Assembly (NCBI GenBank): GCA_000004985.1
Contig: GG738851.1
Strand: one strand, 5' to 3'
Origin: Naegleria gruberi
Taxonomy: Eukaryota
Length of the DNA stretch: 64,000 nucleotides
Made by a program: the position numbers and the translations under genes. Below are positions 1 through 64,000 of the stretch, in pieces; the first letter of the stretch is position 1, and every line of letters begins with the position of its first letter. Under the pieces are notes generated by a model. The model searched no databases, was not told where the DNA came from, and saw only the letters and a program-made list of their open reading frames with translations.

Positions 1-19
1 ATTTCAAAAGACCCATATC

Positions 20-760
20 ACCAACATATTTCGCTCCTTCATTACCAATATTGTTGGTCCGAATATTGAGGAATAATAACTGTTTAGTTCACTAATGTAT
101 TTTGCACCTTTAGAACTATCATTGTATTATTGATTAAGATTAGTTAATTACTTTTTTTCACAGATAAGTTCCTTCGTCACCAATCCTATTTGAACAAATA
201 TTAAGCTCAGTTACTTGTTTCAATATACTAATATATTTAGCTCCTTACTTGCAAAGATTATTAAAACTAATATTAAGGTTAGTTAATTGCTTCATTTCAG
301 TGAGATAGTTAGCTCTGTCTTTATTAATATGATTTCAGCTAATATCGAGATTAATCAATTGTTTCAGGTTAGTAAGAAGCTCAACTCCGTCATCAATACT
401 ATATCCACAAATAAAAAGTTCAGTCAATTGATTCATGCTGCTGATAGATTTAGCTCCTATACAACCATCAGGATTACAAGCAATATATTAAGACGCGGTA
501 AAGATTTCATTTCGCTGCTGAAATATTAAAGTCCTTCAGCACCTATATAGTTATTATCAAGTATAGTTAAACGGATCAATTTGCTTATAAATTGAGCTCC
601 TTCATTAACGATATCATTGAATCCAATATCAAGACTAATCTATTTATCCATTTTGATTACCAATTTAGCTCCTTTTGCTCCAATCGTATTTCCAATAGAA
701 AGTTGCATATTTGTGAAATGAAACATCGTAAAGAAACTAATGCACAATCCATTATCAATA
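20..760 (-). pseudogene. Decayed LRR-repeat gene copy (MKQLTxLNI / IGxEGAxxIS repeat family)
   Basis: The reverse-complement translation gives a recognisable series of approx 24-aa LRR units (e.g. LTNLKQLINLDIS, NEGAQFISKLIRLTILDNNYIGAEGL, LTEMKQLTNLNI) from the same family as the genes at 948, 6982 and 8532. They are interrupted by several stops and frameshifts, and there is no long ORF. Confidence 0.55.
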
Positions 761-947
761 AATTTAACATTATCCTAATGAAAAATTAAAATTTCATAAA
801 GGATATCATCGGGTAGGAAATTGTTAAATTCTGAAATGCAAGTTGAAAAATTATTTGATGATTTTTCAAGGGTTTCGTCCAGTGATTTTTACAAGAGTTT
901 TGGTCAACCGAGTTTGTTCAGCAATACGAAAATAATAATTAAAAAAA

Positions 948-2504
948 ATGGTAAATTCTGCAAGGGAGCATCAAGAAGGTTTATTTTCCAACGACGTTTG
1001 TTTTGAAATATTGTCATTTCTTGATGGTTGGACTATTATTCGAAACTGCGCTTTAATTTCTAAACAGTGGTTTGAAATTATTAGAAATTATTCGAAACTT
1101 GATCTTGAGGTAATGAGTAAACTTTCCACGGAAAGAATCACCATGTTATCCGAAAGTCAATTCTTGAATAGAATTATTGGCTTCAAAGTTGGAAAGTATG
1201 CAGCTTCCGAATTTGTATTATTCGAAAGCTCAAACCTTGAACAATTATGGGAAACTATTGGTTCAATGTCTCAATTGACTAAACTTGATGTTGGCAAGAC
1301 TGGATTACATACTTTTCCCATTTCAATTTTACCTAATTTGGAAAATTTAACAGAATTAAACTTGACATTTTTGGAAATATTTGACCAAGGAGCAAAAATA
1401 ATAAGTCAACGATTGAAATTCATAACCAAACTCAGCGTCGATTATTGTGGAATTGGAATTGAAGGAGTACAAGCAATTGGAAATATGAAACAATTGACTT
1501 TTTTGAATATTAGTGAAAATGAAATGAGAAATGAAGAGATTGAATTGATTGGAACACTTGATCAACTCAAATATTTGAGTATTCGAAATATTACACGTGA
1601 GAATAACAGTGTTGATGATTATCTAGATTTTAATTCTCTGAAAAATCTGAAATTGTTGACCTACCTCAATATTGGTGAAAATAGAATTTCAGATGAGATT
1701 GGTTTACAATTTTTGAGAGAAATGAAACAATTGACTCATCTCAATGTTGCAAACATGGAAATTGGAAGTATTGGGGCTAAAATAATCAGTGAAATGACAC
1801 ATTTAGTTAAACTAAATATTGGACGAAATGATATTGGAAGAACTGGAATTGATTATATAGGTGAAATGAAACAATTGACCTCATTGAATGTTCAAAACTG
1901 CAATTTAATGGAATGTAAATTTTTATGTGGAATGAAACAATTACAATATTTGAATATTAGCGAAAATACAATTAGAAATGAAGGAGTGGATTTAATTTGT
2001 AAAGAACTATCTCAATTGAAATTTCTGAACATTTCTGAAATATTGTCAAGACCCTATCAATTTAGAAATGTACTCCCCATAAAATTGGAGAATTTACCTC
2101 GCCTTAATCAATTAACTGAGCTCGATCTTAGTAGTGATCGAGTGAATGAAGAAAGTTTGATTTTTCTTCTTGAATTGAAATGTTTAACCTCACTGAATGT
2201 CAGAAGAAATAGCATTACTTGTAATTGTGCTAAAATCATTAGTGGAATGAGCCAATTAACCAAACTGAATATCAGTGAGACACAAGTTGATGAATTGGTG
2301 ATGGAATATATTTGTGGAATGAAAGAGTTGCGAGTGTTGTATATGCAAAAGAATTATTTAGAAAATGATTCAGAGGTTGTTGACTTGATTGAGAAAATGG
2401 AAAGTTTGACTGAACTTGATATTAGTGATTGTTATATCAGTATTGAAAATGAAACCAAATTAAGAGAAATTAAGAAATTAAGGAAGCTTGTATTATTTGC
2501 TTAA
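948..2504 (+). CDS. F-box-like / leucine-rich-repeat protein (518 aa)
   Basis: ATG ORF. The N-terminus carries the motif SNDVCFEILSFLDG..NCALISKQWF, shared with the paralogs at 6982 and 8532. The body is about 20 LRR units with recurring MKQLTxLNI(S/G)xNxI. Confidence 0.85.
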   Translation: MVNSAREHQEGLFSNDVCFEILSFLDGWTIIRNCALISKQWFEIIRNYSKLDLEVMSKLSTERITMLSESQFLNRIIGFKVGKYAASEFVLFESSNLEQLWETIGSMSQLTKLDVGKTGLHTFPISILPNLENLTELNLTFLEIFDQGAKIISQRLKFITKLSVDYCGIGIEGVQAIGNMKQLTFLNISENEMRNEEIELIGTLDQLKYLSIRNITRENNSVDDYLDFNSLKNLKLLTYLNIGENRISDEIGLQFLREMKQLTHLNVANMEIGSIGAKIISEMTHLVKLNIGRNDIGRTGIDYIGEMKQLTSLNVQNCNLMECKFLCGMKQLQYLNISENTIRNEGVDLICKELSQLKFLNISEILSRPYQFRNVLPIKLENLPRLNQLTELDLSSDRVNEESLIFLLELKCLTSLNVRRNSITCNCAKIISGMSQLTKLNISETQVDELVMEYICGMKELRVLYMQKNYLENDSEVVDLIEKMESLTELDISDCYISIENETKLREIKKLRKLVLFA

Positions 2505-2606
2505 CATGAAATAACACTCAATTTCAAAATATTTCTCAACAGCTTAGATTATTAAACTATCTGGATTAGATTTATAATCTTATTCTAAACAACACAAACA
2601 ACACAA

Positions 2607-2677
2607 GGGGCGGTGGTGTAATGGTAACATCGCAGCCTCCAAAGCTGTGGCCGGGGGTTCGATTCCCCCTCGCCCCC
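2607..2677 (+). tRNA. tRNA-Trp: tRNA-Trp (anticodon CCA)
   Basis: The 71-nt sequence folds as a cloverleaf. Acceptor GGGGCGG/TCGCCCC, D-loop GTAATGGTAA, anticodon stem GCAGC/GCTGT with loop CTCCAAA, T-arm GGGGG-TTCGATT-CCCCC. Confidence 0.9.
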
Positions 2678-2924
2678 TGTCATTTTATTTTCCCAAATTA
2701 AGTAAACAAGATTTGATAATACAGGTTAAAGAGTAAAAAATTGGATGCTGTCAATGCGTAACAAGATCTTATTTAAGAAATTTTTAATTACAAGCCAGCT
2801 CGTTGTAAACATTTATTTGACTATTCAAAATTTGCCAAATTAGTATGTATGACATTTTTAAATCAGGTTGACTTTATTGGAAAAATGCTAATGCCTCTAA
2901 TACTGAAAGGTTTGTTAAACAAAA

Positions 2925-4403
2925 ATGCAGAATGACACATCCTCATCTATTCCATCAGTACTTACCAATGTTTTTCGGATTGACCCTCTCATTGTTTCAT
3001 ACATTGAAATTTCTTTGGCAATCGCTGCACTTTTCCTCTCGTTGTCACTTGTCGTGTATATCATCTACTTTTATCTCAAAAAACATCACACAATCACAAA
3101 GAACCACAAGAGAATGATTATTGGAGTGCTCATCATGTGTATTATGGAGTGTTTCGTCTTGATTTTCAGAATTATTTACGATAGTTTGAGTATTTCCTTT
3201 GGATTGAGATTTCAGAAATATGCTTCCACACTTGCATTGAAAAATTCCACAACTCTGGAGGGATTTGATACCTTCTTGTGGTATAACAATACTCTGGGAA
3301 TTACTCCATATGATGTGGGAATAAGTATGGAAGAAATTGTTATTTTCATAATTTCTGTAGCAGCCGAATTATTCATTGTTCTTATGGATATTCAAGTGAT
3401 GGTCATTATTGTTTGGTTTGTTACACTGGTCTTTGTGGAAACGTTTAGATTGTCGAGTGGATTGTTAAATTCAAGAAAAGTGCACTATTTTGTAAATATT
3501 GTCACAATTTTCACAATTATCAACTCGATTGGATTGTTGGTCATTAATTTAGTGACGACAATTCTGACCATTGTACAGAGATTGGGATATATCAGTGCCG
3601 AATCCATTACATATGTCTATGGATTGTGTCTATTACTGTTCCTAATTGAAATTCTCTCCCAAATAACCTTATTAATTGTAAGTAATTCAACAATATGACC
3701 TAGTTCAATATTGTGTTAAATCCGAATCAACAATTCCAATATTGTATTAAATCCGAATCAGATTGCTGCAACAATTGTTCTCCAAACAATTTCCAAAATC
3801 TCCATAGAAAATCAAAACAAGAGAAGAACCATCATTAAAATTCTCATATTACAAAGTGGATTATTTGGTTGTTTCCTATTCGAAGCTTTTGCAGCAGCCT
3901 CTGGAGTACTCGCCCAAGGAGTTGAAGCACATTTTGCTTTAGGCTACTCAACTGGTAATTCTCTTGGAATCTTGATATTTGCCTGCACTGCTCTGACTTT
4001 GTATACTCCTTTCCGAGCCCTGAATACAAAGGCCAATAGTGAAGATCATCAAGTGAATGATTCACTTCATAGTAGGTTAAAGTCATCATCATCAAATAAT
4101 AATTCCATGATGATGATGGAAAAGAAACAATATAGTTCGCTGAGTAATGGAACAACAACTACAACACCTACATCTTTAGTGAGAGTAGGAGAAATACCTC
4201 CTCGTTTGATGATGATAGAATTGGAGGAGGCTGGTATGAGCAATGATTGTTGTATTCAAAGCAGCTCCGGAAATGATGAAAACATGTTGATGGAAAAGGT
4301 TATTGTTGTTGATGAAAAGACAAAACAACAACAACTACCACAATCAACATTAGTAATTACTACCATTCCATGCAACGAACTAGAGAGCATGATCTTGAAA
4401 TAA
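2925..4403 (+). CDS. Multi-pass (approx 8-9 TM) membrane protein with a Ser/Asn-rich C-terminal tail; 2 exons (2925..3677, 3762..4403)
   Basis: ORF 2925..3698 ends at a canonical GTAAGT donor (3678), and AG at 3760-3761 restores the frame into ORF 3972..4403 with no stops in between (..ITLLI|IAATIVLQTIS..). The intron is 84 nt and contains an imperfect 24-nt direct repeat (3706-3729 / 3737-3760). The function is unknown. Confidence 0.65.
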
Positions 4404-4732
4404 TGTAATAATCTTTTTGTATCTCCATTTTGGGAGCATCCGAGAGAACAAATAGAAAAGAAATTACATTTACTCCCAGTTTGCTTTATTTTTTTAATTT
4501 TTTTTTGTTTTTTAAAAAAATTGTAAAAATTATCTTTTCTAATTTCAAATATTTTTATCGGTATTTCGGATTGAACAGTTTCAGATTCGTTCTGAAGAAT
4601 TTATGTGTTAATCTTTTGCTTGCTTCAATTGCAACGGGTATTGTAAGATTAGATCATCACCCAAACATCATGTGGGTGATGTGATGAAATATCATCTTTC
4701 GAATAAAAATTATCGTTCGAAATTAAAAAAAA

Positions 4733-5608
4733 ATGCAAATCCAACAACGACACATTGTTGCTGCTGCAGTTACCATCTTTCTCTTGGTGATTGTCTTTTC
4801 TCTAATGCCAAAAGCCACCGATGACAACTCCAAATACAACAATCATCATCAACAACAACCACAAATCTTGAATGCCAAACAATGTCCTCCATGTCCAACA
4901 ACAGCTGTTCAACAACAACAACAACAGACTTTCAAATCAGGTTCTTGTCCACCTGTTCAAGAATGTAAATGTTACTCTCTGACAGATGCCCCACCAACAG
5001 AACATGGTGATGGACAAGTTACAATGGCCACAACATTTGGTAAAGCACTTAACAAACTTGCTAAACAAGATGATGTGAATACAGTATTGGAAATTGGTAC
5101 TTGGTTTGGTGGTGGTTCTACTCAATGTATTGCCAAGGGATTGAAGGAATCAGGCTCTCATAAAAGATTATACACATTGGAATTATACGAACCTGCTTGG
5201 CAATATGCTAGAAAGACCTATTCACACATGCCAATTTACTTTATTTTGGGAGGAACAGTGCCAACTGATAAATATTTGGCACCAGATGAAATTCCACACA
5301 AGGACGATCACTTTAAATTATATTATCAGAGAGATATTGAATTATCAAAGAAGAATATTCCATGGTTGATGCCATTGTGTTTAGCAACTAGATTTGATGC
5401 TGTTTTGATTGATGGTAATGAATATACTGGTTGGGCTGAATATGAAATTGTTAATGATCATTGTAAACCAAAATATTTAATGTTGCATGATGTTGGTACT
5501 TTAAAGACAAATAAGATTGAAAAGGTTATTAAACAAGGTGGAACTGTTTGGGAATTGATAGATGAAGGTCAAGATGCTGCCAGATGGCAAATTTATAAGA
5601 GAAAATAA
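4733..5608 (+). CDS. Type II membrane protein with a class I SAM-methyltransferase-like motif (VLEIGTWFGGGSTQCIAKGL); poly-Q tracts; 291 aa
   Basis: ATG ORF with an N-terminal signal-anchor (VAAAVTIFLLVIVFSL) and a Gln-rich, Cys-containing linker. The motif hhEhGtxxGxST resembles motif I of TylF-type O-methyltransferases. The assignment rests on the motif only. Confidence 0.45.
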   Translation: MQIQQRHIVAAAVTIFLLVIVFSLMPKATDDNSKYNNHHQQQPQILNAKQCPPCPTTAVQQQQQQTFKSGSCPPVQECKCYSLTDAPPTEHGDGQVTMATTFGKALNKLAKQDDVNTVLEIGTWFGGGSTQCIAKGLKESGSHKRLYTLELYEPAWQYARKTYSHMPIYFILGGTVPTDKYLAPDEIPHKDDHFKLYYQRDIELSKKNIPWLMPLCLATRFDAVLIDGNEYTGWAEYEIVNDHCKPKYLMLHDVGTLKTNKIEKVIKQGGTVWELIDEGQDAARWQIYKRK

Positions 5609-5806
5609 TTGATAAAATTATTATGAAATAAATCCAAGAATAATATTAATTATTGACAATGTCTTCTATTAACAATTTTAGGTAATTTTAATTGTGATGT
5701 AGCTGCTTGGATTTCATGGCTAAAATCTGTGAAATAGAAATGTTTCCTTTGTTTAGAGGCAGTTATTTATTTTTTATAGGGACGTCATTTTCAATATGAA
5801 CAAGAA

Positions 5807-5879
5807 GCCCGTCTAGCTCAGTCGGTAGAGCGCAAGGCTCTTAACCTTGTGGTCGTGGGTTCGACCCCCACGGTGGGCG
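5807..5879 (+). tRNA. tRNA-Lys: tRNA-Lys (anticodon CTT)
   Basis: GCCCGTCTAGCTCAGTCGGTAGAGCGCAAGGCTCTTAACCTTGTGGTCGTGGGTTCGACCCCCACGGTGGGCG, 73 nt. The anticodon loop is CTCTTAA and the B-box is GGTTCGACCCC. Confidence 0.9.
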
Positions 5880-5999
5880 TTTCCTTTTGGTTTAATTTTT
5901 TTTTGCTCTATTTTGCAGAGTGATTTTGAATTAATTGAGACAAGGTCCTCAAATCCTGAAAATAAGGTATCTACATAGCTAGAAAAAGCAAGGCTTCTG

Positions 6000-6480
6000 C
6001 TCCGAATACATCAACAAGCTTTTTTCCACTTTAAATGCAACACTCCAAAACGATACAAGTGATGAAGCCCTTGGTCTTCGTACACAACATGATCCAGAAG
6101 CTAGTACATCATTAACACCAGAAGAAGATGAGGATGAACTTGAGGGGGATGAGGAAAACTCTCCAATATCACAACCAACACCTTGGACAAGACCTAGGCA
6201 TCCAAACTATGGAATGAAAACAGTTTCATCTAATAATCCAAATGAAAAACGAAAAAGAAAGCAAAGGTGGCTTCAAGAAATTCGAAAATATCAAAAATCA
6301 ACTTGGAATCTCATTAATCTAACAAGTTACTGCTGAATTATCTGAGAAAGTTCCATACATTAGACAGCATGTTGGTGAAGGTGCAATTCGATGGAGAAAG
6401 GATGCTCTTGCTGCTCTCCAGCAGCAGAAGATTATTTACATGAAGTTTTATCACTCGTGTTGGTTGTTCTTCTTTATTGA
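6000..6480 (+). pseudogene. Histone H3 / CenH3-like remnant (acidic N-tail, alphaN, alpha1, part of alpha2), frameshifted and truncated
   Basis: Frame 1 reads ..EEDEDELEGDEENSP..KRKRKQRWLQEIRKYQKSTWNLINLT (compare H3 [21 protein letters not shown] and CENP-A GWLKEIRKLQKST). After a +1 shift the next frame reads AELSEKVPYIRQHVGEGAIRWRKDALAALQQ (compare DFNWQAQALLALQEA). The next frame reads AAEDYLHEV and then loses the histone fold. There is no intact ORF. Confidence 0.4.
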
Positions 6481-6981
6481 CCACCCGAGTATCTTGTTCA
6501 TTAATAATTTCAATAACTTCTTGTGGGTGAACATTTGGAGAAGTGTTTTCTCTATTGTTGGATGGGGTATTTCTAAGACAAGTAGTTTCGTCTAGATCCA
6601 ATAACTCCATTTCGTATCCTCGGCCTGACTGCAATATTTTCTTGGTTAATAGTAGATCTATTTGTAGGTTGTTCAAGATTTTCATTTCTTCTATTCTCAG
6701 TGCTAATTTTGTTCAAGATTCCCATTTACAACATTATAATTCCATACAATCGGATTTGGAATCTTTAATAACCAGTTGACCTCATTAAACAATATCCAAT
6801 ATATGATTCCAATCAATTCAATTGCACTTCTTTTAAAATAAAACATGTATTATTATTTTAGAACATGACGGAACTTCAATTATTGTACAACATGTTTAAT
6901 GTAAAGTGGCATGGTATTGTTGCTTGTGATATTAATCAGAAAAAACTGCCAATATTTCAGCTATCATCAATTATCATCATT

Positions 6982-8326
6982 ATGATGGAGGTAAAACAAG
7001 AAGGTTGGTATTTTCGAATCGATATTTTCAAAATAATAATAATAATTAATGAATTGAATTGTTAATTAATAGAGAAGGTTATATTTTCGGATGATGTTTG
7101 TTTTGAAATTATTTCCATGATTGATGATTCGTGGTTTATTTTGAATAATTGTTCTTTAATTTCAAAACAATGGTTTAATGTGATCAAGGAACGTTCAAAA
7201 CTTGTTATTCAATTTAAAAAACAATTAACAGAAAAAAGAATTGAATTGTTAATGAAAAGTCAATTCATGAATAGTATTGTAAATGTTAAGTTTTATTATG
7301 GGTTGCTTAACTCTTCAGATAAACTTAAATTCATAAGTGGAATGAAATCATTAACATCACTTAATATTGGTCATAATGAAATTGGTGTAGAAGGAGCCAA
7401 ATTCATAAGTGAAATGAAACATGTAACATCACTTTATATACATTACAATGAAATTGGTGTAGAAGGATCCAAATTTATAAGTGAAATGAAACAATTAACA
7501 TCACTTAATATTGCTGACAATGAAATTGGCGTAGAAGGATCCAAATTCATAAGTGAAATGAAACAATTAACATCACTTAATATTGATTACAATGAAATTG
7601 GTGTAGAAGGAGCCAAATTCATAAGTGAAATGAAACAATTAACATCACTTAATATTGCTCGACAATGAAATTGGCGTAGAAGGATCCAAATTCATAAGTG
7701 AAATGAAACAATTAACATCACTTAATATTGGTGGCAATGAAATTGGTGTAGAAGGAGCCAAATACATGAGTGAAATGAAACATTTAACATCACTTGATAT
7801 ACATCGCAATGAAATTGGTGTAGAAGGATCCAAATTCATAAGTGAAATGAAACATTTAACATCACTTAATATATATTACAATGAAATTGGTGTAGAAGGA
7901 TCCAAATACATAAGTGAAATGAAACATTTAACATCACTTAATATTGGTGATAATGAAATTGGTGTAGAAGGATCCAAATACATAAGTGAAATGAAACAAT
8001 TAACATCACTTAATATTGCTGACAATGAAATTGGCGTAGAAGGATCCAAATTCATAAGTGAAATGAAACATTTAACATCACTTTATATATATTACAATGA
8101 AATTGGTGTAGAAGGAGCCAAATTCATAAGTGAAATGAAACATTTAACATCACTTAATATTTCTGGCAATCAAATTGGTGATGAGGGATCCAAATTCATA
8201 AGTGAAATGAAATCATTAACATCACTTAATATTGGTGATAATGAAATTGGTGTAGAAGGAGCCAAATTCATAAGTGGAATGAAACAATTAACATCACTTA
8301 ATATTGATGACAATGAATTGGTGTAG
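6982..8326 (+). CDS. F-box-like / LRR protein carrying about 13 near-identical 72-bp (24-aa) tandem repeats; contains a 1-nt frameshift (possible pseudogene or assembly error)
   Basis: ORFs 7117..7668 and 7655..8326 are the same repeat array split by one extra C (gctCgacaatg near 7660 versus gctgacaatg in the other units). The N-terminal motif DDVCFEIISMIDDSWFILNNCSLISKQWF lies upstream of the first ATG with no in-frame ATG before it. A mini-exon ATGATGGAG (6982..6990) plus an 81-nt GTAAAA..AATAG intron (6991..7071) would supply the start; that is inference. The repeat unit is NEIGVEGSKFISEMKQLTSLNIxx. Confidence 0.6.
7375..8320 (+). repeat. Tandem array of about 13 copies of a 72-bp coding repeat (over 90 percent identical)
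   Basis: aatgaaattggtgtagaaggatccaaattcataagtgaaatgaaacaattaacatcacttaatatt recurs with a period of 72 nt (7381, 7453, 7525 ...). Confidence 0.9.
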
Positions 8327-8392
8327 AATAAAACGTGAAACTTTATTAATGTCTCTTATATCAATAACAGCCTTGATGACATTTGGTAGGTC

Positions 8393-8432
8393 TCATATCT
8401 TAAGGTCGTGAGTTCGACCCCCATGGTGGGCG
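8393..8432 (+). pseudogene. Orphan tRNA 3'-half fragment, derived from tRNA-Lys(CTT)
   Basis: tcttaaggtcgtgagttcgacccccatggtgggcg matches the 3' half of the tRNA-Lys at 5807 (T-arm plus acceptor 3' strand) with 2 substitutions. No matching 5' half or acceptor strand lies upstream. Confidence 0.5.
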
Positions 8433-8531
8433 ATTCAATTTTTGTTGATCACAATTATCGTAGTGGTTGCTGATGATGAACTTTGTCCTATTATTAGGTT
8501 CACTAAGTCTTTCTAATTATTTAAAAAAAAA

Positions 8532-9884
8532 ATGATGATCAATTACGAATCAGTCTCCAATTCCATCAATTCCTCCCATTCCACAATATTCTCTGATGAT
8601 ATTTGTTATGAAATTCTATCCTATTTCCATGAGGAAAATGATGGAAAATTTATTCTACTAAATTGTTCGTTAATTTCCAAACAGTGGATGATGAATGTGA
8701 AGAAATTCGGAAAGATTTCAATTAATATTCGAAATAGAGTTTCGGATTCATTGATAGAACCAATCAAGAGAAATCAATTTTTGGAATGTTTTGTGAAATT
8801 TGGAATTTATTCGCAAGATTTCAAGTTTCATGAAATAATTAAAATGATGAAGAATTTAAAAAGTCTTTCTATTGGAAATTGTTCTATTGGAGAGGAGGAT
8901 TTGAAATTTATCGGAGAAATGAATCATTTAACTGAACTTGAATTGTGTGAATGTTTGACTGGAGATAAAGATATTAGACCAATTAGTAGAATGTCTCAAT
9001 TGACTAAATTAAATATTAGTAAGAATGCAAAATACCATTTAAGCGATATCTTTGACATGAAGCAATTAAAAATACTAGAAATTGGAGAAAATTTCATAGG
9101 AGATGAACAAGCTGAACTGCTTTCCAATCATTTGAAACAATTGACCATTTTACGAATTAATAACAACTTAATTCATTCTCAAGGTGTTAAACATTTGAGT
9201 AAATTGGATCAATTGACTGAATTAGATTTAAGTGGAAATGCTTTTAATGATACAATTGGCTCTGAAATTGCAAAAATGGAACAATTGAAAACTCTTCACG
9301 TTAACAAACTTGCAAGACATCGAATGGGATCACGGTTGGGTTCACAATTTGGAAACTTATTTCAATTGACCAGTCTTAGTATAAGTAATAATTATATTGG
9401 AGATGAAGGAGCCAACGAAATTAGTAATTTAACACAATTGACTGAATTATATGTACATGGAGCTGAAATTGGATATAGAGGAGCCAGATCATTAAGTGTT
9501 TTACACCAGTTGACCAAACTAGATATCAGTACAAATCATATTGGAGATGAGGGAGTTAGATTATTCAAACAATTATCAAAATTAACAGAACTTGTTGTGT
9601 TTAATAATAGAATTGGAGATGTTGGAGCACAACTTATTAGTGAAATTCCTCAATTGACCTCTCTTGTTGTTAGTAGCAATCAAATTGGAAACGAAGGGGC
9701 AAAATCAATTAGTCAAATGTCAAAATTGAAATATCTTTCGATTAATGGAAATCAAATTGGTGATCAAGGAGCTAAATTATTAAGTGAAATGAATCAATTA
9801 AGAAGAATTGAAGTTTATGGAAATAATATTAGTAATGAGATATTTCAATTATTTGGAATTAAAATTCAAAATAAATTGAAATAA
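8532..9884 (+). CDS. F-box-like / leucine-rich-repeat protein (450 aa)
   Basis: ATG ORF. The N-terminus reads SDDICYEILSYF..LLNCSLISKQW, and LRR units (LTxLxISxNxIGDEGA) fill the rest. Confidence 0.85.
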   Translation: MMINYESVSNSINSSHSTIFSDDICYEILSYFHEENDGKFILLNCSLISKQWMMNVKKFGKISINIRNRVSDSLIEPIKRNQFLECFVKFGIYSQDFKFHEIIKMMKNLKSLSIGNCSIGEEDLKFIGEMNHLTELELCECLTGDKDIRPISRMSQLTKLNISKNAKYHLSDIFDMKQLKILEIGENFIGDEQAELLSNHLKQLTILRINNNLIHSQGVKHLSKLDQLTELDLSGNAFNDTIGSEIAKMEQLKTLHVNKLARHRMGSRLGSQFGNLFQLTSLSISNNYIGDEGANEISNLTQLTELYVHGAEIGYRGARSLSVLHQLTKLDISTNHIGDEGVRLFKQLSKLTELVVFNNRIGDVGAQLISEIPQLTSLVVSSNQIGNEGAKSISQMSKLKYLSINGNQIGDQGAKLLSEMNQLRRIEVYGNNISNEIFQLFGIKIQNKLK

Positions 9885-9954
9885 AGGAAGTGATTACAAT
9901 AAACAAAAGTGGAATATTATATCCAAATGATTAAGGATGTTAAGGTAAAATGAA

Positions 9955-10027
9955 GCTGGCGTAGCTCAGTCGGTAGAGCGTTGGTCTAATAAGCCATTGG
10001 TCGCCGGTTCGATCCCGTCCGTCAGCA
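9955..10027 (+). tRNA. tRNA-Ile: tRNA-Ile (anticodon AAT)
   Basis: GCTGGCGTAGCTCAGTCGGTAGAGCG..CTAATAA..GGTTCGATCC..CGTCAGCA. The acceptor pairs at 7/7, and the anticodon loop CTAATAA is typical of eukaryotic tRNA-Ile(AAU). The T stem has one mismatch. Confidence 0.75.
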
Positions 10028-10135
10028 GCTGTTTTATTGCCATGTTTTGGAGAGTGTAATTTGATCATTCACAGAAATCCGCATCAGAAAGCAAACCATG
10101 AGAGATTCACTCATCGATAAAACAAGATCCAAATT

Positions 10136-11544
10136 TTGCAACCACCCTTCATATGTGATGCTGATCATTTCGACCTTTTAACATATTCTCTCGATGTAAC
10201 ATTTACCAATTATCCAACCATTACGAAAACAATTTCAACCATTCGAAAATTATTATTAAACGAGACGAATAGGGAAATAATGATTCGAGTTGGTATTCCA
10301 GAAAAATTAATGCAACTATTGGATCAGGCATGTGTTTCTAAAAGTTACAAAAATTCACATGGATGTGAAATTTCCAGTGAGAAATTGAATTTACTTTGCA
10401 TACAGTCAATTAGAACACTAAGTTCCATAGCATCTAGGCCTAATCAATCAGAATATTTAGTTTCATTAGGCTGCATTCCAATGATCAATTCTCTATTGAA
10501 AAATTCTTTATTGAATTCAGTTATAATATATGAATGTTCTAAATTATTGTCTATTCTCATTTCTGATTCATTTTCAGTGAGATTGCAAATTTTGGAGGAA
10601 GTTTTACCAACATTATTGAACCATTTGAATAATTGCGAGAGAATTCCAATGGAAATTGTAAAATGGGGTAAGTTTATTGTCAGTTTGAATTGAATTTTCA
10701 ATATTTGAGAAGAAACAGAGTTATTGGCTGGTTTTATGAGAAAGAAGGAAAAACTTCCTGTTGAATATTTGAAAATAATGTTGCCTACTGTTGGCAAATT
10801 ATTGTTGGCACTTGACACTTCTGATGTTGGTTTTTTAACACAGATTATGTTTTGTCTGAGTGCTATTACGAGTGAAGCTGAACTAGTTCCAATATTTATG
10901 GAAATGAATTTAACGAATCGAATTATATCTTTATGTCGTAACCAGGATTATTTGAATCTCTTAATAGTGTAAGTAATCATCTGATTTGGAAATTTGAAAG
11001 ATATTGGAATAGAGTTTCGTATAAGACCATTAAGAATGTCATCATGACAGAAAAAAGGAATTATATCAAAATAATCCTTAATCAAGAATTTTTTTCAATA
11101 TTGAAACAATTACACTTTCCAACAAGAATTCAATTTCATGTCAAGGAAGTTTGTTGGTATATTTCCTTTTTTATTTCCAAGAATTTCATCAAAGAGTTGA
11201 AAGAATCCGAGTTGGTTCCATGGCTATTTGATTCCATTCTCAAAAAAGTGGAAAATCTTCCAGCAAAATCAGAAATGATTACCAGCATTATAGATTGGTG
11301 CAAGGATGTCACAAATGTGGAGATAATGAACTATTTATTGGAAATGAATATTGTCCAAGTGATAGGTGAAGAAATTAGAGAAAATTATGTATTGAGAGGA
11401 ATGTGTGGAAAAGTTTTATTGCAATTCCTGAAATTCAACAAGGAAAAAGTATCACTCTTAATGAATAATTTTGAAATAATTGAATTGGAAGATTTACATT
11501 ATCAACGTGAAAGATATGATAATAGAAAGAGAGTGGAATACTAG
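10136..11544 (+). CDS. Armadillo/HEAT-like helical-repeat protein, function unknown; at least 3 exons (10136..10667, 10710..10968, 11013..11544); 5' end unresolved
   Basis: Three consecutive ORFs are joined by GTAAGT donors (10668, 10969) and frame-restoring AG acceptors (10708-9, 11011-12); the introns are 42 and 44 nt. The first ORF begins at TTG in the track, and the first in-frame ATG is at about 10283 (MIRVGIPEKLMQLL), so the true start or a 5' exon is uncertain. Confidence 0.5.
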
Positions 11545-13313
11545 AATCATGGTTTCCTTTCTGAAAATATAACCAAAATTCCAGTACATATTCAGGAGCT
11601 CTTTTCTGAAACCATCTTCCATCAATATCATTTTAATCAAGTAGTAACTTGAAACTGCAGACTCATTGGCAGAGATGAACATTCTATCGGTCATGTAGCC
11701 CATCATTGGAGAAATTAACTTTTTCCACCACAAATTCTTGGAATATTTTGCAAAATCATATCTCATATCAGTAGTGGAACACAACATCCATGGAACGCGA
11801 TTGGAATTCCTGACAGAATGACGATCTAAATACTTGTTGAGGAGTTGCAACATTCTTTTTCAATTCATCCTTAATCATTTCATCATGAAGGAGTACTGAA
11901 TCAACAGCCATGGTAACACCCTGTCCATAAATAGGATTAAGACTTCCTATTTTGTTTGTTAATTAATCAATTATCACATTCGAAATATTAATCCAACAGT
12001 GAAATACTTTAAATACAACTTACCAACGACATCTCCAACAGCAATGAAATCTCTCACTCCCTTCAATTTCTCAAAGTGAACATATTCACTGCCACTCTTC
12101 TCAAAGAATGGAATAATTTTCTTTGGAGTATCTTTGAACTTTTCAAGAACAACCTTAACTTGTCTCTCCATTCTTGGATTATACTTTACAAAATCCATGA
12201 TTTGTTCCTTAGCAGTTTCGTATTGAACTGGGTCAATTTTTTCATTGTAGGTTGTCAATAAGAAAAGGAAGGTATTACCACTGTATGGCATGGCAAGGAA
12301 ACCTCTTCTATGTGGATAGGATAACAAATAATAGAGGAGATAGTAAGGATCATTGAGTTTTCTATTTTCTTGCTCAGTTTCGGATAAATCTTCTCTGTAA
12401 ATGGCAACTTTACCTTCACTATCATAGGAAGAATCTTTTGGTTCCAATAGAATGGTTTGGTAACCAATCTTACAGTCAATTGAAGATTTTGTGAGGAGTT
12501 TCTTGTTTGGTGAAATTTCATTTTCCAAATTTTTCATCAAATTACTTGAGCCAAGTCCTGCACAATTGACCAACAAATTACATTCGATTGTCTTGCTGGA
12601 ATTATCAGAAACATTGGAGATTGTAACGGATTTAACACGAGTAACCTGTTGTCCATTCTCTGAAATACTTTCAACCTTAATTCCACTCGATGACACCTGA
12701 TAGCCATCAAGGAATTCAATAGACTTGGACAACTCTTTCTCAATCTTATCTCTCAAAACAGTTTCAACCTGTGCTCTCGATGCCATAATATTCGGAGTCT
12801 TTCTATATTCCAAATGATTAGAAACTCCATACCTCTCCTTATAGTAATATTTCACTTGAGAGGCAGGAAGAACCATTTGATTGAGTTTGCTTGTTTTCAA
12901 ATGCTCTTTCAATTCATTCAAGAATCCTGGAAGTAATCTATCCCACACCAACATTGAACGATAGGAAATGAGGTGAGCTTGTTCTCCCTGTCTGCTCTTC
13001 ACAATGGATTCATCTCGAATGAATTTGGAACGTTCCACAATGATTACTCTTTTATAATACTTGCTGAGGATGATGGCAGAGGTGAGACCTGCAAATGAAC
13101 CACCAATGACAATAGCTGTTTCACCGAGTGATGCTTTCCTATTTTCCTCCTTAAGGACGCTATCAATCCTCCTATGTTTGTATGCAATCTAGAATTAGAT
13201 TTACAGTAATTTCACAATTATTTAATCCCGAGGGAGGAAGAAATTTTAATGCTGATAATTACCTCAATAAAAATCGATTCTTTTTTATTGAGTGTGGACC
13301 ACACTTGTAACAT
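11494..13313 (-). CDS. FAD-dependent monooxygenase (Rossmann GxGxxG and GD..G..GQG motifs); at least 3 exons; frame discontinuity in the last exon
   Basis: Exon 1 (13263..13313) reads MLQVWSTLNKKESIFIE. A 74-nt intron (GTAATT..CTAG) follows. Exon 2 (12024..13188) reads IAYK..ETAIVIGGSFAGLTSAIIL..FIAVGDVV. A 77-nt intron (GTAAGT..AAATAG) follows. Exon 3 starts at 11946 and reads GSLNPIYGQGVTMAVDSVLLHDEMIKDELKKN. That frame then stops at about 11768 while an overlapping frame (ORF 11494..11853) stays open. A 1-nt indel therefore lies between about 11770 and 11859. Confidence 0.6.
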
Positions 13314-13355
13314 TCCAAAATGAGGCAATTTCTAAAATTGCCAAGAAATAGAAAA

Positions 13356-15683
13356 TTAAACTTCAATTGCATTTTTCTGTTGCACTCTGAAAGTTTCCTC
13401 CCAAACGGTGTACTCGTTGGTCAACACTAATCTGCTGAATGTGTCCATAATGTTCATTAAGAGTGGGGAAAGGAGAATATCATTCAAATTTCTTAAAGTG
13501 ATGGTTTCGTCTCGCTTCTCTAACTTTTCATAAAGAATATTGAATTGCTTTCTCACATCGGATGGAATGTTGAGCTCGTGAATGGATCCAATCTTGATAA
13601 AATCACTTTCCAATTCACTCAATAATTCGCTATTCAATTTTCCTTCACTTCCTCCAACTTGATTTGTAATTTTCATTATCAATTTGTAAGCATTGATATT
13701 TTCCAAAGACATTTCCTTTTCTGAATAATCTTCAAAGAGTTGCATAAAGTCATTGTTACTCAAATATTTTGTAATTTCCACATCTTCATCCTCTTGTCTG
13801 ACGATATTATCCTTCGATTTCCTTCTAAATCTAATCTTGTTAATCAGCTCTATAATCATTGCAGAACCTCCACAAATCATGATAAAGAAACAATTAATTA
13901 AGAATCTTGGAATTGGTTCAGCAGCCCTTCCTGGATTGTTTTCGCTAGTGGTGGATACAACGATTATATTAATAATAACCAGAATGAGAATGGCCACCAA
14001 TTGAATTAAATCAATTCTGATATGGAATGGATCGTCGAAAAACATAAACTTTCCAAGACCATTCTTTTGAATATTCTTATAATTCATAACAGAATCAAAG
14101 ATGATGCACAAGACACCCACCAAAGTTCCAAATAAAAGGTAGGCAGCAATGGATTCATTGTGAAGAAAAACACCATTCGAAGTAACCATCGCCACACCAT
14201 GAATGGACAGGAATATGGACAAGACAATCGAAAAGAGGCCTGTAAATAGGAATCCAAACCTTACAGAGGCCAGCATTTTGAAAATCTTGAAATGTTTCTT
14301 ATACTTTCTAATTAAGGAATACAAATTCTTCAAATAGTAAAATCTAATAATAGTAAATGAATAAATACACACACATGTGCATATTAAAAACATCTCAACC
14401 CACACAAAAGCACTACTACAAACATTCTTCCACACATTCAAATGGAAGAATTCATACCAAATAATTAAAACTGGAAGATAGGCCATCAATAATCTTCTTA
14501 CAATAAATGGTTTTAAAAATGATTTTGAAATGAATAAACAGCCAAAGTAAATGACCACAATTAAAATATTGGGAATGTACCAATAGTCACCATCCTTGAA
14601 ATTCATTTCAGTGCAAGTGCTTGATAGACACCAATGGCAAGAGGAAGGAAGAAGTAAATTACCAATTTGATCGTATGATCTTGGTTGATTGAATGTGAAA
14701 TTATGAAATTCTTTCCAGAGAGATTCCAAATTTTCTCTAAGAGAATCATTGAAAGATGCTTTAACTCCATACAAATCGAATACATATTCCATAAATTGTC
14801 TTTCAATCTTGCTAATCTTTCCAAAAGAAGAATACAAATTAAATGTTACCATATCTGAAGTGAATCCTTTGAATTCTGTATCAGTAATATAACATTCACC
14901 TGGTTTAGCATAACTTGTCGTAGCATTATTAATTTTGGTATAGTCCATCAATACTACATCACTTGGAAAAAGTGGAACAAAGAAGAAATCACTCGTGTTG
15001 ATGAATTGTCCACTCAATTTCCTTCCTCCACTAGTTTGAGCATCTCTATAATATCTCACATTATAACTGAGAAAATAACCTGTTGTGATGATAATGTCAA
15101 ATTCCTCAAAAACGTTCATAGGTCTACATTGTTCGTAATAGAAGCGAATTGGTGAAAGTTTCTGGTTGACTGCACTTGTTAAATTATAAAAATTGGTGAT
15201 GAAGGCGAATGTTGTTGATTCAATGGCAGTATCAATGGCAATCTTTAGATTCGAATACTTGTTAGTGTAGAACAACAAGTCCACTGCCAATTTTCTCATA
15301 CTGTCAATGGCATCTTCATCGAGAATGGAACTACTATTAGGTAAGAGTTGATTCCTCAGAGCATCCAGAGATTCTTTCACCTCTGACATGTTTCGTCCAA
15401 AATTATTGAAGGCCAATCCCTCTTGCGAAAGAGTCATATTCTTCCACATGAAGAGAAATACTCTATCTCTAGTCATGGCCACTTGATTATTACTACCAGT
15501 AAAGATGCTCTTATCGAAATTATTGAAAACAGTCTTGTAGAGTACAATTTGGCCATCATCAGAAGTTTGGCCATTGACTAGCAGCTGCAAGGAAACATGC
15601 AAGGATATGAGAACAATAATGAAGGTTACCAACCAATTGTTGCTGTTGTGGTGGTGGAAGAATCTCATTCCAATTATTCTCAT
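13356..15683 (-). CDS. Signal peptide, large extracellular domain, 7 TM helices and a C-terminal RGS domain (7TM-RGS protein), 775 aa
   Basis: ATG ORF. The N-terminus is hydrophobic, followed by an approx 330-aa N-glycosylation-rich domain. Seven hydrophobic segments run from IPNILIVVIYFGCLFI to FLINCFFIMICGGSAMIIELI. The C-terminus reads NDFMQLFEDYSEKEMSLENINAYKLIMKI..IPSDVRKQFNILYEKL..LLMNIMDTFSRLVLTNEY, matching the RGS box pattern. Confidence 0.7.
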   Translation of the reverse strand: MRIIGMRFFHHHNSNNWLVTFIIVLISLHVSLQLLVNGQTSDDGQIVLYKTVFNNFDKSIFTGSNNQVAMTRDRVFLFMWKNMTLSQEGLAFNNFGRNMSEVKESLDALRNQLLPNSSSILDEDAIDSMRKLAVDLLFYTNKYSNLKIAIDTAIESTTFAFITNFYNLTSAVNQKLSPIRFYYEQCRPMNVFEEFDIIITTGYFLSYNVRYYRDAQTSGGRKLSGQFINTSDFFFVPLFPSDVVLMDYTKINNATTSYAKPGECYITDTEFKGFTSDMVTFNLYSSFGKISKIERQFMEYVFDLYGVKASFNDSLRENLESLWKEFHNFTFNQPRSYDQIGNLLLPSSCHWCLSSTCTEMNFKDGDYWYIPNILIVVIYFGCLFISKSFLKPFIVRRLLMAYLPVLIIWYEFFHLNVWKNVCSSAFVWVEMFLICTCVCIYSFTIIRFYYLKNLYSLIRKYKKHFKIFKMLASVRFGFLFTGLFSIVLSIFLSIHGVAMVTSNGVFLHNESIAAYLLFGTLVGVLCIIFDSVMNYKNIQKNGLGKFMFFDDPFHIRIDLIQLVAILILVIINIIVVSTTSENNPGRAAEPIPRFLINCFFIMICGGSAMIIELINKIRFRRKSKDNIVRQEDEDVEITKYLSNNDFMQLFEDYSEKEMSLENINAYKLIMKITNQVGGSEGKLNSELLSELESDFIKIGSIHELNIPSDVRKQFNILYEKLEKRDETITLRNLNDILLSPLLMNIMDTFSRLVLTNEYTVWEETFRVQQKNAIEV

Positions 15684-17806
15684 AAGTTGTTTGTTGTTGT
15701 TTTTTGTTGTGAATTATGTGAAAGTCCAAATGGTGTTCTACAAGTCAATCAGAATGTTGGCATCACGAGCTGGAACCTAAAACTCTCAAAAGGGATATTG
15801 GACCAATTAGCTTGGTTGTAAGATATTCCGCTGTGGAAAAGAGATCACGCTCAAGTAAATCAGGATTTTCAATCAACTCCGAAGTTGCCATATTATTGAC
15901 TGTCAAAAGAATCTGCTTGTTCAAGTTGAATAATCCACGTTCCTAATTACAATAGGTCATCAGCTATTAAATTAACCTCCAAGTTATTATTTTGATGATA
16001 TTTATGATGGCACGGAACTGTTGAAAGCAATTATGTTACTATCACTTATCACGATACGGGTAAATGGCCACGTTTGACTTGAAGCTAACAATGTGATAAT
16101 TTATAGTAACTATTATCAATTTGTTGTGGCTGCATTAAAAACGATTAGGTTGCAGATTTTTTTTTAATTTTTTTTGCTTTTTATTTTTGGAGGGAAATGG
16201 TGTTAGATATTAGTTGAAAGTTTATAGGGGTCCATCTTCGATTGAAAACGATACTTTGTTTGTACCTGTTAAAATCAAATCTGATCTGTGATGATTGTCA
16301 ATATCCAACATGTCTCTATACCATCATATGAAAAAGAGAGTATGTGGTGGAAGAGTGATTTGGTACACTTGCTCTTCGATATCGATCTTGTAGAGTTGTT
16401 TTCAACTTTAATACACAAATCATTATCATCTTGATCATAGTAATTGGACTGTACCCATCAAAAGAAGTTAATTGTATGACCCTATAATGCCAATAAAGCG
16501 GATGAGCATTGACAATTATTAATAAATATAATCACTTGTTTTTGTTGATGGAAATTTGATGATGAAATATTTTTAATCACACAAAAATATTTTACTTCAC
16601 ACCAGTTATACATCCAACTAAAGATCTATTTGATCAACAATAAGAATGGCAAATAAAAGATGTTAGAATATATACAATCTTTATTATTCAAATACAAATT
16701 GGTACATCTAGAAAACTATTCAAAGTTAAATAATTGTTTTTCTCCCGAGAAATGAAGAAGGTTCTCCACATATTTGCTGCCTCTTGGGGAGTATAGATAA
16801 CCTGCAACCAATACGTTATCTATAGAGGGGGTGGAAGGAATTTCAATTTGTTCACGGACAGCAAAAAAAGCATTGAATTCTGACATTTTTTAATTAATAA
16901 AAACACAATGGATTTACAACGAAATAAGGCCATTGTTTAGTGATGTATCTATTGGCTTAGGAACTTTGAAAGTTGTAAACTGTTTGAAACGTGAAGTTAA
17001 AATGGACCAAATAGATATGGGTGTTTTATACAACAGGTTTTTAAGGGCAAAATATCTGTTTGGAAATGAAACACTAAACTTGCAAATAAACCTAATTGGT
17101 AAATTGGTGATTTCAATTGGGAGTATGAAAACACGAATAGTAATTTCATGGAGAGTGAACGATCTTCTTTATTGATTTTGTTGATTCACAGACACAGACT
17201 CGAAGAAATTGGTATGTTTCAATATACACTGTTAATATGTACAATTTACAAGAAATCGTCTCTGATATTTAAGAGTAATACATCTATATGAGAACAGAAG
17301 AAAAATATAGTAGTAAATTGGCTGCCAACACACGGTACACACAAATTCATCAAATGATGATCAATAGGTTTTTTATTAAATTATAAATATCAAAAATTGT
17401 TTGAAAGACTTCGTTCTAAGTAGATTCAAGGCGATACTTTATAGGATCTGTTTGAATGGTGTTAGACTGTGTATTTAAACAACATAATAGCTGATAATAT
17501 TGGCTCCGAATTTCTATGGATCATTGGATCATCATGATGAATAAATTTTTGCAATCCACAAAACTTTCTTTTTTATTTCCGATAAATGTTTCTAGTACCG
17601 TAATAACAGCAACGATGACAAAACTTGACAATAATTGATCAAAACTTGATAAATAGGACTGTAATAACAACACGATAGAACAATGGAATAAAACTTTTAA
17701 TTAATATTATTTATACACAATTGTTATTGAGTGTGTACAAATTCGGAAGCAAAAACAGATTAAACAGATTGAATGACAAGAAAGATATGAAACAACGTTA
17801 CTTTTA

Positions 17807-18115
17807 TTAATCTTCTTCATAATTAAAAACCACAGGAAGGATACCAATTTCCTCAAATTGACAGTAGTCAATTTCATTCAGCAAACATTGGTAAAATAAC
17901 CCAACGTTTGCTAATTCCCTATCAATTTTCAAAAAAGTTACAACATGAGCAGCCAATATGTTGTAATATTCAATGATTCTCCTTTCATTTGGTCTTCTTG
18001 CAAGTACCGAGAGATTCTTATCGTGATCAAAAAAAATGTTGTCTTTTGACAACTGGAGAGAATGATCACAAGAGTGACAAAATCCACTGAAGAAGCAGAA
18101 AGGGCAGGGTGTCAT
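17807..18115 (-). CDS. Hypothetical small Cys-rich protein (102 aa); may be non-coding
   Basis: This is the only sizeable ATG ORF in a 3.3-kb gene-poor stretch. It has no recognisable domain. Confidence 0.2.
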   Translation of the reverse strand: MTPCPFCFFSGFCHSCDHSLQLSKDNIFFDHDKNLSVLARRPNERRIIEYYNILAAHVVTFLKIDRELANVGLFYQCLLNEIDYCQFEEIGILPVVFNYEED

Positions 18116-19060
18116 GTTGTTGAGTATTTTTTGTTGTATGGAATGTTCAGTGTCGCACGTTTGAGCACCGTTTGAATTTACCGAAAACGCTTGTTTGTAA
18201 AAATGAAAATTCGTTTGACGAAGTAATCAGTTAGTGGAAAACTCTCTCGCTGTTTTTGTCTGTTGTCTATCAGATTTTAGTTAATAGTAAATATTGTTTA
18301 TAATAATGATCAAAGAAAGCAAGCAAACTGTAATAAGACAAACATGCAAGCAAGACAACACGTTGTTGCTCGAATTCCTAACCATTCAATAGCAAGGAAG
18401 AAACAAAGCATACCCGTTTTCAAATTGATATTACTTATTTAAACAACAATGATCAAAATTGCTCCTTTTCAACTTATTTCAGTAAGATTTTTTTTTTCTA
18501 GCTTTTTTTCCATAAAAATTTTTTTTTTAACCATTAAGCAAAACTTTTTCCTTATTCCATTGAACACCTTATGGCTTTGGCGGTTATTCGTTAAAAATTG
18601 AAGGAATTAATGTGATGAAGATATAGCTGCTGTTGAATGTATTTTGAATTTCACAGTAGAGAGTGCATTGTAATGATTCATAAAAGAATTGATGATTTCT
18701 ACTCATGCGTTACCCAATAAATTTATTAGGATCAATAAACACCTAAATCAAAGAGGTTTGAGAATTCTGACAAGAGCAGTAACAATCTACTAATCTGAAT
18801 CCATTTCTAATTATTTATTCCAAATAATTTTTTTGATTCCTCCTTCTTGAATTGTACAGTGCGGTCATTTACTATTCATTACCCGTAGTGATAATCAGCA
18901 AACGAAAAAAAACTAAACTTTCCAAATATAATAACAATCGGGATTTTCAATAGAACTCACTCATGGCAAAGAAGTGTCTTTAGGACAATTATTTGGAATA
19001 AACCACTCAGCATTACTCTGTTATGGATTCTTTTCATAATCAAAAAAAACGAAACTCCTC

Positions 19061-20581
19061 ATGAAAGCCACTTCAAGCAGCACTGATTTAGTGATTTCAC
19101 CTTCAACCAATTCAACAAATATTCTGACAACAGTTTCTTCTTCACAAGATGTCGCAACATTCATTGAAATGACACCAACCTCTCCAACCAGTATTGTAAA
19201 ACAAAGCAATTACTCAACTGGAATACAAAAAAGAGATTCTCTTCATAAATCTGTAACTGGAAAGAGTTTACCATCCTCCATGAAAACGCCAATGACCAGT
19301 TCGGTGACTGGTTTTCATTCAAAAACCTTCAAAATTTACACTTGTTGCGGAGTATTGGAATTGAACTGTCTCAAGTTGACCAGTTTTGCTGCACTTGGTA
19401 TTAGTATCTTTGCCTTTCTGTGTCTAATCATTATCATTTCCATTAACTTTTCCATTGTAAACTTGCTTCATACCAAGCTCAATCATTTGGACACTTCAGG
19501 AACCTTTGACAGAGATTTAATGATTTTGGCATGTCGAGTTTCTGTCACTAATCAATATAACAGAAGTCTATCATTGGAATATGCCAAATTATATAGTGAA
19601 TATTCTGATAGATATTACGAATCTTTGAATAATTTGGTTGCGAATGTGCCTCCTGAAATACTTTACTGGAATCAACATGGCATGTCAAGAGAAGATGTCA
19701 AATCAAGAAGAGCTGTCAAACAGGAACTTGCCATGATTGAATTAGTCAAGAGTGGCAATTATTCAAGTGCAATTTCAATTTTAGATTCAAGTCAATATAA
19801 GGAATTACTCACTGGATATCAAGACGAAGTTCAAAGTATTTTTGATTATGTTGAGAGTTTGAAACAAGAAAATTCTGATTTGGATTTGGCAACGACTACC
19901 ACTTCATTGATTATTATTTGTGTTTCACTTGTTGTAGTGATTCCTGTATTGTTGGTATTTGTCATGTTGAGTATTCGAAAGGATAATTCGAAAGAGAAAC
20001 AATTGAGACTTGTTAGAAAGTATATGATTATGGACACTATCAATGATGTGAAATTATCCGAACAATTCAAAGAGTTTTGTAAACAAGAGAGAAGTGAAGA
20101 TAACTTTGTGCTATTGGAAAAAATCAACGAATATAAGAAACTGTGCGAAAGAAGTTATGATATTCAGGTGTTTTTATACGATACAGACATTTTGAGTAGC
20201 TCAGCTTCCTCATCTACCTCAAGTACAGACGATTCTTCCAAAAAGAAGAATAAGAAAGGTTTCTCTGAAAAGGATGTAGTAGAAATTGAAAAGAAAAAGT
20301 TTGAAATTGCATTCGAAATCTTTACCGATTTTCTCGATGTTACTGGTGATAGATCAGTGAACATTAGCAAGCACTTGGCAGATTTTGTCAAACAACACTT
20401 GGATTTCTTTGCTAAAGGAGAGAATGAGTCCATGCCAGAGAATTTATTCGAAACAATTGAATGTGAAATGTGTGTCTTGATGATGGACACGCATCATAGA
20501 TTCAAGCAGTTCATTGAAACTCAATTAAGAGAAAAGAAGATGAAAATTCGTTCCGTTCACATTGTTTCAATAAAGAAGTAA
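19061..20581 (+). CDS. Ser/Thr-rich N-terminus, 2 TM helices and a C-terminal RGS domain; 506 aa
   Basis: ATG ORF. Hydrophobic segments are LTSFAALGISIFAFLCLIIIISI and LIIICVSLVVVIPVLLVFVMLSI. The RGS-box pattern reads LSEQFKEFCKQERSEDNFVLLEKINEYKKL..KKKFEIAFEIFTDFLD..FVKQHLDFF..FETIECEMCVLMMDTHHRFKQF. Confidence 0.7.
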   Translation: MKATSSSTDLVISPSTNSTNILTTVSSSQDVATFIEMTPTSPTSIVKQSNYSTGIQKRDSLHKSVTGKSLPSSMKTPMTSSVTGFHSKTFKIYTCCGVLELNCLKLTSFAALGISIFAFLCLIIIISINFSIVNLLHTKLNHLDTSGTFDRDLMILACRVSVTNQYNRSLSLEYAKLYSEYSDRYYESLNNLVANVPPEILYWNQHGMSREDVKSRRAVKQELAMIELVKSGNYSSAISILDSSQYKELLTGYQDEVQSIFDYVESLKQENSDLDLATTTTSLIIICVSLVVVIPVLLVFVMLSIRKDNSKEKQLRLVRKYMIMDTINDVKLSEQFKEFCKQERSEDNFVLLEKINEYKKLCERSYDIQVFLYDTDILSSSASSSTSSTDDSSKKKNKKGFSEKDVVEIEKKKFEIAFEIFTDFLDVTGDRSVNISKHLADFVKQHLDFFAKGENESMPENLFETIECEMCVLMMDTHHRFKQFIETQLREKKMKIRSVHIVSIKK

Positions 20582-20673
20582 TGCTATGTAAATTTTGTAC
20601 TGTTGTTGGACAAGTGAAAGCTCTGATGGAAACCTGTTAAATCTGAATTTAATATTTCTAGTCTTAAAAAAGT

Positions 20674-20747
20674 TACGCCGTAAGGGAGTCGAACCCTTGA
20701 CCTTCAGCGTGTAAAGCTGACGATCTAACCAACTGATCTAACGGCGC
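20674..20747 (-). tRNA. tRNA-Val: tRNA-Val (anticodon TAC)
   Basis: The reverse complement is GCGCCGTTAGATCAGTTGGTTAGATCGTCAGCTTTACACGCTGAAGGTCAAGGGTTCGACTCCCTTACGGCGTA, with the anticodon loop TTTACAC and a full cloverleaf. Confidence 0.85.
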
Positions 20748-20955
20748 TTGATGAAGCAAAAGAAAGAATTAAGGAGCAGTGTTGATAATTACCAGTTTAC
20801 ATGTTGGCCAACTCTGATTTTTAACAATTCAATGCATACCATACTGTACTTTGAGTTTATTGAGAATCCCTTTTAACAAACAAAAATGGAAACAGATTAC
20901 AGTCATTACAACGTTTCCAGGCATCAATTTTGAAAATAATTGATTTTCGATGAAA

Positions 20956-21027
20956 GGGACCATGGTCTAGTGGTATGATTCTCGCTTTGGGTGCGAGAGG
21001 CCGTGGGTTCGATTCCCACTGGTCCCC
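20956..21027 (+). tRNA. tRNA-Pro: tRNA-Pro (anticodon TGG)
   Basis: GGGACCATGGTCTAGTGGTATGATTCTCGCTTTGGGTGCGAGAGGCCGTGGGTTCGATTCCCACTGGTCCCC. It has the GTCT/GATT D-stem typical of tRNA-Pro and the anticodon loop TTTGGGT. Confidence 0.9.
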
Positions 21028-21095
21028 ATTTCCTTTTTAAATTGCAATTGTAATTTCCTTTCTTTGGAATTGAAACAGTTTGAATGCAAAATCTT

Positions 21096-21118
21096 GGTGC
21101 GATTCCCACTGGTCCCCA
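21096..21118 (+). repeat. Partial duplicate of the tRNA-Pro 3' end (B-box remnant plus acceptor 3' strand) about 70 nt downstream of the gene; extra-B-box-like element
   Basis: ggtgcgattcccactggtcccca is gggtgcga[16-nt deletion]ttcccactggtcccca of the tRNA-Pro at 20956. Confidence 0.6.
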
Positions 21119-21590
21119 ATCCATTTTATTTTGTTCTACATTATCTATTTATCAAAATTGGTATGAGTATACCACTCACCAAATGATTAGAATTAAAAGG
21201 AAAACTACCAATAGAGAATCGAATTAGTGGGAATGATTCATACATATTCACCCTTTTCGAGCTTCCTTTTCACACTCAAATTCAAATTATCAACAAATGT
21301 CAAAAGGTGAAATACATTTCTTGAATTTCAGCTCCTTCACTCATCAGCGACAACACTTTCCAATTCGACTTCTCATAAACGACATTCCTTGTATCTAAAA
21401 GCGCGCAACGAAACTAACACTCAAAACAAAGTACATGCGCTCATTCCTTCTTCTTACCATTTAAATTGCATCACCATTTCGCTCAACATTTTGAAAAAAA
21501 CAAGACAACAATATCACTGAGACAAATCTCAATAACAACAACAACAATACTAGTTTTACATCTAGTTTTTGAAAAAAGAACAGAAACAAT

Positions 21591-22238
21591 ATGGCTATTA
21601 GCACAAATTTAAAGAATCTCGTTCAAAAGTTGCCACTGGTTGGTCAACATGCTCAACATGCATTGGATGATCTTGGTATTGGTGGTGGAAATCATCAAGA
21701 AAAGAGAAAGTCACAAGCCAAAATTGTCATTATTGGTTTGGAAAATTCAGGAAAATCAAGTATTCTCTCCAAACTTAGAAAGATGAAGAAACAATTGTGG
21801 AACAAGTTGAAGAAACAAAAGAATGAATTGCCAGAAACTAATCCAACTCTTGGTTTCAATGTTGATATGTTCAAGTATCATGACACTTCATTTACTTGCT
21901 TTGAAATTGGTGGAAAGTTCTTGAAAACTAAACAATTGGCAAAACATTACTTTGAAAATAATCATGCAGTGATTTTTGTGATTGATTCAACTGACAGAAA
22001 TAAGATTCAAGAAGCTAGAGATACTATTCATTCAGTAATGCAAGATCCACTCCTTTCTGGTTGTAAATTATTAGTCTTGGCTAATAAGCAAGATTTATCC
22101 GAATCTATGGAAATGGACGAAATGGTCAAACAATTGAAATTGAACGATATCAAACAAAAATGGAATATTTATGCAACAAGTGCCAAGAATGGAATGGGAT
22201 TATTTGCAAGCTTTGATTGGATTTCTTTGGCCGATTAA
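21591..22238 (+). CDS. ARF/ARL-family small GTPase with a divergent switch II (FEIGGK instead of WDVGGQ) and a 22-aa insertion after the P-loop; 215 aa
   Basis: The ATG ORF has the family motifs KIVIIGLENSGKSS (P-loop), PTLGFNV, LLVLANKQDL (NKxD) and TSAK. The catalytic Gln is Lys, and there is no N-terminal Gly2. Confidence 0.75.
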   Translation: MAISTNLKNLVQKLPLVGQHAQHALDDLGIGGGNHQEKRKSQAKIVIIGLENSGKSSILSKLRKMKKQLWNKLKKQKNELPETNPTLGFNVDMFKYHDTSFTCFEIGGKFLKTKQLAKHYFENNHAVIFVIDSTDRNKIQEARDTIHSVMQDPLLSGCKLLVLANKQDLSESMEMDEMVKQLKLNDIKQKWNIYATSAKNGMGLFASFDWISLAD

Positions 22239-22803
22239 GAATTTCACAAATTTCCACAAACAAATCCTTCGATTATGGAATTGTAATTTGGCCTTAAACT
22301 CTGCAAATCAAGAAAACTCGAAATTATTCAGGAAATTATCAAAACAACAACTTGATACCAAAAATTGATATGCAAATCAATTCATCAATCATTTCAATTA
22401 CCTTAAAAACGAATAAATCATGAAATTGTAACAATTCTCAAAATGTTTAGTTCTTTGTTTGAAAAGGAGTTCAAAAACTTCCTTATCTATTTCCTATCGA
22501 TCAATTTCCATTCTTAATATTCCTTCCTTCCATTCAATATTCCAAAATATTAAATAATCTTTAAAAATATTTAAAAATTTTGTAAGAAAAAATAGCTCGT
22601 CATCAACATCACCCGACTTTTATGGAAACTCTGCAAAATAATCAATCATCAGAGTTGGGATAAAGTTCTGGAATGGACCATTCCCCATAGATATTGTGTT
22701 CAACATTTCCCTCTCTCGTTCAAATTCCTTTTATTATTTTGATGATGATGAATTTTAATATTACACTAATTGAAAAAGAAGGAGAACACAGGTCGGATCA
22801 TAG

Positions 22804-24942
22804 ATGAAGAATCAATCAGGACCAGTAGCTACCATAGTAGGGCTGATACTACTTTCAACCTCCTCCTCTCCGAGTCATAATTACAAATCTATTAATTATT
22901 ATTATAAGAGTTTGATAATTTATTTAATATTTACGATTTTTCAAAGTTTAATAACAGTACATGCCCAACAAACATTTCCACCAACGTTAAATTATCAAGG
23001 CTATCAACTACTCCTTTCCAAGAATCAACTCCTCATCAGAGCAACTACCTCCACTCTACTCACTTCCAATAATTTGGGAGCAAGTCTTTCATCACCATCC
23101 GAAATTCAAGGTGGTTTTGTCATTCAGAATACTGTGTTTTATGTACAGAATGTTATTGGAGGAAGTTTTGAATTGGTAACTACCACTACTAGTGGTACAA
23201 ATAGTTCGAGTGTTGTTACATCCTTTTCTTCAGAGGCTATTCAACAGGGAAGAGTTTACTTTGTGCCAAATGTTGGATTGGATATTAATTTGAAACCTTC
23301 GTATAGTGTTTGGGCTCAAGGCTTGTTGGTCAATTCATCTACCTTACTTAGTGTTGCATTGTTAAATAGTACAACAATTTCGAGTGCTCAAGTGACCTTT
23401 ACGAGATGGAATACAGGATTGATTGGAGCTCCAAAACCAGTTGTGTTCAATAGGTCAAATTCAACTCACGTCATTATTGAAGTGAACATGTTCAAGAGAA
23501 ATATCGATGGACCTCCAGCTTCTTCCTTTATGGTTGGTCTAGCCAACAGTGCTACTTGTACCAGTGATTATAATACTGTATTGAACTCTCTGTCTGATGG
23601 TTTTGTAAAAAGTGCAGAGACTGAAACGTATCAGACCTTTGTCCTCATTCAGACAATTGCTGCTCACTTGGCCAATCCAAATGTTGTCAAGATTTCTAAG
23701 GGAATTTACATTGATGTTAGGGTTTCTGTATTTATGACTTATATGATTACAAATCCAGGCAGTTCATGTCAGAGAATTCAATATACGGAAGATTTAATTA
23801 CTCAAGCCAATTTGATAGCTCAACAGAATGGTAATTCTAATACTCCTCAAATGAGTCTCACTCCAACACGATTGATAGTTTCAGATTCGAGTCAGTTGCT
23901 ACTTTCACTTCTTCTCACTGTTACTGGTTTGAATACTGCAAATTTATTCAATTGGCAACTCACTGGTCCTAAAGCATTCACTCTCAATTATCCAATTTTG
24001 GCTGATGTCCAAGGAGATACCAAATATTGGCAATTTTCATTCGCATCCAACTCTGTATCAGATGGTGAGGATTTTAGTGGAACGTATACATTTAAATTCG
24101 AGGCACAAGTGAGTGGTGAAGCTACATCAAAATTTTACCAGCTCTCAATTACTCTGCAATATTCTATACCAGATGGTGAAGGTGTTTCAGGAGGAGGTGG
24201 ATTACCATTCGACACTGAAATTAACACTTATTATGATAATAATTTTGGTACAAATCAACCCCAGACTCAGATCAAGAAGACACAGCAAGCATTTATCAAA
24301 GTTTCCACAGTGCTCATTTCAACATCGTTGGGTACTGTCTCACCAATTCCAAGTTCAAAACAAATTGCGCCATACAACATATTTATTTGTTGCACCAAGA
24401 ATTTCCAGGCAATGCCATCCAATCAATGTAGACAATACGATGCAACCGTCATGACCTACCAGAAACAGCTGATGATCAATGGAACGATAAGTTCAGACTC
24501 TGATGTTGTTTCTAAATTCAAACTGAAATCTCCAGAGACTATTAAAGGAATCACAGATTGGGGTACTCTCAGACACATTTATGCATTCAGTATGTATATG
24601 ACTGCTCTTGTAACAGGAGTGGATAAGAGATGCTATCTTGCCATAGATACCTATTTGGTGAATGCTGACCTACCAGTTCTTAGAGGTTTGCAAGCTAACA
24701 CTCTCTCTGCAGCCTCTAACATTTCTACCTCAACCAGAGCTTTTGATTTGATTGAAGTGATTGCTGCAACTTCATCCTCCAAGAAACCACAAAAGAGTGT
24801 GCATGCATCTGCATCGAAAAAGAACGGATTTGGCTCTGTGGACTACATTTGTGATAGCAGTGCTCCATCTACCATGAGGTATAATTACCACATTGTAGTT
24901 GTGATAATCTTTACTTTGATATTGGTAAACGTTATCACTTAA
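22804..24942 (+). CDS. Ser/Thr-rich secreted or GPI-anchored surface glycoprotein (hypothetical), 712 aa
   Basis: ATG ORF with an N-terminal hydrophobic segment, many NxS/T sequons, and a C-terminal hydrophobic tail (YNYHIVVVIIFTLILVNVIT) consistent with a GPI signal. Confidence 0.55.
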   Translation: MKNQSGPVATIVGLILLSTSSSPSHNYKSINYYYKSLIIYLIFTIFQSLITVHAQQTFPPTLNYQGYQLLLSKNQLLIRATTSTLLTSNNLGASLSSPSEIQGGFVIQNTVFYVQNVIGGSFELVTTTTSGTNSSSVVTSFSSEAIQQGRVYFVPNVGLDINLKPSYSVWAQGLLVNSSTLLSVALLNSTTISSAQVTFTRWNTGLIGAPKPVVFNRSNSTHVIIEVNMFKRNIDGPPASSFMVGLANSATCTSDYNTVLNSLSDGFVKSAETETYQTFVLIQTIAAHLANPNVVKISKGIYIDVRVSVFMTYMITNPGSSCQRIQYTEDLITQANLIAQQNGNSNTPQMSLTPTRLIVSDSSQLLLSLLLTVTGLNTANLFNWQLTGPKAFTLNYPILADVQGDTKYWQFSFASNSVSDGEDFSGTYTFKFEAQVSGEATSKFYQLSITLQYSIPDGEGVSGGGGLPFDTEINTYYDNNFGTNQPQTQIKKTQQAFIKVSTVLISTSLGTVSPIPSSKQIAPYNIFICCTKNFQAMPSNQCRQYDATVMTYQKQLMINGTISSDSDVVSKFKLKSPETIKGITDWGTLRHIYAFSMYMTALVTGVDKRCYLAIDTYLVNADLPVLRGLQANTLSAASNISTSTRAFDLIEVIAATSSSKKPQKSVHASASKKNGFGSVDYICDSSAPSTMRYNYHIVVVIIFTLILVNVIT

Positions 24943-24946
24943 TAAA

Positions 24947-26767
24947 TTAGTCAGTTACTACTTTATTCCTTTGGTTAAGCAATGCTATGCAACAGCGGTA
25001 AAGCAAAGCCAATCGTTCCTCAGAATCAAGAGCACAATTTTGAAAATCCAAACAATCAGGATATTTCTCGTAGAACGTTTTGCAATGTTCTTCAAATGGC
25101 ACACCATTGATTTGGATGCATTTGATAGCAAATTCAAATGCATCCCATTTTTCTTTAGTGATTCTGTTTGAATCAGTAATTATATCTGTGCATAAATCCT
25201 CTATTGTTGAAGCTCCCAAAATTGAAGGTTTGAAACATTTGACAGCAGTTTCTAGGATTCTTTCAAATTCCGAACTATTAGCATACCAATAAATAAATAA
25301 TGTTCTAATAGTCGACCTAACATGCTCTGCATAATAACTTATATCTCTATTTTTCTCATTCAATTTTTCCATCAACTTTTCCAAATCAAATGGCCCATAT
25401 TCCTCATAGAAATCCTTAAAATAATACATAATATTGCAATTGTAGGTTTTAAAAAACGATTCCACAAAATGTGAAGGTCCTACAAGTCCTTCAAAATATT
25501 CTAGCTCGTAAGGATCAAAATCGTTCACCAATTTGATTAATTTCATTGGATTTGCCTGTCTAAAAGTATAAGTATGCAAAATTCTCTTAATATCTGTCAT
25601 ATTTATCAATCCATGTTTGTATAACTCTTCTATTAACTCATAATCATTGACATTTCTGCATATTAAAAAAAGAATATTCTCTGAGAATAGTTCCATCTTG
25701 TCCACTTTCACAATCTCACAATATTTTCTTACAAATTCAAAGTTAAGATATGATGATGATTCACTTAAGTGGACAAGTCTGTTATTATGTCTATAACCAA
25801 AATTCTTCGTGCAACTGTCAAATATTTTGACGGACAAACCAGGATAAATAATTTCCATACAATTAAACCAACATTCCAATCCCAGCAGAGAACTTGCAAT
25901 ATGATGGAGAGGTATTTGAAGTTTGGATATGTCATTTGATTTTTCTACATTTCCATCAATGGAAATATATTCTTGGATGAATTTCAATAATTTTTCTTCG
26001 TCTTTGTGAATGACAATGTAATTAGCCAGCGAGTAATCATCCATTATCGGTTTGAATTTGTTGATAAATTCGATCGAATCATCGTATGTGAGTTCAGAAA
26101 TAGCAACATTGAATATGGATTTTGAGAAACGTTTCCAATAGTCTTGAGCTCTCAATCCTTCCATCACTCTGCCATCTTTTGTGAATTTCTTGGCATGCGA
26201 CAAGAAATATTGGGCTATAACTCCCGTGTGTATATATTCTACAACACTGGGTTGAAAATCTTTTGAGATTTCTTCTAATCCTTTGCTCATCATTAATGAA
26301 AAATTAGCATTCAAAGCAGACGGAATCAATTTCTTAAATCTCGTTCCAAAAACTGTTGATCTTTCCATTTCATCCTCGTCTCTATCCATAAACTCCATAA
26401 ACGAATGCTTGTTCACCTTCTTTTCATTCAAAATCTGAGTAGTGTGAAACTTTCTCGTCACATCCGCAAGATTCCTATAAATTTTGTATTGTGTAGAGTT
26501 TTTAGCACAAGATTCCATCATCTTTTCATAATAATCAATTTTTAATAGCAACCAATTGGATAGCAGTGTTTTCCAGACCATTTCAAACCGATCCAATTGA
26601 TACCAATTTTTACAAGTCAACACACAGGATAGACCGTCCTTCAAACCAATATATTCCATCACGTGAAAGAGAGTGTCCGGGTGAAGTTCATGTTGTGGCA
26701 TTTTTTTTTTCTGTTGTAAATGATTTCTTCCACTGGTCAACCCAAAACCAATGCAAATTGTCTGCAT
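24947..26767 (-). CDS. F-box domain protein (hypothetical), 606 aa
   Basis: ATG ORF. The N-terminus LHPDTLFHVMEYIGLKDGLSCVLTCKNWYQL fits the F-box consensus (LPxEIL..IF..L...DL.....VCK.W..L). The rest has no recognised domain. Confidence 0.6.
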   Translation of the reverse strand: MQTICIGFGLTSGRNHLQQKKKMPQHELHPDTLFHVMEYIGLKDGLSCVLTCKNWYQLDRFEMVWKTLLSNWLLLKIDYYEKMMESCAKNSTQYKIYRNLADVTRKFHTTQILNEKKVNKHSFMEFMDRDEDEMERSTVFGTRFKKLIPSALNANFSLMMSKGLEEISKDFQPSVVEYIHTGVIAQYFLSHAKKFTKDGRVMEGLRAQDYWKRFSKSIFNVAISELTYDDSIEFINKFKPIMDDYSLANYIVIHKDEEKLLKFIQEYISIDGNVEKSNDISKLQIPLHHIASSLLGLECWFNCMEIIYPGLSVKIFDSCTKNFGYRHNNRLVHLSESSSYLNFEFVRKYCEIVKVDKMELFSENILFLICRNVNDYELIEELYKHGLINMTDIKRILHTYTFRQANPMKLIKLVNDFDPYELEYFEGLVGPSHFVESFFKTYNCNIMYYFKDFYEEYGPFDLEKLMEKLNEKNRDISYYAEHVRSTIRTLFIYWYANSSEFERILETAVKCFKPSILGASTIEDLCTDIITDSNRITKEKWDAFEFAIKCIQINGVPFEEHCKTFYEKYPDCLDFQNCALDSEERLALLYRCCIALLNQRNKVVTD

Positions 26768-26777
26768 CTAAAATTGC

Positions 26778-28032
26778 TTATAATTGAGTTGGTGGCGAGG
26801 AGGTCTCTGGAGTGAAGAGAGTATTTATAAAGTTATTCCTATTACTGGGAAGAGAATTTGAAAGCAGTTCTTCATTGCTGATGATTGAAGAGGGCGAGTT
26901 GAGTGTTGAAAGATAATAGGGCGATATTGGTGTTGTTGATTGCTTTGATTGATTTGCCAGTTTGAGGACACCACTATTGGTAGAAGATTTTGGTTCCTTG
27001 TAGGTTGAAACTGTGGTTATAGTATCAGTTTCTTGTTGTTTCTTTTTCATTTCGAATGAAATATTGTCAAGTGGTCCAAATGCAAACGTTACCAGAAGGC
27101 ACAATATTCCAATAGATACTTTGTGGATAATAGAGGAAGCAAGAAGGATTTTGGCTGGAGAGAATATAATTTTCAACATTAGTATTATATTTGAAATAAT
27201 ATTCAAGAGTGAAGTTAATAATTGTCCTATTGAAAGTGCAATCAATTTACGACAAGCTGTTTTTCTCTCCTTAGAGATGGGTCTATTTTCTGGCAAGAGT
27301 TTCCTTACCAGAGCCCCTACGCTTACTACATTCAAAATTGTGAAATATAACATTCCTAATGAAACAAATAATCCTAATGTAGAACTGACAGTCTCGGCCT
27401 GTTCACTTATCAAGATGGTCATTGCTGTTTCTGCATATCTTAGCATGAATAGTGTGCATACAGTTACAATAAAGAGCAGCAGTAAAATGTTTAGAATAAT
27501 CACAAGAGAAATACTCGAAATTTTGACAAACTTTCCCCAAGTTTGATTCATTCGATTTTTCCTCATCCAAGATTGTGTCTTATTGAAATAAATATTGTAA
27601 ATTATCTTTGCTATGGTAGCCTGACTGTTCATACACAGAGTTACAGAAATCATCATGCCAGACGTTTCAAAGGCATGAAAAAATGTCCAAAACCAACCCT
27701 GCATTGCAGTGATTAATCCAACCGTGTATGTTATTCCAAAACATTGAAAAACTATTTGATTAAGACAAATAAGTATCAATAGAATGTACAACAATCTCTT
27801 ATTAAATACCATATGCTTCCACTTTGATACAAGTAGAAATCCCATCGGCAATAGAAGAACCATAAAGAAGAGAAGACCTGTAATATGCACTCCGAGAATT
27901 CCATAAATACAATCGTCGATTGATGATGGTTGTATCATTACGGAGCTATTGAATCCATATTGTGATGAATTAAAGAATGAAGAAGATAATGATGATGATG
28001 GCGGTTGTGGCAAATTGATAGAAATCAACATT
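26778..28032 (-). CDS. 7-TM (GPCR-like) membrane protein with a Ser/Thr-rich C-terminal tail
   Basis: The track ORF (26778..28121) starts at TTG, and I take the first in-frame ATG (MLISINLPQ..) at about 28032. There are seven hydrophobic segments. A GTAAGT sits inside the TTG-initiated leader, so an unrecognised 5' exon is possible. Confidence 0.55.
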
Positions 28033-28151
28033 AAATTTCTTTTTAAAATTCTTTTTAATTTGATTTGTACTAATATTGACAAAAAACTTACAGAGATATT
28101 GACTGGTAGTGAAGACCTCAAATTATAAGAAAAATAATATCAAAAAGCACA

Positions 28152-28226
28152 TGCTACCCGCGCGGATCGAACGCACATCTTCTTACTCCCGATAAGCAAG
28201 ACGCCCTACCATTAGACCAGAGCAGC
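28152..28226 (-). tRNA. tRNA-like gene of uncertain identity (possible tRNA-Ile TAT with a 4-nt intron, or a pseudogene)
   Basis: The minus-strand sequence is GCTGCTCTGGTCTAATGGTAGGGCG TCTTG CTTATCGGGAG TAAGA AGAT GTGCGTTCGATCCGCGC GGGTAGCA. The acceptor, D-arm and T-arm are good (B-box GTTCGATCC). The anticodon stem TCTTG/TAAGA encloses 11 nt rather than 7, so either a 4-nt intron or an expanded loop is present. Confidence 0.5.
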
Positions 28227-28262
28227 TAACGAATAATTTCTAAAAATAGGTGGATACTTCAT

Positions 28263-29477
28263 TCAAGCATTAAGATACTCCATCAAAAAGAAAAACCACA
28301 GTGGAACTGTGTTGTGCTCCAATAATTTGGAGCTAATCTCAATATAGGGAACTGTGTGTGTAGCCAATCGATTGTAGAGTCTTTGATTTGTAATCTTGTA
28401 TTCTGAACTGTGATCTGACTGCATACCAACAATGGCCATGATACATGAGGGGACTAACTTTCTAACCTGCTCTATAAAGAAACGAATATTTAGTAAGGTG
28501 GCTTTGCTTGTCAAGTCAAAAGCAATGATGCAATATTTGGAATCATTCAAAAAAGAATTTCTTGGTACGTATATTTGTTCTCCTCCTGCCCAGTCCCATA
28601 ATGCAATGTTCAAGCTTTCAGTCTGATTCAATTGTGTTGACAAATTGAAAACTGAGACAGTACAACCAATGGTTGGTAAATACTTTTGGTGTGGTTTGAA
28701 TTTTGAAACATCTAAGGATTTACAAAATGTTGTCTTGCCAACTGCACCACAGCCCAAAACACAACACTTTGCCAACTTGATATCCTTCCACTTGGAAAAG
28801 GTTTCATCGGTGAGTGAAAATTTTCTAACTCTAAGGAGAGCTGCTTCCTCTTCCACAATCTTCTTACCACTATTCTTCAGGAAGGATTTGTAAACTTGAA
28901 ATTGTTTCATCAAACTCTCGAATAATAATAAATCATCGGGTTGATGAGTCTTATCTGCCACTGTGGATGATGATGAAGAATTATCATCCTCTTTCAAATT
29001 CAAGACAATGTGTTGCCATAGACCCTTTTCACTCCACTCCTTCTCACACTCCTTCAACATGTTCATAACATATTGTTGAAAGCAAAATTCGTAGAATCCA
29101 ACTTTTTCTGCAGCCAAGTCTAGGAAGGATTCTGAAGTTGGTGGCTTATTCTCTTCAAAATCATCATCACCATCCTCTTGATATTTCATCAATGCTAGCC
29201 AATATAAATCACTCTCTGTATAATTAATACTAATATTCAATGATGTCTTATGGTTCTGCAACTTGATGATTTTCCTTTGGATATACTCTTCGACAAGTCT
29301 TCGGGAAAGCTTACAACACTTGGAGATGCCAAAAAACAAATCCAAAGGATTGAGAAACTCCAATATTGAAAACAACCATACATCATTATTAATTCCCATC
29401 AATTCGTGTTGTTCATCCTTTTCCTCGTTGTCGGCTTTTATTCTTAAGCTTGATTCTGTATTGTTCTTGTTATTCAT
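28263..29477 (-). CDS. F-box-like N-terminus fused to a degenerate Ras-superfamily GTPase domain (no NKxD, no switch-II Gln)
   Basis: The track ORF starts at TTG (29615), and the first ATG gives MNNKNNTESS.. at about 29477. The F-box-like segment is DVWLFSILEFLNPLDLFFGISKCCKLSRRL. The GTPase-like segment has the P-loop LGCGAVGKTTF and DxxG as WDWAGGEQ. There is no NKxD, and GMQSD sits in its place. Confidence 0.55.
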   Translation of the reverse strand: MNNKNNTESSLRIKADNEEKDEQHELMGINNDVWLFSILEFLNPLDLFFGISKCCKLSRRLVEEYIQRKIIKLQNHKTSLNISINYTESDLYWLALMKYQEDGDDDFEENKPPTSESFLDLAAEKVGFYEFCFQQYVMNMLKECEKEWSEKGLWQHIVLNLKEDDNSSSSSTVADKTHQPDDLLLFESLMKQFQVYKSFLKNSGKKIVEEEAALLRVRKFSLTDETFSKWKDIKLAKCCVLGCGAVGKTTFCKSLDVSKFKPHQKYLPTIGCTVSVFNLSTQLNQTESLNIALWDWAGGEQIYVPRNSFLNDSKYCIIAFDLTSKATLLNIRFFIEQVRKLVPSCIMAIVGMQSDHSSEYKITNQRLYNRLATHTVPYIEISSKLLEHNTVPLWFFFLMEYLNA

Positions 29478-29768
29478 CCTCCTATTTTTTAATGCAAGCT
29501 TGAAGGTTGTGGATTTTAAGAGGAGGTGTGAGATTGCCAAGTTGTTGTTGGTGTTACATGGAGTGTTGATGAAGAATTCTTTTTTGTTGAATTGTTTCTT
29601 CTTTTTCACCGCCAAACTAACCGTTAGACCGGTTATTAAATATTTTAATTTTTAAAATAAAAAAAATGTAAATGTATCATCACTTCCTAATGGAAGTAAT
29701 ACTTCAATTGTCATTGAGCGGATAGTTTGCTCATACCGCACGACAATGCAAATAACAAAGAAGAAAAA

Positions 29769-31586
29769 ATGTTGATGATCCTATTGGTGGCCTTGATGGT
29801 CATTGTTATTTCTCTGATGATCAACATTGCCTTCAAACTTTATAATAATTATAAGAAGGGTATGTTGTTTTTTCTTTTCAAAATTTAATGATGATTAATT
29901 TTACCAAAATCGATTGGTTACCACAGTTGCTCATATTCCTGGTACTTTTCAATTGACATTTACTCCGTGGAGAATTCCTTTAATTTCACCTGTTTGGTAT
30001 TTGGGAAATGTTGGTACAATTGTTGATGATGTTAGAAAGTATGGTGATGCTGAGAATAAAATCATGAGAATTACTTATCCTGATGCTAATATGGTGCTAG
30101 TTTCTGATCCAGACATGTTGAAAGAGTTCTACCTGACCAAGGGAAATACATTTGACAAGTCGAGTTATGTCTATGACATGTTCAATGTTTATGGAGAGAG
30201 TATCTTGTCAGCTAAAGATACCGAAACATGGAGAAAGCATTTCAAGTAAGTTTTACAATTTTTTACAACAATTTGTGTAATTAACTGATTATAGAGTTGT
30301 TTCACCTGCATTCTCTCCAAAGAATTTGCAATACATGTGTAAGGTTTGCATTGACAGTTCAAAATTATTATTCAACAGATGGGAATCAAAATTGAAAGGA
30401 AAGGAATATTTCATATTGGATTTAGGTGATTTCCCAGATGTTACATTGGATGTTCTTGGAACTAGTGCTTTTGGTATTGATTTTGGCACTTTTTCAGGTG
30501 AACACAACACATCAGAATCAAAATTCAGAAGAGCAATGGAAAAGGTAATTTCACATCAATTCCTAATTAGAAGATTCTTTTTAGAGGTTCCATGGCTTTG
30601 CAAGTTTTTGGAGAGTGTTACTGGAGCAGGAGAAGCAACCAAGTTTTGTGGAGATTATTTGGATAAGGTCATTAAGGATAGAACAAAATTGGTAGAGAGC
30701 TATACTTCATCAACAACTGACGATGAGAAAAAGCATGATGTGTTTACATTGTTAGTGGAGGCTAACATTCTTGACAAGCAATTGACAGATGGAGAATTGA
30801 AGAGTAATGCCTTGATTTTCTCGTAAGTATTATTAATATTTGTATATTTATCAAATACGTATAGAGCTGCTGGACATGAAGTAAGTATCAATTAGATTTC
30901 ACATTCTCATTTTAAATACCATAATAATAGACAACTGCAACCTTACTAAAGTGGACCTTTTATGAAATCTCTAAAAGACCTGAAGTTCAAAACAAAATGT
31001 ATCAAGAAATTGTGGAAAAAATTGGTGATCGTCCAATAGAATACGAAGATTTTGGTAAGATGGACTATGTTTACTCTACCATTCTAGAGGTGTTGAGATT
31101 TAACCCTCCTGTCGTTTGGGTCTCTCGAGAATGTAACAAGAGCACAACTATTGGAAAGTATCACATTCCAAAAGGAACCAGAGTAAATGCTCTCATCAAA
31201 CAAGCTCACAGTAATGAAAAGAATTGGACCAGGCCAGAAGAATTCAATCCAGAACGTCTCTTCAACAATCCAGAGCTCAGAGACAAGGTTCAACAGGATA
31301 TGTCATTCATTGGATTTTCTATGGGAAATCGTAAATGTAAGTGTTTAGATTATCATATTTTTTTACTAATTTAAACAATCCAAACAAATGGACAAATACC
31401 ACATCTCTAGGTATTGGATATAAATTTGCTTTATTAGAAGCAATGATGCTTATTTGCACATTCTTAAAGAGCTATGAATTTAAATTGGAAAATGATGAAA
31501 CTATTGATCCAGTCCTACCAAAGAAAGGTATCGTAAATGTTCCAGGTGATAACATGAGAATCAGAGTCTTCCACAGAACCAAATAA
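29769..31586 (+). CDS. Cytochrome P450, 6 exons (29769..29859, 29927..30245, 30295..30822, 30865..30880, 30931..31336, 31411..31586), 511 aa
   Basis: All five introns have GTAAGT or GTATGT donors and AG acceptors, and the summed exon length of 1536 nt keeps one frame. The product has an N-terminal membrane anchor, the I-helix motif AAGHETT (split by a 16-nt exon), an ExxR region, and the heme loop FSMGNRKC|IGYKFA split by the last intron. Confidence 0.85.
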
Positions 31587-31739
31587 ACCAAATTTAAATT
31601 TCAACAACTATTACAATAATTGTACTCTAAATCCAATCACCAGCCACAATCCACGTAAAACACGTGTTCTTCCATTGTTATTCCAAATTAAAAGCAACCA
31701 TTGTTAACCATTTCTTAATTATTCCAAATATCAAAAAAA

Positions 31740-33623
31740 ATGAAACCCAACTTGTTTCTTCTGGCAATCTACCTGTGTGGTGTCTTGCTATTCGTATCAT
31801 CCATTGATCCGAGTGAAGAAAAGCCAACCATGATCCTATTCCACACTGATCTCAATTCATCCGATTCAAGATTGGTGTTACATGCCAATGGATCAGCCAC
31901 TGTTGAGAGAATATTTTCCATTAACGACATGGAAATGATTAAAGCCTTTGTTGATCAAGATAGGATGCAAATTAGATTGGATGGATTATCATCATGGATT
32001 GATCCGAAGAGTTTTATGGCCACTGTTCAACAAGATACAATCATGATGGACAAGATGAAACAACAAGAAATACAAGTTGATGCTGGTGGAAATCGTCTTA
32101 AGAAGGTTAATACTGATAATAATTATTTAATGTTTAAGGAACAAGTGTATACTAAAGTTCCAGATGATAGAGAAATGAAGAAGAGAATGAAAGAAAAGTT
32201 GGTCGCTGAACAAAAAGTTATTCAAAAGAAGATTGTTTCGTATGAGAATATGAAGAAGCAAATTGTAGAATCCAAGTTTGAATTGGATCAATTTGAGCAA
32301 AAGTTAAAATTGGTTGATGAGTTGATGGAACTAATGGAGAAGAATCAAATTAAAGTGGATGAATTGGAAGAGAAGATTCAAGAAATTGGAAAGACTCAAT
32401 TGTCATCTTCCATGTATTTTGAATTTTCATCAAAAGTTCCAGAATTTGTTAGGGCAGATCCAAAACCATTCATTCTTAAGATTAAGTATATTATCAGCAA
32501 GGGAAGATTCAATTGGACTCCTCAATATTTACTCTCAGTTGATAGTAGTACTCAAACTGGACAATTAATGTTTATGGCGAATGTAGTTCAAAAGACTGGT
32601 GAGAATTTCACAAATGCTCTGGTTGAATTATCGACAGATGAATTAGGACAAGCTCCAAGCATGCCAGAATTCAATCTGTTGACTTTGGATCAGACAGACA
32701 TTTACAAATATCTCCGTAAAACGAACAGTCCACACACATTTGCTGGGTCATCATTTATTAGCCTTACTTCTAAGAAACTTATGAGTGACCAAAGAAACTA
32801 TCAAAATCAATTTGAGGGTGCGAATATTGAATCAAATCAAATGGATCAAAACTCACAGGTTTCCACAGATGTTATCAGATCTACCACTTCTTACATGATT
32901 GCTGAGAGAGCTTCATTTATCACTGATTCAAATGGGTCAGACAAGACAGTTTCATTACTCATTGCCAAGATTAATCTCGAATCAAAGTGGTATCATAAAG
33001 TCATTCCAAAACAATCCTCAAGAGTCTACACAATCATGGCCATTAAGAACAAATCCAAATATCAACTAATCCCAGGTGATGTTAATATTTTCATTAATAA
33101 TGTTCTTTCCACACAATCAAGAATCAAATCAGATGTCTTTCCAGATGATGTCTTCCAATTAGATATCGGTATTGATAGAATGGTCTCTGTGAAACTCAAT
33201 GATCACAATAAGAATGAACAAGAATCAGGTTGGTTCTCCAAAACCAATTCCATCACTGAAAATTCACAAATTACCATTGAAAACAAGAAGGATGTTCCAA
33301 TCAATATTACAGTTATCAATGCTTTACCATTCACAGAAGATTGGCATACAGACGATAAGTTACAAATCATCCTCACTCAACCAAAGACAGACCAAGGAAA
33401 GGATATTGATTTACATGAAATTTTCCTTCCAAAACCAGGTCCAGATGGAAAGGACACATTCTATCCAACTGAATATCAATTCAACACCAAGGTTGGTAAA
33501 AAGGATATGAAATGCAAGATTAAAAAGAGAAATCATGCATTAGAACGAAACTTTTCCATTTCTTCAAAGGAATCAATTGTATTGCCATTGTCTTTTCAAA
33601 TGTGCGTCACTCTTGCAAAATAA
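31740..33623 (+). CDS. Secreted protein with a central coiled-coil (hypothetical), 627 aa
   Basis: The ATG ORF has a signal peptide (MKPNLFLLAIYLCGVLLFVSS) and a K/E-rich heptad-like region (ELDQFEQKLKLVDELMELMEKNQIKVDELEEKIQEI). It has no catalytic motif. Confidence 0.55.
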   Translation: MKPNLFLLAIYLCGVLLFVSSIDPSEEKPTMILFHTDLNSSDSRLVLHANGSATVERIFSINDMEMIKAFVDQDRMQIRLDGLSSWIDPKSFMATVQQDTIMMDKMKQQEIQVDAGGNRLKKVNTDNNYLMFKEQVYTKVPDDREMKKRMKEKLVAEQKVIQKKIVSYENMKKQIVESKFELDQFEQKLKLVDELMELMEKNQIKVDELEEKIQEIGKTQLSSSMYFEFSSKVPEFVRADPKPFILKIKYIISKGRFNWTPQYLLSVDSSTQTGQLMFMANVVQKTGENFTNALVELSTDELGQAPSMPEFNLLTLDQTDIYKYLRKTNSPHTFAGSSFISLTSKKLMSDQRNYQNQFEGANIESNQMDQNSQVSTDVIRSTTSYMIAERASFITDSNGSDKTVSLLIAKINLESKWYHKVIPKQSSRVYTIMAIKNKSKYQLIPGDVNIFINNVLSTQSRIKSDVFPDDVFQLDIGIDRMVSVKLNDHNKNEQESGWFSKTNSITENSQITIENKKDVPINITVINALPFTEDWHTDDKLQIILTQPKTDQGKDIDLHEIFLPKPGPDGKDTFYPTEYQFNTKVGKKDMKCKIKKRNHALERNFSISSKESIVLPLSFQMCVTLAK

Positions 33624-33768
33624 AAGGTCTTACTAGTTCAATGGTGCCTCATTAGAATGTTGAAATTATGCGTTTTCAATCAATTTCATTGTTACTCCAT
33701 CAAAGTCCGTCAATGTCCACAACATTAGTTTGCTTTCGAATTGTTTGAATTGAAATTATGAAAAAAAA

Positions 33769-34194
33769 ATGTTAGAAACAACTCAAGCTGACATTTTCAA
33801 ACCAGTCTTTGCCATGTTTGGCTTGACCATTGGTGTTTGGTTCTATTTGTACTTTAGACGAATCACATTCTTCAATCAGCAAAAAATTGATCCTGACACT
33901 GTTACTGCAGAAAAATTGAACGCAATTTCTCCGCCACAAGTTTCTAATCCCTCAGATAATTTCAAGAATTTATTCGAAGTTCCTGTTATTTTCTATGCCT
34001 TTGCTGTGTATTTATTCGTTTCGAATAGAGTGAGTGGTTTTTATTTGTGGGGTTCTTGGATTTTCGTCTTGTTTCGTCTTGGACATAGTTTAGTTCATTG
34101 TACATTCAATAGGGTTACTTTGAGATTTGCATTGTATATGATTTCAACATTTAGTTTGTGGATTATGATTGCAGTGGCAGCATTTTCATTATAA
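33769..34194 (+). CDS. Small 3-4 TM membrane protein (141 aa), family unassigned
   Basis: The ATG ORF has hydrophobic segments (FAMFGLTIGVWFYLYF, VPVIFYAFAVYLFV, LWGSWIFVLF, FALYMISTFSLWIMIAVAAF). I considered a MAPEG-like fold but found nothing to support it. Confidence 0.4.
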   Translation: MLETTQADIFKPVFAMFGLTIGVWFYLYFRRITFFNQQKIDPDTVTAEKLNAISPPQVSNPSDNFKNLFEVPVIFYAFAVYLFVSNRVSGFYLWGSWIFVLFRLGHSLVHCTFNRVTLRFALYMISTFSLWIMIAVAAFSL

Positions 34195-34331
34195 TAAAGC
34201 TATGCATGAAATGAAACTAATCAAAATGAAAGAAAGTTTACAACAAGATTCTTTCGGAAAATTAATGGACAATTTCATAGCTTTTAAGGACGGGAAATTT
34301 CTCCTGGATTGTGTTTTTAAACAGTTTCAAT

Positions 34332-35207
34332 ATGAAAAAAATGTTCAAACTATTCGAATCAAGCCAACATACCAATCTTTATTCCAAGTTTCGTCCAACT
34401 TATCCTTCCACTTTATACGACAAGATCTTTCCTCTAATTTCTTCCACAAATTCCGAAGCTGGACTAAACATTTTAGATGTTGCTTGTGGAAGTGGTCAAG
34501 CTTCCTTTGATTTGGCTCAGAGAAATTGTAAAGTTTTGATCGGAGTTGATCCTTCGAATAATCAAATCGTCAATGCACAAGAAAAATTGAAAGAATGTCC
34601 ATTAGATTCTACCAAGATTTATTTTGAAGTGGGCAAGGCAGAAGAATTAGATACTATCGTTCAAAAATATTCGAATGAATTGAAAGTGGACGAAAGTAGT
34701 GATGAGCAAGGAGTTTTTGATTTAATTACAGTTGCACAGGGTTTGCATTGGTTTGATTTCCCTCAATTCTTCCAACAAGTTGACAAGTATCTCAAGAAGG
34801 GAGGTGTTTTTGCTGCCTGGTGTTATGTTGGAAATAGATTCGACTCGGAGAAAGCTCAGCAAGTTCGTAATTCGTTTTATGATGGCGAAGAATTGAAACC
34901 ATTCTGGAGTGAGAGAAGAGAATTGGTCGATTTGGAATATAAAACTATTCCACATGTTCCTTATCCAGAGAATGTTAAATTCGATATTGAATGGAAACAT
35001 ACAAAGATGAGTATGAGAAATTATATGAATTATATTAATACGTGGAGTTCTGTCAATTCGTATGGAGAAAAACATGGTATTGAAGCAAAAAACAAATTAT
35101 TGGAAGATTATCAAAATAGATTGATGGAAGCTTTTGGTTTTACTGACATTGATCAAGAATTTGATTATCACATTCCTTATCATTTACTTACAACAAGAAA
35201 ACCTTAA
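34332..35207 (+). CDS. Class I SAM-dependent methyltransferase (Methyltransf_11-type), about 291 aa
   Basis: Motif I reads LNILDVACGSGQAS and the post-I acidic residue is in VLIGVDPS. The track ORF begins at GTG (34311), and the first ATG is at 34332. Confidence 0.75.
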   Translation: MKKMFKLFESSQHTNLYSKFRPTYPSTLYDKIFPLISSTNSEAGLNILDVACGSGQASFDLAQRNCKVLIGVDPSNNQIVNAQEKLKECPLDSTKIYFEVGKAEELDTIVQKYSNELKVDESSDEQGVFDLITVAQGLHWFDFPQFFQQVDKYLKKGGVFAAWCYVGNRFDSEKAQQVRNSFYDGEELKPFWSERRELVDLEYKTIPHVPYPENVKFDIEWKHTKMSMRNYMNYINTWSSVNSYGEKHGIEAKNKLLEDYQNRLMEAFGFTDIDQEFDYHIPYHLLTTRKP

Positions 35208-35237
35208 TTATATCTTTTGATTATGGATATTGTGTAA

Positions 35238-38172
35238 TTAGATTGTAATAAAAAGTGTAATTATAAAGAAAATAAGCAAGGAATAGGACAAGACAATTCG
35301 GCCTGTTCCAGAAATGATTATGTCATCTGCTGGAATATCTATAGGACTTGCTGGAGTTTCAGTTCGAGAAACATCTCCAGTAATCACCATACTGAAAGTT
35401 TGAATACCCTTGTTTGTTGGTTTGGCACCAACTCTGATGGCAATGGATGTATCTTTGGCAATGCCTGGAACAGTGATACCTTCAACAGTATTCAATACAT
35501 CAATACTGGTTCCATTGTTACCGAAATAATTGATACCTCCTAAACTGACAATAAGATTAAGATCATTGATTAACTTCTTTTCCTTAACTGTTGAGCTGGT
35601 TTCAACTTGGGAAGATAAATCATACCAAGTCATTGTTACCTTAAGAGTGGTGGCTGAATTGGCAACAAATTTCATTTTGATTTGTTTGTTGGCATCTAGA
35701 GAATATCTGTTGACAAGATGAATTTCCTTAATTCTGTTAACACTTGAGGGGTCAGAGTCAATCTTGAGAACATTTAACAAATCGATTCTTCCGTATCCAT
35801 TGTACTTATTTGGAGAGCCAAATTGTGAGAGAGGAACATTAACAGAGTTAATTTGAACTGTTCCTTTCATTGTATCTGCAGAATGAATGGCCATGGCCTT
35901 AACCAACGTTCCAGCCAAAGTCTGTGAAGCATCCTTATTAAAAATATTATAATCAATCAACTTTTTCTTGTTGTCTTTTAACAAGTAATGTCTAATAAGA
36001 GCCAATCCTCCAGACTATAATATTATAAAAATTAATTAGAATTACCAAAGAGAACACTTACCACTCCAGGAGTACTAACAAACCACAAAGCACAGTATTA
36101 ATATGTAGATAACAGTTTGTTAAATAATTCTATTAAAGGGTTAAAATCAGTACATACCTCATTGATGTACCAGTCATTTGCTGAACTCCACATGAATCCA
36201 CATTACTTGCACTCATTATCCCATAACCAGGGGCAACAACTAAATGGTTCAATTACAAGAATAAATAAGAAACATACTATCAGGTTTGATTCTCTCATCA
36301 TACGTAGGTCCTCTACTCGATAACCCCCAAACATTTTCAAAGTTGTACAACGTGGTCCATGCATTATTGAAGAATTTCTTATAATAAGCTAATGTTGCAT
36401 AAGAGGCTCCGACTGTTATGACATTCTTTGCAGTTGCTGGAGCTCCCAATGTCCTATCAGAAGCGGATGTACCTTCATTTCCTGCAGCCACAACCACAGT
36501 CACTTCATCATTGGCATTCAAGAATGAATCCATAATAGCACTATCTGTATCATAGGCATTACAATAGTGACAACAACGAACACCTGAATCTTTGATGCAT
36601 TGATCATCTGATATCTTTTCTTTAGTATTATCACTTTTCACAATGTAGCAATCACAATCAAAATCACACTATAATGAAATTGTTATTTCATCTTCAAACT
36701 TTTTGAAATATTGAAATACTTACAGTATATGGAAGTGCACATCCCCAACTATTGCTTGAAATTTTTGCACCTGCCTTAAAGGCATTCTTTAAATTTGCTG
36801 TTATATCTCCTACATACAGACTTCCATAGGCTTCCTTCTGGGCATCCAAAGCATAGATTTTTGCATCCTTGGCCACACCATAATTTGAGGAAACAAATTC
36901 TGAGGTTGGTATTGTCTGTGGATAGCCAGCAATAGTTCCAACTACGTGTGTACCATGTCCATTAGTATCACTCAAATCAGTCTTATCAGCATCAGCTTTT
37001 CCATAGTAGATAATCTTTCTGTAGTTAGCATTGAGAGTGGTCTTGGTGCTTGGCTCATTAGTTCCAGTGAAAAAACAGTGATCTGTTGAAACACCAGTGT
37101 CAATGACAAGAACAATTTCAGAGGCGCCAGTAATTCCGTTATCCCATAAATAAGTATAATTAGAACCACCTCCATTTTGAATTACTTGATTAGTTCCATA
37201 ATTCTTAATTTCATAACTCAATTGTCTGGAGACCATATCCACTGAATCGTCATTGGTTAAAAATTCCAGGAATGCCTGCCCAACACCTTCTGATAATTCT
37301 CTAATAAATCTTCCAAGTGATGAACTTCTTTCAAATACCTTTTGAACTTGCTCTCTCTTTGTCAAGGATTCAACCAATGGATGATCGAATTTCCTTTGTT
37401 TTATCAATTTCCAAACTCCATAATCAAAATTTGCAAGAGTGATTTGAAGTCCTTGACTATCCACATTCCAATCCATTGAAAATAAAGAGTCTGTTTGTTC
37501 TTTCAAGAATTCCTTAACCTCGAATGTGTTTCTCTTATTATTCGAATACTCTAACTGACTAATATCTTCAGACTGAATTAAAACCGATGACATTAAATTT
37601 GACATGGTTCTTGTATAAGTTGAAGAGTACCAATTTTTCAATCGATTCATGGTTTGCAACCTCTCCATTTCATTCAATTTAGTATCAAGCTTGATTCTCA
37701 AACCATAAAGTTTTAAAGATTCTAATGAAAGATTTGAAAATGATCGTTTGTCAGAGTTGGTTACCTTCTTGATCCATTCAATAGATTTCTTTGCAAAATA
37801 ACTTTTAGTGAGTTCCTTAATTTGTTGATGAGAAAGCCTTGTTGTGAAAACAGAGACATCGGAATGAAATTGAAATTCCTTATAATTTTCAACCTTCATC
37901 AATGTTGCCATTCTACTCAAAAATTCATCATTCATAACAATATAATCCCACACCTTCACATGAACCAACATTCTATTATTTAAACTCTTCTCATCAGGTG
38001 TATTCACTCTAAACTTGTTCATCAAATTTTCCTCAGTGGCGTATCGTTCTACAATAGACGATCCTTTTGCTGAGGCCTCCAAAATTGCCATCAGAAAAAA
38101 CAATAAAAACACTGCTATCAATGTGATACACACACTGATTTTTCTCGCTGAAAATTCCCGAGTCATTTTCAA
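35238..38172 (-). CDS. Subtilisin-like serine protease (peptidase S8) paralog A, 5 exons (36724..38172, 36278..36668, 36158..36239, 36062..36074, 35238..36014), about 903 aa
   Basis: It has a signal peptide and a propeptide. The Asp motif is VIDTGVSTDHC, the His motif is GHGTHVVGTIAG, the Asn motif is VVAAGNEG, and the Ser motif is GTSM|STPGV|SGGLALI (split over three exons). A C-terminal beta-rich domain ends in a hydrophobic tail. Introns are 55, 38, 83 and 47 nt, all GT..AG, and the exon sum of 2712 nt is in frame. Confidence 0.8.
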
Positions 38173-38732
38173 TAACGATGAACCTTAATGCCTTTTTTTT
38201 CAATTTATTAAAATGACTTTCCCGCGCATTTTTCCTTAATTGAATATTTTCGACCAACAGAAAGATTATGAACTTTTATTTGTTTATCTTTCGGGAATTG
38301 TTTTTTCTTTGACACCAAGATCATCATGCTTTTTCCTTTTTTTAAACTTTAAGGTCATATGCTAATGAGTTGTGCATCTACAGATATTCGAACACTGTAG
38401 ATTATTCGGTAAAGAGGTTTCGAATATTGAATCATGAAACATCTGCAAGGATGAAAAAGGGAAATCTATGAATTAATATTTTAAGTTACTGAATGACCAA
38501 ATTGAAATTAACTAGTTTTATTAGTGTGGGTTAGTAATACATTCTTTCCAAATGCATGATTTGTTTGATGCCACATCTCAGGAGATATGATTTTAAGCAA
38601 TTTGGAAAACAACTTTTTTGTGTTTTAAAGTGCTTTATTTTGAAACAACACAAGAAATCAAACAATCTTTTGATAATTAGTTGAAGATTCAGCCAACTAT
38701 GATATCTTTTCAAAGAACATCAAGTCTTTATT

Positions 38733-38972
38733 CTATAATTGTCTAATCCTTAAAATTTTCATCTCACTTTCCAGCAAGAACCGTAAAAAACCTTTCGGAT
38801 TGAAGAGGTGAATAGTAGCTGTTGTGTTCGTACGAATACGATCTGTACATGTATTACTCTCGACATGTGCTGCTCGCGTCCCAGTTTCATAAACAAAGTA
38901 TTCTATTGGAGGTTGTATGACAGGCCTTTCACCTCCCTTGATGGCTTCTACAGCTACAACCTCAAACAACAT
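38733..38972 (-). CDS. Hypothetical small ORF (79 aa) in a locally GC-richer patch; may be non-coding
   Basis: ATG ORF (MLFEVVAVEAIKGGERPVIQPPIEYFVYETGTRAAHVE..) with no recognised motif. Confidence 0.2.
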   Translation of the reverse strand: MLFEVVAVEAIKGGERPVIQPPIEYFVYETGTRAAHVESNTCTDRIRTNTTATIHLFNPKGFLRFLLESEMKILRIRQL

Positions 38973-39078
38973 TAGTCTTAATTCGTATTTTTCAGATGTT
39001 GTATGAGTATAGGGGATTACACCTTAAACTTTTTATCTCCAAACACTAAAAGAAACTAAAAAACAAAAAAACAAGACG

Positions 39079-42000
39079 ATGATATCAACTCGAAATTTCA
39101 TCTCTGTCAATTGTGGTAAGATGATTACTATCAGCTGCAGCAACCAATGTTTATCGTATGTCCTCATGTTGAGCATGCTTCTTTCCATACTTATTGTTTC
39201 AACAACTGTGGCTCAGGAAAGCTTTGTTTCAACTATTGCAGGTGGAGGTGTATGTGATGGTTATTTAGCAACTCAAGCCTCATTGGCATATCCTGGATCA
39301 CCAACTATTGGTCCAGATGGTTCAATTTATATAGCAGATAGTTCAAATCACAGAGTTCGTCAAGTTTATCCGAATGGTACCATTACTACCATTGCAGGAA
39401 CTGGAATTTCAGGTTATAATGGTGATGTCATTCCAGCAACGAGAGCTCAATTGAAAAATCCTGTATCAGTTGCTGTTAATTCGATTGGAGAAGTTTTCAT
39501 AAGTGATAATGGAAACAATAGAATTAGAAAAGTATTGACTAATGGTACAATTATTACTTTTGCAGGAAGTGGACAGACAACTTTTTCAGGAGATTATGGA
39601 TTGGCCACCAATGCAGGAATTAACTATCCCTATGGTATTGCACTCACTAGTATTGAAGAATTGATTATTTCCGATGTAAATCATAATAGAATTCGTAAAG
39701 TTTTAACCAATGGAACCATCTATACCATTGCAGGAAACAATATTCAAGGTTACAATGGAGATAACAAGTTGGCAACAAGTGCTTCCTTGTTTCTGTCCTT
39801 TGGTGTTAGTGTTGATGCAAATGATAATGTCTACATTGCGGACACTGACAATGATAGAATTCGTAAAGTTTTAACCAATGGAACCATCTATACCATTGCA
39901 GGTATTGGAAATAGTGGATTTTCTGGGGATGGAGGTTTGGCAACTGCAGCCAAGATTAGCTCTCCTGAAGGCGTTTCAGTTTCTCCTGAAGGCGAAGTTT
40001 ATTTTGCAGGTTTGTAATTCTTTCTATTCGAAACTTTAACTTTACAAGATACAAGTAATAACAGAATTCGAAAAATTTTGACAAATGGTACAATTTTAAC
40101 TGTTGCAGGAACTAGTTATGGATTCTTAGATAACACAACTGCCAGTCTTGCACTGCTAGGAAATCCTGGACAAATGTTCATTGACAAGAATAGTGGAGAT
40201 GTGTATTTTGCTGATAAAGGAAGTCACAGAATTAGAAAGATTTCTAATGGATTTATTACTTCTGTTGCTGGTTCAGGTTCTGCAACTTTTTGTGGCGAAA
40301 ACATTGCTTCAAGTGCATGTGCTTTAGCTAAACCAAAAGGTGCAGTCATTGATTCATTAGGAAATATTTATATTGCTGGTAAGTTTTATTATAACATAAT
40401 CATACGAATCCTCTTCTTTGCAATATATAGATACAAACAATAATCGTGTGAGAAAGATATCATATTTGGATGGTACCATTAACACCATTGCTGGAACAGG
40501 AAGCAATGGTTATAATGGAGATGGTATCTTGGCAACAAGTGCACAACTTAACAGACCTTCAAGTGTTGCTATGGATTCGGTTGGTAATGTGTTTGTTGCA
40601 GGTATGTACTTCTTTCTATTGGAAACTTTAAATTTCTACAAGATACAAGTAATAACAGAATTCGAAAAATTTTGACAAATGGTACAATTGTAACTGTTGC
40701 AGGTGTTGGATCTAGTGGTTTTAATGGTGATATTTTGGCAACAGATGCAAAATTGAGCAACCCTGTTTCAGTCACTATTGATTCGAATGATAATGTTTAC
40801 ATTGCCGATACTTACAATCATAGAATTCGAAAGATTTTACAGAATGGAAATCTAACAACAATTGTTGGATTAGGATCGAGTGGTTTTAATGGTGATTATC
40901 TATTATCAAACGGAACCAAATTAAACTATCCACAATCCATAGCATTTGATTCGAATGGTAACATGTATATTGCAGGTAAGTTGTTTTTTGTAAACAACTA
41001 ATCAAGTGAAAAATTGATTCCACTAATGACACAGATATGAACAATAATCGAATTAGAAAAATGTTAACTAATGGAACTATTATCACAGTAGCAGGAACAG
41101 GCGTTTCAGGTTATAACGGAGATGGAATATTGGCAACTGTTGCTCAACTCAAATATCCACAAGGAATTGCAATTGAAAATGATGAATTGATTATTGCTGA
41201 TTCTTCAAATCATAGAATTCGTAAAGTATTAACAAATGGAACAATTATCACCCTTGTAGGAACAGGTACTTTGGGATACAGTGGAGATGGTCTGGTTGGA
41301 GCCAATTCACAAATTAATAACCCATCAGGAGTCGTTGTAAAACAAAATGGTGAACTAATTGTTATTGATTCGGATAATAGTAGACTCAGATTGATTTCCA
41401 CACCTCGTCAATGTAATGGAACATTGGCAAGTGATTCAAATGTGTGTAGTGGTGTTGGTATTTGTAGTGCACCTGAGACATGTGATTGTGGAAACTTGTT
41501 TGGTGGTCAATTCTGTGAATATTCCAAATGTTTCGGTATTCTTTCGAATTCATCAAGTGTTTGTTCATCACATGGAATGTGTATTTCCCCAAATACTTGT
41601 TCTTGTAATTCTGGTTTTTATGGATTGAATTGTCAAGTTATGAAATGTTTTGGAATTGAAAGTAATGACACTTTAGTTTGTTCTGGAAATGGAAAGTGTG
41701 TTTCTATTGATTCATGCCAATGTTCAAATGGTTGGTCAGGTTCAGATTGTTCAATTCTTTCATGTTTTAATATCATGGCCAATGATACTGCTCAAGTTTG
41801 CAGTGGACATGGTAATTGCTCAAGTGTGGATAAATGTGATTGTGAATTTGGATGGTCAGGATTGAATTGTTCTGTAAACTCCACAATTCCAGAAACCAGC
41901 AACTCCACAATTCCTAATAACGACACCTCAATCAATACCAATGGTACTATTTTAAACAATTCTTCCACTACTAATGCCACTAGTTCAAATACTACCATCC

Positions 42001-42548
42001 CAACTACTAATCAAACTTCACCTCACTTGAATAATTCTTCAACAATTCCAGAAACAAGCAACTCCACAATTCCAAATAACGACACCTCAATCAATACCAA
42101 TGGTACTATTTCAAATAATTCTTCCACTACTAATGCAACTAGTTCAACAAATAATTCTTCCACTACTGATAGCAATAACAGTACACAAACAAATTCCACT
42201 CTTACTGGACAAAATTCGTGGAAATGTTTCGACATTCCAAATTCGGATTCGACAGTTTGTGGAGGTCATGGAATTTGCATTTCTCAAGATGTTTGTCAGT
42301 GTAAGGCCACTTCAGAAGATGGATATTGGACTGGATCAAATTGTACTTCATGTCAAACTAATTATTGTGGAAGTGGATGTAGAAGTAACATTTGTTCGAC
42401 CAATAATAACATGTATGCATTATTTACCTTAATGGCTGTTCCAGTAGTTGGAGGAATTGGATTAATAGCAGGTTTGGCATTTGGATTGAGATGGTGGTTA
42501 TTGAAACGTCCACAAATGATGAAAACTTCCACCCCTTCTGTAGTTTAA
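39079..42548 (+). CDS. Type I membrane protein: signal peptide, about 11 NHL repeats, 5 Cys-rich EGF-like repeats, a Ser/Thr/Asn-rich stalk and a TM helix; 5 exons (39079..40009, 40049..40378, 40431..40601, 40643..40975, 41035..42548), about 1092 aa
   Basis: Five consecutive ORFs are linked by phase-1 introns (39-59 nt; donors GTTTGT/GTAAGT/GTATGT; acceptors ACAAG|/ATATAG|/ACACAG|). Each intron sits at the same point of the NHL unit (..IAG|DTxNNRIRKxLTNGTI..), and the exon sum is 3279 nt. The EGF-like units read CSGxGxCxxxxxCxCxxGWSGxxCS. The C-terminal TM reads FTLMAVPVVGGIGLIAGLAFGLRWWLL. Confidence 0.75.
41881..42200 (+). repeat. Two tandem copies of a 159-bp coding repeat (53 aa, Ser/Thr/Asn-rich with many NxS/T sequons)
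   Basis: STIPETSNSTIPNNDTSINTNGTI(L/S)NNSSTTNATSS.. occurs twice, with the DNA copies near-identical. Confidence 0.8.
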
Positions 42549-42876
42549 AAGGAGTTTCAATAAATTATATTATTATTAATCCAATCGATTATATATTTTC
42601 GCATTTTGCAATAATCTGGCAACAATTTAAATTGTGTTGTTACATGAGAAAGATAATAATCAAAATGATAATCTATTCACTACAATATTTTAACCTTTGA
42701 AACCTTCAAGAAACGCCGGAACAAGAGAACCACCAGTTTTTCTGAAGCAAATCTTCTCGTTTCTACTTTCGCGCTTTTTTCAACGTTTCCGCCTTTTTTA
42801 AATTTTTAATTTAAAAAAATTTGGCTTCTGGTATGGCCTTTGTTATGTTGTTCCACTTGATGAAAAAAAAGCAAAG

Positions 42877-44244
42877 ATGAAACGAACCTCTTCCGAAGAC
42901 AACTCTCTCGATACTTTTTCATCATCAAAAAAGCAAAAATCCAATCAATTATTGGAAATGAAACCTCTAAATATTCTCGTTTGTCGGTATGATCCATTTG
43001 TTTTGGGTCATGTATTCAAGTTTTGTTCGCCAATGGATTTGCCATCACTTGCTGTGGTGTGTAAGGATTGGCATGATTTGTACTTTTCCCGTGAGAAGAT
43101 CGTACTCATTCTGAAGGAGTGGGTCGATACTCAATGGAATAACAAGATTTGTTCAGGAAAATTGACATGGACTTGGTCTGTGGAATATAACCCAGAGAAT
43201 GAATATCATTCATTGGCATATTGGTTAAGATTGTTGAATGTATTGAAGGAAGTGAATATAATGATCACAGATGAGCAAGGGAAAAAAGATGATAATGATG
43301 AAGAAGAAGAAAACGAAGAGGAACATGATGACGAAGAGGAAGAACAAGACGTAGAGGAAGATGAAGAGGAAGATGACCAAGAAGATGAAGGAGAGGATGA
43401 AGAAAATGATGAACATGATGATACTGAGGATTTAAAGAAGATATCACATTCTGTAGAGTTTATTGAGATGGGCAATACGAAACTGTGTAAAATCACAACA
43501 TCCTCAAATAGATTTCTCCTAGTTTCGAATAATGGGAATATTATCCGTTTCAAAAGGAAGAAGAAGGAATTGTTATGCTCTTTTTATGGAGGTTTATCAT
43601 ATCCAAGTTTTGAAAATTGTAATTATAGAAGTGATTATTGGGTTTCCCTTGTTCCAGGTAAAAAGGGAATTTTAGTTTTGCAATTAAAACAAATGGTGAA
43701 ATATTTGGGATTTGATGATGAATATTTAGTAGCATGCAATCTCATTGACATTATTGGATTGAAAAAAGCGAAGGTTTCTAATTCAAAGTATACAGATTAC
43801 CCTTGGGATCAAGGAGAAGCTGACGGAATAATAGAATTTGTGCCTTGGGAAATTGTAACTGCGTGCACAACAAGTGATTATGACATATCGCATATTTGTG
43901 AATGTTTGGATGATCGATTTTTCAATAGTTTCGACTTATTCTGCAAGTTAATAGAAGTCAGTACTACCATGTACACTGAATCCATAATCAAGAATATTTC
44001 TCTCAAAGTTGACAGTGAATTTTTCAAGAATAGAGGGTTGTTGAAATATTGTCGTCAGGAAAGAAAATTATTCAAGTTATTGGATGAGTCATTGAGACAT
44101 GATAAGGAATTCCTTAAAGAGGCTCTAAGAGTCAACCCATCCATTCTCAAGTATCTTTTTAAAAAGGAATATACGGATATCATTGAAATTGATAGAGAGC
44201 TGATTTTAGACTGCTTGAATCGTTTAAGTGTAGCTCAGCAATAA
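42877..44244 (+). CDS. Hypothetical protein with an N-terminal F-box-like segment and a long acidic (D/E) tract, 455 aa
   Basis: ATG ORF. The F-box-like segment is LNILVCRYDPFVLGHVFKFCSPMDLPSLAVVCKDWHDL. The acidic run EEEENEEEHDDEEEEQDVEEDEEEDDQEDEGEDEENDEHDD is encoded by a GAA/GAT/GAG-rich DNA tract at 43290-43440. Confidence 0.55.
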   Translation: MKRTSSEDNSLDTFSSSKKQKSNQLLEMKPLNILVCRYDPFVLGHVFKFCSPMDLPSLAVVCKDWHDLYFSREKIVLILKEWVDTQWNNKICSGKLTWTWSVEYNPENEYHSLAYWLRLLNVLKEVNIMITDEQGKKDDNDEEEENEEEHDDEEEEQDVEEDEEEDDQEDEGEDEENDEHDDTEDLKKISHSVEFIEMGNTKLCKITTSSNRFLLVSNNGNIIRFKRKKKELLCSFYGGLSYPSFENCNYRSDYWVSLVPGKKGILVLQLKQMVKYLGFDDEYLVACNLIDIIGLKKAKVSNSKYTDYPWDQGEADGIIEFVPWEIVTACTTSDYDISHICECLDDRFFNSFDLFCKLIEVSTTMYTESIIKNISLKVDSEFFKNRGLLKYCRQERKLFKLLDESLRHDKEFLKEALRVNPSILKYLFKKEYTDIIEIDRELILDCLNRLSVAQQ

Positions 44245-44373
44245 AGGGATATTTACTGTATTTCCATGCTCGAATTACTGTTGTGGCTAAACATCTGGTT
44301 GTGGTGTGTTGAAATTTTTAAATTGAGATTTATTCCAATAATATAACAAAAAGCAGTGTGTTATTGCATTAAT

Positions 44374-47357
44374 TTACATGAGAAAGTTAATAATCGAAAT
44401 GATCAAGATTAAGATAAGTGAACATCTAACATTTGTAGATTGTCCAACAACAGGATTTGAAAGAGAAGATGTGGCATTGATAACTTCAGTAAATGGACTA
44501 CCAGTTGATGGAATGGTAGTTGGAGCAGATGGTTTCTCTGCTAAGGTAACATCCCCAGTAATGACCATACTGAATGCTTGTTTTCCCTTATTGGTGGATT
44601 TGGCTCCAACCTTGACTGTGAAATTACCTTGTGGTAAATTGGAAATTACAATACTTTCTGCAGTGTTGACCGTATCGAGAGTGTTGCCTGTGATGGCTCC
44701 ATTTCCATAATAATATTTCTTTCCAACAACTGCGACAACACTAATGTCGTTGATGAGTTTCTTGGTTTTTACAGAGCTAAGTGTATCAGCAGCAGATGGT
44801 AAATCGTACCAAGCAATGGTAACTTTCAGTGTGGTTACAGAATTGGCCTTCAAAGGAATGTCAACTTGTTGATTGGCATCAAGTGAATATCTATTGGCTA
44901 CGAGAATATTCTTAATTCTGTTCACACTTGCTGAATCAGTGTCAATCTTCAAGACATTTTGTAAATTGATTCTTCCAAAACCATTGTACTTGTTTGGTGA
45001 GTTGAATTGACTCAAATACAAATCAGTACCTCCAATTTGCACAAATCCCTTCATGACTTCTCCTGAGTGCAGAATCATGGCTTTGACCAAAGTCCCTGAC
45101 AAGGTTTGAGAAGGTGAACTATTGAAAATATTGTAATCGACTAATTTCTTCTTATTATCCTTTACCAAGTAGTGTCTTACCAAAGCTAATCAATTATTGA
45201 AACATTAAATGTAAATAATTAAATAAAATCAATGCCAACTACTTACCTGCTGCTCCAGAAACTGCAGGAGTTGCCATACTATATATGCATTGAAAAAGAA
45301 ATGTTAAATAACAAAGCTACACATCTCAAAAGCACTTACCTAGTTCCAGATTTTCCTACAGGATCACAAGAAGCAGTATTCAAAGAACTGATTGTACTGT
45401 AACCTGGTGCAGCAACTGAAAAGATTAATGTTAAGCTTTCAATTGTCAATGAGTGAAATACTTACTATCTGGTTTGATTCTATTATCATAGGTAGGTCCT
45501 TTTCCAGAAAAACTAGCCATATTCTCAAATTCAAAAACGGTATAATTTCTGCTTGTAAAGAACTGCTTGTAATAGGAAGATGGTGCATAGGAAGCGCCAA
45601 CTGTCAATGAATTCTTTGATGTGGATGGATCTCCCAAATTGGAATCAGTTGAGTATTCACCATCGTTACCAGCAGCCATTACAACAGTCACTTCATCATT
45701 TGAACTCAAAAAAGTGTCAACTCTATTACTGTCATATCCATAAAGATTACAATAGTGACAACATCTGGTACCAGTCAATGCCATACAAGAGGCATCAGTG
45801 ACAGCAGCACCTCGAGTATTATCAGAATTCAATTCATAGCATTTACAATCATAATCACACTAATAATGAGATTCAAGTTGACTGATTTTTCATATTATGA
45901 AAACTTACATCATAAGGATTACCACATCCCCAACTGTTACTTGAAATTTTAGATCCAGCATTGGTAAATGCATTAGACAAAACGGTATTCATATCACCAA
46001 TGTATAATCCTCCATTTGCTCCTGCTTGCACATCCACTGCATAGAGTTTGGCATCCTTGGCCACACCAACATTCTTATCCATGACTGTGGTTCCAAGTGT
46101 TTGTGGATATCCAGCAATGGTTCCTGCTACGTGAGTGCCATGACCTTCTCCATCTGTCAAATCACCATACTGTCCATTCTTATTATAGTAAACGACCTTT
46201 CTATAATTCAAATTAACACTTGTCTTGGTGCTTGGTTCACTACTGCCAGTAAAGAGACAATGTCCAAGAGTTATTCCAGTATCGATAACTGAAACAACCT
46301 CAGAGGCACCTGTAATTCCATTATTCCACATGTAGGTATAATTGGATCCACCTCCATTTTGAATCACTTGATTGGCTCCATAATTCTTAATCTCATGAAT
46401 ACGTTGACGAATGACCACATCTACAGAATCATCACTCGACAAGTAATTTAACAATTCCTGACCCATCTCACTTGACATGTCCTCTATTAATCCTTCAAGT
46501 TCTTGATTCATCTTGAAGAACTTTTGAATTTCTTCTCTTCTTTTCAATGATTGAACAATTGGAGAATCAAATTTTCCTTCTTTGATCAATTTCCAAACTC
46601 CGTAATCAAAGTTTGCGAGTGTGACTTGAACAGCATGAGTTTCACTTTGCCAATCGAGGTCGAATAGAGAGTTGGCTTGATCTCTGATGAATTCACGAAT
46701 GATAGTTTCGTCTTGTTGAGTGGAAAGTGCAGTTTCGGCAAGTTTCGAATTATGAATGGATTGTTGAATTTGTTGAATGTTTAGTTTGGACAAGGATCGA
46801 GTCATTTTTTGAGTATAACTGGAAAGGTACCAATTTCTCAATCTATTCATCGTTTGCAATCTTTCCATTTCGTTTAGTTTACTATCTAATACAATCTTCA
46901 AGCCACCAAGTTTCAACGAATCCAAACTAAGTTTCGTAAATGATTTCTTATCTGAATTCGAAACCTTCTTGATCCATTCAATATTCAATTTAGCAAAATT
47001 ATTATTCGAAAGCTCTTGAATCTGAAGTGTTGTGAGTCTTGTAGTAAAAACTGGAATGTCGGAATGAAATTGAAATTCCTTGTAATTGTCAACCTTCATC
47101 AATTGTGCCATTCTATTGAGAAAGTCATCTGTCATGATGGTATTATCACGTATTTTGACATGTACGAGCATTCTTTGGGTGTTTGAAATTGTTTGTGTGG
47201 TTTGTACATTTAATTTTGGAGTGTTGGAAACTGTTTCGAATAAATTTTCTACATGGTTGTATGTTTCCAATAGTTTGGAAGGTTCTTGTTGTAGTGAGAA
47301 TCCAATGCAACAAAGGAGTGCTGCAAAAAGTATCAATTTGGCAGCACCTAATGTCAT
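44374..47357 (-). CDS. Subtilisin-like serine protease (peptidase S8) paralog B, 5 exons (45909..47357, 45466..45859, 45340..45415, 45247..45278, 44374..45185), about 920 aa
   Basis: It has the same architecture as paralog A. The Asp motif is VIDTGITLGHC, the His motif is GHGTHVAGTIAG, the Asn motif is VVMAAGNDG, and the Ser motif is GTS|MATPAVSGAA|ALVRHYL. Introns are 49, 50, 61 and 61 nt with GTAAGT donors, and the exon sum of 2763 nt is in frame. Confidence 0.8.
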
Positions 47358-47666
47358 GTTGTTATTTTTTTTAATGATGATTTATTCTGAAACAGCTGAC
47401 AGATATGCTTCTTAGAAAGGAAAGCGAACCCATGAAAATATTCGAATATTTCCCTATCTGACTGTGAGATAACATTACAAAAACATGTGAAAACCAACCA
47501 TAACCAACTAAAAACGAATGAAATAACAATTTACAATTCCTTGTTTGAAATGAAAGATAATTTGTTGTGTTGGATTTTGTTAGAAGAATAATGAATGAAT
47601 GTATTCTAATAATTCAAAGTTGTTAAAAAGCATTCAAGTTTCATGAAGATCAGATCGGTTACGGAT

Positions 47667-50600
47667 CTAGTAAAACGATTTCCTACATAGTCCAACAACT
47701 ACGTTACAATCTTCTGGTAAATCTTCTCCTTCGTTTCGTAATTCTTCGTAATCCAATAATTGATTTTTAACTTCCACTAGGTCTCTGAATAATAGATCTG
47801 AACTGTTTGGATAGAGTGGATGGTCACTGGAATAGAGAACTTTAAAAGCAATAAAATTAACCCTTTCGTATGGTGAAATTTCTACCTCAACTGGTTTTCC
47901 TAAAAACAAAAATTGTCTATATAGTTTTTCAATTCTGTTTGAAATATCAGGAGGATATAATTCCACTTTGAGTAGCTGTTTTTCGAATCCCCTCCGAAAC
48001 CTGATGTTAGTGATATTAACTGAGTTGGCTGAATCCTCCCTTACTGGTTTGCACCATTTTTGTATTTGTAATTTTTTTTCCTCACGTCTCAAATCGTCCA
48101 ATAAAAGTAAATCCTTTGGTTGAACTGGATGGTAGGCGTCATGATAGAAATTTCTCGTAATTGGATTAAAACTACCAACTCTTTGAGTGCTTGGTTCTAT
48201 TGTTATCCATTGAATTCTATTCGATACGTCTGATTTATCCAAGGAATCGGTAGCATTGAGAATATAGTCCAAATCATTGAGAGAATGAATAAGGAATTTA
48301 CACTTATTTTTCTGCAAGGTTTTATCCAACATTTTAGGTGTGAACTTGTCGTACTTTAAAATAGTTAGATCCAGATAGTCTGATTTCTTTTCTACAATTT
48401 CTTTAGACAATTCCAAATGCTTGGATCTCAAAGATTCATCATTATAGTAGGAGCCAAGGAGCAACTTGGGATTTCTGCTTCTGTATTTAATTGTAATTAA
48501 AGAATTGAATTCAAGAAGAAACATACCTGCAAGCAAAGTCATAGAGAAGCAGTTTTGCCAATCCCTCAAGTTTGTCCTTCAAGTGTGAGCACACAACTCT
48601 TCTAGGATAATGCAAATATTGATTTTTTACCAAACTATGATGGTATCCTGGTACTGCACAAGAGAATCCTCTTTTAGCATACTGTAGATGAAAAAAATTA
48701 TTATATATACAAATGATCTCCTTAATCTCGTTGATATATGACTTACCTTAAACAGCCTATAAGTATAAGTAGTAGATTGCCTATCTACATCAACAAGATT
48801 TGTTCTGTGTGAAAGAGCTCTAATAGCTCTATCGCTGCACCAAACAGTTGATCCATCAAATCCTATTGTACAACTATCTACATCAAATCCCAAAAGTATT
48901 TCTAAAAGAATCATAAAATTAACCATAAAAAGCATAATTGAAATACATACCAGCTGGTGATTTGTATATACGAAGTACTATTTGAATAGGAGGTAATCTA
49001 TACATGTAAAAAGTAACAGCATATTTTGTTCGAACAACCAAAATGTCATCATTGATGAATTCTTGTTTTGCTTCACCGAAATATTGAGATACCTTACTTT
49101 TTTCTCCCCAAATTATATACTTTTCTTCTCTTACAAACCTAGTGTCTGATGATTTGAGAATGGACAAGTTTTGTTTAACAACCTGATAAATGTGCTTAAT
49201 TTTCAGTTCTGCTTCTTCCTCAGTCATGGCATAGAGGAATAAATCAATATCTGATTTTTTAAAGGCATGAGGAATATTAGGATCTGCTACTTCTCTCGCA
49301 TTTGGGACAGAATCTATGCTAGTTGTTGATAAGTTTTTAGAGTCTATTGTTTTGCGGCTATTATGATTGAAAAATTCAAATCTGTGCAAATGGTCATTCT
49401 CAACAAAAAAGCTCTTTCTGAAACTAGCTCCAACAACGTAAAAAGTATCAGAATCTTTGAATTCTTTATCCTTAAGTCCTTCGATATCGTTTTCAATTTT
49501 AACAGGTGTTGCTTGTGCAATAAATGCTTGATCTTCTACTGGAATTTCTTTCAAACAACATCCCAAGACACTACCTCCTAATTTAAATATTAAAAAAACA
49601 AATTGAGGAACAAGATTAACAATACTACGTACCTGCAACGAAAACACCAGACCAATCCATGCCATCCAACAATCTCTTAGTTAAATTCGAAAAATTATGT
49701 TTGAAGGTTTCCAAATTAGAAACAAGACATGTTTTTGGAGCTTGTTTGGAATAGGTTGTGACATCACATAAATTCAATAGCTTTGGACAATCAGAAAAAT
49801 TGATTTTAAACTTTCCCTTTGACTGAATCACATCTTTGACTTCAAAGAGAGGAGATAGGAACAGATAGGGAACTTTCAATAATTCATTATTCCTATCTTT
49901 CACAAATAATTCTCTTAATTTGTCTTCTCGTTCTTTGAGTCTAATGTTTTCTATAGAGAGCAATTCAATAGGATATCTGCATGGATCCAGATAATCCTTG
50001 GTCATAGTCTCCAATCCATAAAACTTGGCTTCCAAAAAGAGTTGACTTTTTCTTTCATTTGACATACTACGTGGGAAATGGTTGAATTTACCATGTGAAA
50101 TTAAGTATCCATGAATCAGTCTGAATAAATCCGGATTTCTATCAATGAAAATTTGTCCCTTATGATTGAGCTTGAAGGATGGTGATTGGATATATTTGGT
50201 AATAAGAAAATTGTCAAATTTTGCCAAAGAAGAAAAGGGTATGGAATAGAGCTGACCTGATACATTCACATTTACACTTGCATCTTGTGAGTTGTGATTA
50301 ATAAAATTTTGGTACTTTTCAGCAAGTTGCTTGGCAAGTAATTGCGAACTTTCTCTAGATTTTTCTGTTTGAGAATTCATATTTCTAATAGATTGATCCA
50401 ATAATTCTGTATTAACTCTATCTTTAACAATCTTGTCGCATTCACTTCTATCAGCATTGCACTCATTCAAATGATACTTGACAATCAAGTCAGCAATATA
50501 TTCCTTCAATTCGTTCAATTTGAAAAATTCTGCCTCCTTTTCAATATCTCTCAATTGATCATAATTTAACACATCAATGCCAATGGCATCAACTTGTCTA

Positions 50601-51013
50601 CTCCTCAAATATTCCAAAATAAACTCAAAAACATGTGGATTTCTATCTTTCAAATCCGAAACTTGCACCTCAGCAATTTCCTTCACCGTATTTCTGCATG
50701 TATGAAACTCTACATTGCCAACTTGTAAAATCATCATATCATCCTGCATGGTACGCAACCTATTAACTATCATCATTTCTTTTTCAGAATCTTCATCATC
50801 ACAACCATCATTAATATTATTATTTAATTTTCCCAAAATCCTTTCCGATTGCTGAATTTCTTCTTGATCATGAATATAAATTCTATGAAACCGATCGATC
50901 AATTCGCTCGTATAACTCTCTCCCGAAGGTTCTTGTTGTTCACCATTATCACGATCATCTGTTTTGAAATCTTGTATAGACTGCTGAGAATTCGCTTCAA
51001 GATGTCGCTTCAT
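47667..51013 (-). CDS. Tandem BTB/POZ (T1/KCTD-type) domain protein with a large uncharacterised C-terminal region; 5 exons (49633..51013, 48951..49577, 48747..48901, 48527..48681, 47667..48480), about 1043 aa
   Basis: Four consecutive minus-strand ORFs are joined by GT..AG introns of 55, 49, 65 and 46 nt (donors GTACGT/GTATGT/GTAAGT/GTATGT), and the exon sum is 3132 nt. The BTB-like segments are MILQVGNVEFHTCRNTV..NPHVFEFILEYL and QLYSIPFSSLAKFDNFL..FIDRNPDLFRLIHGYL. The C-terminal part contains EILLGFDVDSCTIGFDGSTVWCSDRAIRAL of unknown family. Confidence 0.65.
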
Positions 51014-51243
51014 TTTTTTTACATTTAAAAATTTCCACAGAATATTGGAAAATCAAACATTTTACAATGGACCATTTAATTTACAATTAATGGCCAATAC
51101 CAACATAAATTTATGATTCTGGAATTGCCTGGTTAGTACCTTTTTATACTCCCAACTTCCAGCTCGGAGTTGACAATCGGAGAATGAATAGTTTTAAATT
51201 AACTTAATCTATTGTGAACTCGTCATTTCTTGCTTTTAAAAAA

Positions 51244-52557
51244 ATGAAATCACTTCTCCTCCCTCTCACCATTCTCCTCTTTTTAATTTCATCCCATGTC
51301 CTGTCGCAAGTCAATGTCAAATCAGTCAATTGGCTTCAAGGTAATCATGACGAATTTCAAACAAATCGTCTTCAATTATTGAAATCAACTCCAAATTTTA
51401 ACATTACACTTCAGGGTAGTCCAACAATTTATTTTGACAATTTTTTAGTGATTGCTGACGTTCAGAGAAATATTTTACTCACGAATTATGCAGTTTACGA
51501 TGGTGAAAAGTTTCCACAATTAATGGATTTTGGTTTGGTTAAGGTTGATTTGACAAGTGGCAATTTGATTAAATTGAATTTTGACACTGACAGACCAGCT
51601 TTTAGTTTTTCAGCAGTTTCTCATGCAGTGATGAGTCCACAAGGTGTTTATTACTTTGCACTTTCTAGACAACATGCTGGATTGAATTTTGTCTTTTCAT
51701 ATAATTTGACAGGTGGCAGTAATAACTTGGGTTATTCCAATTATTTTTCAATTCCTGATGGTGTTGAAGTAGATGGACTTGCATTTGTTGATAACACTCT
51801 TTATGTGTCAAATGCCATTGCAATTGAAGCTTATACACCTGACATGATCATGAAATGGAGAATGCCAACAGGTTTCACATATGGACCTGCATCCAATTTG
51901 ATTACTACTCAAGAAAATGGAAAGAATATTCTCTATTATGCAGTTCAAAATACCATCTTTCGTTTAGATACTACGACAACAGTTGTTTCACAATATCAAA
52001 TTGGAAATGTTGGCGCCAAATTTATTTCCTATTTGGGAAGTGGTAATTTGTTGGTTGTTGCCAGTAATGATGATAGCAGTGAAGATTTCATCTATGCTGT
52101 AAATGTACTCAATAGAAGTACATTGAAATTACAAGTCAATCAATCTGAACTTGGTAGAATTGTCAAATGTTCCAATTCATTGAATATTCAAACAAGTCCA
52201 CTTTCAACTTTCTCAATTATTTCATGTGGAAAACATAAAGGAACTGAAAGAGACAAGAATGCAATTGGTATCTTACTTGATACAACTGGAAATCCAACAT
52301 TCTCAGTTGTCTGGCATTTACCAATTCAAGCAAATGATGTTCGCTTCTCAGCCACTCAAAATGATAAGCAAATTCTAATGACCAATGATTTTGGATATAT
52401 TGTCTTGGATATTCAAAGTGGAAAGATGATTTCTGCAAAGAAATCAACTATTGCCAATTCATCATGTAAGGTAATTACTGCAATCAATGGAAAATTCTAT
52501 TCAGTTTGTTCAAGTTCTTATAATGGCGTTGTTACTCTTGCCTCTGATTTGATTTAA
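51244..52557 (+). CDS. Secreted hypothetical protein (signal peptide MKSLLLPLTILLFLISSHVLSQ), about 437 aa
   Basis: The track ORF starts at GTG (51214), and the first ATG is at 51244 with a cleavable signal peptide. It has no recognised domain. Confidence 0.5.
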   Translation: MKSLLLPLTILLFLISSHVLSQVNVKSVNWLQGNHDEFQTNRLQLLKSTPNFNITLQGSPTIYFDNFLVIADVQRNILLTNYAVYDGEKFPQLMDFGLVKVDLTSGNLIKLNFDTDRPAFSFSAVSHAVMSPQGVYYFALSRQHAGLNFVFSYNLTGGSNNLGYSNYFSIPDGVEVDGLAFVDNTLYVSNAIAIEAYTPDMIMKWRMPTGFTYGPASNLITTQENGKNILYYAVQNTIFRLDTTTTVVSQYQIGNVGAKFISYLGSGNLLVVASNDDSSEDFIYAVNVLNRSTLKLQVNQSELGRIVKCSNSLNIQTSPLSTFSIISCGKHKGTERDKNAIGILLDTTGNPTFSVVWHLPIQANDVRFSATQNDKQILMTNDFGYIVLDIQSGKMISAKKSTIANSSCKVITAINGKFYSVCSSSYNGVVTLASDLI

Positions 52558-52896
52558 TTAAAATGTCTAATAAAGTCTGAAAAAAATTAAATTCTAAAAA
52601 GTAAAGTTAAATGAAATTGTGAAAAAAATTGGGATTTGGCAGAAAATATGTTATGATATTATTTTGTTTTTTGAAAATTTATGTTTTAACATTTAGAAGC
52701 CACGATGAACATGATAAACTTATCGCTTTAGGAAAAATGTAAAAAAATTACCTCCAAGACGAGGCTTCCAAATATGGAAATACAAAGAATTTTAAAAAAA
52801 TAAAAACGAAATTATTAAATCATTGGTGTATTCTATCATACCATTAAAGATGTATTTGTAAAAATATCATTATAAAGAGAAAATCAAAAATTATGA

Positions 52897-52967
52897 CTCG
52901 AGTGCCGGGAATTGAACCCGGGTCGCCAGAGTGACAGTCTGGAATGCTACCACTATACCACACCCGA
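52897..52967 (-). tRNA. tRNA-Asp: tRNA-Asp (anticodon GTC)
   Basis: The reverse complement is TCGGGTGTGGTATAGTGGTAGCATTCCAGACTGTCACTCTGGCGACCCGGGTTCAATTCCCGGCACTCGAG. The anticodon loop is CTGTCAC and a 5' T is typical of eukaryotic tRNA-Asp. Confidence 0.85.
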
Positions 52968-53056
52968 TTTCACATCAATATTATACTAGGTGTTGACTTT
53001 ATACTAATGGTGACATCTTAATTGTGCTTTCCATACCGACAATTTCAACAAAATTC

Positions 53057-54067
53057 AAGAAAAAAATGTCATCCTTCTCTACCTTTGCCGAACTTTACCA
53101 AAACGCCCTACGAGAATGTAAACTTCGAAAACACTCCCTGTTCAATATTAACGTATCAAAAATTGGATCAACCACAAACAAGAAACAAAACAATTACTCA
53201 CTCGGAAGGGATTTATTTCATCTGTGGAGTGGATTACGAGATACCATCCTATTGGATTATGCAGTCCTGAAAGATTCCGATTGTACTGACTTGCAAAATC
53301 TATCCAAACAATTATCAATATTGGAAAATAACAATTCGGAATTATTAAATAATTTTCCTCACACGAGTCATGAAAATGTTAATAAGTTAAATTTTGGAAA
53401 TATTGGAGTGATGATTATTAAATTCTGGATGTTTTTTGATGGAAAGAGAGAGGAAATGATTTTTAATTATTTGATAAATACTGAGAAATTGAAACAGAGA
53501 TTGGAAAAATTACAGAGTTGTGATTTGAATTTAATTTTCATTGATATTGATGCATTGGATCGAAAGGAACCATATCTGGAGTGTGGAGAAAAGATACAGA
53601 ATAATATTCAACCATTTATTCAATTAATTTCTAATCAAATAATTGAGAATTTCAATAATGGAAATGGAAAATGTGTTTTTGAAATTGATTTTTCCTCGCA
53701 TTTAACTCCATCACTGCCATTCCTTCCATTTGATGCAACTCTCATGAATGGAATTCTTCTTAATTATCCAATCATTCTATTTTATGGATCCAGATTTCCA
53801 ATTCAGCAAACATCCAACAAGAATTTGAAATTTTATGCCAATCATGTATTGAATAATATCGATCTGTACAGATATACCCTTTCTTGCACTCAAGAACATC
53901 AAGAAACTCTCCTCCAATTCATCATTCCTCAATCAATCTATTCAGAAAACTCACAAATGATTGATTCCACAATTGAACAGTGGCTATCCACTCAACAACA
54001 ATCCAACAAGAAACCTCATTTACAACTCTCCAAGGAAACCATTCAATACGACAATATAGTCCTCTAA
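53057..54067 (+). CDS. Hypothetical protein (about 336 aa), no recognised domain
   Basis: This is a long ORF with typical codon usage. The track starts it at GTG (53024), and the first ATG is at 53057 (MSSFSTFAELYQN..). Confidence 0.45.
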   Translation, partial: KKKMSSFSTFAELYQNALRECKLRKHSLFNINVSKIGSTTNKKQNNYSLGRDLFHLWSGLRDTILLDYAVLKDSDCTDLQNLSKQLSILENNNSELLNNFPHTSHENVNKLNFGNIGVMIIKFWMFFDGKREEMIFNYLINTEKLKQRLEKLQSCDLNLIFIDIDALDRKEPYLECGEKIQNNIQPFIQLISNQIIENFNNGNGKCVFEIDFSSHLTPSLPFLPFDATLMNGILLNYPIILFYGSRFPIQQTSNKNLKFYANHVLNNIDLYRYTLSCTQEHQETLLQFIIPQSIYSENSQMIDSTIEQWLSTQQQSNKKPHLQLSKETIQYDNIVL

Positions 54068-54168
54068 TAAACCCGAATTCGAATGCTCATTTGTTGTGTG
54101 AAAAAATTGATTGTGTAATTGAGCGCCAATTCAATCAACATGCAAAATTACCAAATTAATAGAAAAAA

Positions 54169-55398
54169 ATGCAAGCACAACAACGAATCACAGTGTTGGT
54201 ATGTGAGGTCGGAGAGGATATCTACTCGAAACAAATTCCTCGAGTGGGATCATCACATTTTGATGGAAATTTCGGAATTAAAAGTAAAAAGATGATGAAT
54301 GTATTGGTAAATGCTAGAGTTGGGGAAATTAGAGAGGACATTGCTAATAATATGTTTAATTATTCGGATCATGATTCAGAAACAGCTATTGTTGAATATT
54401 TACTTGGTATGAGAGATCAACAGGATGGAAGTTTTATTTGGTTTGAGGATGATGAAATGATTTTAGATCAAGATTTAGTATCAAGCCTTTGTGGACGTCG
54501 TTTGATGATTAAAAAGAAAACAACAAACAAGACAATCAAATCCGATTTATTCAGATTTCCCAAGTATAGTACTGAAAATGTTTTGAAATTGCTGAATAGT
54601 GGAAATTTGGAAAAGTATTCTCCTGAGGAACAGTTGATTAGAACAGAATTGGCTGCTTGCTATCGTTTGTTTGATTTGTTTGGATGGACTGATACTGTCT
54701 ATGGACATTTAACTGCAAGAGTTTCAGATGGTGAAAAGACTCATTTTCTCATTAATCCTTTCGGTCTTCATTATAGTGAAATTACTGCATCAAGTTTGGT
54801 TAAGGTTGATATTGATGGTGAAATTGTTGACCCTGGCTCAACAGGAGATTTGTTTGGAATTAATAGAGCTGGATATGTTATTCATTCAGCTGTTCATGAA
54901 GCTAGAGAGGATGTTCTCTGTGTCATGCACATGCACTATGCTCCATGTGCAGCTCTTTCATGTATTGAGAAGGGTTTTGATAAGACTCTCTCTCAGACCA
55001 GTTCAATTATTGGAGATGTTGCCTATCACAAAACTGAAGGAATTGCAGTCAATGAAGAAGAACGAAAGAGATTGCAAAACGATCTTGGATCCATCAAGAA
55101 GATTCTCATTTTGGAAAATCATGGTGTTGTGACATGTGGAGAAAGTGTTGGAGAAGCATTCCTCTCCATGTTCATCTTGTCTGAATCATGTAAAATTCAA
55201 AGTGAGGCCATGTCCATGAAATCAGGTATGAATTCACACATTATTCCAGTTGAGGAATCCATTTCCAACAAATCCTTCGATATTGCTCACGGTTTTACAA
55301 AGGAGGGTTTTGGAAGAAAGGAACTCTGCTCCTATATGAGATATTTAGATTACTTGTACCTTAGTAATTCTTCACCAATTCCACATTATAGAACCTAA
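54169..55398 (+). CDS. Class II aldolase/adducin-domain protein with an N-terminal extension, 409 aa
   Basis: The ATG ORF core reads GWTDTVYGHLTARVSDGEKTHFLINPFGLHYSEITASSLVKVDIDGEIVD..GYVIHSAVHEAREDVLCVMHMHYAPCAALS, matching the Aldolase_II fold (compare MTRu-1-P dehydratase and the adducin head). Confidence 0.65.
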   Translation: MQAQQRITVLVCEVGEDIYSKQIPRVGSSHFDGNFGIKSKKMMNVLVNARVGEIREDIANNMFNYSDHDSETAIVEYLLGMRDQQDGSFIWFEDDEMILDQDLVSSLCGRRLMIKKKTTNKTIKSDLFRFPKYSTENVLKLLNSGNLEKYSPEEQLIRTELAACYRLFDLFGWTDTVYGHLTARVSDGEKTHFLINPFGLHYSEITASSLVKVDIDGEIVDPGSTGDLFGINRAGYVIHSAVHEAREDVLCVMHMHYAPCAALSCIEKGFDKTLSQTSSIIGDVAYHKTEGIAVNEEERKRLQNDLGSIKKILILENHGVVTCGESVGEAFLSMFILSESCKIQSEAMSMKSGMNSHIIPVEESISNKSFDIAHGFTKEGFGRKELCSYMRYLDYLYLSNSSPIPHYRT

Positions 55399-55801
55399 AG
55401 GCAAAGATTAATAACAATAACGTGTATCATTATATATCTGTTGCAATTGACACAGTTTTGGAATTTATTACAATTCATCAAATAAATATCTTTTAGGGTG
55501 AGCCTCAAACAATTTACAGTATCGATTCCAAATAGAGAGAAAATAGAGTCATGAAACTCCTTTCAAACGGATAACTCCGAAGATCCTAACAACAACATCT
55601 TTCAAAACTAACCTATTCAATATTCACATATCATCTCCAATGCTCAGCACTGTCAAAAACCCCAATTTCCTTCTTTACTTTTTGTTCCTAGTGTAAGATT
55701 TCTTGCTCAGTTCGATATTGGAAGATACTTTGCTGGTTGTGATGTGTTGTCTTGTTGGAAAAAAGTCGATTTTTAAATTTTTTTTTCAAAATATAAAAAA
55801 A

Positions 55802-57368
55802 ATGAAATCCTTCTTCATCCTTGATAAACTCGGCGAGATTATTATCGAAAGACATTTCCTGGGAAATGTGAGTAGAAGTGTTGCCGAAGAATTCTACACT
55901 GAAATTATGAAGGAACAACATAAAGGAGGAATTTCTAATGTTTCTCCAATTATTTCTACACAAAAGTATTATGTTGCTCACGTGTTCCGTCATTCACTTT
56001 ATTTTGTTGGTGTTGTTGATAGGGAATTTCAACCTCTGATGATTATTGAAATGCTTCATCGTATTGTTGATACTTTGGAAATTTATATTGAAAAGGTCAA
56101 TGAACAAAATATTAAGAATAACTTTGTTGTTGTTTATCAGGTAAGTAATCATGATGATGATCAATTGTTGTGATTTGACAAATAATACTTGATTCCTATC
56201 AAAAACTATGATAATACTACGTGTACAAAATTTTACCACACCATCACAAAAATCTTCCTTTTTAACACAAACTTGATTATCCTCCACAACAACAAAATCG
56301 TGTGTTTATAATTATCCACTACTCTAATGTTGAAATATCATCATTACGTACACCACAATCAATTATTATTACTGCTTTATATTGTACAACAACATTATTT
56401 AACATAATTAATCATAATAATAATAACAACAGCTTCTTGATGAAATGATTGATGGTGGCTTCCCAATCACAACAGAAATTGCCTTGTTGAAGGATCTTGT
56501 CCGACAACCAGCATCCATAGCTAAACAATTAACAGGTGATATTGGTAAAACCACTGTTGGTATTGTTGGTCATAACAAGTCCATTGTTCCTTGGCGTAAA
56601 GCTGGTATCAAGTACATGAATAATGAAGTGTACTTTGATATTGTAGAAACACTCAACGTGATCGTTGATGTAAATGGTGGTTCTGCTGTTTCTGAAGTTT
56701 TTGGTGTCATCAAATCTAGTTGTAAATTATCTGGAACACCTGATTTGTTGTTCAATTTTAATGATCCAAATATTATTGAAGATATTTCATTCCATCCTTG
56801 TGTTCGTTATGCTAGATACGAACAAGATAAATCCATTTCCTTCATTCCTCCTGATGGTGATTTTGAATTGCTTTCCTACCGTATGTCAAATTTACCAATG
56901 CTTCCTATTTATTGCCGACCTCAAATTACATTCTATAGAGGTGGGGCTAATGTTAATGTCATGTTAAATTTGAGACACACTCACAACAAGTCATTGGATA
57001 ATGTTAGAGTTATTATTCCAATTCCTACAATTGATAATCAACAATTAACTACTACTGTTGGTTCAATTTCATATGAATCTAGCATTAAATCATTGGTTTG
57101 GAATGTTGGAAAATTGAGTCCACAAACTCAACAATCAAAGAGTCCAACTCCTTCATTATCAGGTAAAATAACCTTCCCATTAATGTCTGGAAAATCAGAA
57201 CATGAAATTTTGGCCTGTCCTGCTGTTCAAGTACAATTTGAATTGGATGGTGTTTCCATGTCTGGTTTAAAGGTAGAAAGTGTACAATTGAGAAATGAAA
57301 ACTACAAACCATTTAAGGGTGTAAGATATGTAACAACCTCAGGTAGATACGAAGTGAGAACTGTTTAA
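55802..57368 (+). CDS. Adaptor-protein (AP) complex mu subunit, 2 exons (55802..56140, 56433..57368), 424 aa
   Basis: The N-terminal longin-like domain MKSFFILDKLGEIIIERHFLGNV..NNFVVVYQ ends at a GTAAGT donor (56141). The AG at 56431-32 continues LLDEMIDGGFPITTE..WRKAGIKYMNNEVYFDIVE..ISFIPPDGDFELLSYR.., which closely matches AP mu-homology domains. The intron is 292 nt. Confidence 0.8.
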
Positions 57369-57390
57369 TTTATAATAAATTTTGTAAAAA

Positions 57391-59064
57391 ATGTCATCAG
57401 CAAATCATCAAGAATTTGATAACACGAGACCAACCTATGTTCCAACAGATACTCAATCAATCTATGATCAAATTGTGGCAGATAATACATCACCCTACAC
57501 TGTCTATTTTAGACAATTATTCATGACTTATCCATTTCTATTATTCTTGTGTTTTTTAATTTATTATTGTGTTCATTCGAATAGTTTATTTGATGAAGTT
57601 CGTGTTTACTTTTCTTCCGATGCTTCGAAAAACATGTCATCAGAAACAGCAATGAATAATTCAAATAATGATGATTATGAAGATGATGATTATCTTGGAG
57701 AGGGAGAGGATTTACAAGACAATCATGATAATAACAACACATCCGAGAGAAAGAAATTCAACTTTCAATCACTTGTAAAATTATGTCCATCAATGACTGG
57801 TAATCTATTGACTGAGAACTCTGCAGATTTTCTCAAATTATTTAACAATGATCCAATCAAACAGCAAATGGTCAATCAAGCTAATAACACTCTTCACAAC
57901 AAACCTTGGTCTTTCAATACGATATTGTTTGGACCAAATTCGTTTGATCAGACTTGTCTGTATCGATATCCAATGTTTTTTGGATGGTCTGGTTATGCTC
58001 AATCAATAATCTCTCGGTTTATGAAGGGAAGTTTGTGGAATTTAATATTTAACAGATTGAATTCAAAGAATGTTGAAGGAAAATTCAAGAATTGGACAAG
58101 TAAACAGATTACAATTGATAGGGATGGAATGAAATACTACTTTACTGTATTGGAAAGAAAGAAAATGAATGAGAATAGAGAGAAGGAAATTTCCTTCTTT
58201 ATTGTTCCAGACATTGATGGAGCTTTTGGAACAAATACTCCATATATTGATAATTTTGTAAATTACGTTTGTGGAGAATCCAATCCTTTGAAATTGGCCG
58301 AACACACCAAGAGTTCATTCAAGAGATTAATCATTTACAATAGGGAGGGAAGAGATTCCACATTGAAAATTATCAATCCAAATGAATTCATCATGCTAGG
58401 AAATGCTTCAGGATTATCTGAATGTCTAGCTGATTTGAAGCAAAAATTGGATTTGAATGAAAAGTTATTTGGAGTTGGTTGGGGGTTTGGAGCCAATTTA
58501 CTATTGAAATCACTTTCATTGAACAAGGAATTAGTCAATCAATTATTTATTGGAGCTATTTCCGTATCAAATCCATTCGATATTCACAAATGTTTCAAGA
58601 ATTTCAATAATAATTTCATTTACAACCACTTACTTCATTCCATGAAAAAGATTGTCGAACTCAATTGGTCAACTTTCCAAGATTCCAAACTTGACCTGAA
58701 ATCCATACTAAACTCCACCACCATTTCACAATTTGACAATCAATTTACCATGAAATTATTGCCAAACACCAATCAAGATCTTGATGATTTCTACAAGGAA
58801 CAAAGTTCTTGCAAAATTCTCTCCAATGAAATCCAAATCCCAATTCTTGCAATTCATGCCAATGATGATCCCTTGTGTGCGCCATCGGTTTTCAACAACA
58901 CGGTCATGCCTGCCTGCCTGTACGGAGATAACATTCTCCTCATTAAGACACTTAAGGGAGGAAATAGAGCATTCTTCTCATCGGGCTACATGTTGTTCAG
59001 TGCTAATATTTCATTTGATGAGAGAATTATTTTTGATTTTATTGAAACTCTTCCAAAACTTTAA
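57391..59064 (+). CDS. Alpha/beta-hydrolase (ABHD1/ABHD3-like) protein with the nucleophile elbow GVGWGFG (Ser replaced by Gly), 557 aa
   Basis: ATG ORF with an N-terminal TM helix. The C-terminal half aligns to the ABHD3-type pattern LLGVGVSMGGMLLL as LFGVGWGFGANLLL, and to the Asp motif xxADDPxxP as HANDDPLCAP. Confidence 0.55.
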   Translation: MSSANHQEFDNTRPTYVPTDTQSIYDQIVADNTSPYTVYFRQLFMTYPFLLFLCFLIYYCVHSNSLFDEVRVYFSSDASKNMSSETAMNNSNNDDYEDDDYLGEGEDLQDNHDNNNTSERKKFNFQSLVKLCPSMTGNLLTENSADFLKLFNNDPIKQQMVNQANNTLHNKPWSFNTILFGPNSFDQTCLYRYPMFFGWSGYAQSIISRFMKGSLWNLIFNRLNSKNVEGKFKNWTSKQITIDRDGMKYYFTVLERKKMNENREKEISFFIVPDIDGAFGTNTPYIDNFVNYVCGESNPLKLAEHTKSSFKRLIIYNREGRDSTLKIINPNEFIMLGNASGLSECLADLKQKLDLNEKLFGVGWGFGANLLLKSLSLNKELVNQLFIGAISVSNPFDIHKCFKNFNNNFIYNHLLHSMKKIVELNWSTFQDSKLDLKSILNSTTISQFDNQFTMKLLPNTNQDLDDFYKEQSSCKILSNEIQIPILAIHANDDPLCAPSVFNNTVMPACLYGDNILLIKTLKGGNRAFFSSGYMLFSANISFDERIIFDFIETLPKL

Positions 59065-59156
59065 TTTTATATGATAATTTGAAAATTAATATTAAATAAT
59101 ATTAAATAATATGGAAATTAAATAGTGGATTACAATTTTAAATTTCAAAAAAAAAA

Positions 59157-59684
59157 ATGAAAGAATTCTCCATTTCATATATTGAACCAGAGGATTTAAA
59201 AACACGAATCCTTCAACAGGATACTTCTTTTGCCATCATTGATGTTCGTGATTATGATTACGGAAGTGGACATATCAAAACACCAACACCACAACAATAT
59301 CATCACATTCCGATTGATGAATTAATTCAGCCTGAAAGAGCAAGACAATTACTCTCTGATTTGTCCCTTTCCAACAACAATCAAAACAACCAAAACAATG
59401 CTAAAAGTATGGATTTAATTTTCCATTGTTTCTATTCTCAACAGAGAGGACCGTACGGTGCTCAAAAGATGTCTTCCCTATTGGAGGATTTATACAACAA
59501 TGAAGATGATGGTGGTGATCACCAACAGGAATGGAATTTGAATGGAGTGAATGTAAAGGTACTGAGAGGAGGTTGGGGATTGTGGAGAACAAGGTTTTAT
59601 CTGGAAAGAGACTCTTTGATTGTTCCTTTGGAAAGTGATAGTAGTAGCAGTAGTAGTGAAAGCGAACAAGATGATGACGAATAA
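59157..59684 (+). CDS. Rhodanese-fold Cdc25/Acr2-like phosphatase (CX5R active-site loop), 175 aa
   Basis: The ATG ORF has IIDVRDYDYGSGHIKTP and IFHCFYSQQRGPYGAQ, the Cdc25-type HCxxSxxRG(P) loop. The C-terminus is acidic and Ser-rich. Confidence 0.65.
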   Translation: MKEFSISYIEPEDLKTRILQQDTSFAIIDVRDYDYGSGHIKTPTPQQYHHIPIDELIQPERARQLLSDLSLSNNNQNNQNNAKSMDLIFHCFYSQQRGPYGAQKMSSLLEDLYNNEDDGGDHQQEWNLNGVNVKVLRGGWGLWRTRFYLERDSLIVPLESDSSSSSSESEQDDDE

Positions 59685-60031
59685 GTATCTCAATCGAATA
59701 TGATAATTATTAGATAATTATTAGATAATTATTTAGATTTTTCAATGTCAATAGATAATTTGGATGATATTTAATATACTTTAGAGAAAATAGAGAAAAT
59801 TCCAAAGATTTTCATTAACCCAACAAGAATCTTCCAAACATTCGGAGCTTCCGAAAGGTTTTGATAATTTGATTCTCAACAATTCTCTTCAAATAAAAAT
59901 GAATGATAATAACTATGAAGATGATACTGATATTCATACGATAGGTTGGTTTCCTTCTTCATGATCCTTTAATATTTAAACAATGTTAATTATTATAATA
60001 TTTAAAATTAAATAATATTTACAATTCAATA

Positions 60032-62827
60032 ATGATGATAATAATAGAGGGATCATCATGGAAATCAATATGGAAGGCCCGAATTAAATCCATCAAGAAG
60101 GGAAATATCATTCTTGGTTGTTCATTAATTGTAGCCTTCTTGATCATTGTTGTGGCTGCTCTCGTTGGTTCCTACTTTTTCATTGGTAGTCAAGAACCAA
60201 TCATTAATGATGGTGGTTCTAGCACTGATCCGAGAGGAAAGAATTGTCTCCCAATTCCTAATTTCAAATTTGACTTTGATGAGGATAGAAATTTTACAAT
60301 GAATCAGAATATTCAGGAAAGTGCATATGTCTTGTTGAAGAATGTGAATTTGATTTCATCTTCAAATGTTGATGGAAAGGGAAAGGTAAAGATTTCAAAT
60401 GTGGATATCTTGTTGGAGAAGGGAAAGATTTCAAAGATTGCTAATCATGGATCTGATGAATTGAAGGCATATGAAGGTGTGGATTTGAATGGAAGATTTG
60501 TTACTGCTGGTATTGTGGATATGCATTCACATTTGGGTGTCATGTCTGATCCTTTGGACACTCGTGGACATGATGATGTGAATGAAGTGAGTCAACCTCT
60601 AACTCAAATGGTTAGATCAGTTGATGCATTGAATCCAAAAGATATTGCCATTTCTGAAATTAGATTCCATGGAGGTGTTACATCATCTTTGATTTTGCCA
60701 GGTTCTGCAAATGTTATGGGAGGTGAAGGTGCTTTTGTTAAATTGAAAACAGCAGCTGGAACTGTCAGTAGCATGTTAATTAGAGATGCTCCAAGAACTC
60801 TCAAGATGGCATGTGGTGAAAATCCAAAACGTGTCTATGGTAGAAGTTTCAAAACAATGCCATACTCTAGAATGGGTTCTGCTTTTTTAATGAGAAAAAT
60901 CTTTTCAGATTCTAAGAAACTCATGTTAGATCAAGATAATTGGGATTGTAATGAATCTGTGAGAAAGACAACTCCATCAAGACCATACGATCTTACTTTG
61001 GATCCAGTTGTTGGCCTCTTGAGAGGTGTTAATATTACTTTAAATGTTCACTGTTATGAAGTTCAAGATTTGGAAATGATGATTAGATTGTCAAAGGAAT
61101 TCGGATTCAAAATATCAGCATTCCACCATGCTCTTGAAGCATACAAGATTGCTGACATTTTGGAAAGAAATAAGATTACTGTTGCCACTTTTGCTGATTT
61201 ATTTGGATTTAAGGTTGAGGCCTATGAAGCCAGTGTTCATGCTCCAAGTATTTTGAGAAATAAGAATGTCAGAGTGGCCCTTAAATCAGATCACCCAGTT
61301 ATTCACAGCAAGTATCTCTTGTTAAATGCTGCAAAGAGTCACTTCTATGGATTGGATGAACAATCAGCTCTCAATTCTGTCACTTCTGTTCCAGCTGAAG
61401 CTATGGGATTAGGTAATAGATTGGGAAAGGTTGAGGTCAATTATGATGCTGATATTGTTGTTTGGGATCGTTTTCCACTCATGCTAGGTGCAAGACCACA
61501 CCAAGTATTTATTGATGGTAACAAGGTTGACGATCGTAATTTGCCAATTCACAGTACATTGGATCATGTTCCAAAATCAACCCAAACCATGAAGATTACT
61601 ATTAGAAAGGACGATAAGGATCAATCAACCACTGAAACTGAATTCTGTAGCTATGATCCAGAAACCTTTGGCAAGACACATACAGGAGGTTACACAATCA
61701 AGGGAGCCAAGATTTACACTATGCACAAGGAAAAGCCAATTATTGATGAAGGTAATGTCGTTGTTTCTGCCTCTGGACTTATTTCCTGTGTTGGAACTCA
61801 AGATGAATGCCCAATTCCAGAAACTGACGGACACGTCACCTATGAAATCGAGGACGGTATTGTTGTACCTGGACTCATTGAGTCAAGTACTTCACTAGGT
61901 CTCTATGAAATTGAAGCTGAACCAATTACTGAAGATGGAGATAATTACGGAATGAATACTGAGAGTATTTTCGGAATTCAAAGTAGATTTGGAGTTAGAA
62001 TGAGATCGAGAAATCTCAGAGCTGCTTGGAAGGCAGGTGTAACAACTTCAATTACTCATCGTCAAGGAAGATTATTGATTAATGGTCTCTCTAGTGTATT
62101 CACTTTGGAAGGATTAATTGTCAGTGATAGCTTAATCTCAAACTCTTCTGCACTCTATGTTACTATTGGTGCCAACTCAAAGGAGGGTGGAATTTCTGAT
62201 TCAATTTCTGCTCAAATCAATTATTTGAGAGAAGTTTTCCAAAGCTCAAAGGACATGGCCATCAAGAGAGTTTTGAATAGAGAAATCCCAGTCTCTGTAT
62301 TTGCCAATCAAGCTGATGATATTGGACAATTAATTGAGTTAAAGAATACCTTCGGATTTGATATGGTAATTATTGGTGGAGCTGAAGCTCACTTGATTGC
62401 TGATAAATTAGTTCAAAATAACATTCCTGTTATTTTAACACCACTCGCTGAAGATTTAAGTGACAAGCTCAATTGGGAAACCAAGAGAAGTAAGAATAAT
62501 TTTGGAGCTTCTGATTTATTCACTGCAGGAGTCAACTTAGGAATTGGTATGGGAACTTCAGCACACGATGTCAGAAATTTGAGATTTATTGCTGGTCTAG
62601 TTTCCACTGAAGGAGAAAAAGAATCCTCCATTCAATTCATGGATGCTCTCTCCTCAGTTACCAGTACAATTTCAGATATTTTCAAATTGGGTCAAGGTGT
62701 TGGTTACATTACCAAAAACTATCCAGCCAATTTGGTTTTATTCGATGGCAATCCACTCAATTTCTCTGGAAAACCAAAACTTGTTGCTGTGAAGAATACC
62801 GTTGATTGTAGTATTGTTCAATTTTAA
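60032..62827 (+). CDS. Membrane-anchored metal-dependent amidohydrolase-family protein, 931 aa
   Basis: The ATG ORF has an N-terminal TM helix (IILGCSLIVAFLIIVVAALVGSYFFIG). The amidohydrolase motif FVTAGIVDMHSHLG appears early, and a second amidohydrolase-like half follows (PGLIESSTSLGLYEIE..). Confidence 0.6.
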   Translation: MMIIIEGSSWKSIWKARIKSIKKGNIILGCSLIVAFLIIVVAALVGSYFFIGSQEPIINDGGSSTDPRGKNCLPIPNFKFDFDEDRNFTMNQNIQESAYVLLKNVNLISSSNVDGKGKVKISNVDILLEKGKISKIANHGSDELKAYEGVDLNGRFVTAGIVDMHSHLGVMSDPLDTRGHDDVNEVSQPLTQMVRSVDALNPKDIAISEIRFHGGVTSSLILPGSANVMGGEGAFVKLKTAAGTVSSMLIRDAPRTLKMACGENPKRVYGRSFKTMPYSRMGSAFLMRKIFSDSKKLMLDQDNWDCNESVRKTTPSRPYDLTLDPVVGLLRGVNITLNVHCYEVQDLEMMIRLSKEFGFKISAFHHALEAYKIADILERNKITVATFADLFGFKVEAYEASVHAPSILRNKNVRVALKSDHPVIHSKYLLLNAAKSHFYGLDEQSALNSVTSVPAEAMGLGNRLGKVEVNYDADIVVWDRFPLMLGARPHQVFIDGNKVDDRNLPIHSTLDHVPKSTQTMKITIRKDDKDQSTTETEFCSYDPETFGKTHTGGYTIKGAKIYTMHKEKPIIDEGNVVVSASGLISCVGTQDECPIPETDGHVTYEIEDGIVVPGLIESSTSLGLYEIEAEPITEDGDNYGMNTESIFGIQSRFGVRMRSRNLRAAWKAGVTTSITHRQGRLLINGLSSVFTLEGLIVSDSLISNSSALYVTIGANSKEGGISDSISAQINYLREVFQSSKDMAIKRVLNREIPVSVFANQADDIGQLIELKNTFGFDMVIIGGAEAHLIADKLVQNNIPVILTPLAEDLSDKLNWETKRSKNNFGASDLFTAGVNLGIGMGTSAHDVRNLRFIAGLVSTEGEKESSIQFMDALSSVTSTISDIFKLGQGVGYITKNYPANLVLFDGNPLNFSGKPKLVAVKNTVDCSIVQF

Positions 62828-63173
62828 ATTTTAACAAAACTTTAAATTAATTTATTATTATCCTTATTATGATATGAGCTTTTTTTATCCTTTTTAAGAA
62901 AGTCAATACAATCGCTCATGAAATTATACAAGCCTGGGATTCTAACAAGAGCTGTAATTTCAGATGAAGGAGACATCCGAATTAATTGACAACGAATTTT
63001 GTAAAATATTCCAACAACAATTCCAATAAAAATTCTCAAATTTATAACTGTAGTCGATAATAACCATCATTATCGAATTAAAAAAACTTTCTATTCAAAT
63101 ATTTCAAAAATTATTTCAAAAATTAAATCGTTTGACACAATTGCCAACACATCTTTCAATAAAATTACAAAAA

Positions 63174-64000
63174 TTACTGATTCAAAGCGACATTATTAAT
63201 TTCATCGCTATTGGTGGATTTGGCGAGGTCTGAAGTTGAAATTCCTTCTGGTTCAGGTTTTGGATTCTTCATCTTCTTTTCAGCTCGTTTAGCAAGAACA
63301 GTTGGAGATGTTTCCTGTAAAAGGAAAATGTATAAAAATAATCCAATTAATGAAATACCAGCAAATATAAACCAAGGAACAGCTTGATTAGTCAAAGTGA
63401 CGACTGGAATAAAGAAGAGTGAAAGAACAATTGTAGTTGACCACATAATCAATGTTGCCATTGAAGTTCCAATAACAATGACCTTCTCATTCTCTCCATT
63501 GAAAACTTCATGAGCCAGAATGTAACCGAGAGAACCAATACCACAATGGAAACCAATCAGATACAAACAAATGAAAAGAATGCAGAGAATGATTTTGTAA
63601 TCACTTCCATCTTGTCCAAATTGGAAGATGAAACCACAAGCCAAATCCATAATTAAACTCAAAGTGAACTATTTCAATTTTTCAATAAGAAATTCGATTA
63701 GTTTAGAATATAGATGTTTCAATTTTCAAACTTACTCCAAAAATGATAATTGGCTTTCTTCCCAAACGGTCAATTAAGAAAATTGTTGGGAAAATGCAAA
63801 AGATTTGCCAAACTGCAATACCAAATGAAGCAAGCTGTTGATTCAATGGATCAGAAACACCAGCAGATTCAATCAAACTTGGTAAAAACATGGTTGCACT
63901 CTGAATACCAGTCCATTCCAATGCAAAACATCCGAAACAAGCCAAGATGGTTCCTCGAATGGCCTTTGAGCAGAATAAACGTTTGAATGCAGCAAGAGTG
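63174..64000 (-). CDS. MFS sugar-transporter-like protein, 3' portion only (the gene runs past the window end); exons 63174..63668 and 63736..at least 64000
   Basis: Two minus-strand ORFs are joined by a 67-nt GTAAGT..AAATAG intron (63669..63735). The sequence reads ..FLIDRLGRKPIIIFG|FTLSLIMDLACGF..GIGSLGYILAHEVF..TSMATLIMWSTTIV.., which looks like a sugar porter C-terminal half. The 5' end is not in the window. Confidence 0.6.

What the first reader, a model, noticed from the sequence alone, without database searches (positions are those of the whole stretch)
28263..29477. F-box-like domain fused to a motif-degenerate Ras-like GTPase
The N-terminal region carries an F-box-like helix pattern (DVWLFSILEFLNPLDLFFGISKCCKLSRRL). 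The C-terminal 170 aa is a small-GTPase fold with an intact P-loop (GCGAVGKTT). Its DxxGQ is WDWAGGE with no Gln, and no NKxD is recognisable. A substrate-adaptor domain fused to a probable pseudo-GTPase is an unusual architecture. It sits head-to-head with the P450 and next to the odd tRNA.
Basis: partly seen in the sequence, partly recalled or inferred. Interest (0 to 1): 0.6.

Follow-up and report, generated by a model that had tools for sequence, protein, structure and literature searches.

The report
Degenerate F-box Ran-like GTPase, Naegleria
This is a real Naegleria gruberi gene that joins a worn-down F-box to a worn-down Ran-like GTPase domain. The F-box-GTPase architecture was already published for Naegleria in 2021, so this copy is only the most eroded member of a small known family.

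Summary
ORF 28263-29477(-) encodes 404 aa with a C-terminal Ras-superfamily G domain (Pfam Ras 6.8e-19; AF2 pLDDT about 90; Foldseek TM 0.8-0.87 to Rab structures). G1, G2 and G5 are intact. G3 is DWAGGE (Gln to Gly). G4 realigns unambiguously to MQSD, not NKxD.

The window is Naegleria gruberi and the gene is XP_002681167.1. The NCBI model starts at Met97 and so omits the N-terminus.

The F-box is not demonstrable from this sequence alone (Pfam 13.7 bits, below cut-off; hhalign 12.7%). It is inherited by homology: four relatives align over the whole length, and their N-termini match a validated F-box profile (hhalign 91-96%, far above shuffles). This copy has lost the F-box Leu-Pro and has a rewritten switch II. 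It evolves much faster than its relatives (36 versus 4 unique changes), yet its ORF is too long to be an old pseudogene.

The architecture is not new. Herman et al. [quoted passage not shown] They list this gene as "Ran" with the same corrected start, but without an F-box flag.

The function, a GTPase-deficient SCF substrate receptor or a decaying copy, is inferred and not tested. Interest is low to moderate.

The parts
28263..29477 (-). Complete intronless coding sequence (404 aa plus TGA stop) of the F-box-derived Ran-like GTPase. It is N. gruberi XP_002681167.1 with the corrected N-terminus.
   Evidence: ORF list and sequence. It is 100% identical to P0001/XP_002681167.1 over aa 97-404. The same 404-aa model is listed in Table S8 of PMC8296547.
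29190..29477 (-). The 96 N-terminal codons missing from the NCBI model, which starts at Met97 (MKYQEDG, 29189).
   Evidence: P0001 sequence. Residues 21-96 are conserved with relatives: P0005 matches query 21-296 at E 1.6e-16 in the whole library, and the N-terminal 232 aa alone hit the relatives.
29280..29396 (-). Degenerate F-box remnant (aa 28-66, GINNDVWLFSILEFLNPLDLFFGISKCCKLSRRLVEEY). The Leu-Pro is replaced by Asn-Asn and the CK.W tryptophan by Leu.
   Evidence: Pfam F-box 13.7 bits, below cut-off. The family profile against nine validated F-boxes gives hhalign 94.8%, score 38.1, versus shuffles 10.0+/-2.4 with maximum 19. This copy alone gives 12.7%. Relatives alone give 90.6-92.9%.
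28776..29279 (-). Predicted helical linker region (aa 67-234) with no known domain. It is conserved within the family, including the F.(F/V)Y.S.F motif.
   Evidence: Alignments. AF2 predicts helices at pLDDT 45-74. There is no Pfam hit.
28266..28775 (-). Ras-superfamily (Ran-derived) G domain, aa 235-404. It has no C-terminal extension, no CaaX motif and no acidic tail.
   Evidence: Pfam Ras and Roc, PDB hits, AF2 and Foldseek. The closest paralogue P0002 hits Ran at 8e-28 versus Rac at 7e-18.
28728..28754 (-). G1/P-loop GCGAVGKTT (aa 242-250), intact.
   Evidence: G242, G247, K248 and T249 match columns that are invariant or nearly invariant in 113 homologues.
28578..28598 (-). G3 WDWAGGE (aa 294-300). 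DxxG is kept and the catalytic Gln is replaced by Gly. The following switch II (QIYVPRNSFL) has lost the Ran signature KFGGLRDGYY.
   Evidence: Column statistics and family alignment.
28413..28427 (-). G4 GMQSD (aa 351-355) in place of G[NT]KxD. Asp is kept, and Asn/Thr and Lys are lost.
   Evidence: HMMER alignment to Rab27B and column statistics showing K in 110 of 113 and Q in 0. Relatives read TKLD, MKLD, TKSD and TKSD.

Best explanation
The locus is a protein-coding gene of Naegleria gruberi. It belongs to a small, Naegleria-restricted family of five members found here. In this family an N-terminal F-box, a helical linker of about 170 aa and a Ran-derived G domain form one polypeptide.

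By analogy with other F-box proteins, the ancestral family most likely acts as a substrate receptor of an SCF (Skp1-Cullin-F-box) ubiquitin ligase. The Ran-like domain would be the partner-binding module, so ubiquitination would be coupled to a nucleotide state. This step is inferred.

Four of the five members lack the catalytic Gln. The family is therefore probably GTPase-deficient and held in a GTP-like state rather than cycling. This is inferred from motifs.

The copy in this window is the most eroded member:
- It has lost the F-box Leu-Pro that normally contacts Skp1.
- It has lost the catalytic Gln.
- It has lost the Asn/Thr and Lys of G4, which is expected to weaken guanine-nucleotide affinity or speed exchange.
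- It has lost the Ran-type switch II.
- It has accumulated several times more lineage-specific substitutions than its relatives.

Its 404-codon ORF is nevertheless intact. It is therefore best read as a fast-evolving, still-constrained paralogue working as a hydrolysis-dead, possibly nucleotide-independent scaffold. Its link to Skp1 may be weakened.
For: Identity and gene model.

G domain.

Full-length homology to F-box Ran-like relatives:
- The exhaustive search gives only P0002 (2.4e-24) and P0005 (1.6e-16, covering aa 21-296) besides self.
- Alignments are, and blastp.
- A syntenic N. lovaniensis orthologue of the L001 gene was found.

Ran derivation: P0002 hits Ran at 8e-28 against Rac at 7e-18. 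Herman et al. classify the gene as 'Ran'.

F-box homology of the family: hhalign gives 94-96% with score 38-42, against 200 shuffles with maximum 19.

Erosion in this copy:
- Pfam Ras scores 68.5 bits here against 101-109 bits in relatives.
- Tajima relative-rate tests give 36 versus 4 unique changes (p=4e-7) and 65 versus 24 (p=1e-5).

Coding constraint: in neutral-drift simulations the ORF stays open in 0.7% of replicates at 10% aa divergence, and in 0 of 300 at 21%.

The published view that F-box/BTB-GTPase fusions point to 'GTPase-dependent ubiquitination' in Naegleria is in PMC8296547 Additional file 4.
Against: - No member reaches Pfam's F-box cut-off.
- A family N-terminal HMM finds no F-box protein among PDB sequences.
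- This copy alone is indistinguishable from shuffles against the F-box profile.
- The N-terminal part of the AF2 model has low confidence, so the F-box fold is not shown structurally.
- Skp1 binding, nucleotide binding and expression are all untested.
- Erosion of both domains, the absence of a listed 1:1 N. fowleri orthologue and the family's birth-and-death dynamics fit relaxed selection as well as they fit neofunctionalisation.
- Grouping of this copy with the N. lovaniensis-type genes is only weakly supported (NJ bootstrap 61%) and there is no synteny.
Confidence: 0.6

Rival explanations
1. The gene is a recently inactivated or decaying paralogue. It is a product of the birth-and-death evolution of Naegleria GTPase families, no longer has a function, and simply has not yet acquired a stop codon.
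For: The signature residues of both domains are lost at once. The rate is strongly accelerated. It has the lowest Pfam Ras score in the family. No 1:1 N. fowleri orthologue is listed. Herman et al. note pseudogenisation and birth-and-death in the F-box Rab-like clades.
Against: The ORF is uninterrupted over 404 codons in 34% GC DNA. Neutral simulations leave it open in under 1% of replicates at only 10% aa divergence, whereas this copy carries far more lineage-specific change. The nucleotide- and Mg-binding residues G242, G247, K248, T249, T269, D295, G298, D355 and S382 are all still present. Herman et al. did not flag it as a pseudogene.
Confidence: 0.2
2. It is a conventional nucleotide switch with unusual motifs. 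It still binds and slowly hydrolyses GTP, or is hydrolysed with a GAP that supplies catalytic residues as in Rap/RapGAP. It acts as an ordinary signalling GTPase, and the N-terminal region merely controls its own turnover, as proposed for TbFRP.
For: G1, G2, DxxG, the G4 Asp and G5 are retained. GTPases without the catalytic Gln, such as Rap, are functional switches (general knowledge). The TbFRP authors suggest its F-box serves rapid turnover of the GTPase itself (PMC3593210).
Against: The G4 Lys is K in 110 of 113 homologues and never Q. Substitutions at this position in Ras raise nucleotide off-rates (general knowledge). The switch II region, which regulators and effectors read, is rewritten relative to all relatives.
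Confidence: 0.15
3. The deposited 308-aa model is correct. On this reading translation starts at Met97, the upstream 'F-box-like' stretch is 5' UTR, and its resemblance to an F-box is chance.
For: The NCBI/UniProt model starts at Met97. The F-box hit is below threshold.
Against: The frame is open upstream to 29615, with ATG codons at 29477 and 29399. Residues 21-96 align with the N-termini of four relatives, including N. lovaniensis (DVWIFGILEFLSVLDVVFGFGRTCKL against DVWLFSILEFLNPLDLFFGISKCCKL). Herman et al. independently corrected the model to the same start.
Confidence: 0.05

Closest known systems
Naegleria F-box Ran-like GTPases (N. gruberi XP_002672613.1 and XP_002677020.1, listed as 'Ran' plus 'F-box' in Table S8 of Herman et al. 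2021, PMC8296547; also the N. lovaniensis gene at PYSW02000049.1, L082:4897-6200)
   Same: The order of parts is the same: F-box-type N-terminus, helical linker, Ran-derived G domain, and a short hydrophobic C-terminal helix (LW[FY]..). They align over the full length at 23-30% identity. They are the only proteins besides self with N-terminal coverage in a search of 1.84 billion representatives. Most also lack the catalytic Gln (DTAGPE).
   Different: The relatives keep the F-box Leu-Pro (except N. lovaniensis, which has Leu-Ser), the Ran-type switch II (EKFG.LRD.YY) and a working-type G4 ([TM]K.D). This copy has NN, QIYVPRNSFL and MQSD. It also evolves several-fold faster. The published table does not flag an F-box for it. 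The N. lovaniensis-type genes have an intron after WDT that this gene lacks.
Other Naegleria F-box GTPases (three divergent Rab-like clades, Rho/Rac-type and G-alpha-type; Herman et al. 2021)
   Same: They follow the same design principle, an F-box fused to a Ras-superfamily G domain, and they often carry non-canonical G3 and G4 (for example WDSGGNE/LKSD and WDQCGPE/TKKD in Table S8). The same authors propose GTPase-dependent ubiquitination.
   Different: Their G domains come from different GTPase families. Similarity to this protein is confined to the G domain and is weaker than its similarity to human Ran (blastp 2e-5 to 1e-3 versus 1.7e-10). Some carry CaaX motifs, and this protein has none.
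TbFRP (Tb927.7.3790), the FYVE - F-box - Ras-like GTPase of Euglenozoa (PMC3593210)
   Same: It is an F-box N-terminal to a Ras-like G domain in a discoban protist. Its function is unknown and the F-box is suspected to link the GTPase to ubiquitin-dependent turnover.
   Different: TbFRP has an N-terminal PI3P-binding FYVE domain, which is absent here (no FYVE hit at E<=1). Its G domain is Rab18-like, not Ran-like. The authors found no N. gruberi orthologue. I could not obtain the TbFRP sequence, so direct comparison was not possible.
RhoBTB proteins (atypical Rho G domain plus BTB domains, Cul3 adaptors)
   Same: It works like these proteins in principle. A GTPase-deficient Ras-superfamily domain is fused to a cullin-adaptor module. 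RhoBTB genes are present in Naegleria too. The statements on RhoBTB biochemistry rest on general knowledge and the reviews cited in PMC8296547.
   Different: The adaptor is a BTB domain for Cul3, not an F-box for Skp1/Cul1. The G domain is N-terminal and Rho-type. There is no sequence relationship beyond the G fold.
Canonical Ran / Gsp1
   Same: The G domain derives from Ran. The paralogue P0002 has Ran as its clear best PDB match, Ran and Gsp1 are among this protein's top PDB hits, and there is no lipid-modification motif.
   Different: It lacks the C-terminal linker, helix and DEDDDL tail, the catalytic Gln69 equivalent, NKVD, and the Ran switch II. It has a 234-aa N-terminal extension. A nucleocytoplasmic transport role is therefore unlikely.

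Membership tests
Ras-superfamily small GTPase fold | Significant match to G-domain profiles and structures | tested here: met
   Pfam Ras 6.8e-19 (68.5 bits against a 21.6-bit cut-off) and Roc 2.1e-15. There are 689 PDB sequences at E<=0.01. AF2 pLDDT is about 90, and Foldseek TM is 0.8-0.87 to Rab structures.
Ras-superfamily small GTPase fold | Canonical G1-G5 motifs (GxxxxGK[ST], switch I Thr, DxxGQ, [NT]KxD, SAK) | tested here: not met
   G1 (GCGAVGKT), G2 (PTIG), DxxG and G5 (SSK) are present. The G3 Gln is replaced by Gly, and G4 is MQSD with only the Asp retained.
Ran family | Ran is the best match and the Ran-specific switch II signature (QEKFGGLRDGYY) is present | tested here: not met
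   For this protein Rab27B and Rab43 score slightly better than Ran/Gsp1, and switch II reads GEQIYVPRNSFL. Ran descent is supported only indirectly, through the paralogue P0002 (Ran 8e-28 against Rac 7e-18) and the published classification.
Ran family | C-terminal extension with acidic DEDDDL tail | tested here: not met
   The protein ends at ...LWFFFLMEYLNA directly after the last G-domain helix.
F-box proteins (SCF substrate receptors) | Match to the F-box profile above the curated threshold | tested here: not met
   PF00646 gives 13.7 bits (E 0.064) against a 20.5-bit cut-off. hhalign of this sequence alone against nine validated F-boxes gives 12.7%, within the shuffle range.
F-box proteins (SCF substrate receptors) | Homology of the family's N-terminal module to F-boxes (profile-profile) | tested here: met
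   The family profile gives 94-95% with score 37-38, against 200 column shuffles with mean 10, sd 2.4 and maximum 19. Relatives without this copy give 95.8%, XP_002672613 alone 92.9% and L001 alone 90.6%. The nine reference F-boxes each pass Pfam cut-offs.
F-box proteins (SCF substrate receptors) | Conserved Leu-Pro at the start of helix 1 | tested here: not met
   This copy reads INNDVW, where relatives read NLPKEIW or KLPKEVW and N. lovaniensis reads KLSQDVW.
F-box proteins (SCF substrate receptors) | Binding to Skp1 and assembly into an SCF ligase | not testable with these tools
   This needs co-immunoprecipitation or yeast two-hybrid with Naegleria Skp1.
Pseudo-GTPases | Loss of catalytic residues | tested here: met
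   The catalytic Gln equivalent is Gly299. That column is Q in 85 of 113 homologues.
Pseudo-GTPases | Loss or alteration of nucleotide binding or hydrolysis, shown biochemically | not testable with these tools
   Only motif inference is available. The G4 Lys and Asn are lost, but the P-loop, Mg-binding Thr, DxxG and G4 Asp are retained.
TbFRP-type FYVE-F-box-GTPases | N-terminal FYVE domain | tested here: not met
   No FYVE family appears among Pfam hits at E<=1. The TbFRP authors report no N. gruberi orthologue.

The most novel reading that the evidence does not exclude
The eroded state may be functional and maintained by selection. On this reading the gene encodes a nucleotide-independent, Ran-shaped pseudo-GTPase whose remodelled switch surface has acquired a new binding partner. 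Its LP-less F-box would either bind Skp1 in a non-canonical way or have been repurposed. That would capture a step in which an SCF receptor family built on a GTPase fold turns a molecular switch into a static recognition module. More broadly, the Naegleria F-box and BTB GTPases would form a lineage-specific 'GTPase-gated ubiquitination' system that nobody has tested experimentally.
Probability: 0.15. Interest if true: 0.5.

Novelty: new member of a known kind. Interest (0 to 1): 0.25.

Why it matters
The finding matters little as a discovery. F-box-GTPase fusions in Naegleria, including Ran-like ones, are already described, and this gene is already in the published inventory with the same corrected start.

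The work adds four modest points:
1. This entry, listed without an extra domain, is a third N. gruberi member of the F-box Ran-like group.
2. The group extends to the N. lovaniensis clade, so it is genus-wide rather than specific to N. gruberi.
3. This copy shows simultaneous erosion of the Skp1-contact motif and the nucleotide motifs under a strongly accelerated rate, which illustrates the birth-and-death dynamics of these families.
4. The RefSeq/UniProt model (308 aa, named 'rab family small GTPase') is truncated and misnamed.

If GTPase-coupled ubiquitination in Naegleria is ever studied, the canonical paralogue XP_002672613.1 (intact LP, DTVGQE, TKLD) is the better entry point. This copy would serve as a natural 'dead' comparison.

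Tried and rejected
- Single-sequence AF2 gave an unusable model (pLDDT 35).
- An MSA-based AF2 run folded only the G domain. The F-box and linker stayed at low confidence, so no structural test of the F-box was possible. Foldseek therefore reports only G-domain matches.
- A family N-terminal HMM searched against PDB sequences found no F-box protein (best hit was rubredoxin, E 0.26), so HMM-versus-sequence search is too weak here.
- The word-indexed protein search found almost nothing beyond self and P0002.
- The metagenome scan returned 80 loci, all generic small GTPases matching only aa >=166, with no further family members.
- Exact look-ups of P0156 and P0002 contigs were not on record.
- I found no synteny between the window and the L001/N. 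lovaniensis locus, so orthology rests on two shared indels and a weak NJ grouping.
- I first read the '...' ending the Table S8 sequence as an open 3' end. It is a 399-character storage cut that also appears in other rows.
- I considered a closer relation to the Rab-like F-box clade, which has a similar 'YEF' linker motif and C-terminal helix. I rejected it because blastp similarity is weak and limited to the G domain.
- TbFRP could not be compared directly because no sequence was available.
- A paper search for the SRA run of L001 found nothing.
Full report
**1. What is at the coordinates**

The minus strand carries an ORF from 29615 to 28263. Its first ATG is at 29477 and its TGA stop is at 28263-28265, giving 404 codons. 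The window has about 34% GC and contains intron-bearing genes.

A protein search identifies the window as Naegleria gruberi. Residues 97-404 are 100% identical to XP_002681167.1/EFC48423.1, named 'rab family small GTPase', 308 aa.

**2. The GTPase half**

- Pfam gives Ras 6.8e-19 and Roc 2.1e-15 for aa 237-385.
- phmmer finds 689 PDB sequences at E<=0.01. They are led by Rab27B, Rab43 and Rab21, with Ran/Gsp1 close behind.
- With a 114-sequence alignment, AF2 folds aa 235-390 at pLDDT of about 90.
- Foldseek superposes that domain on Rab structures at TM 0.8-0.87 and rmsd 2.2-2.5 A.

The motif positions are unambiguous. I compared them with the 113 best homologues:

| Motif | This protein | State in homologues |
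|---|---|---|
| G1 | G242, G247, K248, T249 | conserved; intact here |
| Switch I | T269 | conserved; intact here |
| G3 | D295, G298 kept; catalytic Gln position is G299 | Q in 85 of 113, G in 3 |
| G4 | M352-Q353-S354-D355 | first position N/T/S in 100, M in 5; Lys position K in 110, Q in none |
| G5 | S382-S383-K384 | conserved; intact here |

The G4 Asp and all phosphate- and Mg-binding residues are kept. The protein ends right after the last G-domain helix, with no CaaX motif and no acidic Ran tail.

**3. Relatives**

An exhaustive HMMER scan of 1.84 billion representatives found only two proteins, besides self, that also match upstream of the G domain:
- P0002, which is N. gruberi XP_002672613.1, 'ran family small GTPase' (2.4e-24).
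- P0005, a Logan assembly contig, which covers query residues 21-296 (1.6e-16).

The P0005 gene (L001) has one 70-nt intron after 'LWDT'. Spliced, it gives a 488-aa protein. Its DGAT1-like neighbour is 83% identical to N. lovaniensis and 56% identical to N. gruberi.

The syntenic N. lovaniensis locus (L082) carries the orthologous 408-aa gene with an intron at the same site. A third N. gruberi member, XP_002677020.1 (corrected model), comes from the literature.

The five proteins align end to end. P0002 is clearly Ran-derived, with Ran at 8e-28 against Rac at 7e-18.

Motifs in the relatives:

| Member | F-box start | G3 | G4 |
|---|---|---|---|
| XP_002672613 | LP | DTVGQE | TKLD |
| XP_002677020 | LP | DTAGPE | MKLD |
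| L001 | LP | DTAGPE | TKSD |
| N. lovaniensis | LS | DTAGPE | TKSD |

All four keep the Ran-type switch II (EKFG.LRD.YY).

**4. The F-box half**

On its own, the stretch in this protein is not significant:
- PF00646 scores 13.7 bits (E 0.064), below the 20.5-bit cut-off.
- hhalign against an alignment of nine F-boxes gives 12.7% and score 17.9, inside the shuffle range, whose maximum is 19.5.

I first verified that each of those nine reference F-boxes passes Pfam's cut-offs.

The relatives are also sub-threshold in Pfam, and a family HMM finds no F-box protein in PDB sequences.

Profile-profile comparison is clear, however:
- The family N-terminal profile matches the F-box profile at 94.8% with score 38.1. 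Two hundred column shuffles give 10.0+/-2.4 with maximum 19, and the reversed profile gives 11.7.
- The three relatives without this copy give 95.8%.
- XP_002672613 alone gives 92.9% and L001 alone 90.6%.

The N-terminus of this protein is homologous to theirs. It is therefore an F-box derivative. It has lost the Leu-Pro dipeptide (INNDVW against NLPKEIW) and the Trp of the CK.W motif. From general knowledge, the Leu-Pro is the most conserved Skp1-contact element.

**5. Evolutionary state**

This copy is the outlier of the family.
- Pfam Ras scores 68.5 bits here, against 101-109 bits for relatives.
- The Tajima relative-rate test gives 36 versus 4 unique changes against the N. lovaniensis protein (human Ran as outgroup, p=4e-7).
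- Over the whole protein it gives 65 versus 24 (XP_002672613 as outgroup, p=1e-5).

It agrees with the Ran chain shown.

Two shared indels place this copy with the N. lovaniensis-type genes: a segment of about 25 aa after the F-box, and a longer beta2-beta3 loop. A weak NJ grouping (61% bootstrap) agrees. There is no synteny, and Herman et al. list no 1:1 N. fowleri orthologue.

The ORF is nonetheless intact. When the CDS is mutated neutrally, only 0.7% of replicates stay open at 10% amino-acid divergence, and none of 300 do at 21%. The gene was therefore under coding constraint for most of its divergence.

**6. What is already known**

Herman et al. [quoted passage not shown] - F-box and BTB fusions point 'to GTPase-dependent ubiquitination'.

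Table S8 lists this gene as 'Ran', XP_002681167.1*, with a manually corrected sequence starting MNNKNNTESS. The entry has no 'F-box' in the domain column and no pseudogene flag. Its two paralogues are flagged 'F-box'. 'F-box' occurs 72 times in that table.

A related precedent is TbFRP, a FYVE - F-box - Ras-like GTPase of Euglenozoa, for which the authors found no N. gruberi orthologue (PMC3593210). This protein has no FYVE domain.

**7. Mechanism**

Shown:
- A Ran-derived G fold.
- An F-box-derived N-terminus, established by homology.
- Loss of the catalytic Gln, the G4 Asn/Lys, the Ran switch II and the F-box Leu-Pro.
- Accelerated evolution with an intact ORF.

Inferred:
- The ancestral family acts as an SCF substrate receptor whose Ran-like domain is the recognition module.
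- Because four of five members lack the catalytic Gln, the family is probably hydrolysis-deficient.
- In this copy, nucleotide affinity is probably weakened as well and the Skp1 link may be impaired. It would then be either a static scaffold with a new partner or a gene drifting toward loss.

I put about 0.6 on 'fast-evolving but still functional eroded member', 0.2 on 'decaying copy', 0.15 on 'ordinary switch with odd motifs', and 0.05 on 'short model correct'.

**8. Verdict**

The architecture is real, but it is neither unusual for Naegleria nor new. The incremental findings are the unflagged F-box remnant, the extent of erosion, and the extension of the F-box Ran-like group to the N. lovaniensis clade. 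I classify it as a new member of a known kind, with interest of about 0.25.

Noticed in passing
window 28152-28226 (-): A tRNA gene lies 37 bp downstream of the stop codon, on the same strand. Rfam tRNA scores 39.4 bits against a 29-bit gathering score. The anticodon arm carries 4 extra nucleotides, giving either an 11-nt loop CUUAUCGGGAG or a 7-bp stem with loop UAUCGGG, which lacks U33. ARAGORN calls it Pro(GGG) with the anticodon at position 37. Its identity and function are unclear.
   Followed up: partly
window 24947-26767 (-): A 606-aa ORF two genes downstream has a weak F-box-like N-terminus (PF12937 E 0.003, PF00646 E 0.023; LFHVMEYIGLKDGLSCVLTCKNWYQL) and no other recognisable domain. 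It is a second F-box-type gene within 5 kb.
   Followed up: no
window 26778-28121 (-): A 447-aa ORF between the tRNA and the F-box-like gene looks like a multi-pass membrane protein with Ser-rich ends. It has no significant Pfam family.
   Followed up: no
window about 29770-31586 (+): A cytochrome P450 gene is split by several short introns. Its fragments match PF00067 positions 14-98, 144-269 and 299-411. The likely start ATG is at 29770, and the first intron begins with GTATGT at 29860. It shares a 292-bp divergent intergenic region with the GTPase gene.
   Followed up: partly
window 29190-29477 (-) versus the public record: The RefSeq/UniProt model XP_002681167.1 / D2V3W3_NAEGR is N-terminally truncated by 96 residues. 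It is named 'rab family small GTPase', although its nearest relatives are Ran-derived.
   Followed up: yes
L001:2033-2102 and L082:5777-5853: The L001 gene and the N. lovaniensis gene share a phase-1 intron directly after the LWDT codons of G3. The N. gruberi gene in the window is intronless at that site, so an intron was lost or gained within the family.
   Followed up: partly
L082:3574-4507 (-): In N. lovaniensis a second divergent Ras-family gene sits head to head with the F-box Ran-like gene. It is called as 281 aa with Pfam Ras/Roc, and the ORF fragment shows G3 LDTAGPPN. This suggests local clustering of atypical GTPase genes.
   Followed up: no
window 31740-33623 (+): A 627-aa ORF carries a DUF4139 domain (2.9e-22) and an apparent N-terminal signal or anchor sequence.
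   Followed up: no
window, whole: Seven tRNA genes were found in 64 kb: Trp, Lys, Ile, Val, Pro(UGG), the odd Pro(GGG)-like one, and Asp.
   Followed up: no

What the first reader, a model, noticed from the sequence alone, without database searches (positions are those of the whole stretch)
47667..51013. Large 5-exon gene: tandem BTB (T1-type) domains plus an unclassified C-terminal domain
Four apparently separate ORFs assemble into one gene of about 1043 aa through four GT..AG introns. The N-terminal third has two KCTD-like BTB/T1 domains. The remaining approx 650 aa, including a conserved-looking EILLGFDVDSCTIGFDGSTVWCSDRAIRAL segment spread over two small exons, matches nothing I can name. 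It may be an undescribed domain attached to a Cullin-3-adaptor-like module.
Basis: partly seen in the sequence, partly recalled or inferred. Interest (0 to 1): 0.5.

Follow-up and report, generated by a model that had tools for sequence, protein, structure and literature searches.

The report
Naegleria BTB–Gad2 nucleotidyltransferase–WWE gene
The four ORFs form one real five-exon Naegleria gruberi gene, and its "unclassified" C-terminal two-thirds is a nucleotidyltransferase domain of the Gad2 family (named after a phage anti-defence protein) followed by a divergent WWE domain, so the protein is a new member of catalogued but biochemically unstudied families.

Summary
On the minus strand, 51013-47667, five exons joined by four GT..AG introns (55, 49, 65 and 46 nt) give an in-frame 1043-aa protein. 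All four junctions fall inside conserved motifs and align without gaps to an uninterrupted homologous ORF. The N-terminal third has two BTB_2 (T1/KCTD-type) domains; the first is shortened.

The family is large: 8266 clusters at 50 % identity, in fungi, amoebae, Heterolobosea, stramenopiles and giant viruses. No member has a known substrate.

The best mechanistic guess is an oligomeric, WWE-guided nucleotidyl transferase that acts on nucleic-acid ends. This is an inference.

Novelty: new member of a known kind. The locus seems to lack a public protein model.

The parts
47667..51013 (-). Whole gene: 5 exons (51013-49633, 49577-48951, 48901-48747, 48681-48527, 48480-47667, the last including the stop codon). 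It encodes 1043 aa.
   Evidence: The junctions are validated by gapless alignment to homologues.
49578..49632 (-). Intron 1 (55 nt, GTACGT..TAG). It splits codon G461 of the AGGS motif.
48902..48950 (-). Intron 2 (49 nt, GTATGT..TAG). It lies between KSPA and EILLGFDVD.
48682..48746 (-). Intron 3 (65 nt, GTAAGT..CAG). It lies between RLFK and YAKRGF.
48481..48526 (-). Intron 4 (46 nt, GTATGT..CAG).
50489..50737 (-). BTB_2 (T1/KCTD-type) domain 1, about aa 93-175. It is shortened: only profile positions 46-89 match, at aa 122-169.
   Evidence: 25.7 bits, cut-off 21.4. The homologues P0001, P0006 and P0010 also have two BTB_2 stretches.
50003..50275 (-). BTB_2 domain 2, aa 247-337 (full-length match).
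   Evidence: 41.3 bits alone. The PDB sequence hits are KCTD16, SHKBP1 and Kv4 T1.
48129..49939 (-). Gad2-family (PF26128) Pol-beta-fold nucleotidyltransferase region, about aa 359-890. It spans exons 1-5 and includes the family-specific C-terminal extension with the SDY and PxTQ..GSFNP..FYxDAY motifs.
49570..49633 (-). NTase motif A, first half: G461-G462-S463 (hGGS). Codon 461 is split by intron 1.
   Evidence: A and G are invariant in alignments A1 and A3. The motif aligns to the AGG[TA] of phage Gad2.
49297..49521 (-). Lineage-specific, predicted disordered insert (aa ~480-554) between GGS and DxD.
   Evidence: pLDDT is below 50. The insert is absent from compact family members.
49243..49251 (-). 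NTase motif A, second half: D570-I571-D572, the putative metal-binding carboxylates.
   Evidence: Invariant in A1 and A3. Aligns to DLD/DVD of phage Gad2.
48982..48984 (-). Invariant Q659 (IQIVLR). Horder et al. proposed the equivalent Gln of the Pandoravirus protein as the substitute for the third metal ligand.
48876..48890 (-). G674-F675-D676-V677-D678. This is the family counterpart of class II motif B (RRD), here xFD.
   Evidence: Invariant G, F and D. Aligns to the FDF of phage Gad2.
48664..48758 (-). R718-L-F-K721 | Y722-A-K-R725-G-F727, the invariant R/K/Y/R/G block. It is split by intron 3 (48682-48746).
   Evidence: aligns to the RVQKYxxKGY of Gad2.
47784..48011 (-). Divergent WWE domain, about aa 930-1005.

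Best explanation
This is a single, intron-containing Naegleria gruberi gene for a 1043-aa multidomain enzyme. Its domains, in order, are:
- an acidic N-terminal tail;
- two T1/KCTD-type BTB domains separated by a coiled-coil linker;
- a Gad2-family (Pfam PF26128) nucleotidyltransferase of the Pol-beta fold, carrying a ~75-aa disordered insert;
- a divergent WWE domain.

Shown: the gene model, the domain identities, the retention of every family-invariant residue (AGG, DxD, Q, GFD, R..K-Y..RG), and the wide distribution of the family.

Inferred:
(1) The NTase is catalytically active and transfers an NMP from an NTP to a hydroxyl acceptor using the DxD-bound metals.
(2) The acceptor is most likely a nucleic-acid 3' end. 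The nearest folds are CCA-adding enzymes, poly(A) polymerases and TENT5, and one family member is fused to a PNKP-type 3'-phosphatase and kinase.
(3) The BTB pair makes the protein oligomeric and may dock it to Cullin-3.
(4) The WWE domain targets or regulates the enzyme through an ADP-ribose- or adenine-nucleotide-type ligand, such as poly(ADP-ribose).

My confidence is about 0.9 for the architecture, about 0.6 for an active NTase, and about 0.3 for the nucleic-acid-end acceptor and the WWE-guided targeting.
For: Gene model.

BTB_2 x2. The same tandem occurs in the homologues P0001, P0006 and P0010.

NTase:
- 107 homologues, almost all tagged PF26128, and the family is named 'Gad2'.
- hhalign of the eukaryotic profile against one verified Gad2 gives Prob 91.8 %, E 7e-7. 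Against a 9-sequence Gad2 profile it gives Prob 96.6 %, E 6.7e-10 over 153 columns that include GGS, DxD, Q, FD and R..KY..G[FY].
- 19 of 27 family members hit phrog_1614 'nucleotidyltransferase' (best 2.5e-11) and 13 hit phrog_4400. Verified Gad2 hits the same two PHROGs.
- The invariant residues are listed.

WWE. Homologues with significant Pfam WWE: P0002 at 1.5e-10.

Context from fusions in the family: PNK3P+AAA_33, F-box, UBA, MYND, PAH, histone, Ank, TPR and SAM.

Independent literature: Pandoravirus BTB+NTase proteins give HHpred 95 % to the PolyA_pol head domain. They have RRD replaced by DFD and a conserved Gln 16 residues upstream of the F, the same spacing as Q659-F675 here.
Against: - No member of the eukaryotic or giant-virus branch has been assayed. 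The mechanism of phage Gad2 itself is still unknown (PMC12904381).
- The canonical third carboxylate of Pol-beta NTases was not identified.
- The GGS-to-DxD spacing is about 107 aa here and about 25-35 aa in compact relatives, against the canonical 9-13.
- Profile comparisons to class II CCA/PAP sequences were not significant, and family profiles find no PDB sequence.
- The query's own WWE region does not reach the Pfam WWE model, and its ligand-binding residues could not be verified.
- The query on its own does not hit the phage NTase PHROGs. With its inserts excised it hits them only marginally (E 0.008 and 0.013).
- The tail model is only moderately confident (pLDDT 63).
- No expression data were available.
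Confidence: 0.6

Rival explanations
1. Conflict enzyme. The Gad2-type NTase works in host-virus or other genetic conflicts, as the phage prototype does against Gabija. It would modify nucleotides, nucleic-acid ends or an ADP-ribose-derived signal to switch a nuclease or immune pathway on or off. BTB and WWE would be the sensing and assembly modules. This overlaps with the best explanation but differs in biological role and possibly in acceptor.
For: - The family is named for a verified phage anti-defence gene.
- Relatives occur in giant-virus MAGs, with several copies per genome (16 loci; four in GVMAG-M-3300008224-9). They also occur in Marseillevirus LCMAC201.
- Full-length viral ORFs were read.
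- Hosts of giant viruses are rich in paralogues: Acrasis has at least 5, plus Naegleria lovaniensis and Willaertia.
- Divergence is fast: the best hit to this gene is 41-46 % identical, and the N. lovaniensis hit is 30-32 %, whereas a neighbouring aldolase is 73 % identical.
- The closest homologue's contig has an ADP-ribosyltransferase-toxin-like neighbour (PF18648).
- SPbetaL7 Gad2 is toxic when expressed.
Against: - There is no functional data for any eukaryotic member.
- A conserved ~1700-1900-aa fungal ankyrin orthologue group looks more like a housekeeping or regulatory protein than an arms-race gene.
- Gene neighbourhood carries little meaning in eukaryotes.
- Gabija has no known eukaryotic counterpart.
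Confidence: 0.2
2. Cullin-3 substrate adaptor with a pseudo-enzyme. The BTB pair recruits Cul3, and the NTase-like and WWE regions serve only as substrate- or ligand-binding modules (for example for PARylated proteins) without catalysis.
For: - BTB_2 proteins of the KCTD type are frequent Cul3 adaptors (established knowledge).
- Other family members carry F-box or UBA domains.
Against: - The putative catalytic GGS, DxD, Q and FD residues are invariant across 27-64 diverse members and are present here. That is not expected of a pseudo-enzyme.
- Many members are stand-alone NTase domains (for example P0055, 402 aa).
- T1-type BTB domains also serve purely as oligomerisation modules, as in Kv channels.
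Confidence: 0.12
3. tRNA CCA-adding or repair enzyme, as Horder et al. proposed for the Pandoravirus BTB-NTase proteins.
Against: - Class II motifs B (RRD) and D (EDxxR) are not conserved: they are GFD and YxxRL here.
- The body and tail tRNA-binding domains are not recognisable.
- Profile comparison to class II sequences is not significant.
- Multiple paralogues fused to signalling domains are unlike a housekeeping CCA enzyme.
Confidence: 0.06
4. Gene-model artefact: the ORFs belong to two or more separate genes, or the locus is a pseudogene.
For: No transcript data were available. The exact 1043-aa product is absent from the public protein collection, and no N. gruberi protein was retrieved for this locus.
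Against: All four junctions restore conserved motifs and align gaplessly to an intronless homologue with the same BTB-BTB-NTase-tail order. The frame is maintained, with no internal stops over 3132 nt.
Confidence: 0.02

Closest known systems
Phage Gad2 (Gabija anti-defence 2; Pfam PF26128; Yirmiya et al., bioRxiv 10.1101/2023.05.01.538930)
   Same: The NTase core is homologous: hhalign 96.6 %, E 6.7e-10 over 153 columns. The shared motifs are AGG[ST], DxD, IQ[IL][IV], Y.SP.EI..FD, C..[FY]D and R..KY...G[FY]. Both hit the same PHROG families, phrog_1614 and phrog_4400.
   Different: Gad2 is a ~400-aa stand-alone phage protein with canonical 11-aa GG[ST]-to-DxD spacing and an unrelated C-terminal half. 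The Naegleria protein adds two BTB domains, long inserts, a family-specific extension (SDY, PGxQ..GSF) and a WWE domain. Pairwise similarity is too low for BLAST. The anti-Gabija function is meaningless in a eukaryote. The mechanism of Gad2 is unknown.
Pandoravirus 'cluster 7' BTB + class II-like NTase proteins (A0A2U7UAG2; Horder et al., bioRxiv 10.1101/2023.12.02.569716)
   Same: BTB followed by an NTase. Motif B RRD is replaced by xFD. A conserved Gln lies 16 residues upstream of the F, as with Q659 and F675 here. Conserved basic residues lie downstream. There is no canonical third carboxylate.
   Different: Their BTB resembles BTB-BACK/Kelch-type (PF11822) rather than BTB_2. Their C-terminal domain is not a WWE. 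I could not obtain the sequence, so family identity is inferred from motif spacing and was not tested directly.
Class II CCA-adding enzymes and bacterial poly(A) polymerases (PF01743)
   Different: The sequence-profile comparison is not significant. The RRD and EDxxR motifs are not conserved. No body or tail domains are present.
TENT5/FAM46 non-canonical poly(A) polymerases
   Different: Only 8-13 % identity. There is no sequence-level link. TENT5 is a metazoan family without BTB or WWE domains.
KCTD/SHKBP1-type BTB_2 proteins (Cul3 adaptors, T1 oligomerisation domains)
   Same: Pfam BTB_2 match above threshold. The PDB sequence hits are KCTD16, SHKBP1, KCTD9 and Kv4 T1.
   Different: The domains are in tandem and the first is truncated. 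The partner domain is an enzyme rather than WD40 or a C-terminal KCTD domain. Cul3 binding is untested.
WWE domains of RNF146, DTX1/Deltex, HUWE1, TRIP12 and PARP11/14
   Different: The Naegleria copy is too divergent for the Pfam model. The first Trp positions are not conserved. Ligand specificity is unknown. I found no description of a WWE attached to an NTase.

Membership tests
BTB_2 / T1-KCTD type BTB (PF02214) | Match to the Pfam model above the gathering score | tested here: met
   56.9 bits against 21.4, in two stretches. Domain 2 alone scores 41.3 bits with a full-length match. Domain 1 alone scores 25.7 bits and matches only the C-terminal half of the profile.
KCTD-like Cullin-3 substrate adaptors | Binding of the BTB oligomer to Cul3, and tetra- or pentameric assembly | not testable with these tools
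   This needs pull-down, SEC-MALS or a complex prediction. Only domain homology is available.
Gad2 family (Pfam PF26128) | Match to the PF26128 model | tested here: inconclusive
   The model is not in the local Pfam copy. There is indirect evidence: the homologues at E 4e-138 to 1e-5 are tagged PF26128 in precomputed annotation.
Gad2 family (Pfam PF26128) | Sequence homology to experimentally verified Gad2 | tested here: met
   hhalign of the eukaryotic profile (query as first row) against B. laterosporus Gad2 gives Prob 91.8 %, E 7e-7. Against a 9-sequence Gad2 profile it gives Prob 96.6 %, E 6.7e-10. Both share phrog_1614 and phrog_4400.
Gad2 family (Pfam PF26128) | Inhibition of the Gabija defence system | not testable with these tools
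   This is a phage-bacterium phenotype. It has no obvious eukaryotic equivalent.
Pol-beta superfamily nucleotidyltransferases | alpha/beta NTase fold | tested here: met
Pol-beta superfamily nucleotidyltransferases | Signature hG[GS]x9-13Dh[DE]h | tested here: inconclusive
   VAGGS and SDIDLF are present and invariant. However, they are separated by ~107 aa here and ~25-35 aa in compact eukaryotic members. Phage Gad2 has the canonical 11.
Pol-beta superfamily nucleotidyltransferases | Third metal-binding carboxylate on the adjacent strand | tested here: inconclusive
   No conserved D or E was identified. Invariant Q659 is a candidate substitute, by analogy with Horder et al..
Class II CCA-adding enzyme / poly(A) polymerase (PF01743) | Motifs B (RRD) and D (EDxxR), and a significant profile match | tested here: not met
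   hhalign Prob is below 1 %. There is no Pfam PolyA_pol hit. The motifs read GFD and YTYRL. I do not file the protein as a member; the similarity is in fold only.
WWE domain (PF02825) | Match to the Pfam model | tested here: not met
   The query gives no hit at E up to 1 or up to 10. Four of nine orthologous tails do hit, best 6.6e-12. P0002 hits at 1.5e-10.
WWE domain (PF02825) | WWE fold (beta-beta-alpha-beta-beta-beta-beta half-barrel) | tested here: met
WWE domain (PF02825) | Binding of iso-ADP-ribose, ADP-ribose or ATP | not testable with these tools
   This needs ITC or a pull-down. Conservation of the ligand-binding residues could not be established from the shallow alignment.

The most novel reading that the evidence does not exclude
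Gad2-type nucleotidyltransferases are an ancient conflict-enzyme family shared by phages, giant viruses and their protist and fungal hosts. In Naegleria, the BTB-Gad2-WWE protein would read an ADP-ribose-type signal through its WWE domain. It would then nucleotidylate nucleic-acid ends, or an ADP-ribose-derived or nucleotide messenger, to control a nuclease or immune pathway. That would be a eukaryotic counterpart of the still-unexplained anti-Gabija activity, and the eukaryotic domain fusions (WWE, PNKP, histone) would point to the substrate of phage Gad2.
Probability: 0.12. Interest if true: 0.75.

Novelty: new member of a known kind. Interest (0 to 1): 0.38.

Why it matters
The gene adds an apparently unannotated 1043-aa protein to the reference genome of Naegleria gruberi.

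It also shows that a domain a careful reader could not name belongs to a very large enzyme family: about 8,000 clusters at 50 % identity. The only member with a tested biological role (anti-Gabija) is a phage anti-defence protein whose mechanism is unknown.

The eukaryotic and giant-virus branch carries informative fusions: tandem BTB, WWE, PNKP-type phosphatase and kinase, F-box, UBA, ankyrin and TPR. These give testable hints that the family acts on nucleic-acid ends or ADP-ribose-linked substrates. The hints could help solve both the Gad2 mechanism and the function of a conserved ~1800-aa fungal 'ankyrin repeat protein'.

In itself the locus is an ordinary member of this family. It is not a new kind of system.

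Tried and rejected
- The local Pfam copy found only BTB_2 in the query. The PF26128 model is not in that copy.
- phmmer or hmmsearch of the query and of the family profiles against PDB sequences found only BTB/T1 hits, ankyrin contamination, or nothing.
- hhalign of the family against E. coli Cca alone, and against a 5-sequence class II profile (E. coli Cca and PcnB, and the Bacillus, Aquifex and Planococcus enzymes), was not significant. One run was wasted on a wrong option. I therefore rejected class II CCA/PAP membership.
- tblastn of a compact family member (P0055) against 50,697 phage genomes gave no match.
- NCBIfam has no Gad2 model, not even for verified Gad2.
- The literature search for 'PF26128' gave nothing. 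Searches for Naegleria+BTB+NTase gave nothing relevant.
- The afdb50 fold library was unavailable.
- Exact-sequence look-ups of window proteins for contig identification failed. The organism was identified instead through a neighbouring aldolase gene.
- There are no paralogues of the gene within the window.
- I considered and rejected separate genes or a pseudogene (junction homology) and a prokaryotic or viral origin of the window (100 % match to N. gruberi, spliceosomal introns).
Full report
**1. Observation**

The window is AT-rich (about 33 % GC) and eukaryotic. A neighbouring ORF (54169-55398) is 100 % identical to Naegleria gruberi protein XP_002681018.1, so the window is N. gruberi genomic DNA.

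Reading the strand shows four short introns with GTA[C/T/A]GT donors and AG acceptors. Splicing them gives these exons: 51013-49633, 49577-48951, 48901-48747, 48681-48527 and 48480-47667. The introns are 55, 49, 65 and 46 nt. The result is an uninterrupted 3132-nt CDS encoding 1043 aa.

The junctions are supported by more than GT..AG. They rebuild the motifs VFVAG|GSVLG, KSPA|EILLGFDVD, RLFK|YAKRGF and DFACR|SRNPK. All four align without gaps to the closest homologue, P0001, which is a single uninterrupted 1158-aa ORF on its contig.

One correction is minor. The EILLGFDVD...RAL segment lies in exon 3 alone, not across two exons.

**2. N-terminal third**

Pfam BTB_2 (the T1/KCTD type) scores 56.9 bits against a cut-off of 21.4, in two stretches. 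Scanned separately, residues 247-337 match the whole profile. Residues 122-169 match only its C-terminal half, so domain 1 (about aa 93-175) has lost an internal segment. PDB sequence hits are KCTD16, SHKBP1, KCTD9 and Kv4 T1 domains. The same BTB_2 tandem occurs in the homologues P0001, P0006 (Acrasis) and P0010 (N. lovaniensis).

**3. The 'unclassified' region is a Gad2-family nucleotidyltransferase**

A database search with residues 369-1043 found 107 homologues (best E 4e-138). Nearly all carry the precomputed Pfam tag PF26128. This model is missing from the local Pfam copy, which explains the empty scan. The contig look-ups give its name as 'Gad2'.

Gad2 is the second Gabija anti-defence protein of SPbeta-like phages. 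It is 400 aa long, AlphaFold predicts a nucleotidyltransferase domain, and knocking it out makes phage SPbetaL7 sensitive to Gabija (bioRxiv 10.1101/2023.05.01.538930). Its mechanism was still listed as unknown in February 2026 (PMC12904381).

I took verified and homologous Gad2 sequences from that paper's Supplementary Table 10 and compared profiles. The eukaryotic core profile has the Naegleria sequence as its first row (A3).
- Against the B. laterosporus Gad2 alone, hhalign gives Prob 91.8 %, E 7e-7.
- Against a nine-sequence Gad2 profile, it gives Prob 96.6 %, E 6.7e-10 over 153 columns.
- The alignment pairs AGGS with AGG[TA], SDIDLF with NDLDVYF, IQIVLR with IQLIH, YKSPAEILxGFDVDxC with YESPKEIFKAFDFTVC, and R..KYAxRGF with RVQKYEDKGY.

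Independent support comes from PHROGs. Nineteen of 27 family members hit phrog_1614 'nucleotidyltransferase' (best 2.5e-11) and 13 hit phrog_4400. Verified Gad2 hits the same two families. The Naegleria core alone is too disrupted by inserts to hit them. With the inserts excised it hits marginally (E 0.008 and 0.013).

**4. Fold**

An AlphaFold2 model of residues 340-1043, built with 63 homologues, has pTM 0.72. Its core is well defined and it has a disordered insert at about aa 480-554.

At the sequence-profile level I could not link the family to class II enzymes. hhalign Prob is below 1 % against E. coli Cca or a five-sequence class II profile, although the greedy alignment follows the order of motifs A-E. 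The class II motifs RRD and EDxxR are replaced by GFD and YxxRL. I therefore file the domain under the Pol-beta superfamily and the Gad2 family, not under class II CCA/PAP.

Every residue that is invariant in the 27-64-sequence alignments is present in the Naegleria protein: A460, G461, D570, D572, F574, Q659, G674, F675, D676, R694, R718, L719, K721, Y722, R725 and G726. That argues for a functional enzyme.

A canonical third carboxylate was not found. Horder et al. reached the same conclusion for BTB+NTase proteins of Pandoraviruses. They proposed a conserved Gln that lies 16 residues upstream of the conserved F of a 'DFD' motif, and the Q659-F675 spacing here is the same. Their HHpred gave 95 % to the PolyA_pol head domain (bioRxiv 10.1101/2023.12.02.569716). 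The Pandoravirus cluster is therefore very probably the same family. I could not obtain its sequence to test this.

**5. C-terminal WWE domain**

- The C-terminal tails of nine BTB-containing homologues align with an invariant Glu.
- Four of those tails hit Pfam WWE (best 6.6e-12). The Naegleria tail alone does not.
- The tail profile hits the RNF146 WWE at E 0.003.

Residues ~930-1005 are thus a divergent WWE domain. Its ligand cannot be inferred.

**6. Family context**

A full HMMER scan of 1.84 billion cluster representatives finds 8266 family members at E up to 1e-3, and 5640 at E up to 1e-10. Many are ~1700-1900-aa fungal 'ankyrin repeat proteins' with the NTase at the N-terminus. They come from Dothideomycetes, Agaricales and Zoopagomycota.

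Other architectures seen are:
- BTB_2+NTase(+WWE) in Heterolobosea, diatoms and metagenomes;
- TPR+NTase in chytrids;
- F-box+NTase in Planoprotostelium;
- NTase+Ank+UBA, NTase+Ank+MYND and PAH+NTase+Ank;
- SAM+NTase and NTase+histone fold;
- NTase+PNK3P+AAA_33, a PNKP-type 3'-phosphatase and kinase.

The taxa also include Anaeramoeba, Pelomyxa, Ectocarpus and Diacronema. Sixteen giant-virus loci encode relatives, with up to four per MAG. Full-length viral ORFs were read, and Marseillevirus LCMAC201 has a homologue.

No animal, plant or characterised model-organism member appeared.

**7. Mechanism**

The following points are shown: one gene, tandem BTB_2 domains, a Gad2-type NTase with intact conserved residues, and a WWE fold.

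The following points are inferred.
(a) The domain transfers an NMP from an NTP to a hydroxyl using the DxD-bound metals. This is the superfamily chemistry, and the residues are conserved.
(b) The acceptor is most likely a nucleic-acid 3' end. The nearest folds are RNA 3'-end transferases, and there is a PNKP fusion in the family.
(c) The BTB pair oligomerises the enzyme and might dock Cul3, by analogy with KCTD proteins. F-box and UBA fusions in relatives point the same way.
(d) The WWE domain targets or regulates the enzyme through an ADP-ribose-type or adenine-nucleotide ligand.

The rivals are these:
- a role in virus-host conflict, which is compatible with the chemistry and is supported by the giant-virus copies, the paralogy and the fast divergence;
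- a catalytically dead Cul3 adaptor, which the invariant active-site residues disfavour;
- a CCA-adding or tRNA-repair enzyme, for which the motifs are not met;
- an artefactual gene model, which the junction homology disfavours.

**8. Novelty and verdict**

The domain families are catalogued, and the BTB+NTase combination has been described in Pandoraviruses. Homologues in N. lovaniensis, Acrasis and Willaertia sit in databases as 'BTB domain-containing' or hypothetical proteins. The precomputed annotation of P0002 already reads BTB_2 + Gad2 + WWE. This locus is therefore a new member of a known kind.

Two points may be worth recording. First, the 1043-aa product is not in the 15-billion-protein collection, and no N. 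gruberi protein was retrieved for the locus even though N. gruberi proteins are in that collection. The gene seems to be unannotated or mis-modelled in the reference. Second, the eukaryotic and giant-virus breadth of the Gad2 family, and its WWE and PNKP fusions, are not mentioned in the Gad2 papers I read. They could guide work on the unknown Gad2 mechanism.

Interest is moderate (0.38).

Noticed in passing
window 54169-55398 (+): The class II aldolase/adducin ORF of 409 aa is 100 % identical to the N. gruberi model XP_002681018.1 (NAEGRDRAFT_30991). That model is only 297 aa, so it covers 73 % of the ORF and may be truncated at the N-terminus. This match identifies the window as Naegleria gruberi.
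   Followed up: partly
window 47667-51013 (-): The exact 1043-aa product is absent from the 15-billion-protein collection. No N. gruberi protein was among the 107 hits to its C-terminal 675 aa, although N. gruberi proteins are in the database. The locus appears to lack a correct public gene model.
   Followed up: partly
window 2607-2677, 5807-5879, 9955-10027, 20674-20747, 20956-21027, 28152-28226, 52897-52967: Seven tRNA genes (Trp, Lys, Ile, Val, Pro x2, Asp) are scattered among protein genes in 64 kb. tRNA-Asp lies about 1.9 kb upstream of the gene's start.
   Followed up: no
window 45873-47357 (-) and 36694-38172 (-): There are two ORFs of similar length (494 and 492 aa), each with a subtilase (Peptidase_S8) domain at the same position (aa 352-477). 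They are probably paralogues and probably first exons of larger genes. One lies immediately downstream of the BTB-NTase gene.
   Followed up: no
window 948-2504, 8532-9884, 42877-44244, 39079-40017, 41037-42548, 28263-29615, 19061-20581: The neighbourhood is rich in signalling and adaptor genes typical of Naegleria: F-box+LRR, LRR, F-box+DUF4116, teneurin-like NHL and EGF repeats, Ras/Roc GTPase and RGS. Several large ORFs have no Pfam match (13356-15683, 22804-24942, 24947-26767, 26778-28121, 51214-52557, 57391-59064).
   Followed up: no
L019 (contig of P0001), 4783-5244: The closest homologue of the gene (41-46 % identity, same architecture) sits on a 5.4-kb metagenome contig of 33.7 % GC as an uninterrupted ORF. 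Its start overlaps the upstream ORF by 11 nt. The next gene downstream has a Tse2-type ADP-ribosyltransferase toxin domain (PF18648). This compact layout might be viral. An ADP-ribosyltransferase next to a WWE-bearing enzyme is suggestive but may be chance.
   Followed up: partly
P0023 (ENA contig, 841 aa): This family member is fused to PNK3P (aa 494-646, E 2.7e-31) and an AAA_33 kinase (aa 687-785). This is the phosphatase-kinase arrangement of PNKP, with the Gad2-type NTase where mammalian PNKP has its FHA domain.
   Followed up: partly
P0109-P0235 (one search list): A strikingly uniform group of ~1700-1900-aa fungal 'ankyrin repeat proteins' carries the Gad2-type NTase at residues ~100-400. 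It occurs in Ascomycota, Basidiomycota and Zoopagomycota, so it looks like a conserved fungal orthologue of unknown function.
   Followed up: partly
P0289 and P0262: There are two odd database labels. A BTB_2+Gad2 protein on a 131-kb contig is labelled 'Patescibacteria group bacterium' MAG; it is probably a mis-binned eukaryotic or giant-virus contig. A chytrid family member is named 'Protein mono-ADP-ribosyltransferase parp4' although only PF26128 is recorded for it.
   Followed up: no
L004 3001-3648: The tblastn match to the family (35 % identity over query residues 6-343) on this giant-virus contig is not contained in any ORF of 60 aa or more under the standard code. It could be a pseudogene, an interrupted gene or a sequencing problem.
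   Followed up: no
window 32394-32579 (+): There is a weak tblastn similarity (E 0.11, 31 % over 62 aa) to the second BTB domain, inside a DUF4139-containing ORF (31740-33623). It is probably chance.
   Followed up: no
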